Below are positions 1 to 51,119 of a stretch of 51,119 nt of DNA, in pieces; the first letter of the stretch is position 1, and each line of letters starts with the position of its first letter. Source of the DNA: Nemertoderma westbladi (Eukaryota > Animalia > Xenacoelomorpha); contig JAUCBJ010003090.1 of the NCBI GenBank assembly GCA_032718475.1, positions 1 through 51,119 on the forward strand, written 5' to 3'. Position numbers and translations under genes: made by a program. The notes under the pieces are model-generated. The model was not told where the DNA came from. It did no database searches and worked only from the letters and a program-made list of their open reading frames with translations.

Positions 1-892
1 GGCTACGTTCCTATCGAATGGGGGTACAAAAAATATGTTGGCAATAGGGGCCAAAAAGGGCCAGAATTTGTAACGTAGTTTTTATCGAATAATTTTTTAT
101 TTTTGACTTTAGTTGGTTAAGGTACATTCTATACAGTCATTCAAATATGCTATCGGTTTTGCTCCAAGAATGATATTAAAAAAATGAGGGCCAACATTAT
201 AATTTCGCGCTTCAAACTCGCTTCGTGGGAAATCGTCTATCTCGAAAACTACTTAACTTACGGGAGATTTGTTTACACAGACTTATAGTGCGTTAAATTA
301 TCTATCTAACAGCATTAGTTACAGCGCCGTAGCTAAAGACGATCGTGTGAAATATAATATTTATAAAAAAGGGATGAAAAAATGTTTTTTCTTAATAAAT
401 CGTTACTCTATTATAATTTAGCTTTTTGCGCCAAAATTACCTGTAAAGTGTAGCAAATTAACTCCGTTATCTTTTTTCTTAACATTTATAATTAAAATTA
501 CGAATATTAAGGGTCGAAAAATATCTCGTCATTTTGGCCCTTTTTTTAATTTTTTATGGGGCCAAAAATTGTTACTGTTCGCCAGAACAGTATTCAATAC
601 CTACACTGCAATACAATATAAACTGTTACTGTTCGCGCTTTCGAAGACCTTTAGCAGTTTAACCTGCCAAAATTTATATGTCTTTTCGTTAATTAAAACC
701 ACTTTAGCATACGACAATAATTTATGCTAATACGCAAAACATTAGCCGAAGTCAGCCCATGCGCGATCATTCACCCGATGGATCTACACCCGGGAGACTG
801 AATTCGGATGCTTGAATTGTATTATTACAGTGTAAGGTTGCAGTGTATACCTAATGTATTATTCGATAGATCGTTAATAATTAATCTCTGAC

Positions 893-1885
893 AGATATTA
901 TTGGCTTTCGGGAAATATTAACAGTTCCTTTAGGACGTGGCGCTTTATCTATTTAAACAGAACTAAGACTTATACTAAACGCAACGATACTGCTTGGGAT
1001 TGAAGTATAAAGCGTATTCTTTAGGAAATACTTTGTTACCAATCACAATCATACACACTATTCTGCCGACAGTCAGTACATTTGATCACACATAAAGAGA
1101 GCAGTAATTGACTCACGTAGGGTCTGCTAAATAACATTGGATTCAATACACACCACATTAATATAAATCGCAATTGTTATATATAGCCGGTCTCTCTAAC
1201 CTGTAGTGTTATCAAGAAAATTGGGAATTGGGTGATTTATCCGTATTATCCAAATAGCAATATTTCCATCAACAAATATTTACAATTAATAACTGACGGT
1301 AAAATAACAGTACAAACAATATGATTAATGCAATTAAAAGTATCAAGGTGAGATGAGTGATTTAAGTCAGTGAGTTTAGTTAGGTAACAGTTTATACTTT
1401 CGATAATTCAAGCAGTTTACGGTACAGCAGTATCTATCCAAAAATGCCGGTGTTTCTGGCTTAGACAGCAATAACAACAAAGTATCAAGAAAAAACAGTA
1501 AGACTGAACACTCTCCTTATGATCGGCAGAAAAGCTACACGTCGACAGGAAAAACCGCCCTGATTGGCCCAAGCCAAACAAAGAACCACGCGGCCAATGG
1601 CTGTTTCCATGTCAGCAACCAGCTGCTAGATGTCGTAATATGAATCATCACGGCTAAACTGTGAAAGGTGGTTGATGCATTACAAGTTTTTTGTCTTACC
1701 ATGTCCGCTAAAACACGTATATAGCAGAATGATTTTTATGTCCGTTAAAACACCTGTAAAGGTACCTTGCGGGCGAGGGGAATATATATACAGTTAGAAA
1801 ACCTTTTTTAGAGTATTCCAGCGCCTGGGGGGAACTGGCCAGCATAGGCAATCGTATCAGTTATCCCACAAAAGCTTTTACAAAG
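893..1885. repeat. Dispersed repeat (probable non-autonomous DNA transposon); diverged inverted copy at ~47530-48425
   Basis: ACAGTTCCTTTAGGACGTGGCGCTTT (~921) is the reverse complement of ~48381-48406; ATGTCCGCTAAAACAC (~1701) matches the GTGTTTTAGCGGACAT repeats at ~47589 and ~47638. Boundaries approximate. Confidence 0.7.
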
Positions 1886-2039
1886 TTCATTGTTGTTATC
1901 TCCTGCATGGATGTGATAAATCTTTGATCCGAGTCACCGTCTGTGTCCGTTCAGTTTTACTGAACACAGTCGCCATATTTTATTTGCTCATTTTCTCTAA
2001 AATGTCTTCTATAGGACGTATGGAATTAATACAGTCTTA

Positions 2040-2547
2040 AGTAGTATATGTTTGTAGCCCCCCACGCCACGGTCACCCATAGCCCATTATTACCGTCCAT
2101 TTCTAGTACTGCATCCAATCAGAAGCCACCATTTCATCCTTTACCAGTGGTCGTTATTATTTCAACCAATCAGATGCCAGCATTTCAACCGTAACCATGG
2201 CAACTTCTCAAGTTCCCGCATCTTCCGCTAGAGGCGTTATTAGTCACCCAACGCTAGTACTGCATCCAATCACCAATCTTTATTTTACAGGTGTTCGGGT
2301 GTCTACACTTAGCATCAGGTAACGTCTACTATTTTTCAAATCGCTATTTTTCAGCAACCAGTATTTTCATATTCACCAACCTTTATTTTACAGGCGCTAC
2401 GAGTGTCTACAGGTAACGTCTACTATTTTTCAAATCGCTATTTTTCACCAACCTTTATTTTACAGACGCTAGAGGTGTCTACAGGTAACTTCTACTATTT
2501 TTCAAATCGCTATTTTTCAGCAACCAGTATTTTCATATTCACCAACC
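2040..2547 (+). repeat. Left TIR of the Polinton, with internal ~94-bp tandem units
   Basis: Reverse complement of ~29160-29692; first 146 bp identical by eye; about three copies of the ...GTGTCTACAGGTAACnTCTACTATTTTTCAAATCGC... unit. Confidence 0.95.
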
Positions 2548-3139
2548 ATTGCATATTCATCTTCGCGTAGCCTAACCTCACGATGCAAGGCTAGCCCCCA
2601 ACCCATCGCTACTCAATCCACGGCTGTTACCCACCCAGCCACCCACCAACCAACCAATCAACAGCGATGCTTGCCTAACCCTACGGTTATTCACCTTTTC
2701 GCCACGTTACCACCACTGCCACGTTACCACCACCACTGTATACTGTATATGGTGACGACGTGGCCATCTACACGCATCACGCATATATTATATTATATTG
2801 ATTGCCAACTCCACGACTGCTGTCGCCAAATCAACAAACCAACCAGTATGATACATGAAATTCCGCCACGTTCCAGCTACGCGTATACGAGCATTAGTGA
2901 TTATTATTATTATTATTACGCAGAACCAAATAATTTTTGTTTATACAGTAGTTCCCCACCGGCTAATCAACCAATCAATAAACCGAATTTAGGCTATTTC
3001 TCAGTTTAAGACCTGTATTATTTTTGAAAATATCTTATATATATAATCTCTTGCTTTAATCACAATTAATCATTTGTAATGGTTTTAGTTTAAAAGTTTT
3101 TACTTTGTTTGTTTGATTTACAATAAAATAAATTATATA

Positions 3140-3582
3140 ATGTCTTCTGATTCCGATATGGTTATGCCAATAGTAAGGCATTCATTTTTTGCAGAAGATG
3201 GTGAAGCCTATATTGTTATTGATTATACAATTTACCGTCAGGGAGATGATAAATATAAAATTGAGTTTTCTGAAAAAGCCAGGAAAGTTTTAAGCTCAAT
3301 TGATATTGATGCTTCTGATAATAGTATTCATCTCTTAGATTCAACCTGAAAGTTGAGCATGAGGGAAAATTAATCAACATCTTACTATTATCCATGATAG
3401 AGGGGTTAATTGTTATTACACAATACAACGAAGCTGGTGAAAAGTTTGAAATACGGCTAAATCGGCATAGCCCCTACGAAATTATGTCTTTCTTTATTGT
3501 AATCTTTTCAAAAGAATCCTTTGTCGAACCTGAAGAATCAACAGATAATGTTGAATATGTTGATAATATCATTGATTCTTGA
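3140..3582 (+). pseudogene. Unknown acidic protein, probably one frameshifted gene (track ORFs 3113-3349 and 3394-3582)
   Basis: ATG at 3140 after an AT-rich TATA-like stretch; the frame of the second ORF is open back to 3325 and overlaps the first, so one frameshift joins them into ~146 aa. No family recognised. Confidence 0.45.
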
Positions 3583-3776
3583 CTTTTCCCTCTATATTAT
3601 AAATATTTTATGATTATTTATAAAATTTTGATGTTTTTAATTATGAAAAAAAAAAAAAAAAATATCAAATTTTAAATAATCGAAAATTGTAGTAGTAATT
3701 GCATATACAGTATAACATATTTGTTTGTTGTTGTGTATTGAGGTAATTATTTTCAATTTACTTTAAAATTTGGAAA

Positions 3777-4226
3777 ATGGATATTTTAAATGAAAAATGT
3801 CCAGTTTGCTATTCTAAGTTATTGCAACATCGAGATTATTATAAATGTGAAAATAAACATGCAACTTGTGTACAATGTATTGTACAATATTCCGAAATGA
3901 ATAATTATTGTTCTAAAATTTGTCCTATTTGTCGCGCACCCATATCTAAGTTTAATATAAAGTTGGCAAGATACCAACCCTATTATTGGAAAGAGCTTCG
4001 CAATATAACTTATATTTCTGCGGAAAGTAATGATCCGGGAGATTTATTTACAATATTGGAGAATATTTTTTATAGAAATGTAGTACGATGGTGTTGCTAC
4101 TATATTCCTTATTTTTTTAGCAGCGAACATAAAAAAATCATTAGCGCGAAATTCTCGGGAAGTGATTTCCAAACCGCCGATGTTACCTATCATTATTTCG
4201 CGTATAAAGACGCTCACCATGCTTGA
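3777..4226 (+). CDS. RING-finger (C3HC4-like) protein, putative E3 ubiquitin ligase
   Basis: CPVC-x12-C-x3-H-x2-CVQC-x13-CPICR pattern at the N-terminus. Confidence 0.8.
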   Translation: MDILNEKCPVCYSKLLQHRDYYKCENKHATCVQCIVQYSEMNNYCSKICPICRAPISKFNIKLARYQPYYWKELRNITYISAESNDPGDLFTILENIFYRNVVRWCCYYIPYFFSSEHKKIISAKFSGSDFQTADVTYHYFAYKDAHHA

Positions 4227-4438
4227 AAATGAGTCTATACTATAATTGGAAATAGCACCTTTTGTTGCAGCGAGCGTCACATACTGTAGTTGTGTCATAT
4301 GTTAATTAAATATACAGTACTCTAATATTGTAGTTGCATCAATTATTGTTATATACATAGTAATGGTGATGGTTTATTGATATTGATATTTATATTATAT
4401 TATATTGTATTGTTGATATATCTTAATAATAATAATAA

Positions 4439-5119
4439 ATGGCTGACTTTAATTCAGGTCCATATAATTTAAACTTTCAAATGGGAACGAGTATGATAAT
4501 TTCTGGCCCATCTGGTTCTGGAAAGTCAACATTTGTTAGCAATTTAATTAAACACAAGAATGGTTGTTTCAACGAAGCCCCCTTGCGAGTATTGTATTGT
4601 TACGGGAGCAATCCCCCAACTATTCCTGGTATTACTCACCTTTACAAAGGTTTGCCAGAAAATATAGATAGTTTAGTGAATAGTCGAGATTTATTAATTA
4701 TAGATGATTTATTAACAGGAACTGAGTCCAGTACAGCTTTAACTGTATTGTTTACTAAGGTAGCTCATCATTCCAATATATTTATTTGTTTTATAACGCA
4801 AAACATGTTTTACAGTGGGAAGCATAACCGCACAAGATCAATTAATAGCCATACTTTAGTATTAATGAAAAATCCGCGAGACAGTTTATCGGTTTTAAAT
4901 TTCGCGAAGCAGATGTTACCAGGGCAGACCAAATTTTTAGTAGATTTATATCAAGATGCGACTATTGAACCATTTTCACATTTCTTAATTGATTTACGAC
5001 AGGAAACACCCGAACATTTAAGATTTAGATCGGATATATTTCGTAATCATAATTGTTACATTAAAAATTACATTGACTATAAACGTAGCGAAAATAATAA
5101 TAATAATAATAATAAATAA
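4439..5119 (+). CDS. A32/FtsK-like DNA packaging ATPase
   Basis: Walker A GPSGSGKS, Walker B LLIIDD, FTKVAHH...FITQN and KNPRD motifs typical of Polinton ATPases. Confidence 0.95.
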   Translation: MADFNSGPYNLNFQMGTSMIISGPSGSGKSTFVSNLIKHKNGCFNEAPLRVLYCYGSNPPTIPGITHLYKGLPENIDSLVNSRDLLIIDDLLTGTESSTALTVLFTKVAHHSNIFICFITQNMFYSGKHNRTRSINSHTLVLMKNPRDSLSVLNFAKQMLPGQTKFLVDLYQDATIEPFSHFLIDLRQETPEHLRFRSDIFRNHNCYIKNYIDYKRSENNNNNNNK

Positions 5120-5156
5120 TTAATATTTTGTAACAATTTTCAATAATGTTGCAACA

Positions 5157-5540
5157 ATGAATAGACTTGTGCAGAAATATCGCAACGAACTGGAATTTCT
5201 ACGCAGCGCTACCCCTCAACAAAGAACTTATTTTATTAACCATACCGCGAGTAACGAATTAATACGGCTCATTGTAAATACTGCATTAAATGTTCTAAAA
5301 GGTAACGTACAATTGTCCCCTCATTCATTTAGAAATATCCGCCGCTATAAAAAGGTATTGAAATCACTCAACCGTAAAACAAAAAATATATCAAGTTACA
5401 GAAAAAAGTTAAGCAATCAATCTGGAGGCATACTACCGTTTCTAATACCCTTACTCGGTATTGGTGCGAAACTCGCCGCGAGTGCCGGTGCTGCAGCCGC
5501 TGGAGCGGCTATTGCGAAAAAAATTAACCGTGGATGGTAA
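5157..5540 (+). CDS. Basic core protein with adenovirus pX-like C-terminus
   Basis: Lys/Arg-rich body, then QSGG|ILPFLIPLLGIGAKLAASAGAAAAG, resembling adenovirus pX RGG|ILPLLIPLIAAAIG. Confidence 0.75.
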   Translation: MNRLVQKYRNELEFLRSATPQQRTYFINHTASNELIRLIVNTALNVLKGNVQLSPHSFRNIRRYKKVLKSLNRKTKNISSYRKKLSNQSGGILPFLIPLLGIGAKLAASAGAAAAGAAIAKKINRGW

Positions 5541-5542
5541 TA

Positions 5543-5713
5543 ATGGTTAAAACAGGAGTAACATTTAGAAAATTATATTTAGTATCGAGTAAACCGTTAG
5601 CTACTGATTTAAAACCTCAAGATATACCTAGAGTAAATACTACAAAAAGAAAACCCTTTAAAATATCAACTTCAAAGAAAACAATAAAAAAATTTCAGTT
5701 GTTTTTACGGTGA
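5543..5713 (+). pseudogene. Short basic ORF (56 aa), probably the truncated 5' end of a Polinton gene; not in the ORF track
   Basis: ATG 2 nt after the previous stop; MVKTGVTFRKLYLVSSKP...FLR*; lies next to the apparent deletion that removed the integrase N-terminus. Confidence 0.4.
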
Positions 5714-5819
5714 TGCCCTTTATAAGAGATTTGAATATACATATTACTTGCGGTTGTCGAAAAGATGCCACGCAAGATGAAACCGATTTTAAGCCGAAGC
5801 TTAGACAAAAAACTGTTAA

Positions 5820-6725
5820 CCACGTAGACATCATTATCCATCATCTAAAATATTTACGGGAGGCTTAAAAGATATATATATGATAGATCTGGTGGATATG
5901 CAGCAATATAAATCGCAAAATAATAATTATAACTATATATTAACATGTATTGATGCCTTTAGCCGGCTTGCTTTTGCCTATGGTATGAAAACAAAAAAGG
6001 GTATTGAAATTATTAGTATATTGCAAAAAATATTCCAGAAAGGAAAACCAAACAGAATCGCAACCGATCAAGGGTCTGAGTTTCTAAATAAATCTGTAAG
6101 GAAATATTTAGATACTATTGGTATAAAGTATTATGTAATGTATTCTGTGAATAAGGCGGCTATTGTTGAGAGATTCAATAGAACATTAAAAACAAGGATG
6201 TTCAAAATTTTCACACAACGGGGTAATAATGTTTGGATAAAAATTTTACCGAAGCTCATTTATGCTTATAATAGGTCATATCATAGGACAATAAAAATGA
6301 CACCCATTGAAGTTAATAAATTTAATGAAACTGAATTAATGAATAGATTATATGGGAAATATAGACAGATTAATCACAAGAAAATAAAATTTAAAGTTGG
6401 AGATACAGTACGATTATCTATCGCTTGTACTGCTTTTGCTAAAGGCTATCGAGAACAATGGACACGCGAATTATTTATTATTCATCGGGTCAGATTGGAT
6501 AGAGTACCAGCGGTAATGTTCGATATTAAGGACAGCGCTGGAGCTATAATAAATGGCTCATTTTATTCATACGAACTCCAAAAGGTCCACCCGAATAGTA
6601 ATATTTATCTCCCGATTGATAAAAATATTGGCAAACTTAAAGAACGTGTACGCAATGGGAAAAAAGAATATTTAGTCCGATTCATCGGATCCAAGAAACA
6701 GTCGTGGGTACAGCATATTCAATAA
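5820..6725 (+). CDS. Retroviral-like (rve) DDE integrase with chromodomain-like C-terminus; 5'-truncated
   Basis: DLVDM (D), TDQGSEF (D), IVERFNRTLK (E); C-terminal EYLVRFIG...SWV. Frame is open upstream of the track ATG (PRRHHYPSSKIFTGGLKDIY) back to a TAA at 5817-5819; the usual N-terminal domain is absent. Confidence 0.93.
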   Translation, partial: PRRHHYPSSKIFTGGLKDIYMIDLVDMQQYKSQNNNYNYILTCIDAFSRLAFAYGMKTKKGIEIISILQKIFQKGKPNRIATDQGSEFLNKSVRKYLDTIGIKYYVMYSVNKAAIVERFNRTLKTRMFKIFTQRGNNVWIKILPKLIYAYNRSYHRTIKMTPIEVNKFNETELMNRLYGKYRQINHKKIKFKVGDTVRLSIACTAFAKGYREQWTRELFIIHRVRLDRVPAVMFDIKDSAGAIINGSFYSYELQKVHPNSNIYLPIDKNIGKLKERVRNGKKEYLVRFIGSKKQSWVQHIQ

Positions 6726-6990
6726 GTTTAGGTTTATACTGTATATTAATTCATTTTGGGCACATATGTCCGTAATTAATTAATCAATCAATATTAACTC
6801 GAATGATATTACTATACTATAGTTCATTCGCTTTAAATAAAGCTAGTAAAATATTGATCCCTCGCATATACTGTAGAAGCGCATATACTGTAGAAGAGGG
6901 GGGAATGATGTCTATAATTTAACATTATACCGGACTGTACTGTACTGTATGTACAAAGGAGTCAAGTAGAGAGCTTAAATAATAATAATA

Positions 6991-7328
6991 ATGGCTGTAG
7001 ATACATATATCACTCTACTTTCAGATAGCTCATTAAACACTTACCCCAATAATAACCCTAGTGAGTTTACTGTTGATTTAGCCGAAGAATTATATATTGA
7101 TCCAAACGCTAAAATTGGACTCGCGGAGATACAATATCAAGCAACATACAGTAATATTACTCTGCAAACTCAAATCTCGCTGTCAATCGGGGTAGATGCA
7201 AAGATGCCAAATAACTAAAAACAATCTTAATTACTTTACGTGACGGCCAAGGCGAATTAATTACTTTCAGCGGAGGTCGCACTGTTATAACACTTAAGTT
7301 AATATGCAGTGGTGGTGGTGATGGATGA
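6991..7328 (+). pseudogene. Penton/minor capsid paralogue 1, internally deleted
   Basis: N-terminus YITLLSDSSLNTYPNNNPSEFTVDL...IGLAEIQY (6991-7218) and, in another frame, C-terminus LKTILITLRDGQGELITFSGGRTVITLKL (7215-7328); both parallel the ends of the next ORF. Confidence 0.8.
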
Positions 7329-8166
7329 GCTCTACGTTAGACTACCAAGTAACTCCTGTCCAATTGATTTTCCTCGTAATACTGCTAGTAATTATCAGAT
7401 AAATTTCCATGGCACCTTACCTATAAATCCAAACGAAAACTGGGTGGTAGGTATAAAAAGTATATTTTACTTAGCCATATTGCCGTCCATGTATAACAAT
7501 GTAGAGAATGTTATTTTATTAAAAAAAGGGAAAAAAATTTTTGAGGATACACTTCCATCCGGTTTGTTCTACAGTATCAATGACATTATAGATTATTTTA
7601 ACACTGGAGCGTTGAAAGATAAATTACAAATAGTTGAAAATACTCAGCAAAATAGGGTGCAATTTATTTTAGGGAAAACTGTACTAGAGTTATTTATAGG
7701 TCAACAATTAGCCTATTATTTTGGAATTACTGAAAATAATCTCGGCGCGAATTTAAATCCAAATTTTAAAATTATTTTGAAGACGAAAAATAATATAAAG
7801 GGTTACTTAATAAAGGTTATCGGAAATGAAGAAAAAGCTTACCAGATGGTATTTTTATGCCCTCAACCACCCAATTCTATTCCAGAACCTAAATCGAACA
7901 TGTACGTGACTACTAATATAATTGAAAATGAATATATTAATGACTTTGGTTTAGCCTTACTTCGTCGTGTCGCGATACCTGATGATGTGAAATATGGTAG
8001 TGTAATAAATAAAGAATTTGTCAAGGATACAATTCATTATATCCCTGTAAAAAAATCATATAAGATAACATACATTCATATTGAAATAACAGACAAAGAA
8101 GGAAAAGATTTGAATTTTGAATACAGGACAACTTCAATTACCTTACACTTTAAACGAATAAATTAA
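7321..8166 (+). CDS. Penton/minor capsid protein (single jelly-roll), paralogue 2
   Basis: LYVRLPSNSCPIDFPRNTASNY...WVVGIKSI N-terminus; MYVTTNII, LLRRV, HYIPV and IHIEITDKEGKDLNF...ITLHFKR C-terminus typical of Polinton minor capsid. ATG 7321 preferred over the track GTG start. Confidence 0.88.
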   Translation: MDELYVRLPSNSCPIDFPRNTASNYQINFHGTLPINPNENWVVGIKSIFYLAILPSMYNNVENVILLKKGKKIFEDTLPSGLFYSINDIIDYFNTGALKDKLQIVENTQQNRVQFILGKTVLELFIGQQLAYYFGITENNLGANLNPNFKIILKTKNNIKGYLIKVIGNEEKAYQMVFLCPQPPNSIPEPKSNMYVTTNIIENEYINDFGLALLRRVAIPDDVKYGSVINKEFVKDTIHYIPVKKSYKITYIHIEITDKEGKDLNFEYRTTSITLHFKRIN

Positions 8167-8167
8167 A

Positions 8168-8734
8168 ATGGATTCCGATTTATTTCAAAGATACAGTAAA
8201 CCTCAATATGGGGGTGCAGACTCTAATCTTGCTGTTTTTAAAGGTGGTAGAAGTACGAGAGGCTCGACGCAAGTTCCTGTTTTTCGTGGTGGTTCATATA
8301 TTGACCCTTACGGACAACAAATTGGTGCATTTGGTCCAAACTTAAAACAACGTCGTTTTCAACCTTATCGTAGAGGTATGTTGCGAACAAATCAACACGG
8401 GGAAGGTATATTTACAGACGCTTTATCTACATTGAAAAAATTTGGTAAGCCATTAGCAAAAAAAGTGTTACAAAAAGCTTTACCATTTACCACAAAATTT
8501 ATGAGACAACACGTAATACCAAAAGGTAAGCGGGTCTTACATCAGCAGGCTAATACGGTTATTAATAAAGCATTAAATAAAATGAAACCATCCACAAGAT
8601 CTGTTGTAGAAAAAGTTTATAGAGACTTAAAGCGACCTACTAGACCAATGTCTATGAACATACATCATCGACATAGTAAAAAGAGAAAAATAATAAAAGG
8701 CAAACTGAAACACTGCGAAAAAAGTATTTTTTAA
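8168..8734 (+). CDS. Basic virion core / membrane-active precursor (pVI/pVII-like)
   Basis: Repeated xxGG motifs (QYGG, FKGG, FRGG), QHGEG followed by amphipathic IFTDALSTLKKFGKPLAKKVLQKAL; very basic; lies between penton and major capsid genes. Confidence 0.7.
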   Translation: MDSDLFQRYSKPQYGGADSNLAVFKGGRSTRGSTQVPVFRGGSYIDPYGQQIGAFGPNLKQRRFQPYRRGMLRTNQHGEGIFTDALSTLKKFGKPLAKKVLQKALPFTTKFMRQHVIPKGKRVLHQQANTVINKALNKMKPSTRSVVEKVYRDLKRPTRPMSMNIHHRHSKKRKIIKGKLKHCEKSIF

Positions 8735-8736
8735 TA

Positions 8737-10003
8737 ATGTCAATTATTAAGGAATTAGATTTATTTTCTACACAGCCAATACAGACTGAATTTAAAGCAA
8801 AGCATTATGAAACAATTTACCCGGTATCCAATCTCAGAAGTGAGTCTAGGGAAGTCACGTTCCTTGTACCAAGATCCAATGAATTCTATACGAAACTGCA
8901 AGATGCGTTATTAATTACAAAATGTACTGTACGGTGGGATAGACGACTTGAAAACTCCCATATTTATTTATATGTTGAATTACCCCGCTGGAACTATGTG
9001 GAGTGATATTAAAATAGACCTTAATGAGAAGCAGGTTGAAAATAGCAATAACCATTATTTCTACAAGTCGTACTTATCCAATTTACTATTTACAACATAC
9101 GAAACTAAAAATGGGCTACTGGGGGCGGGTGGCTTTTATCAGCCTTTATCCGAACACGGAAATGAAATTGATCCTGGTGCGCATCCTATTGCCGATGCCT
9201 TTAGTAAACAAATGCAATTTGTAAGTGGATTGACAATTGATTTTGATACTGAAACTAAAATAATACAACCCGGGTATGATTTAAGAATGCATTTTAGAAA
9301 AGTATCAAATTCGTTTATTTTTAAAATCACTCCAAACGCAAACGCTGTGACAAATCTTCGGTTAGAATTAGATGAAGTAAAGATCCTAATCCCTAGAATG
9401 GAGGTTAATCCCGTAATAGAAAGCAGTCACCTTAAAGGTTTAGAGAGTTACGATATTGAATATCAATTCCAAAAAAAGGAGGTTACAACATTTACTATTC
9501 CTGCACAAACCACAAATTACACCCAAACAAACATATTTGATGGTAAAAACCCAAATTAGTTATTATCGGTTTTATAACAAATAATGCATATTCGGGAGAA
9601 TTAATTAGCAATCCCTTGAAATTTGAACATTTTAACCTTAGACGTGCGGAACTGATTGTAGTAGACTGAACTTCCAGTAGTTGGTGTAATATACGAGCCT
9701 AATTTTACAGATGGAACATACATTTTTGAGTATACTCAATTAATGAAAAACATTAATACATATATTAACGGTAATGGAGGTAATAATATAGACCATGAAA
9801 CCTACTTAGGTAATTGCCCACTCATATCCTGGGACCTAACCGCCGATGGTTATGTTAGAGATCCGCAACCATCGATATATACTAACGGCCAATTAAAATT
9901 AAGATTTGCCGAACCGCTGGTTGAGACCATAAATGTAATCGTTTTTAATATTTATGATCAATCATTAAGTTTAAATAGCAGGAAAGAAATACATATCGAT
10001 TAA
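8737..10003 (+). pseudogene. Major capsid protein (double jelly-roll), three frameshifts
   Basis: ELDLFSTQPIQT start; NYPAGTMWSDIKIDLNEKQV...YFYKSYL; after a shift at ~9554 LVIIGFITNNAYSGELISNPLKFEHFNL; after a shift at ~9665 YEPNFTDGTYIFEYTQL...WDLTAD...LRFAEPL. First shift at ~8935-8950. Confidence 0.9.
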
Positions 10004-10005
10004 GT

Positions 10006-10458
10006 ATGTTATCTACAGAGGACCTTGATATGTTTCCAGTGGGTAGTCACTATTTGGGCGCGTTTCCATCTAACAAATTACCTAAATTAGATAATAATAA
10101 ACGGAGAGATTATGGGTTAATAGTAAATACCGATAAACAGCATCTACCCGGGGTTCATTGGATTGCTATATATATATGAGATAATGAGGCTGAATTATTT
10201 AATTCATTCGGACCAAAATATCCAAACAGATGTATCGAAAAATGGCTTGAGAAAAATTCAGCAAGATGGCGTACTACCCGGAAACAATTTCAAGACCCCA
10301 GGAGGACCACATGTGGATTATACTGTCTTTATTACTTGGTAAATCGAATTCATACAAACTATCCAATGAGAGCGTTTACAAATAATGTGGAAATAAATGA
10401 AATAATATTATATAAATGGCTTGTTAATTATTATAAAATAAACCAACAAGCGTTGTAA
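10006..10458 (+). pseudogene. Adenain-type (C5) cysteine maturation protease with an in-frame stop; missing from the ORF track
   Basis: Manual translation: YLGAFPSNKLP...LIVNTDKQHLPGVHWIAIYI*DNEAELFNSFG...QFQDPRRTTCGLYCLYYL; TGA at 10177-10179; the usual FDSFG reads FNSFG. Confidence 0.92.
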
Positions 10459-10489
10459 TTAATCATTTAACTTTTGTTTATCAGATAAA

Positions 10490-11095
10490 ATGGATAATAT
10501 TATTTTTGTTGATTTTCAATATTATAAGATAGACAATAAGGAATATCCAGTAGTATTTAAAGAATTTGCTATATTCGATTCTAATTACACCAAAACTAAT
10601 GTAAAGACGTTTTTAATTAAAGGTCCGCCTAATATTAAGTTATCAGCATTAGATGAAGCCCACGTAAACAATTTACGAGACATGACTTCGCATTTACCTT
10701 GGGATTACGGCGACATTTCGTAAGATGACTTTAAAAAATACATGAAGAGACATTTAAAATATAAAAAAAATATACATGTATTTGGGTTGATGAAGCGGGC
10801 AATATTAGTTTCCCAACTTGATGTTCTCGCACCAAATTTGATGGAGAAATTGTGGATATATCAATATCAGCAATATTACAATTATTTAACCCCCTGTCGC
10901 TTCCACGATCAATTTATTACACTAGAAAATAAATGTGCTTTCCACTTAAACACAAGGGATAACTGTCTGCGGTACTGCTCTGCAAAACGTGTCGGCGGGT
11001 TTGAATTGAAACGATTTTTCGTGAGAAAGCGTTTAACTGACACTGATGATAAACAGAAAGAAATAACTGCGGTGGAAGATGTACTCATACAGTAG
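10490..11095 (+). pseudogene. DEDD-like exonuclease-fold protein with a Cys/His cluster, in-frame stop at 10721-10723
   Basis: The two track ORFs share a frame (252 nt apart); IFVDFQ...FKEFAI, HLPWDYGDI, C-x2-H-x7-C motifs resemble a recurrent Polinton accessory gene. Fold assignment is inference. Confidence 0.6.
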
Positions 11096-11479
11096 GTTTA
11101 CTGTAAGCTTGTAATGTGGTGGGATATAATATAATTTTATTTTGGTGATGATCTTGATGTTAATATAAAAATATAATAAAATATAATTTTTTACAACAAC
11201 CCTATTTAAATAACTTGCGATATTTGCAAAGCTAGCCTTTTAAGTTTTAGCAATGGTGTGGACCAAGTATGTTGTAAGTACTTAACATATCTGTAGGTGC
11301 AACTAGGTAGTTCTACTAAGTATAGCAAGTTTAATGCATATACTTTGAAAGCTTAGAAAGTTTCTAGCATGTGCTTTGAATGTATTTATATTTACAACTA
11401 CTTAGTTTTAGAGGGTATACGAAGTTTTAAAGAGGCACTTAGAAAGATTAGTATGCCTCAACCATTTAATTTAAAAATA

Positions 11480-11655
11480 TAAATGTGACATTTTGTGATT
11501 GAGGAAGAGGGGGGGGGGGGGGGGGGGTATTAGGCTTACAAATTTACAATTGTCAAAGAGGGGGAGGGGGGTCGAGCTTGCGTGACACTTTGTGACAAGG
11601 GGGGGGGGGGTGTCAAAAATCTGGAAAATTTCCGTGACATACTTTATGAACGCCT
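11480..11655. repeat. One end of a Harbinger/Tourist-like MITE
   Basis: Poly-G runs, GTGACA repeats and a CGTGACATACTTTATGAACGCC terminus; partner end not found. Confidence 0.4.
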
Positions 11656-12049
11656 TCCTATCTCATATGCTGCGTTCTCTATATGGACGGACGGAATATC
11701 AGCGGCTAATAATCTCACTGGTCTTATATATCTATACACCCTGATCTACAGTACCTACGGAATTTCCTAAATTTTCATTTTCGAATAAAAATAATATATC
11801 AATTATTATTTAACATTTATTACTATACAAATTACGTTTCACACTAAAACAATATGAATATTGAAATAAAACAAAGCAGACACAATGCATTTATTTATTT
11901 ATAATTTATTCTCAATTTCAGCAAATATAGACATCAGAATAAGCAAATATAGTCTAATCTAACACTATTTAAACAAGAAATCAAAGAGTGAACATAAGTA
12001 ATTAATTCAATTAAATAAAGAACATAAACTGGACTGATATGTACTAATC

Positions 12050-12281
12050 GGGGGAAACTGGACGCAAATCCCATCTTGGCGAATTAATATCCCGCCTCAA
12101 TGTTAAATTCTCAATTTAGGGAAAGGAGCAGGTTTCAGTGGCACGTTATTTCAACCAAAACAATAAACTAAACACAACAGAACAGGTTACAGTTTTATTT
12201 TTGAGAGTAATCAGCTGTTTGTTATTTGCGTCGAGTTTACCCTGGAGAGGAATGAATTTTTATTGCGTCCAGTTTCCCCCC
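12050..12281. mobile_element. ~230-bp MITE; related copies at ~19662-19745 (partial) and ~32897-46000 (interrupted)
   Basis: TIR GGGGGAAACTGGACGCAA / TTGCGTCCAGTTTCCCCC; shared core CAGTGGCA...AACCAAAACAATAAAC. Confidence 0.75.
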
Positions 12282-12837
12282 ATCTGGCATTTTTAACGGA
12301 GGGTCTGTCTGAAAAACTTTGTGATATAGTTAGTTTACTTTGTTTTATTTTGCGAAGCAAATCAGTGTAATAAACGAGGCAAACGAGGGTCAAACTCATA
12401 ATACTGTCAAGTGCACTTGGCATGCATGTAATGCTGTGTAATATTATTTTACTACAATGGCGTATAATAAAATTGCAGTTACAGTTTACAAGTATAATTA
12501 ACAATAAAAAAATTAACAACAATTTTCAATAACTGTTTACAAAACAAAGTACAACAAAAACAAATTGTTGTTTCCAAAAACAAAGGCATATTTGAAAACA
12601 ACAAATAATCAAATTGCAATTCTTGTTTGCAATACGACTACTTCTTTTGCTAATATTGCAGTACAGTTACTGTAATAAGTATAATTAACAATAAAAAAAT
12701 TAACGTACAAAAAAACAAATTAAACAATAAAAATTGTTGTTTGCAACACAACGCCTACTTGGCATTATTCTGGTAATACAGTATAATACAGCATAAACGC
12801 TGTCACTGTCAAACATTACACTGTATTACTTGTTTAA

Positions 12838-13055
12838 CCCATTTGGCCCGGGGGAAGGGCAAGGAAGGGGGGGGGGGGGGGGTCATTATATAAAAATTTT
12901 TATGTTATATGTGTTTTATGTTGTATGTTAAGGAGAACAGAGATTTCGTGAAAAATTTCGAAAACCCGTACCATCAAAATTGTATTTTTTGAGCCAAGAT
13001 CTAAAACATTTCTAAAATGACCCCCCGCCCCGCGCAATTACTTTTCCGGTCCAGA
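12838..13055. mobile_element. piggyBac-like MITE (degenerate)
   Basis: TTAA-CCC start, GGGGGGTCATT / AATGACCCCCC inverted motifs, ends CCGGTCCAGA-TTAA. Confidence 0.5.
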
Positions 13056-13105
13056 TTAAATAATTTGAAAGCCTGACGGAATAAAAATAATACTATGATA
13101 GTAAT

Positions 13106-16100
13106 TTAGTCATGTTCATAATCCTTTATACATGGTATGGCAAACATCTTAGTTTTATGGGAAATTGAAATGAAATTGTTTACAAGTTGTGAAGCACAAA
13201 CAACAGTTTTTATACTCTGAGCAACCTCATAAACATGACAATTGGATTTAAGACAATCTCGGAAATGCGTTGGGAGATACCTCGCTTCTAATGTATTAAT
13301 TACAGATTTGGCTGTGAAAGAGGAACATAAACAGTACAATTTGTTATCAGACTGCTTCACAATATGTTCAATTTTGAGAAATTCCAAACCGCCATGAGCA
13401 TTTCGAATAAAAGCAAAATATGAAACAGACTGCCTTTTATATGGGTACGAAAACGAGTGGAATATGATATTATTTACTGCAATCCGGTACGCCACACTCA
13501 TTCCTGTACTCAGATCGATGTTATAGCAACTCATGTCACAAGGTAACACTGACACTGAGAAGAGTTTGCCTATAACAACCACGCCATTGGCGTCAGAAAT
13601 AAGTTTCGTTTCCTTATTTGACTCTGATTCAAAATTATGTTTATAGCGCAAGAAACGTTTTACTATAAGTGATGCTTCAGTTCTCTTGCCAGTAACAAAG
13701 CGCTTAAGATGGTAAAATGCACTTTCAAAAATTGAGGCTGACGCGGATGATAAAGAACCGAAAAGCCGTACTTGTTGAGCTAGATGCGACAATACATGCA
13801 GTGACAATGTTTGAACTCCAGTACCAAACAAGGTTGTAACAATTGATCTGAACGAGTTTAGCAATAATTCCGCAGCATTGATTTCATCATCAGTTATTGT
13901 ATCTTTAAGTAATAGTTGCATTGATGTAGTAAAACAAGCAACCATGACTAAAATTCTATTGTCAGTGTTCGTAAGGTAAAACAAGGGGATAGCGAAGTAC
14001 ATGAAGAATAGCTTAACCTCTGTAGCTTTCCAATGTTTTAGTTTAGCTAATGATCGTGGTGATCTTGTAAATTGTACCGGAACTCGAATGTTTTGCAATA
14101 TAGACGAAATAATTTGTGTATCAATAAATTCTTTGTTTATGAGATGTGTTAAGGTTGTCTTACCGATACCTAGATGCAATAGATGCATAGGATCAAACGG
14201 GGCACTGAATGGAATGTCAATAATATCACTTAGTGGGGAAAACCCTTTCACTCCTTTCTCTGGTTTTGAACTTTCTAAAGCTTTTTCTGCTAATCTTTTA
14301 TTGATTTCATTACTCCGTAGTGCCGAGGGGCTTGATTCAAAGGGAAATATCATTTTCGAATATTCGTGACTATATGTACCAGGGATTAGACACCAGGGAC
14401 AGGCGAAATATCCATTATGATGTACTATATTTAATACATCCGCTCTTGCTGGAGAATCAGCAATAAATTGAACAAGTTTAATCTTAATATTAAATTCATT
14501 CCAATCTAAAGAAAAGGATTTCGTAGATTCTATACCACATTCTATTAAATGCTTGGTATCTGGCTTTTTATCTCCGTGGTATAATGAGAGAAGCAATAAA
14601 TTTTCAAATTTCAGTCGTAAATGTGGAAAAAGATTTAATACAGAACACATGACGGGCCATAAAGTAAAACCTTTAGACTTATGCACGGGAACTACACCAT
14701 CCGTGTTAATGTTCAAATATAAATATCTTTTGTCGAAAGTATCAACATTTTGAAATCCTTTACTCACTGTAATGTCGGAATGTAGCCCAGTTGATTGTAT
14801 GACATTGCTTAAAGTATTAAAAATATTAGAATGTCTACGAATTAAATTTTCAACTTGACCACCCAGATCTACATGAAATATTGTCCCATCCAATACTTTT
14901 GTGGTTAATATATCACAACAACTTGTATCAGTTTCGTTTTCTATACTACAATATTTTGGACAACAATTAGGTACAGGTAAAATGTCAACAATGAATTCCA
15001 ATATTTCCTTTGCTGCAGAATCAGTAATTTTATGCTTTAACATAATATTAAAATATTGTCTTTTAAATACATGTGGGGCGAGCCACGAAGTGAGTGAGCC
15101 TTAGCGTAGTGGTAACATTAATCAACCTGTCGTTCTGTCGTTCTGTCGTTCTGTCGTTCTGTCGTTCTGTCGTTCTGTCGTGTTCAATTTTAAACGTTAA
15201 TAACTCGGCCAATCTTTGATGAAATCTATCCAAACTTGGTACACATGTTGTTTGGCAAAAGTTTAGAAATTTTCCAAGTAGAATTTCCGTGTGGCCTTCG
15301 AGAAGCTAAGATAATAGCAGTTAATTAGTTAATTAAGTTGATTGCGGTGAAAACGCCATTTTCAACCTGCCTTTTAAAGGAAATTAATCGTTTTACAGTA
15401 TAAGATTTAAATAATTATACTTAAAAATTATACAGATATAATCCCCATACGCCATTCTATTATAGTTTTTAATTAGTTTAAGTGATTTGCTTTAATAAAT
15501 GTGTCTTTAATTGATCTAAACGTAATTAAACCGCACAATTATTGAGTACAAATTTAATCCTTCCCATTATTGGTCAAGTCTCTGCTGGTGTGGAGCTAGC
15601 TGCTGGGAGTTGTGGCTGTAGACTAACCTGAGAGGAATTGTAATAGAGGCAACCAGTATTGCTATTCCAGCCCAATCACTGAATTGTGTTTATTATAGGC
15701 TGGACGGGCCGCATAACCGTTCGACTATTACTACTATTGCTATCTCAGTTAAATGACAGATATAATAACATAAATACAATCCATGGCATGGCTGTTGTAG
15801 GCTTCTGAAATAGTTTATTCCACAATGTATATGTCTGGTTATTTTTTAATTGAATTTTTGCAAAGTAGTAAAATTAATGTTCTTAAAAATAATATTATTA
15901 TTTTATATGTAACCTAGGAAATTAGCTACATTTTTTCGCTGCAGCTTTAAGAGTGTACATTGATTTAATATATTATTTCAATACCCATATTACTACATCG
16001 GCATAAGATGCGTTGGCGTTGTATCACACATCTCCACATATCACACATCTCCACATAGATGTATCAACAGTTACTCGCACAGTTTCGAAACTTCGCATAG

Positions 16101-17045
16101 TTATAACTGTATAAAGATCGTCAGTCTGCGTTTAGGAAAAATATTTTATGACAAAACAGGACAAGCGACGAGCGCAACGAGGCATATAATGAAGACGAGT
16201 ACTGCGTTGACTAAATTATTATATAAACCACCTGGCTTCACATATTGATCGCATCCCTAGTTATTATTATTATAAAGATCGTCCTAGCTTGCGTTTAAGA
16301 AATATATTTAAATACAAAACAGGACGAACGCAAAGAGGCTTATAATGAAAACGAGTACTGCGTTTATTATATTCCTATAAACCACCTGGCTTTGCATATT
16401 TAACGTGCGATTGGAAATAAGTTCGTGCTACCCTTCCGTGGGTGGTAGATGTCGCGGTTATGTATTGGTGGTTGGGAAGGGTGGGGGGGGGGGGGAGATT
16501 AAAAGGGGTGAACACGTACTGTCCACCTTTCTTTGATTGATTGGTGGTGTGGGTAAATTTCTCAAAACCTGATTTTGTGATACAGTCGCTGCATTTTAAT
16601 TTGTATATAATAACTAGGCCTCGTGCTGCGCGAAGTCCCCACGAACGTGTTGCGTAATTCTGGAACCTTTAAATAGATATAATTCTGACCAATCGTTATC
16701 ACTTGTACTTGACTCTGAAGTTGAATTCCCTGAAGTAAATTCATCAAATAATATTGGTGATGAGGTTAATCTGGTATATACATTAAGGTTGTCACGGAAA
16801 TCTTCATATAACTCCGACATAGAACTTTGTGATTCATTAATATTTTCATCTAGAACGGGTTTACACGAAATTTGAGAATCATGTGCATCAAAATCATAAT
16901 GTTCGAAAGACGAATTCGATGAAAAAGAAGTATCACTTTGTGTAATCATGGAGCTTTCAATGTGGACCCTTCGAGAAGGTCGAAAGTAACGTTTTCTGGA
17001 AATGTATTTACCGTTATATTGAGATCGATTATAATTTCTTTTCAT
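13106..17045 (-). pseudogene. CACTA/EnSpm (Tnp2-type) DDE transposase, 787 aa when reconstructed, interrupted at 15075-16650
   Basis: LNINTDG, LWPV, FIADSPARA...HNGYFACPWC, FDPMHLLHLG, WKATE, LHVLSHL...FES motifs; joining 17045-16651 to 15074-13106 restores a single frame (LFKGSRITQHVFKRQYFNIMLKHK). Confidence 0.92.
15075..16650 (+). mobile_element. Non-autonomous Helentron/DINE-like insertion
   Basis: Clean interruption of the transposase at a TT site; (CTGTCGTT)n microsatellite ~15127-15180; GTGGGG/CCCCAC short inverted ends; terminal CACG-AA-CGTG hairpin; internal ~135-bp duplication (16111-16246, 16272-16400). Confidence 0.65.
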
Positions 17046-17236
17046 TGTACTTGTGGGAGTTTATACCACCATTGATAACTCGAGATTTGTGAGATAACAC
17101 TACATTTTAAACAGCAGCAAAAAACTGTAGATTATAAACAATGTGAATAATTAAATGACTACTTTTAAAATAGGGACTAAAGAATAGAACAAATTAAACA
17201 AAATGCTTACAGAATATTAAACAAACCGTAAACTTA

Positions 17237-18061
17237 CCGTATTTCTTCGAATAAGAGCCCACCCTCGAATAAACGCCCCCTCGAATTAACCCCCCCCCCC
17301 CCCCCCCCCCCCTTACCATCAAATTAGCAACTTAAACGTCTTCCCCGAATAAACGCCGCGGCGTTTATTATATTAATAGTGTGTTATTAAATAAGATTTT
17401 GGTACGGTATTTCAGGTCAGAAGGGCCTGATAAATGTCTAAAAACATACTTTTCAGGGTTAACCAATAAGGGTTAGACGGAGGATTCCCAGTTAGGTTCA
17501 AGGATACTTTGTGTCTAAGGTTTCGATTGCCGAGTCAAGAAGTAAACCCATATGTATGTGTAAAATGTAGGTATGGTTACTGTGTAGGCTGACCCTGTTT
17601 CTTATTAGGGTATTATTACATTCAAAATGCTGAAAATCTAGAACATAAAAATAAACGCCCCACTAGAACCACACAATTTGGAACTTAAACGCCTTCCCTG
17701 AATAAACACCTCCTCCCCAATTGGCCATTTATAAACAAGTAAAAGTAAAGTAAATTTTCTTCGGCCGCTAGGCCAGGGATTACGCACAAAGTCTGACGAC
17801 TTATTTCCAGTGCGGTCCCCCCAGAACTTTACTCCCCAGAGGAAACTCCAGTACTCATTTAGCTACCACTTAAGGATGCAAGGCAGAGATGCGCCCTGGC
17901 TGGTCCCTTTAAAGCATTCGTGCCGAAACGAAAACTGCCCTGGCCCATGTGAGGATCGAACCCACGACCTACGGGAGATGTAAATTCAATGCAACCACTA
18001 CACCAAGGTGGAACCTGACACTCTTATTCGACCTGACAGGCTCTTATTCGAGTAAATGCGG
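17237..18061. mobile_element. Tc1/mariner-pogo (Tigger-like) MITE
   Basis: TA-CCGTATTTCTTCGAATAAGAGCC ... GGCTCTTATTCGAGTAAATGCGG-TA; internal GAATAAACGCC repeats. Confidence 0.8.
17738..18015 (-). mobile_element. tRNA-derived SINE inside the MITE
   Basis: Minus strand A box TGGTGTAGTGG (18005-17995), B box GGTTCGATCC (17962-17953), ~200-bp body and (TTTAC)n tail. Confidence 0.8.
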
Positions 18062-18235
18062 TACGTAGGTCTACTCTACTATATTAAAATCCATGCGTTA
18101 GTTAGAAGGCTATAGCAGGCCTGTTAGCCTATGCATAATATTAATTAATAATAATTATAATACTATTATTTAATATTTATTATTTATAATAATAATAATA
18201 ATATTAAAACTAAAATCGACATAATATAACTTAGC

Positions 18236-19507
18236 TTAGCTTAGTTCGTAGTTATTGCTAACATCAGCAAAATTTTCTCTATCTTTTGATCTCATATATT
18301 TTACAGCATATCCTGTACTTGAACTTGATCCCCTCTGACGCTTATTTCTGTAAATGTCATTCCCAAGCTGATTTACTGCTACAATCGCGGTTCGAATCTC
18401 CTGATAATCTATATCCTCATCAAAGCTGAACCTTGATATTAAAGCCTGTTTAAACAACTCGGATCGCTGTGGAGATTGAGGCGTTCTATCAGTAGATTGC
18501 ATTCTTTGTGGAAAAAGTATTTTTTCCGCAAGTTCTTTGTCGGTCCACAGATGACGGGCCAAATATTGGCTATAACCTAGCGAATCTAAATTCCTTGCCC
18601 CGATATTGACCAAATCCTTACCATTAAACAGGACTGGGTTGGTGGTGTCTCCCGTCCTCATACTTCCATTTCCATCCCCCACTACGTTCACTGGAGCAGA
18701 TTTTTTAATAATACGTGTAATATTCTTGTACAATTTTTCAGTTTTCGCAAGTTGAGCTGTCTCGATGCTAACTAGTTTTTTAAGAAGCTTGTTGTTATCT
18801 TTCAGTAGACGTTCAGTGACCTGTTCATAGCGAGATGGAGATCCATTGGAGCCATCTGTGCTGTCAACTTCTTCATCACCGCACACATTTGCACTCTGAA
18901 TGTCTTCCCCGTAACCACACAATTCTTCCAATGTGTTGCTAGTCTGAACAACATCTTCTTCTTGGCTGCTTATCTCTATTGCTCCAGAACCAGTACTAAT
19001 AACGCAAGGAACCGATTTATCCAAAAATCCAAAACTTGCATTAGGATTTCCATCCCATTCCTTGTTAAGACGACTTTCCCGGAGCATCATCTCCTCCTTG
19101 TTATCACAATGGTAAAGGTAAAATGCTGGAACTCGTCCTGCCAATCCAGATTCATCTTTTAGAAGTATTTTCTGTCTTCTTTGGATTGTATCCAAATCGA
19201 GATCTTTAGGTAATCTGGTCGAATTACTTGTTATCACAGAGTACCTCAACTCATCTGGGAAAAATAGAAGAATATAATTAGTATTGCATTTCTTTGAGAA
19301 AATGCGAGGATTGCGAATGGGACGTCGGACAGCAATCGTGTTAGGGACGGTTTCCACTTCGGCGTTATAAGTTGCAGAGTTACCAGTATTCATATTGCGC
19401 ATTGTAGGTGTGTTTAATGCTTGTATATCATCATATCTTTCTCCATCACCTCGAAAATCGTGACCCAGGTCGCTTAATTGCATTTGCTTAGAATAATTCA
19501 TGATCAA
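18236..19507 (-). CDS. Transposon accessory protein with coiled coil and C-terminal BEN-like domain
   Basis: Intact 423-aa ORF co-oriented upstream of the transposase; YLARHLWTDKELAEKIL...PQSPQRSELFKQAL resembles the BEN pattern (L..LF..EEL ... L.P.R..I). Confidence 0.7.
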   Translation of the reverse strand: MIMNYSKQMQLSDLGHDFRGDGERYDDIQALNTPTMRNMNTGNSATYNAEVETVPNTIAVRRPIRNPRIFSKKCNTNYILLFFPDELRYSVITSNSTRLPKDLDLDTIQRRQKILLKDESGLAGRVPAFYLYHCDNKEEMMLRESRLNKEWDGNPNASFGFLDKSVPCVISTGSGAIEISSQEEDVVQTSNTLEELCGYGEDIQSANVCGDEEVDSTDGSNGSPSRYEQVTERLLKDNNKLLKKLVSIETAQLAKTEKLYKNITRIIKKSAPVNVVGDGNGSMRTGDTTNPVLFNGKDLVNIGARNLDSLGYSQYLARHLWTDKELAEKILFPQRMQSTDRTPQSPQRSELFKQALISRFSFDEDIDYQEIRTAIVAVNQLGNDIYRNKRQRGSSSSTGYAVKYMRSKDRENFADVSNNYELS

Positions 19508-21175
19508 TTGTTGTGGAATTAAGTATAATAAGTTTAATAATATATAGTGTAATAATAACTAAGTATAATATAATTAAGTATAACGGTGAATTAAGTACAC
19601 TGTATTATATATATATTGAATATATAAGTCATATGTTATCATTCATATGCGTACCTGTGGTAAAAGGAGCAGGTTACAGTGGCAGGCTTTTCTAACCAAA
19701 ACAATAAACGATAATTCAATAACATAGTTTACAGTCTTATTTTTGCAATACGAAAATACCACAGGTTAGGATATGAACTATAGATAACTAATTTCTTGAT
19801 GAAAGCTTGAAAATAATGACAATACCATGAAACCTCAGAAGATAAACTTCAAAATTTCAATCAATGTGTCGATAAGTATAATAGACTAGTATTAGTCTAT
19901 TATAATTAAACACTAACACCACCCAAACACAAGTAAGACCAACAACACAAACCTAAACGATCATCATAAAAAACACCGCCTCTCTGTTAAACAAAGTTCT
20001 CTTTTATATCATTTGGAAATATAAAATGTGTTGTGATTGGATGCTATGCCGAAAGGGTAGGATTATTTTTATCTGAAAGTTAATTCTGTCAAGTCTTTGA
20101 AACCAGACTTTCAGTATTTTTCAATGGATGAACGGAAAATATAATATATTTTAATTGACAGCTGGATGTTTTTATAGGACACGTTTTCATATCACAGGGG
20201 GTCTTCATGTATAAAATATTATGTTGACATCTTGTCAAACCATTGAATAGTGCCGACGGGCGAATTCAGTGGAAAACATTCTTAACTGGATTATAAAGTT
20301 ACAATTTAATAAATTTAACCGTATAGGGTGGCTGACTTGTAGTTAACGTCACAGTACCACATACTAACAAACCAAAGTACAGGAGTTGGAGTACACTGAA
20401 GTAACTACTACTACTAGTACTGTGCACTGGCTGACCTGTCAGCTTGTTCTTGTACACATTTACCTGTAGTTGGTACCGGTATCATACAACAAATCTTCAA
20501 AGCCTAGTATGATATGGAATGCCCGCCAAAACATTGCTATCCTTTGTAGGCCTACAACATACTTCACCTCTATTGGACAATTTTAATTGAAAAAAAAGCG
20601 GGAAATTATGTTGGTATGAAATTCCCCACCTCTGTAATTCCTTTAAATGACTTCACAAATTTGTTATTATTTCCTCTTAAAAATTTGTCAAATTTGCTAA
20701 ATTTTTTTAAATATAATAAGGATTGGAAATATTTTTGTATATTTGTTAAGTACTGATAAGTACTTGGAATATCTAGTACACGATTTTTAAAACATTGTAG
20801 ATTACAAAAGTACTTCGGACTTAATAAATTTAATAAATATTTACACTGTAAATGGCATGGGCTTAGTTAGTCTACTCTGATTTTTCAATAGGGAAGTTCT
20901 CTAAAAAGAATCAATTGCGCTAGGTAAACCATACACATTTAACAATATGATGTAGACGTAACATGTACAGTAAGTATTCTCGACATCATTCTAATATAGT
21001 TGTACTGGTATTGCGAAACAGCCTATACATCGTAAACTAATAACACATACAGTAGTTGACTAGTGATATAACTTTAGTAATATTAGTCAGAAATGCAACA
21101 TAAACTGTATAGGATGTAGTGTTAACCTGTTGGTATCGGTACTGATAAATTCAATAATTTATTATAGGCCTAACC

Positions 21176-21995
21176 ACAACTGTCATCCACTTTATCAGTA
21201 CCGGTAGTGTTTTACTCTTCCAACACTGTAGTCACAGTCTACTGGTATCAGTACAGCAGTAATCTGAAACAATAACATACTGCTGTCATGACCTGGATTA
21301 CATGCAGGGGTCTCACATATAGGGATTAGATCACCTACCCAAACAATACAGTACTGCAGTACTGTCACTGTTGTTGTAACAGTATAGTCAGATAGAGCAT
21401 ACTGATTTCCTTTGATTAGCATTGTACTGTAGTACCGGTACTACAGTATTAATGTAACAGTACCTGCAGTAACAAACTAAGCCAATGTATACAATATCGT
21501 GAGCCAGTTACAATCAGATGTGTACGCAGTCAGCCACACTGCGGGATGCGGTCAACCTCACAGCTACCCTCGCAGCTCCTATCTACAACTGTCATCCACT
21601 TTATCAGTACCTGTAGTGTTTTACTCTTCCAACACTGTAGTCGCTGTCTACTGGTATAAGTACAGCAGTAATCTAATGCAATAGCATACTGCTGACATGA
21701 CCCGGATTGCACGTGTGGGTCTCACATACAGGGATTAGATCCCCTACCCAAACAATACAGTACTGCAGTACTGTCACTGTTGTTGTTGTAACAGTATAGT
21801 CAGATAGAGCATACTGATTTCCTTTGATTAGCATTGTACCGCAGTACCGGTACTACAGTATTAATGTAACAGTACCTGCAGTAACAAACTAAACCATTGT
21901 ATACAATATCGTGAGCCAGTTACAATCGGATGTGCGCGCAGCCAGCCTCGCAGCCAGCCTCGCAGCCAGCCTCGCAGCCAGCCTCGCAGCTACTA
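21176..21995. repeat. Tandem duplication of a ~409-bp unit rich in palindromes
   Basis: ACAACTGTCATCCACTTTATCAGTACC at 21176 and 21585; 12-bp (GCAGCCAGCCTC)n expansion at the end of copy 2. Confidence 0.9.
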
Positions 21996-22105
21996 CCGGC
22001 TAGGCCCGCAGTCAGCCCGTGAGAGTCATACTTATTCAAACGAGGTTAGTTTTCCCTAACTACCGATAGATTGATTGAAAAATAATAATGTTTAATTTTC
22101 ACCTT

Positions 22106-22669
22106 CTAATTATCAATATATTCTATACCTAAAGTCACAACACCAAACATTAATAAATAATTAACCAGTTTACTAAATATAGGATAATAAATGTGAAATT
22201 TGCTAGGTGAGCACATTAAAGTACATTTACCGGTATGAAAGCAGCAAATGACTATGGTATTATTTATTCTTATTTTGCAATTATTAAAAATTTCAGGTTT
22301 ATATATATCGTACATTATATTGTATTGTACATTATCAAAGACAACATAAAACCCGGTATTGTTTATCAATAACCTATAGACTACAGACTTAATACTAAAA
22401 ATATAAGTACATAAATTAACAGATTTTAAAATCAAATTAATACTAGTTTTATCAAATATATGCTTTTTTACTTTTTGGAAATTATACTTACTACCTAATA
22501 ATGTAATACGACCATTTTTAAATATTAATAATGTGGCACCAAATATCTTATATATAAACTGATTTGGTTTGAGTATGTGTTTACCAGATAATTGATTTTT
22601 TAATTCTTTCAAATTAATCACTGACACTTGCTGGCAACTTACATTCTTATTAACTATCTGATAGTTCAT
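22106..22669 (-). CDS. Divergent TATA-binding protein (TBP)-like protein
   Basis: Two-repeat TBP signature: YQIVNKNVSC...INLKEL, ATLLIFKNGRITLLGSK, YKPEIF...IVICCFHTGKCTL; 187 aa is the size of a TBP core. Confidence 0.8.
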   Translation of the reverse strand: MNYQIVNKNVSCQQVSVINLKELKNQLSGKHILKPNQFIYKIFGATLLIFKNGRITLLGSKYNFQKVKKHIFDKTSINLILKSVNLCTYIFSIKSVVYRLLINNTGFYVVFDNVQYNIMYDIYKPEIFNNCKIRINNTIVICCFHTGKCTLMCSPSKFHIYYPIFSKLVNYLLMFGVVTLGIEYIDN

Positions 22670-25600
22670 TGTTTGGCTCCCGATAAATAGGTATATTGTT
22701 TTTTTTTACGGGTTTTTCAACCTTTGTTTGATAGTGACCCCAGGGAAGTGAATGATTTTTATTAACCCAATAAAGTTTATCGTCAAATGTGCTGAGAGCA
22801 AACTTATCTCGTGCTACAGTATACACTTTGTGTAATTGACTCTGAAATTGATGCGTTTCCTTGGAAATTTCTTTGTTATCCTTATATGCTCTTAAATAAT
22901 CTTCGTGGCAAATATTTTTATCCACGACAGCTCTTGTTATTCCTTTCGCCCGTCGTATATTTTTGTTATTCCATTCCAAAATTGAATATAATTTTGGTCT
23001 TAAAAATACTGCTTGTTTAATCTCTCTCGAGCACAACTCGTCTTTACAGTAATAGAGTCTGGATTTATTTTTATCGCTGTAGAGAGGGTGATCCTTGGGG
23101 TAATTGGATGTATCTAGAATATTATTTTTAATTAAGGCTTTTAAAAAATTATTCTGCGATGTATTATAGTAACAACCTATTAAAGAGTCCGTATCTGATG
23201 CTACAATTTCAATACGACAGTTTAATTCTTTCTCAATAGGTAGCAATTTATTATAGTACAACTCATACATATCCAATTTAGCCAAGTCCAAGACAGTACT
23301 ACCTATATAGACCGGTTTATCGAGAGTTACAGAGTCTTTCACTAATAAGTGTCCCGATAAGGAATCGTTATAAATCATGAAATTTTCATGATTTATACGT
23401 TTTACCAATAAATCACATTTACTTTGGTATTCGCGATACGAAAGTTACATCGATCTCTTATCTTTTCTATCGTTTTTCCAAATAACGAATTATTCAGAAG
23501 CTTTGCAACAGCTGTTTCAATGTAACTTTTTGCTAATCGCCTTTGATTAATATTAAAATCTATATAGGGTTTAAATACAAAGTCTTGATGGAAAGAATAC
23601 AATTTATGTAGTTTAGTAACAATTAAACCTTGTTTTATATAAAATTTTAACAGTTTCAAATTTACATGATAGAATTCTTTATCGAATTGTGTCAACATAA
23701 GTTTTGGAGCACACATCTTATACTTGCTATTAGTACCTCTTTGTTTACATACATGATTATATTGTTCCCTCATATATGGTGAAAGCATTGTCTCATTTAT
23801 ACTTAAATGTTCTGGGGCTAAGGGTAGTTCTAATGTACGATCATGAATATCTTTGGGATATTTCAAATCGCAAATTAAGAAAATCCCAATATCCCCTTCA
23901 GTATCAAGATTTGTTAAATAGTTTATTAGTTCTTCTGGAGCGGCATTCTCTAAATATGTAACGTTGACTTGTTCAAAACCTGAAACAGGTAGCTTTTTAC
24001 TTAAATTACCCGAATACAAGGAATTAAAATCTATATTGAAAATATGACACTCTTCCTTGCTTGGATCATAATTATCAGTATCTGGTATATTTGATTCTAT
24101 GTAATGCTTTCGACAGAATGAAACCCCTCCTCTAATAGATGCTTCAAAATCTCTATATGTTTGGTAATCTTTTATTAATGCTAACTTACATTTATTGTAT
24201 TTCAGAGCGCAATCATAAGTGAAAGCTGCAATACTGCAATAATAAACTACTTCTAATTCGTAGTTTTGTCTACATACTCTCCTAAAGTTCTCAAATATAT
24301 CAGCGAGGAGACAAATATCGAGTTTTAAGTATGCTAAAAGATAATCCTTGAGATTTGTACACTCAAACTGACTCCATGATGCGTTGGCAAAACTATATTC
24401 CTCGGGAGTACAGGTATTTTGTGTTAATTTACTATAAAATTTGTCTATTGATGGTAATTTCGAATCATTGAATTTATTTAAATCTGTCAGATACTCGTAG
24501 GGAAATATACCTTTTCGTTTAATTGTTGCATTATTTAAATTCGGATAAAAATATTTCATTTGCTGTTCAGTAATTGGTAGAACTGATGTTATATCCTCGC
24601 TGTCTATATCCTTTGTTGAACAATCAACTAAAGTACTTAGGGAAAAGGATAAAAATTGATATGTGTCTAAGACACGTAGCTCAATCTTTGTTTTTGAGTC
24701 TTTCACCGGTATATGCATGCTTAGTGAAATATACCTTTCAGAATTTTTAGGGATCACCTTTATATCCCAATCGGAATATTTATTGTTGGTAAAACCAACT
24801 TGTAAAAGAAAATGCAAATCATAGTGATTGCAGTTGTGTGCAGCGAGTATATACATGTGTCGTTTCAACGATAAAGAGCGGTTACATGCGTTACAAGCGG
24901 CCGCTATATAGTTACCAGTAATATGTGAGTGATGTTTGTTTTTCTCAGATTTATCCTTAAATAAAACATTGCAATAAAAGCAAGTTTTAGCTTTCCAAAA
25001 ACTTAACTTATCTACATCATTAAGTATCATCTTTTCTCTCGTGTTAGTTTCCGACCACTTATATAATTGGGTGATGTCATTATATACAGAGTCTAAAAAG
25101 TCTTGAATACAGTTGTTGTCGATTGTTTTTGTAAAGGTCTTCAAATAAAATTTTGGTGGATTGATTAATTCGGTACTAGGGACAATTAAATAACTTACAG
25201 CGCATGGAATATGATTCTGAATAAATTTACTGTTGCTGGATGGCTCCAAAATAGATTCTATGTCAAAATATATTACAAACAATGCTGGTAATGTTCTGTC
25301 TAAATTTCTAAAGCTAATGTGAGTTCTTTTTTCAGATGGTAGCTTCTCAACTTGACTTTTTCCTCGATAACAAGCAAGACGGTGACATTCTAGAACATCC
25401 TTGCTGTAGGACTGAGACAAACACTGTTCACAATATTTCCTACATCTAATATGCTTACCTGCTGTATTCAACAAACGATTTAAGTTAGTTATGCAAACAT
25501 AATGTGATTGTTTTGATTTATTCTTATTTTTTACAAGTAATATATTCAATAACTCTTTATCTGGAGTGATTTTACTAAATGGTGCCTGTCTTAATATAGA

Positions 25601-26665
25601 TACTCGATTGTTGTCGTAGAGTAATAAATTAATTATATATGCTGAATTCTGTTTTTCAAAAAGTTTAATTGCAAGCTGCCATTCTGTTGGATAATCTTTG
25701 TTCCCGTTGTCAAAAATAAAATGATTCATGTAATCTGTGTACTGCGAAGTACGGTTTTTGTGATCTTTCACTTTGCTACTAAATTTTGTGGCTATAATAG
25801 CCCATTTGAAACAGTCATTATCAGCCGTTTGTATATTTATTGTGCATTTTTTAGCTGATAGAGCCTTAGGTAACACCATATAACCGTGACCTTTATATTC
25901 CAGTGACCTACACTTAGATTCAGCTACTTTAATTTCCACTCTTAATAAAGATTTAACACGCCATCCTGAGCCACGAGTGTTAAATATGGCTATTCTTTGC
26001 ATTAATTTTTCTAGTACATACTCAAACCATGTGTCAAAACTTTCATGTGAATCTACGGTATTAACTGCACCACCTGAAGAACTAAAATAGAAAGTTTCTT
26101 CTTGGTCTCCCTCTGAAAAATGTGATCGATACATGAGTATATTCACACCTAGCCAGGTTCTAAGTACATTCATTTCGCTAAGTTTTCCTAATAATAACGT
26201 TTTGATGTGAGGTAGAATGTGAACTATCGATGAATGAATATCAGGAAAATCTTCATCATTCGGAAGATTGTAAACATAGATTTCTAAACGGTTATCATGT
26301 GCGGCTCGTTCGAGGCTAAAAATTGATGGACCTTGACCAGATTTCAGTCTTTTTCTAGATGCGACAGTATTGTTTTGGTTCCGTTGTGGTGGTCTAACAT
26401 GATAATAACGTTGGTGACAGTCGTGATGTAAATAATTCTCATATAAATACTCTTTATTACAAGTAGGACAAGTTTTTTCATACACGCAAAACTTCATTTC
26501 TTTACATCCCGTAGTTGATTCATGTCGTTTGCATATTTCTTCACGTGAACATTTCACTCGACAATTAAAACAATTGTATTCTTGAAAATGTGATTTCAAG
26601 TGAGTTAAATAATTTCGTTTAGAAATTTGAAGAGGACAAAATGGACATTTCAATTGTTTATCCAT
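22650..26665 (-). pseudogene. polB: Protein-primed family B DNA polymerase with N-terminal Zn fingers and endonuclease VII-like insert; 1-nt frameshift at ~23423
   Basis: Exo motifs IYFDIES, HNCNHYD, YLKLDI; RKGIFPYEY; motif A IDFNSLY, motif B KLLNNSLFGK, motif C SDTDSL (in 22650-23408), FLRPKLY, RAKGI. Confidence 0.95.
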
Positions 26666-27208
26666 CTCTTTATTATCCTAAAAACAATTTAAAATTAATA
26701 TGAATATTGTTATATATATAATCAAAAAAAATTCATAAGCTACTCAACATAAATAAAATATAATATCTAAACTTTAATTAATTTAATATTTTCAGAATGA
26801 GCTCGATTGAATCAGTTGAGCTCTTTATATATATTTCAAGTTTCTACTTATACCAACCAATCATAAATAACAGTTACATTGGAAACTAATATCATAAATA
26901 AAGTTGCTTTTACAACTGAATTCTTTATAATAAAATCAAGTCTAAACCAAGATGTGCATAATACGTTTTTAATTTTCATTGATAAAGTAGGTTTTACATG
27001 CTAATGTTTTATTATGGTGGTGTAATCTCACGCATTTACATGGGAATGTTTTTATACCTAATCCCGTGCTTACATTAAACTATCACCAATATTTACTCAA
27101 TAAAGTCACCTTTACATGCAAATACTTTATAATAATCATGCTTTGTGTTAAAAAGTTACCTTTACTAGTTAGTGTGAAACTGAAAAAAAGTCTCTAGTTA
27201 ATAATAAA

Positions 27209-27953
27209 TCAATCTGATACTGTTTTTATATGTTCCTTATTGTAATCTGCTACCTCTTCACTTGCTTTTGTAACTTTTATTTTCTTTGTAGGTATAGAAT
27301 CATTGTTGTGAATGGAAGATGTTTGAGATGTAGATCTGCACTTTCTATCACTCGATGTCTCTTCGATGTATGTCTTTGGATTAAATGTAGATGAAACTAC
27401 TTCTGGAAATGACTTATTAACCTTAAACTTCCAAGTTGGTTGATATAGAATCGTGAAACCGTCTGCTATATCAGTTGATGAAACCTTTAACATCATATCA
27501 TAGAGAAACTCTATATGTGGTATGTCTTTATCGTAATGTAACTGTAAATATTTGCTTTCCTTGTCTGTAATAATTACTTTTTTTTCTTGTACATTTATTT
27601 TTACTTTAAGTCGGTCAGATAAAGCTTTATCGCTCGTATCTAGCTCTGAAAAGACACCTTCGTTACTAATTTCATAATTCCATTCATACCACAATGAATT
27701 TACTTCCGATGCTGTTAAGTTAAACCCATTATAATACCTAAGACCAATAGCATCAGAATATCTAGCTGAAATCTCCCATAGTCCCATATAAGTCGTTCCT
27801 TTATATTTGCTTACAAAACCAACAAAAGATGGGTTGGTTAAATTAACAACAGAACACTGATTTATTATTTCGAGTGGTGGTGATAACAATTCTAATATTT
27901 CTGTCTTACTCTGAAGCAATAAATTAATGAGTGATTTGTTTAGAATTTGACAT
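27209..27953 (-). CDS. PC4/Sub1-like ssDNA-binding protein (start possibly frameshifted; ATG at 27953)
   Basis: FVSKYKGTTYMGLWE...YNGFNLTASEVNSL parallels the PC4 pattern VxxFKGKVLIDIRE...KGISLNPEQWSQL. Confidence 0.55.
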
Positions 27954-28043
27954 TTGCCTTGCTTCTGAATATATACGTTTTCAGTAATAACACAGGTGGA
28001 AATATTTAACTTTCCTCTTGTAAATTCTATATTAGGATAAATA

Positions 28044-28253
28044 TTACCTCTTGAAACTGATGATTCCTTTTTGTCGGTTGATTAATATTTCTAAGATGTC
28101 TAGAATGTAGAGTGTATCCCAGTAAGAGAAGCATGTTGTTACATTGCTATCGCTTGAGTGTAATATAAAGTACTTGCCATAAACAATACTACAGGTATAT
28201 TTATTACATGTAAATTTCCAAGTATTGTTTGAACTTTTTTTAAATAAATCCAT
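28044..28253 (-). CDS. Small hypothetical protein (69 aa)
   Basis: ATG-initiated, co-oriented with the polB block, CATATAAA ~70 nt upstream; no family recognised. Confidence 0.35.
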   Translation of the reverse strand: MDLFKKSSNNTWKFTCNKYTCSIVYGKYFILHSSDSNVTTCFSYWDTLYILDILEILINRQKGIISFKR

Positions 28254-29109
28254 AATTAGAATGAAAACTATTTTGAAAAATAAAAAACTAAATAAATGAT
28301 TATTAGATTGTAAAACTTCGGTTTATATGCTTGCTTTATTACAACAGAGTGACTTACAGTGAATAATATAGTAGTTTCGTGTAACAGATGCAACGTGTAC
28401 AGCTAAAATTATTACATTAGCGTGAGTTAGAGAGTGAAATAGCAGTAACGAGTAACAGATGCAACGTGACCAATTTTAGTCCTATCAATCTAACTTATAT
28501 TCAACTTAGTTGACCGACCAGTCACATATATACATCGATAAAAGAAATCGATTATTATTAATAGTCGAATTAATGTATTCTATGCTATAGTAATTATGTT
28601 AAGAGACTAGAAGCTATTTATAAACATCTGCTACCAGTGATGAAGATGAAGAATTCAATGACTATGGTATAACTCAGATATTTATTGCCTTTTTCTCTCG
28701 TGGTTGGATGGAAGAGTGTGTGGAGAATTGTGGTAAAACACTAGGGTACAGCAACGTGGACAAGTAGCGAGTGGGTGGATAGGAAATCATTGAGTTGACA
28801 ACAATCAATCAATAACAAACAACACTAAAGAGAGAGAGAGGGAGAGAAAAAAGTGAAAGGAAGAGTAACCATCATAGCTACGGTAGGTATACGAATGAAT
28901 GGTTAGGTTAGGCTTCGTACTGTACAGTACAATATCAAATCATATCATCGATTGAATATTTTGTTATAACTTGGATATTTATTGCCTTTTTCTCTTGAGG
29001 TTGGGTGGAAGAGTGAGTGGTGGGTTGTGAGGAGTTATAACGGTCCCGAGTTCGAACCCAGTTGAATATTTTGTTATCTGAAAAATTGCAAAATTAATTT
29101 AGTTACTGG

Positions 29110-29692
29110 TGAAAAATAGTAGAAGTTACCTGTAGACACCTCTAGCATCTGTAAAATAAAGGTTGGTGAATATGAAAATACTGGTTGCTGAAAAATAGCG
29201 ATTTGAAAAATAGTAGAAGTTACCTGTAGACACCTCTAGCATCTATAAGATAAAGGTTGGTGAATATGAAAATACTGGTTGGTGAAAAATAGCGATTTGA
29301 AAAATAGTAGAAGTTACCTGTAGACACTCGTAGCGCCTGTAAAATAAAGGTTGGTGAATATGAAAATACTGGTTGCTGAAAAAATAGCGATTTGAAAAAT
29401 AGTAGACGTTACCTGATGCTAAGTGTAGACACCTCTAGCGTTTGTAAAATAAAGGTTGGTGATTGGATGCAGTACTAGCGTTGGGTGACTAATAACGCCT
29501 CTAGCGGAATAAGCGGGAACTTGAGAAGTTGCCATGGTTACGAATAAAATGCTGGCATCTGATTGGTTGAAATAATAACGACCACTGGTAAAGGATGAAA
29601 TGGTGGCTTCTGATTGGATGCAGTACTAGAAATGGACGGTAATAATGGGCTATGGGTGACCGTGGCGTGGGGGGCTACAAACATATACTACT
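29110..29692 (-). repeat. Right TIR of the Polinton, with ~3.5 copies of the 94-bp unit
   Basis: AGTAGAnGTTACC recurs at 29118, 29212, 29306 and 29401; reverse complement of the left TIR. Confidence 0.95.
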
Positions 29693-31354
29693 GTCTTACA
29701 CGTTAAACAATTATTTACATACAGTAGCTAGGCCCGTCTCTTCAAACTGGACGTGCGTTCGTATTATGCAAACACGTGCTGCTTTATTGAATAAAGAAGC
29801 ACACATTAATATAAATAGAAATAATACTTAAATAATAGTAATTTAAGTTGTTTCCAGGTTATTGATTACTTTGCAGCGTTCCGTCCTATAAGCCGCAACG
29901 CTGAAAGTAGTACATGGCAGCGTTACGAGTAATTCACCAGAACGCTGTTAAGTTCACATAATGTAACAAAATACTTTAATTATATAAATTGGTACTTTTT
30001 TTGTTGCTCGTACAGCGATATATTAGTGGTACAAAGTAAATTAACTGTAGTATTATACAATATTGCTTCCGTAGTTACTGCAATTCATATTATTGTACTC
30101 TTTAACTCCTGATGCTGCCTTACTCAATGTTAAAATAATTTAGTGTTCTCGAATATTTATTACGTAACTAGAGAGCCGCTTAACAACATAAACCAATATT
30201 GGATATTGAGCTCCGTTTTGGAGTACGCCGGGCAGACACTAAATTTGTCATTACGTGCAAACCTTTTCTACGTCAATGCGCTTTGAACACATTTAATAAA
30301 ATTAAAGAAATTCCACCAAAAATATTTTATTTTATTTTTTTCGCCGGGAATAAAGTAAATTCAATGCAATCCTATGTGTGTTACTTTTTTCCCTAGGGAA
30401 GAAAAGTGGGCAAATTTTTCTCCCGATTTGGTCTATATTCGAGCGAAAAAGTAACAATTTAAGAATACAATACTTTAATTATAGGAGATGCGATTACTAG
30501 TGATATGTGGTTGAAGTACGCGATGGAACATCCAGAAGCGAATATGAAATTCGCTAGGAAACCGAGTAAGAAACACTACCCGAAGACGGCTAGAGATTTC
30601 TATGAGATTGAGGTTGATCTAATGAATGAGGTTGATCAAATGGATGAGGTTGGAGAAATGTAACACTGTAATATACAACATAAAAACACATAATTGAATA
30701 CTGACTAGACCCAAATCAGGTCGGGTAATGTCACACTTTATAATATGATTACAGACGAAAATTTTTTTTCCGAGTGAAGTAAAATAAGTTATATTAGGGC
30801 TGCAATCTTACAATGATACGCGTGATTTTTAGGCTACAACTGCAAAAGTGTGTCACAAAGTGCTGAATGGGTGGGTGTGAATCCTGGCTAAACTGCAAGA
30901 AAAATAATTACTGTACAAGGTCAATTTATTGAAAGGTTTATGTGAAATAGGAGACATTATTATTATACAGATCCTCACAGTTTTTGGTCGCGAGTTCTAG
31001 CCCCAGAAAAGGAACAGCCTAATTTTGTTAAACTGTTAGCTCTATGGAACTAGCTTCAACTCACCTGTACTGGGAACATGCATGGTAATGGCTGGGGAGT
31101 AAATTAGGGAGGGGGGGTAAAGAAATGGGTTGCATATAGTGCATATAGAAAGCATTTGGGTTTGGAAGTTAGTGTGGCGACCTCTCTTCAGTACAGGTAA
31201 CATCCAAAAGTTTTCCTTATGTTTTACGGTGATTACTTAGGGTTTCTATGCGAGGAGTACATTTAGGATTCCAATTCAGAGAAGTACATGTGTTAAATTT
31301 CCTACTGATCAATATTTTCACTGTTTTCCGGGTAATTTACAGTGTTTTTCATAT

Positions 31355-31430
31355 GTTTTCCTAGTGTTTTACTGTTTTCCTAGTGTTTTACTGTTTTCCT
31401 AGTGTTTTACTGTTTTACTAGTGTTTTCCT
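31355..31430. repeat. 19-bp minisatellite, ~4 copies
   Basis: CTAGTGTTTTACTGTTTTC repeated. Confidence 0.8.
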
Positions 31431-31457
31431 AATTTAGAGTCATTCCAATCGGTACGG

Positions 31458-32208
31458 CAGAGATGGACACGTGCCGGTTTTTCACGCCCCGGGCCCGTTA
31501 ATTTTAATTTTTCTAAACATTACATCATAAAATTAAATTTTAACTTTACAATTTACATACACTGATTCCAAATACAATCAGTTTGTTATCGTGAGTCACT
31601 GTTCTGGTTGTTTGTGCATTAGAAATCTCGAAATATACCATATATACACACGTTATGTAGGTCTGCCATGTCACATTATGTTTGTTGTTTAAAATGAAAT
31701 AATGTGCTTGCTTTATCGTTTTAGTTTCGATTGTTTTTTTTTCGATGAATATTATACTTAACAACTGTCAGACTGTGTCAGAGAGTATCTAAATTTCGAT
31801 TCAATTATGTATTTATAAACAAAATTAAATTGCAAATCAACATCTGGTTTTAATTGAATGGCCTGGTTACCTGTTAGATGGTAACCTACGTATGAGTCTG
31901 TGTACCTTCTAGAGGCTCTACTTAAGTAATACTGTATGTATGTGAGTCTGAGTATGTAGCAAAGGTACATTACAAAGTTAAATAAAGGCACAAATAAATC
32001 ATGAAACAACCCTAGTTACAGGAAAATTAAATATAGATATTTAATTTAATTTTGTGTTAAAAAATGTGAACAAAAATTGTCATATTACTGTGTTATGTTA
32101 ACTGGATAATATAATTATTCAACAATAGCGGGCTTTCCAATATTTAGAATACGGCTCAAGCCCGGCCCGACCCGGACAGCGGGCAAGCCCGGCCCGTGTC
32201 CATCTCTG
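31458..32208. mobile_element. Non-autonomous hAT element (751 bp)
   Basis: 14-bp TIR CAGAGATGGACACG / CGTGTCCATCTCTG, 8-bp TSD CGGTACGG (31450-31457, 32209-32216), subterminal CCCGG repeats. Confidence 0.92.
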
Positions 32209-33834
32209 CGGTACGGTACCGTTCGACCACCAATAGGATCTGTATATATTCCTTCCTTTAATAATAAAACCTTCTTGGTCGTATAATAATGTTTCAGATG
32301 TTACGTAAACTCAACGACGCGATAATACTTCAATAAATTCTATATTAAATGGAATTGATTTAGGGAAACGCGATGAAAGGATGAAAGAAACAGCAAGCGC
32401 GATAATCTTTATTATCACGCTTGCTGTTACTTTCATAAATTCGATATTGTATAATAATGATATTTCTCTGTTTTTAATGTTATTATTAGCAAATTTTCGG
32501 GGGAACCTTTAGACAAAGTAATGTCAAATATCTAACAAAAAAATATTAAAATATGTAGATTGTTTAAATTATATGTATAAATTCTATAATACATACAAAA
32601 CACAAAATATAATTCAATTGGAGTCAGGACCCAGTAAATAAGGATTACCCACCATTAATGTATAAATAATTATATGTTTGAGTTATTAAATTAATTAATA
32701 ATTAATTTGGTGTTAATAATTAAGTTAAATAATTATATTTAGTTAATAATTAAAACGGTGAAGGGAATATATACTTATTAGTGTCATATATAACCAATAA
32801 TATTGATCGGTGCAATAATACAAATGATATTCACTTTGATATCCATTAGTGTTCATTTTAAAATTAAAAAATTCAAGTAAATTATGAGACAGGGGTGGGG
32901 GGAAACTCCCTCTCGGCGAGTAATATCTCGTCTCAATGTCAAATTATCAGTTAAGGGAAAGGAAAAATTTTACAGGGTGTCAAGTTTCTGCAGCAGTCGC
33001 GTTTCGTCAACAGTCACTTTTCGGCAAAAAAGTTGAGTTTCGTCAAGAAAGATGCTTTTCGGCACAAAAATCGCGTTTCGGCAAAAAAAATTGCGTTTCG
33101 GCAACAGTCGCGATTCGGCAAAAAAGTCGCGATTCGGAAAAAAAAAGTTACGTTTCTGAAAATGCGTTGACTGGAGAATACAATATACTATCATCAATAC
33201 GAGTAAAAGTGAAACAAGCAGGACATTATAAATAAATACAATACCGATTCAGTAGATGCCATGCTATTAAAAGTTTAGCTTCCTCGGAATAATGTTGTAA
33301 TACTGTACGTCGTGTCAACCATGAATTTTGGTGAGGCCCTGAAAGTCCTAAGTAAGAGGCTTTCCGGGCGGGTTCGTTCAATTAAAAGAGGGTGATTCAA
33401 ATGTGTACAGATGGGGACTTACGAAAAAAAAAATAAAAATAAAAAAATAAAATAAAAAAAAATATATTTGTGATCAGATACTTGGCCCATTCTCACGAAA
33501 ATTGGCCAAAATGGGTGTTTCCCAAAAATAATAATTACCTGAATATAGAAAACCCACATACATATTTTCTGAAAGCTCTTGATGTCAGGATTTTCATAAC
33601 AGTGTATCTTGGCTGATAGGATAGGCTGATGTAAGGTGTAGGAAGGCTGTCCGGTCTGAAAGAGATGAATCTGCCGTGGGTTTGTGAGAAGTATTAATCC
33701 CGAAAAGTCTTGTCTGGCTAATAAAAAATAACATTTTTTGCTTTTTTTGCCCCGTTTATACCTTATTTTGTCCCTATCGGAATATTTGCGTATTTTAAAA
33801 ATACCGCAAATCTACAAAAGAAAGGCCCTGCCCA

Positions 33835-36800
33835 GTTCATACAATTAGGGGGAACGCTGTTCATACAATTAGGGGAACGCTGTTCATACAATTAGGGGGA
33901 ACGCTGTTCATACAATTAGGGGAACGTTGTTCATACAATTAGGGGGGACGCTGTTCATACAATTAGGGGAACGCTGTTCATACAATTAGGGGAACGCTGT
34001 TCATACAATTAGGGGGAACGCTGTTCATACAATTAGGGGCAACGCTGTTCATACAATTAGGGGAACGCTGTTCATACAATTAGGGGGAACGCTGTTCATA
34101 CAATTAGGGGGAACGCTGTTCATACAATTAGGGGCAACGCTGTTCATACAATTAGGGGAACGCTGTTCATACAATTAGGGGGAACGCTGTTCATACAATT
34201 AGGGGAACGCTGTTCATACAATTAGGGGGAACGCTGTTCATACAATTAGGGGAACGTTGTTCATACAATTAGGGGGGACGCTGTTCATACAATTAGGGGA
34301 ACGCTGTTCATACAATTAGGGGAACGCTGTTCATACAATTAGGGGGAACGCTGTTCATACAATTAGGGGCAACGCTGTTCATACAATTAGGGGAACGCTG
34401 TTCATACAATTAGGGGAACGCTGTTCATACAATTAGGGGGAACGCTGTTCATACAATTAGGGGGAACGCTGTTCATACAATTAGGGGCAACGCTGTTCAT
34501 ACAATTAGGGGAACGCTGTTCATACAATTAGGGGGGACGCTGTTCATTCAATTAGGGGGAACGCGGTTCATTCAATTAGGGGGAACGCTGTTCATACAAT
34601 TAGGGGGAACGCGGTTCATACAATTAGGGGGAACGCTGTTCATACAATTAGGGGCAACGCTGTTCATACAATTAGGGGAACGCTGTTCATACAATTAGGG
34701 GGGACGCTGTTCATTCAATTAGGGGGAACGCGGTTCATTCAATTAGGGGGAACGCGGTTCATACAATTAGGGGAACGCTGTTCATACAATTAGGGGGGAC
34801 GCTGTTCATTCAATTAGGGGGAACGCGGTTCATTCAATTAGGGGAACGCTGTTCATACAATTAGGGGAACGCTGTTCATACAATTAGGGGGAACGCTGTT
34901 CATACAATTAGGGGGAACGCTGTTCATACAATTAGGGGCAACGCTGTTCATACAATTAGGGGAACGCTGTTCATACAATTAGGGGGGACGCTGTTCATAC
35001 AATTAAGGGAACGCTGTTCATACAATTAGGGGGAACGCTGTTCATACAATTAGGGGAACGCTGTTCATACAATTAGGGGGGACGCTGTTCATACAATTAG
35101 GGGCAACGCTGTTCATACAATTAGGGGAACGCTGTTCATACAATTAGGGGGAACGCTGTTCATACAATTAGGGGCAACGCTGTTCATACAATTAGGGGGA
35201 ACGCTGTTCATACAATTAGGGGGAACGCGGTTCATTCAATTAGGGGGAACGCTGTTCATACAATTAGGGGAACGCTGTTCATACAATTAGGGGGAACGCT
35301 GTTCATACAATTAGGGGCAACGCTGTTCATATAATTAGGGGAACGCTGTTCATACAATTAGGGGAACGCTGTTCATACAATTAGGGGGAACGCTGTTCAT
35401 ACAATTAGGGGGAACGCTGTTCATACAATTAGGGGAACGCTGTTCATACAATTAGGGGAACGCTGTTCATACAATTAGGGGGAACGCTGTTCATACAATT
35501 AGGGGGACGCTGTTCATTCAAATAGGGGGAACACTGTTCATACAATTAGGGGGACGCTGTTCATACAATTAGGGGGAACGCTGTTCATACAATTAGGGGC
35601 AACGCTGTTCATACAATTAGGGGAACGCTGTTCATACAACTAGGGGAACGCTGTTCATACAATTAGGGGCAACGCTGTTCATACAATTAGGAGAACGCTG
35701 TTCATATAATTAGGGGAACGCTGTTCATACAATTAGGGGGAACGCTGTTGATACAATTAGGGGGGACGCTGTTCATACAATTAGGGGCAACGCTGTTCAT
35801 ACAATTAGGGGAACGCTGTTCATACAACTAGGGGAACGCTGTTCATACAATTAGGGGCAACGCTGTTCATACAATTAGGGGAACGCTGTTCATACAACTA
35901 GGGGAACGCTGTTCATACAATTAGGGGCAACGCTGTTCATACAATTAGGAGAACGCTGTTCATATAATTAGGGGAACGCTGTTCATACAATTAGGGGGAA
36001 CGCTGTTGATACAATTAGGGGGAACGCTGTTCATACACTTAGGGGGAACGCTGTTCATACAATTAGGGGGGACGCTGTTCATACAATTAGGGGGAACGCT
36101 GTTCATACAACTAGGGGAACGCTGTTCATACAATTAGGGGCAACGCTGTTCATACAATTAGGGGAACGCTGTTCATACAACTAGGGGAACGCTGTTCATA
36201 CAATTAGGGGCAACGCTGTTCATACAATTAGGGGAACGCTGTTCATACAACTAGGGGAACGCTGTTCATACAATTAGGGGCAACGCTGTTCATACAATTA
36301 GGAGAACGCTGTTCATATAATTAGGGGAACGCTGTTCATACAATTAGGGGGAACGCTGTTGATACAATTAGGGGGAACGCTGTTCATACACTTAGGGGGA
36401 ACGCTGTTCATACAATTAGGGGGGACGCTGTTCATACAATTAGGGGGAACGCTGTTCATACAATTAGGGGAACGCTGTTCATTCAATTAGGGGGGACGCT
36501 GTTCATACAATTAGGGGGAACGCGGTTCATACAATTAGGGGGAACGCTGTTCATACAATTAGGGGGAACGCGGTTCATTCAATTAGGGGGAGCGCTGTTC
36601 ATACAATTAGGGGGAACTCTGTTAACGCTGTTCATACAATTAGGGGGAACGCTGTTCATACAATTAGGGGGAACGCTGTTCATACAATTAGGGGAACGCT
36701 GTTCATACAATTAGGGGAAACGCTGTTCATACAATTAGGGGAACGCTGTTCATACAATTAGGGGGAACGCTGTTCATACAATTAGGGGAATGCTGTTCAT

Positions 36801-39800
36801 ACAATTAGGGGCAACGCTGTTCATACAATTAGGGGGAACGCTGTTCATACAATTAGGGGGAACGCGGTTCATTCAATTAGGGGGAGCGCTGTTCATACAA
36901 TTAGGGGGGACGCTGTTCATACAATTAGGGGCAACGCTGTTCATACAATTAGGGGGAACGCTGTTCATACAATTAGGGGAACGCTGTTCATACAATTAGG
37001 GGGAACGCTGTTCATACAATTAGGGGAACGCTGTTCATACAATTAGGGGGAACGCTGTTCATACAATTAGGGGAATGCTGTTCATACAATTAGGGGGAAC
37101 GCTGTTCATACAATTAGGGGGAACGCGGTTCATTCAATTAGGGGGAACGCTGTTCATACAATTAGGGGAACGCTGTTCATACAATTAGGGGGAACGCGGT
37201 TCATTCAATTAGGGGGAACGCTGTTCATGCAATTAGGGGAACGCTGTTCATACAATTAGGGGCAACGCTGTTCATACAATTAGGGGGAACGCTGTTCATA
37301 CAATTAGGGGCAACGCTGTTCATACAATTAGGGGGAACGCGGTTCATTCAATTAGGGGGAACGCTGTTCATACAATTAGGGGAACGCTGTTCATACAATT
37401 AGGGGGAACGCTGTTCATACAATTAGGGGGAACGCGGTTCATTCAATTAGGGGGAACGCTGTTCATACAATTAGGGGGAACGCGGTTCATTCAATTAGGG
37501 GGAACGCTGTTCATACAATTAGGGGAACGCTGTTCATACAATTAGGGGGAACGCTGTTCATACAATTAGGGGGAACGCTGTTCATACAATTAGGGGGAAC
37601 GCGGTTCATTCAATTAGGGGGAACGCTGTTCATACAATTAGGGGAACGCTGTTCATACAATTAGGGGGAACGCGGTTCATTCAATTAGGGGGAACGCTGT
37701 TCATGCAATTAGGGGAACGCTGTTCATACAATTAGGGGGAACGCTGTTCATACAATTAGGGGGAACGCGGTTCATTCAATTAGGGGGAACGCTGTTCATG
37801 CAATTAGGGGAACGCTGTTCATACAATTAGGGGGAACGCTGTTCATACAATTAGGGGGAACGCTGTTCATACAATTAGGGGAACGCTGTTCATACAATTA
37901 GGGGGAACGCTGTTCATACAATTAGGGGGGACGCTGTTCATACAATTAGGGGGAACGCTGTTCATACAATTAGGGGGAACGCTGTTCATACAATTAGGGG
38001 GAACGCTGTTCATACAATTAGGGGGAACGCTGTTCATACAATTAGGGGGAACGCTGTTCATACAATTAGGGGGAACGCTGTTCATACAATTAGGGGGGAC
38101 GCTGTTCATACAATTAGGGGGAACGCTGTTCATACAATTAGGGGGAACGCTGTTCATACAATTAGGGGGAACGCTGTTCATACAATTAGGGGGAACGCTG
38201 TTCATACAATTAGGGGGAACGCGGTTCATTCAATTAGGGGAACGCTGTTCATACAATTAGGGGGAACGCTGTTCATACAATTAGGGGGAACGCTGTTCAT
38301 ACAATTAGGGGGAACGCGGTTCATTCAATTAGGGGGAGCGCTGTTCATACAATTAGGGGGAACTTTGTTAACGCTGTTCATACAATTAGGGGGAACGCTG
38401 TTCATACAATTAGGGGGAACGCGGTTCATTCAATTAGGGGGAACGCTGTTCATACAATTAGGGGAACGCTGTTCATACAATTAGGGGGAACGCTGTTCAT
38501 ACAATTAGGGGGAACTCTGTTCATTCAATTAGGGGGAACGCTGTTCATACAATTAGGGGGAACTCTGTTCATTCAATTAGGGGGAACGCTGTTCATACAA
38601 TTAGGGGAACGCTGTTCATACAATTAGGGGGAACGCTGTTCATACAATTAGGGGAACGCTGTTCATACAATTAGGGGGGACGCTGTTCATACAATTAGGG
38701 GGAACGCTGTTCATACAATTAGGGGCAACGCTGTTCATACAATTAGGGGGAACGCGGTTCATTCAATTAGGGGGAGCGCTGTTCATACAATTAGGGGAAC
38801 GCTGTTCATACAATTAGGGGCAACGCTGTTCATTCAATTAGGGGGAACGCTGTTCATACAATTAGGGGGACGCTGTTCATACAATTAGGGGAACGCTGTT
38901 CATACAATTAGGGGGAACGCGGTTCATTCAATTAGGGGGAACGCTGTTCATACAATTAGGGGAACGCTGTTCATACAATTAGGGGGAACTCTGTTAACGC
39001 TGTTCATACAATTAGGGGGAACGCTGTTCATACAATTAGGGGGAACGCTGTTCATACAATTAGGGGAACGCTGTTCATACAATTAGGGGGAACGCTGTTC
39101 ATACAATTAGGGGAACGCTGTTCATACAATTAGGGGTAACGCGGTTCATTCAATTAGGTGGAACGCTGTTCATACAATTAGGGGAACGCTGTTCATACAA
39201 TTAGGGGGAACGCTGTTCATACAATTAGGGGGAACGCGGTTCATTCAATTAGGGGGAACGCTGTTCATACAATTAGGGGGAACGCGGTTCATTCTATTAG
39301 GGGGAACGCTGTTCATACAATTAGGGGAACGCTGTTCATACAATTAGGGGGAACGCTGTTCATACAATTAGGGGGAACGCTGTTCATACAATTAGGGGGA
39401 ACGCGGTTCATTCAATTAGGGGGGACGCTGTTCATACAATTAGGGGGGACGCTGTTCATACAATTAGGGGGAACGCTGTTCATACAATTAGGGGGACGCT
39501 GTTCATACAATTAGGGGAACGCTGTTCATACAATTAGGGGGAACGCGGTTCATTCAATTAGGGGGAACGCTGTTCATGCAATTAGGGGAACGCTGTTCAT
39601 ACAATTAGGGGGAACGCTGTTCATACAATTAGGGGGAACGCGGTTCATACAATTAGGGGAACGCTGTTCATACAATTAGGGGCAACGCTGTTCATACAAT
39701 TAGGGGAACGCTGTTCATACAATTAGGGGAACGCTGTTCATACAATTAGGGGGAACGCTGTTCATACAATTAGGGGAACGCTGTTCATACAATTAGGGGG

Positions 39801-42800
39801 GACGGTGTTCATACAATTAGGGGGAACGCGGTTCATACAATTAGGGGGAACGCTGTTCATACAATTAGGGGAACGCTGTTCATACAATTAGGGGCAACGC
39901 TGTTCATACAATTAGGGGAACGCTGTTCATACAATTAGGGGAACGCTGTTCATACAATTAGGGGGAACGCTGTTCATACAATTAGGGGAACGCTGTTCAT
40001 ACAATTAGGGGGGACGCTGTTCATACAATTAGGGGGAACGCGGTTCATACAATTAGGGGGAACGCTGTTCTTACAATTAGGGGGAACGCTGTTCATACAA
40101 TTAGGGGAACGCTGTTCATACAATTAGGGGAACGCTGTTCATACAATTAGGGGCAACGCTGTTCATACAATTAGGGGAACGCTGTTCATACAATTAGGGG
40201 AACGCTGTTCATACAATTAGGGGGAACGCTGTTCATACAATTAGGGGAACGCTGTTCATACAATTAGGGGGGACGCTGTTCATACAATTAGGGGGAACGC
40301 GGTTCATACAATTAGGGGGGACGCTGTTCTTACAATTAGGGGGAACGCTGTTCATACAATTAGGGCGAACGCTGTTCATACAATTAGGGGGAACGCGGTT
40401 CATTCAATTAGGGGGAGCGCTGTTCATACAATTAGGGGGAACTCTGTTAACGCTGTTCATACAATTAGGGGGAACGCTGTTCATACAATTAGGGGGAACG
40501 CTGTTCGTACAATTAGGGGAACGCTGTTCATACAATTAGGGGGAACGCTGTTCATACAATTAGGGGAACGCTGTTCATACAATTAGGGGGAACGCTGTTC
40601 ATACAATTAGGGGAACGCTGTTCATACAATTAGGGGGGACGCTGTTCATACAATTAGGGGGAACGCTGTTCATACAATTAGGGGCAACGCTGTTCATACA
40701 ATTAGGGGGAACGCTGTTCATACAATTAGGGGGAACGCGGTTCATTCAATTAGGGGGAACGCTGTTCATACAATTAGGGGAACGCTGTTCATACAATTAG
40801 GGGCAACGCTGTTCATTCAATTAGGGGGAACGCTGTTCATTCAATTAGGGGAACGCTGTTCATACAATTAGGGGGACGCTGTTCATACAATTAGGGGGAA
40901 CGCTGTTCATACAATTAGGGGGAACGCTGTTCATACAATTAGGGGGAACGCGGTTCATTCAATTAGGGGGAACGCTGTTCATACAATTAGGGGAACGCTG
41001 TTCATACAATTAGGGGAACGCTGTTCATACAATTAGGGGGAACGCTGTTCATTCAATTAGGGGAACGCTGTTCATACAATTAGGGGAACGCTGTTCATAC
41101 AATTAGGGGGAACGCGGTTCATTCAATTAGGGGGAACGCTGTTCATACAATTAGGGGAACGCTGTTCATACAATTAGGGGGAACGCTGTTCATACAATTA
41201 GGGGGAACGCGGTTCATTCAATTAGGGGGAACGCTGTTCATACAATTAGGGGGAACGCGGTTCATTCAATTAGGGGGAACGCTGTTCATACAATTAGGGG
41301 AACGCTGTTCATACAATTAGGGGGAACGCTGTTCATACAATTAGGGGGAACGCTGTTCATACAATTAGGGGGAACGCGGTTCATTCAATTAGGGGGGACG
41401 CTGTTCATACAATTAGGGGGACGCTGTTCATACAATTAGGGGAACGCTGTTCATACAATTAGGGGGACGCTGTTCATACAACTAGGGGAACGCTGTTCAT
41501 ACAATTAGGGGAACGCTGTTCATACAATTAGGGGAACGCTGTTCATACAATTAGGGGGGACGCTGTTCATACAATTAGGGGGAACGCTGTTCATACAATT
41601 AGGGGGAACGCTGTTCATACAATTAGGGGAACGCTGTTCATACAATTAGGGGGGACGCTGTTCATACAATTAGGGGGACGCTGTTCATACAATTAGGGGA
41701 ACGCTGTTCATACAATTAGGGGGGACGCTGTTCATACAATTAGGGGGGACGCTGTTCATACAATTAGGGGGGACGCTGTTCATACAATTAGGGGGAACGC
41801 TGTTCATACAATTAGGGGAACGCTGTTCATACAATTAGGGGAACGCTGTTCATACAATTAGGGGAAACGCGGTTCATTCAATTAGGGGGAACGCTGTTCA
41901 TACAATTAGGGGAACGCTGTTCATACAATTAGGGGGAACGCTGTTCATACAATTAGGGGAACGCTGTTCATACAATTAGGGGAACGCTGTTCATACAATT
42001 AGGGGAAACGCGGTTCATTCAATTAGGGGGAACGCTGTTCATACAATTAGGGGAACGCTGTTCATACAATTAGGGGGACGCTGTTCATACAATTAGGGGG
42101 AACTCTGTTCATACAATTAAGGGGAACGCTGTTCATACAATTAGGGGGAACGCTGTTCATACAATTAGGGGAACGCTGTTCATACAATTAGGGGAACGCT
42201 GTTCATACAATTAGGGGGAACGCGGTTCATTCAATTAGGGGGAACGCTGTTCATACAATTAGGGGAACGCTGTTCATACAATTAGGGGAACGCTGTTCAT
42301 ACAATTAGGGGAAACGCGGTTCATTCAATTAGGGGGAACGCTGTTCATACAATTAGGGGAACGCTGTTCATACAATTAGGGGAACGCTGTTCATACAATT
42401 AGGGGGAACGCGGTTCATTCAATTAGGGGGAACGCTGTTCATACAATTAGGGGAACGCTGTTCATACAATTAGGGGGACGCTGTTCATACAATTAGGGGA
42501 ACGCTGTTCATACAATTAGGGGGAACGCTGTTCATACAATTAGGGGAACGCTGTTCATACAATTAGGGGAACGCTGTTCATACAATTAGGGGAACGCTGT
42601 TCATACAATTAGGGGGAACGCGGTTCATTCAATTAGGGGGAACGCTGTTCATACAATTAGGGGAACGCTGTTTATACAATTAGGGGAACGCTGTTCATAC
42701 AATTAGGGGGAACGCTGTTCATACAATTAGGGGAACGCTGTTCATACAATTAGGGGAACGCTGTTCATACAATTAGGGGGAACGCTGTTCATACAATTAG

Positions 42801-43072
42801 GGGAACGCTGTTCATACAATTAGGGGGAACGCTGTTCATACAATTAGGGGAACGCTGTTCATACAATTAGGGGAACGCTGTTCATACAATTAGGGGGAAC
42901 GCTGTTCATACAATTAGGGGAACTCTGTTCATACAATTAGGGGGAACGCTGTTCATACAATTAGGGGGGACGCTGTTCATACAATTAGGGGGACGCTGTT
43001 CATACAATTAGGGGAACGCTGTTCATACAATTAGGGGGAACGCTGTTCATACAATTAGGGGGAAGGCTGTTC
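33835..43072 (+). repeat. 23/24-bp satellite GTTCATACAATTAGGGG(G)AACGCT, roughly 390 copies
   Basis: Directly visible 9.2-kb tandem array; copy number estimated as length divided by unit size. Confidence 0.99.
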
Positions 43073-43451
43073 CCACTCCTTTGCAAGGGCCGACATTATA
43101 CATAGATACAATACATCGCGATTCAATGGCTTTTAATAATGCCATTACAAATAGAGCTGCAATAATTTAGAATTTTTAACTCATCGTATTTTATATTGTA
43201 TCACAATGTACGTATAAATAGACCAGGTCCATCCAGCCTTTAACCTTTTTAATTTTCAGTTTAATATGTAACTCCGGTGCGATTTCACTGCCTTTAGTAC
43301 AGCTTGCTGGTTTAAGGTTAATGAGTGATAGGTAACGAATAAGGGAATATATTATGAGCGACCATTGTTTCATCGTTAAGTGAATAACATAGATAATAAA
43401 TAAAGACAAGCAATTACAGTGTTTTAGTAGTTCCAGTTATGTATTACTGAA

Positions 43452-45688
43452 CGAAGTTAGGACAATTCGTACCGGACAATTCGTACCGGACAATTCATAC
43501 CGGACAATTCGTACCCGGACAATTTGTACCGGACAATTCGTACTGGACAATTGGTACCGGACAATTCGTACTGGACAATTCGTACCGGACAATTCGTACT
43601 GGACAATTCGTACCGGACAATTCGTACCGGACAATTCGTACCCGGAAAATTCGTACCGGACAATTCGTACCGGACAATTCGTACTGGACAATTCGTACCG
43701 GACAATTCGTACTGGACAATTCGTACCGGACAATTCGTACTGGACAATTCGTACCGGACAATTCGTACCGGACAATTCGTACCCGGAAAATTCGTACCGG
43801 ACAATTTGTACTGGACAATTCGTACCCGGAAAATTCGTACCGGACAATTCGTACTGGACAATTCGTACCGGACAATTCGTACCGGACAATTCGTACCGGA
43901 CAATTCGTACCCGGAAAATTCGTACCGGACAATTCGTACTGGACAATTCGTACCGGACAATTCGTACTGGACAATTCGTACCGGACAATTCGTACTGGAC
44001 AATTCGTACCGGACAATTTGTACCGGACAATTCGTACCCGGACAATTTGTACCGGACAATTCGTACTGGACAATTGGTACCGGACAATTCGTACTGGACA
44101 ATTCGTACCGGACAATTCGTACTGGACAATTCGTACCGGACAATTCGTACCGGACAATTCGTACCCGGAAAATTCGTACCGGACAATTCGTACCGGACAA
44201 TTCGTACTGGACAATTCGTACCGGACAATTCGTACTGGACAATTCGTACCGGACAATTCGTACTGGACAATTCGTACCGGACAATTCGTACCGGACAATT
44301 CGTACCCGGAAAATTCGTACCGGACAATTTGTACTGGACAATTCGTACCCGGAAAATTCGTACCGGACAATTCGTACTGGACAATTCGTACCGGACAATT
44401 CGTACCGGACAATTCGTACCGGACAATTCGTACCCGGACAATTCGTACCCGGAAAATTCGTACCGGACAATTCGTACTGGACAATTCGTACCCGGAAAAT
44501 TCGTACTGGACAATTCGTACTGGACAATTCGTACCGGACAATTCGTACCGGACAATTCGTACCGGACAATTCGTACCGGACAATTCGTACCGGACAATTC
44601 GTACCCAGAAAATTCGTACCGGACAATTCGTACTGGACAATTCGTACCCGGAAAATTCGTACCGGACAATTCGTACTGGACAATTCATACCGGACAATTC
44701 GTACCGGACAATTCGTACCGGACAATTCGTACTGGACAATTCGTACTGGACAATTCGTACCCGGAAAATTCGTACCGGACAATTCGTACTGGACAATTCG
44801 TACCCGGAAAATTCGTACCGGACAATTCGTACTGGACAATTCGTACCCGGAAAATTCGTACCGGACAATTCGTACCGGACAATTCGTACCGGAAAATTCG
44901 TACCCGGAAAATTCGTACCGGACAATTCGTACCGGACAATTCGTACCCGGAAAATTCGTACCGGACAATTCGTACTGGACAATTCATACCCGGAAAATTC
45001 GTACCGGACAATTCGTACTGGACAATTCGTACCCTGGTAGTTCGTACCCGGAAAATTCGTACCGGACAATTCGTGCCTGGAAAATTCGTACCGGACAATT
45101 CGTACCGGACAATTCGCACCTGACAATTCGTACCGAACAATTCGTACCGGACAATTCGTACCGGACAATTCGTACCGGATAATTCGTACCCGGAAAATTC
45201 GTACCGGACAATTCGTACCCGGAAAATTCGTACCGGACAATTCGTACCGGACAATTCGTACCAGACAATTCGTACCGAAAAATTCGTACCGGACAATTCG
45301 TACCCGGAAAATTTGTACCGGACAATTCGTACCCTGACAGTTCGTACCCGAAATTTTTCTAGAACAAATAATTGACCTTCTAACAGTAGGATGTTATATT
45401 TTCCCAAAAAATGTTCTAGAAAATAATGTATCTAGAACAAAAATATTTATCAAAATTGATAACTAATACGTGTTCTATAACATTTATAAAAAATTAGCAA
45501 AATCTAGCTACAGGATGTCGTATAATCAATATATGGCGTACCTACTTTCACTAGTCAGTACCCGGACAATTCGTACCCGTCGAAAAAAATTCGGGTACAA
45601 ATTAACCGGTTACGAATTGTCTGGGTACGAATTGTCCGGTACGAATTGTCAGGGTACAAATTGTCCGGGTACGAATTGTCCGGAGACC
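43452..45688. mobile_element. Foldback MITE whose left arm is an expanded 14/15-bp array (GGACAATTCGTACC)n
   Basis: 8-bp TSD TTACTGAA (43444-43451, 45689-45696); array ~43460-45350; inverted copies of the unit at ~45590-45682. Confidence 0.9.
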
Positions 45689-46684
45689 TTACTGAATCAA
45701 TAATTAATTAATAATATTAGTACTGTACATAAGTACCTTGCTTAATTGACATAAGACCACTACAATTTTAATTATTGAATTCAACCCTGATCAAATACAT
45801 CTAGTATTTATCTTTATCTTTTGCCGAAACGCATTTTTTTTTGCCGAGATGAAACTTTTTAGCCGAATCGCGATTGTTGCCGAAACGCGGCAGTTGCCGA
45901 AACGCGATGTAACCGTTTACAGTGGCACCTAACAATAACCAAAACAATAAACGATTAAATATAGAACATGTTGCCGTTGTACAGTATTTTAGTGGGTAAA
46001 TGGTACAAGCCCTGTATAATTAAACATTTAAAAAAAACGAGACACGATATAAAAATAGGATAAATTAAAATATATTATAAAATGATATTTACAACTACCG
46101 CGGTATGGATTTATTAAAGTTTTCAAAGAGCGCCGCTCATTGAGGGTCACAGTCTACAGTTTAGAAGATGTAGCCGGTTGCTAACCGGATCTCCGCAATT
46201 CTTATTAGTAAATATAATGCTTCTCCAAATCCACTGTTATTAATAAAAATCTTAAATATCGTACATTGCAGTATTACAGTATTAAGTCAAGCATTTAGTT
46301 AAATACAAACAATCATGTTACCACTTACCGGTACCGCACCCCAACACCAAAACACAATCTAACAGTACAGCCTATAGAGCAGAACAAGACGGTAGGAGTC
46401 AGACAATCAGATGATTTGTAAAGGGTTCAATAAAAGGGCGTTAGATCACTTCCAACACTCGGCCTCGTCATTCATGCATCATTTATATTATAATAATAAG
46501 GAAAGTTAAGGTTGAATTTTTTTATTATCACTGAGAAATTTTTCAAAATTACTGCTTTGGTGATAAGAAAAGTAACTTTTTAACATCGTTATTAGAATCA
46601 GCACACACAAATACCCCGAAAAACACATTTTTTATAAGTTTGACCATCATGGAACGTTTTTATCAGGGGGGGTGGGGGGGGGGG

Positions 46685-47518
46685 TCATTTTTGTTCTAAA
46701 TTCAATGAATTTCTCCCTTGAAGAAGGCTTTGTCATTATATCTGCAATCATTTTGTTCGATGAGCAGTGTTCTAAAGTAACGAGTTTAATATTCACCATA
46801 TCTCGAACAAAGTGGTGTTTTATTTCAATGTGTTAATTTCTCCCATGAAATCGATGGTCTTTCGAAAGAGTAATACTTCCATTACTATCCTCATATAGTG
46901 TGGTAGATTTCCTTTGTTCAGAGTCCTCAACCATACCAGTTCTCTCGTGGCCAATCTCGCTGCGATGTATTCAGCTTCTGTGGTACTTTGTGCGACGGTT
47001 AACAATTCCATGAAATTAATGAATTGTTTATAATGAATGAGGCTTAGACATAGACTTTCGGTCATAGTTCCGACCCCAGTCGGCATCTATACATAACCGA
47101 CAAGTTTTGCAATTTTTACTTTAGATGATACAAATTCAACACCAATGTCTTGTGTTCCTTTGATGTATCGAATTATCCTTTTTACAGCTAACCAGTGTTC
47201 GTTACCAGGATTAGAACATAATTGATTAACGCTGTTGAGAGATGCAGCAATGTAGGGTCGCGTAGCACTTACAAGGTGATTTAGAGAACGTCTATATCGC
47301 CGCCTGATAACTTCTTTCATGAACCGGATCACCCTCGTTAGGGGACAGAGTAATACTAGGATCAATGGGTGTTGAAACAGATTTTCCATTCCAAAACACT
47401 TCAATATATCTTCAAGATAGCTCCTTTGAGATAACTTAATACTGCCATTACTTCTATTTCTTTCAATCTTTATACCTAAACACCATGTGGCTTCGCCGAT
47501 GTCTTTGAAGATCATCAA
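46685..47518 (-). pseudogene. Ty1/copia RT-RNase H remnant
   Basis: DIGEATWCLGIKI, LSQRSY, TRPYIA, HWLAVKRIIRYIKGT, AQSTTEAEYIA, HIEIKHHFVRD, MIADIMTK; frameshifts and stops. Possible 3' LTR start TGTTGG at 46457 (minus strand). Confidence 0.92.
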
Positions 47519-47529
47519 GTTGTTTCCAA

Positions 47530-48425
47530 TGTGTGTAAAAGCTTTTGCGGATATAACAGGTCATTTTTCTCCGCAATATACTGTGTAGGTGTTTTAGCGG
47601 ACATAACAAGCCATTTTCTCCGCAATGTACCGTGAAGGTGTTTTAGCGGACATAACAAGCCATTTTATGCCGCAATGCGCTAATACTCTAAATAGATTGT
47701 AGTTCAGATGACGAAATCTGTCAGCTGATTTACTGTCGATGTGGAACTTCTTTGTTCAGCTCGCTCAGCCAATCAGAGCGATTTTCATTTTATCTTGCAC
47801 AGAGGCCTACGGAAAACCGCGCAATGCATTACGGTCTTTGTTTACCTTTCTGAGCGAGAACAACTGCTTGGAGATTTTTCTGTACTTCTGTGTTAGAAGT
47901 TTCAGACTTTGGCCAACATTAGACGGCTTTGATTACAAGAACGTAAATCTATTATCAAACCAAACTACGGTCACACATCTGATGTTAAACATTGCTGTAT
48001 AATAAAACTGCATTATTTTACTGTCGGTTATTAATTGTTATATGTTGGTGTATATTGCTGATATATTTGGAGAATACCGATGAATAATCATAAAACCCTC
48101 AATCTTCTTGATTACTAAAGGTTAGAGGAACAGGTTTACCGGTAGCAACTGCGACTTACATTATAGTGGTTTTAGTGTGCATTAAATGCTATTTCATAAT
48201 CCCTACATGTGTCAGTTGCTATCCTCCTTATATATGGTTAAATTCAGTGACGGTCGGCAGTGTGAAGTCGTATGCAGCAGTGTGACAGATAATAAAGCAT
48301 CTCCTAAAGAATGCGATATTTACGAAAATCAGTAGCCATCTCGTTGTGTTTAGTATAAGTCATAACTCTGTTTTATACTTAAAGCGCCACGTCCTAAAGG
48401 AACTGTTAATATTTCCCTGAAAGTG
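47530..48425. repeat. Inverted diverged copy of the 893-1885 repeat; abuts and truncates the copia remnant
   Basis: ~49-bp subterminal repeats GTGTTTTAGCGGACATAACAAGCCATTTT; similarity to 893-1885. Confidence 0.7.
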
Positions 48426-48624
48426 AATAATATAAGGGCAGACTGACACCCTTATTGGATTGAGTGGTGATGTACAGGTACCGGTACTTCACTTGATGTA
48501 GGCAACTGACTGACAGACTGGCTGATCTCCAAAATAATTAGGCCTAACTCTGTAACTACCGTGATACCGGTAAGACGCTAAACTCGTTGGCCAGCACCGA
48601 CCCTCCGCACCAACTGTTCACAAA

Positions 48625-49095
48625 ATGACTCGATGGCAAGACGTAGGTGACGATATTCTGGATTCTCTCGAAATCCTTAAAAACGAATTGAAATCCCTCA
48701 GTGGTATCAAAGACGACGTCGCGGCAATAAAAGATACTCTAAAGATTATCCCCGGCATGATAAAAAACATTGATCGCCCTATTATAATACGCTTTCTAGG
48801 CCACGCTTCTCGACTACAAGCTATCCGGAGTAAAAAATCGTTGCCAAATCCGTTATACGTAACGGAACATCTAATTCCATCCCATGCTGAGCTGTACAAC
48901 AAAGCGCGTGAGCTACAACGTAAACACGAAATATGAGCGGTATATTCATTCAATGGAGTTGTTATGATTCGCATTAAAGAAAATGATTTACCACTGCGCA
49001 TTGCGAACCAATCCGACCTTGAGTCGTTGACTACCCTACCAACTAGGAAAACCATTGATCGTCGTAGCCCACCAACCCCAAACTCTTCCGGATAA
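48625..49095 (+). pseudogene. LINE ORF1-like remnant (internal deletion, in-frame stop at 48934-48936)
   Basis: Coiled-coil start, RPIIIRF, LYVTEHL...ELYNKAREL, then *AVYSFNGVVMIR...LRIANQSDL. Confidence 0.7.
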
Positions 49096-49502
49096 TTGTA
49101 GCCTAACTCGACACTGAATGCAGTGTTGAGCGATGTCATGTACTACCCACTTGTACTGTTGCAGCTTCATTTCACCTATTGGTCGTGGGCTATTACTGTA
49201 CTATTGGCTCTGTTAGCCTTTAATTTGTTGTTATTCTATGTAAGCGTACCGGTATCGTAGGTTAACAATTTTTTTTGAAGGGATAATAATTGAACTTATA
49301 TATGTTTCAACCATAGATCCATTTGGACTATTTAACAGAAAGATAATAATCGCCACAAATGAAAAACACTAGCCCTACCTCTAAGTTTTGAACGGACCAA
49401 TCTTTACTTTATTTTATTTTCTTTCTGATGAAAACTTTTATTACGGATAAAGTCAAATTTAAATTAATACTGTTTTTGATTATCCCATCCACACATATAT
49501 AT

Positions 49503-51092
49503 GGGCAATTCCATAGTGTCGGACGTTACAACATTTTTAAAAATGATCATGTTTTCAGTTAATATATTTTAAGAAAGTAATTTTCAGAGATCGTATTAGC
49601 ATTTGAAATTGAGGAAATTTATCGAAGTTTTGGACTGTTACATAGTCACTACTGAATATTGCGTGCCTGTATAAGCATTTGGATTTCAAAAAAAGGTGTC
49701 GGACGTTACCCAAAAAGGACACAATTTTTTGCTAGATTTTTATATTGCTTCTCAAATGATGCCGATTGGAGCTATAAAGGCGATGTGCCGCTGGAAACAA
49801 AAACAAACCTTCTTTTTTTAAGATTGTGGGGTCTGCTACTTCAAATGGGAACCACAAGCAATGTAAACTACAATGTAAGCGATGAGGAATGGTGTCGGAC
49901 GTTACAGACACTGGTGTCGGACGTTACAAATTTAGATATTACCTACAGTTGTTCTATGTATAAGTCCCTTTATTCTAAAACCTAGGCAGATCTTCATCGC
50001 CAAACGCACTGACTTCAAAGCGATGAGTACTGCGCATTCTCGCTGTCCCTCCTGCCGATTTGATTTTTATCCTTTCCAATCGTTTTCTTTTGCCTCCTTT
50101 TGTTTCAATTCAGCTAACTTTCCATCTTCAATTGCTTTGAGGTTTTGCCGTTCTCTGCGTTCTCTACACTTCTGAGCGTTTGACTTCGGCATCTTTTTTA
50201 TTAGTCTTTATATTATTGGTTATTAGCTACCTGTATTTGTTCTCTACTGTATTCTCTATTAGTTATCGACGGGTAAATCTCAATGGACTGGACATGCGAT
50301 ACTTCTGTAAATGTATTAATCCTACTGGATATTTTTTCTATAAGTACATTATAAATGCGGGCATTTGACACGTGTGCAGTATAATACAGGAAAGGCCTAC
50401 TAACAGTAGGCCTACTGCAGCAGTGCACCTCATCTTTCTTCAAACACACTTCAAAATTGCCACTAAAACAAATAAGTATGAATATCATTATTGCAATGGG
50501 GGAAGAGACACGTTTCAACCAATACACGAACAGTGTCGGACGTTACATAGTGTCGGACGTTACACCTCTTTAATTGGCCATAGTTCAATGCATTGCTTTT
50601 CATGTTAACCATTCTTGTGATAGTGTAGCGCCATCTTGCGTGGGCATGAAGAGAAAGAAAACTATTTTGTCAATTGGCTATTAGGAAAAAAATCAGAGAA
50701 AGAATTGTCAAAAAAAGTGTCGGACGTTACATTTTGAGGAGGGGAAGGCTATTTCTGTATTAAATGAGATCTGCTAAGGTACTATATCTCAAAGTTCATG
50801 CCGTTAAATTCTACAGATCCCAGGCTTTACGTTGGTACCAAACAATGTATACTTTTGCTGTTCCAGTTTGAATTCCAAGCTCTTCAAAATATGAAATTTT
50901 TGATACCAAATTTAGAAAAATTATCGGGTGTCCAAATTTTGGACTAATTGTCAATCAAAACTTCGGAAATTGCAAATAATTTTTACAAATTCAGAAAATT
51001 CACATATTTTTACTACAGATAGGCTACTAAAACAGTGTTTTCAGTGTCGTTTTATTTTGAGTTAATGTGTCCCACTTTCCATGAAAATGCCC
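49503..51092. mobile_element. Non-autonomous DNA transposon (~1.6 kb), superfamily uncertain
   Basis: Imperfect TIR GGGCAATTCCAT / ATGAAAATGCCC in (AT)n flanks; seven copies of GTGTCGGACGTTAC. Confidence 0.7.
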
Positions 51093-51119
51093 ATATATAT
51101 ATATATTACTGTTAGTCCT

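Follow-up and report, generated by a model that had tools for sequence, protein, structure and literature searches.

A TBP-like gene inside a complete Polinton

The window, by which we mean the whole stretch of DNA that was analyzed (51,119 nucleotides), contains a complete Polinton that spans positions 2040 to 29692. The cores of its terminal inverted repeats (TIRs) at 2040-2289 and 29443-29692 are 250 nt long, are 98% alike, and have AGTAGT ends, and the element is flanked by a 6-bp target duplication, GTCTTA, at 2034-2039 and 29693-29698. Long TIRs with AG/AGT ends, a 6-bp duplication, and pPolB, integrase, ATPase, protease, and capsid-like genes are the features of the Polintons, also described as Mavericks or adintoviruses, and all of them were found here. 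The main features are listed below; L numbers denote other loci.

2040-2550, plus strand: left TIR, with the AGTAGT end, the 250-nt core, and subterminal repeats
3777-4226: RING-finger gene, upstream of the ATPase gene
4439-5119, plus strand: packaging ATPase gene, with P-loop matches, a weak Pox_A32 match, and E values of 1e-40 to 1e-45 against ORFs of other Polinton loci
5157-5540, plus strand: gene for a small basic protein with a pX-like tail (weak Adeno_PX match, E 0.013)
5820-6725, plus strand: retroviral-type integrase gene (rve, E 1.3e-10), with an in-frame stop just 5' of the conserved start region
6991-7218 (short) and 7321-8166, plus strand: two minor-capsid-like ORFs, the second of which matches ORFs in L068, L024, and L079
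8168-8734, plus strand: basic core-like ORF, labeled from its position and make-up only
8737-10003, plus strand: putative major capsid gene, broken into three frames, the middle piece of which matches a 429-aa ORF of L024 (E 5e-13); the capsid label is inferred
10004-10458, plus strand: broken adenain-type protease gene (weak Peptidase_C5 match; E 4e-10 against the L024 protease)
11200-20875, no strand: nested insertion (about 9.6 kb, low copy) carrying a CACTA-type transposase; borders approximate
13106-15043, minus strand: CACTA-type transposase gene (Transposase_21, E 4e-9)
22106-22669, minus strand: TBP-like gene, intact, 187 aa (Pfam PF00352; AF2 pLDDT 81; Foldseek and VIA-align matches to TBP; family profile 50 bits)
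22650-23444, minus strand: C-terminal frame of the protein-primed polB, the stop of which overlaps the TBP start by 20 nt; 91 ORF matches among polB loci
23402-26665, minus strand: main frame of polB, 1087 aa, with 313 relatives at E <= 0.001, many with PF03175
29110-29692, minus strand: right TIR

The left arm of the element carries the RING, packaging ATPase, pX-like, integrase, minor-capsid-like, core-like, putative major capsid, and protease genes, while the right arm carries TBP, polB, and, upstream of polB, two ORFs without a label (27209-28081 and 28044-28253, minus strand). The capsid labels are based on similarity to ORFs at other loci, and the minor-capsid label for 6991-8166 is our assumption from Polinton gene order and the look of the sequence. 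The nested insertion separates the TBP gene from the capsid block. Profile searches found no RNA polymerase subunit among the Polinton ORFs.

A preliminary description, made from the sequence alone, had placed an intact 187-aa ORF within the TIRs, overlapping the polB stop by 20 nt. Both points held: the frame is open and enclosed by the two TIR arms, and the C-terminal polB frame stops at 22650. polB itself is not intact in the present copy but is split into two overlapping frames. The named relatives of polB were few and came from insects and molluscs, which suggests an invertebrate animal as the likely host.

Several minor features of the element were also recorded. Subterminal repeat units of 72 and 94 nt occur in both TIRs (2278-2550 and 29110-29462), with unit counts that differ between the ends. 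After the protease, a two-frame gene at 10490-11095 has, by eye, the look of a DEDD-type nuclease, with no profile support; ORFs resembling it are found at 11226-11690 in L021 and at 8389-8943 in L024, in the latter directly after TBP. The nested insertion holds further ORFs without a label at 16614-17045 and 18236-19501. The ORF at 27209-28081 was considered, again by eye, as a PC4-type single-strand DNA-binding fold, but this label was dropped because Pfam, PHROGs, PDB sequence, and atlas searches were all empty.

Sequence and predicted fold of the TBP-like protein

The TBP frame runs unbroken from ATG to TAG, and the chance of an open frame this long at the base make-up of the ORF is about 1e-8. 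The encoded protein has a pI of 9.6 and consists of the two-repeat saddle only, without an N-terminal extension. The motifs quoted in support of two TBP-like repeats were located at residues 3-12 (YQIVNKNVSC), 47-61 (LLIFKNGRITLLGSK), and 123-128 (YKPEIF), and the Pfam profile PF00352 matched the ORF in two stretches with an E value of 2.2e-8 and 34.3 bits, above the cutoff of 22.9.

The AF2 model, which was built on a 124-row alignment of TBP-like proteins of which the Pfam match is independent, reached a pLDDT of 81 and a pTM of 0.72, with strands and helices arranged in sequence as in two TBP repeats; a single-sequence prediction without an alignment gave a pLDDT of 34. The expected saddle fold was confirmed by Foldseek, with 44 matches at E <= 0.001, TBP in every row listed (these extend to E 2e-6), and a best E value of 6.8e-10. 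The model aligned over the full-length two-repeat saddle of cellular TBP (PF00352; yeast 1ytb/7o4i, human 1cdw, and Sulfolobus 1mp9), with TM-scores of 0.52 to 0.67 and a VIA-align Z of 14.4 to the Sulfolobus protein (rmsd 4.1, 172 aligned). The best non-TBP match in VIA-align was the rolling-circle replication initiator RepDE, with a Z of 7.5. A viral structure library returned giant-virus and herpesvirus TBP-like proteins. An atlas search gave TBP in 30 of 30 matches with a score of 0.95, which we treat as a lead only, with a recognition value below the mark of the tool. Sequence searches with the single protein found relatives in 0 of 87 candidates and 0 among 1.84 billion representatives, one unrelated match among PDB sequences (E 0.24), and no match in PHROGs.

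Residues were mapped onto yeast TBP by sequence alignment and secondary structure, not by 3D superposition; the numbering offset and the residue roles are general background unless attributed to PMC1636458. The window TBP shares 17 to 20% identity with cellular TBP, and its first repeat is 5 residues shorter. Of the four intercalating Phe residues of yeast TBP, which we take to be F99, F116, F190, and F207, the last three align with F50, F128, and F144, in agreement with the earlier count of at least three. The F99 position falls in the shortened first stirrup and is likely lost. F38 lies at a strand start in the model, in a column that is Leu in 93% of the family; it could stand in for F99, but it is more likely a core residue, judging by its place in the model and in the alignment. 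The other DNA-face equivalents N7, R134, and K148 (yeast N69, R196, and K211) are kept, as is the PE.F motif of the second stirrup. On this TFIIB-side stirrup, YKPEIF, E126 is kept, but K124 stands where 99% of the family has Glu; the family stirrup, YEPELF, is nearly invariant, with Glu in 99% at both positions. The two corresponding yeast residues, E186 and E188, presumably form the TFIIB-contact stirrup, and the first of them is charge-reversed in the window TBP. With three intercalating Phe residues instead of four and an acidic stirrup altered at its first position, the protein lacks two defining features of a canonical TBP. It is also a far outlier of the wide compact family described below.

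Positions linked to sequence specificity were also changed. K132, V140, and C142 stand for yeast I194, V203, and L205, and N129 stands for Pro191. According to PMC1636458, three substitutions at I194, V203, and L205 alter the specificity of yeast TBP, and Pro191 has been proposed to fix the 5' T. A further difference from yeast TBP is the replacement of N159 by Ser. The three Phe residues together with N7, R134, K148, and the high pI suggest that the window TBP would bind DNA, and N129, K132, and C142 at the positions of Pro191, Ile194, and Leu205 suggest an altered sequence preference. Given K124, the link to Pol II in the window lineage may differ from the cellular one.

Copies in sequencing runs and selection

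Contigs from four public runs were aligned over 19500-29800. In the runs X1 and X3, the summed depth, which is no copy number, was about 30,000 over the TBP gene, 12,000 to 65,000 over polB, and 150 to 390 over the nested insertion part at 19844-20875, and it rose to more than 6,000 from 20876 onward. Thus, the depth step groups TBP with the multicopy Polinton and not with the nested insertion. Also present was a subfamily that differs at 48 of 293 nt (about 84% alike); one X4 contig of it carries TBP and the end of polB, and the TBP/polB overlap region itself is replaced in it. Contigs bearing a second organism label also cover the TBP gene.

Constraint among copies was assessed on 32 variants within the ORF, which were among 40 listed of 78. 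These fell at codon positions 1, 2, and 3 in the numbers 8, 5, and 19 (P = 0.002), and, when two rows beside 3' indels were left out, 19 of 30 were third-position variants (P = 0.0007). Silent changes accounted for 11 of the 24 changed codons, compared with 19% silent sites (P = 0.0025, listed variants). None of the 32 listed variants made a stop, and small indels in the last codons of TBP totaled 9 nt. Constraint of this kind had been proposed as a check on the gene, and the skew to third positions and silent codons in this partial variant list points to purifying selection.

Near-identical single contigs over 22040-28500 reached depths of 3,000 to 6,500 in X1 and X3, compared with 35 to 80 on a low-copy stretch, while X4 showed about 25 to 95 compared with 8. 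This sample-dependent depth may reflect a recent copy burst that differs between samples, or library effects.

Related loci and a compact TBP family

Ninety-five loci with a related polB (one of them a duplicate) were collected, and all frames were searched for TBP. Three of the 95, L021, L024, and L022, carried one, with 56, 46, and 49 bits, respectively, for the Pfam TBP profile; TBP is an extra gene that distinguishes these elements from most Polintons. L021 also has an integrase gene, and its TBP lies 5.5 kb after polB and directly before the packaging ATPase. In L024, which has an ATPase, an integrase, and a full capsid block, TBP follows polB at about 1 kb behind two small ORFs, and in the short locus L022 it also lies about 1 kb after polB, with two small ORFs between. 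A search for homologues next to polB in other Polintons had been suggested as a check: homologues exist, but these varied distances show that adjacency to polB is a lineage trait and not general. Among the distinct polB loci of at least 12 kb, TBP was present in 2 of 22 and absent in 20. Since most Polinton loci are without TBP, the protein cannot be a general requirement for expressing capsid genes.

The homologues in other Polintons, the silent-skewed variants, and the depth step at the nested insertion identify TBP as a Polinton component rather than a retrocopy from the host, which the preliminary description had named as a refuting case. The TBP gene is a real, constrained, Polinton-borne gene with a TBP fold. 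It may still stem from a host gene of long ago, as the quick tree described below was made without eukaryotic cellular TBPs.

A search with a 4-protein alignment found 442 relatives among 1,452 candidates. The best 120 of the 442, all with PF00352 and mostly 150 to 220 aa long, were chosen with a 4-sequence profile that included the window TBP, and they are defined here as a compact Polinton-type TBP family. Family members placed in Polintons are the three from L021, L022, and L024 only; the 120 proteins are known from sequence, without genomic context. The 120-protein profile scored the window TBP at 50.2 bits (best of 1,000 shuffles, 10.0), compared with 18.0 bits for a canonical profile built from 27 TBPs (25 archaeal, 2 giant-virus-like). 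A first repeat shorter by 5 residues, defined as [KR]Px[QMK][LIVFM], 11 residues, and then F, was found in 106 of the 120 family matches and in the window TBP but in none of the 27 canonical proteins; the two giant-virus-like TBPs keep the full first stirrup and grouped apart from the Polinton-type family. In a quick tree of 76 rows, with 45 sampled family members, the window TBP fell on the family side of a branch with an SH-aLRT of 100, on an end branch of 5.48 and with a skewed make-up. Its best identity to the family is 23 to 25%, and it departs from the family-invariant residues E124, P129, and G154.

None of the viral-contig scans that used polB alone, the 4-member TBP alignment, or P0183 gave a confirmed match, and none of 8 viral records contained PF00352. 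Scanning viral contigs for motifs yielded five loci: L096 and L218 carry more canonical TBPs, which were used as an outgroup, and the other three gave no TBP match. These motif scans, a context test independent of polB, found no Polinton-type TBP.

Upstream words in TBP-bearing Polintons

Two of the relatives have a shared, noncanonical TATA-like word upstream of their genes. In L021, CATAAAC precedes 6 to 7 of 12 genes, none of 60 shuffles was as good, and all 11 occurrences of the word are on the gene strand. In L024, TTAAGC precedes 7 of 13 genes; the word itself reached P values of 0.05 to 0.07, while its matrix scored above all 25 shuffles (PWM z 4.7). The words track gene starts and not element ends, and in the exact-word lists neither stands before TBP or polB. 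With automatic gene sets, L021 fell to a z of 0.9, while L024 stayed at 4.7. Of 20 TBP-negative loci, 2 beat all shuffles, so the contrast between TBP-bearing and TBP-negative loci is modest. The best exact words in the TBP-negative loci were ordinary TATA repeats in L010, L016, and L079 and AAATATCT in one. A KilA-N/DUF3627 gene at 11783-12643 of L021 has CATAAAC upstream.

In the window Polinton, no shared upstream word was found: exact words gave P values of 0.38 to 0.98 in most sets (lowest, 0.055), degenerate words gave 0.15 to 0.44 in 3 of 4 sets, and PWM searches gave 0.77 and 0.08. A box may be hidden by the high AT content of the upstream regions (72%) and by the decay of the copy. 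For the present copy, the absence of a shared word counts against a promoter-factor model. Two candidates were rejected. A TACWGTA-type word (P = 0.016) is palindromic and is enriched 5- to 6-fold in host flanks too, and AYATACW, spotted by eye before several genes, failed the shuffle tests.

Comparison with known TBPs and TBP mimics

Divergent viral TBP folds like the present one are known from giant viruses (Nucleocytoviricota), including the Heterosigma akashiwo virus TBP and an asfarvirus B263R homologue, and giant-virus TBPs ranked highest both among the named matches from the viral structure library and among the atlas clusters. Giant viruses with a TBP mostly carry their own RNA polymerase.

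The late TBP mimics of herpesviruses (EBV BcRF1, KSHV/MHV68 ORF24, and HCMV UL87) share with the window TBP that a TBP-like protein is encoded by a DNA virus without an RNA polymerase, and the 1005-aa herpesvirus U58 protein was among the structural matches (E 4e-4). The preliminary description held that viral TBPs are best known from viruses with their own RNA polymerase. This was too narrow, as the best-studied mimics, according to PMC4893493, are those of beta- and gammaherpesviruses, viruses that lack a polymerase of their own; these mimics bind a TATT box and recruit host Pol II. That such mimics recruit Pol II in viruses without a polymerase makes the earlier idea of Pol II redirection more plausible and less unprecedented. 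However, the herpesvirus mimics are large proteins that work in a six-protein complex and have been shown to bind and to recruit Pol II, whereas the window TBP is a 187-aa saddle known from sequence. No counterparts of the five other herpesvirus preinitiation factors were matched among the Polinton ORFs by Pfam or PHROGs; several small ORFs have no label.

Among published Polinton studies, Starrett et al. (2021) use the abbreviation "TBP" once in the main text, in the legend to Fig. 5, without analysis. There, a TBP-like gene is annotated in a midsize element with a protein-primed PolB. The preprint has the same label, and no TBP appears in the text labels on the maps of animal adintoviruses in Supplementary Fig. 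S2 of Starrett et al. The available part of PMC10675990 places TBP genes in mirusvirus-like elements and not in Polintons, and that of PMC7786948 holds nothing relevant to a Polinton TBP. In mainly the open literature, with Repbase-type annotations outside the scope, we found no published analysis of a Polinton TBP family. Viral TBP mimics are known from herpesviruses and giant viruses, and for related elements there is the one legend label.

Role of the TBP-like protein

We propose that the window TBP acts, as the late TBP mimics of herpesviruses do, with host Pol II and as a promoter factor specific to its element, and we put the chance that this is so at about even. In this model, TBP would bind a variant TATA-like word in Polinton promoters and, once bound, would recruit host RNA polymerase II to Polinton genes. 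TBP would probably be expressed along with polB, because there is no intergenic space ahead of it and no shared word before TBP in L021 and L024; expressed in this way, it would be made early and act on the capsid-block genes. The observed basis consists of the fold, the family membership, the location in the element, the presence across copies, and the excess of synonymous variants. The outlying position of the window TBP in its family, with the long end branch and the loss of E124, P129, and G154, speaks against the promoter-factor role.

A wider form of the proposal is more tentative, and we would put it at somewhat worse than even. Many Polintons may run a one-protein late-gene switch, in which a stripped TBP and its own word (CATAAAC in L021, TTAAGC in L024) coevolve in each lineage and activate the capsid genes via host Pol II; the window lineage would then be the most rewired, its TFIIB contact altered and its partner another protein. 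If true, the late-transcription trick of herpesviruses would have its smallest known counterpart here, and a staged viral cycle would be indicated. The wider question for the field is how capsid genes are regulated in Polintons and whether these elements, as true viruses do, pass through early and late phases. The defined deletion, the changed specificity residues, and the candidate words in the relatives make this question directly testable by binding and reporter assays, and the compact family may offer natural altered-specificity TBPs.

The best-surviving alternative, which we nevertheless consider unlikely, is that TBP is no transcription factor but a DNA-bending factor for replication, integration, or packaging that binds AT-rich DNA in or near the TIRs. 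Such a role would fit the proximity to polB, which TBP abuts in the window family and follows within about 1 kb in L022 and L024, and the two genes share one contig of the 84%-alike subfamily; the 5.5 kb between them in L021 does not fit. The Lys at the TFIIB-contact Glu, the lack of a detected promoter word in the window Polinton, and the existence of TBP-like folds in rolling-circle replication initiators such as RepDE are consistent with bending as well. Against this stand the upstream words of L021 and L024, which follow gene starts and not ends, and the near-invariance of the YEPELF stirrup in the family, a surface that we take to contact TFIIB in cellular TBP.

Slightly less probable again is that the protein is a decoy or dominant-negative mimic, also raised in the preliminary description, which would occupy host TATA boxes or soak up NC2, Mot1, TAF1, or TFIIA and so damp host transcription or defense. 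A DNA face that is mostly kept while the TFIIB contact is charge-reversed (K124) fits a nonproductive binder, and both the patchy presence (3 of 95 loci), like that of host-interaction genes, and the fast evolution of the window TBP agree with it. However, the specificity positions are unlike those of cellular TBP, which, going by PMC1636458, would weaken binding to host TATA boxes, and a positive role is the better fit for the upstream words that two relatives have as element-specific features.

A gene without present function, either a remnant in decay or a copy captured from the host, is improbable. The breakage of polB, capsid, and protease in the present copy and the lost family-invariant residues and skewed make-up of the window TBP would agree with decay, but the TBP frame is open, the subfamily variants are skewed to silent sites and include no stops, the family deletion is shared, and the Polinton-type profile scores far above the canonical one.

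Least probable of all is a role with another polymerase, such as that of a Pol III promoter factor for small element RNAs, or a role only with helper-virus machinery. In cells, all three nuclear polymerases use TBP, the structural matches include Pol I and Pol III complexes, and giant viruses carry TBPs, but no result points to another polymerase, the words of the relatives precede protein-coding genes, and the Polinton has no polymerase subunit.

Other features of the window

Just past the TBP stop, a noncoding direct repeat of about 410 nt is present at 21169-21954, with TACWGTA-rich copies that are 91 to 94% alike. Contig joints skip or repeat parts of it, and its length seems to vary among copies. 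A dispersed short repeat at 19663-19709, also found at 12133-12197 and 45917-45981, has very high depth and hundreds of flanks and is likely the end of a small mobile element. Beyond the Polinton, satellite arrays occupy 33700-43200 and 43319-45680, with units of 23 to 24 nt and 14 to 15 nt, and the second array contains an inverted block near 45590-45680.
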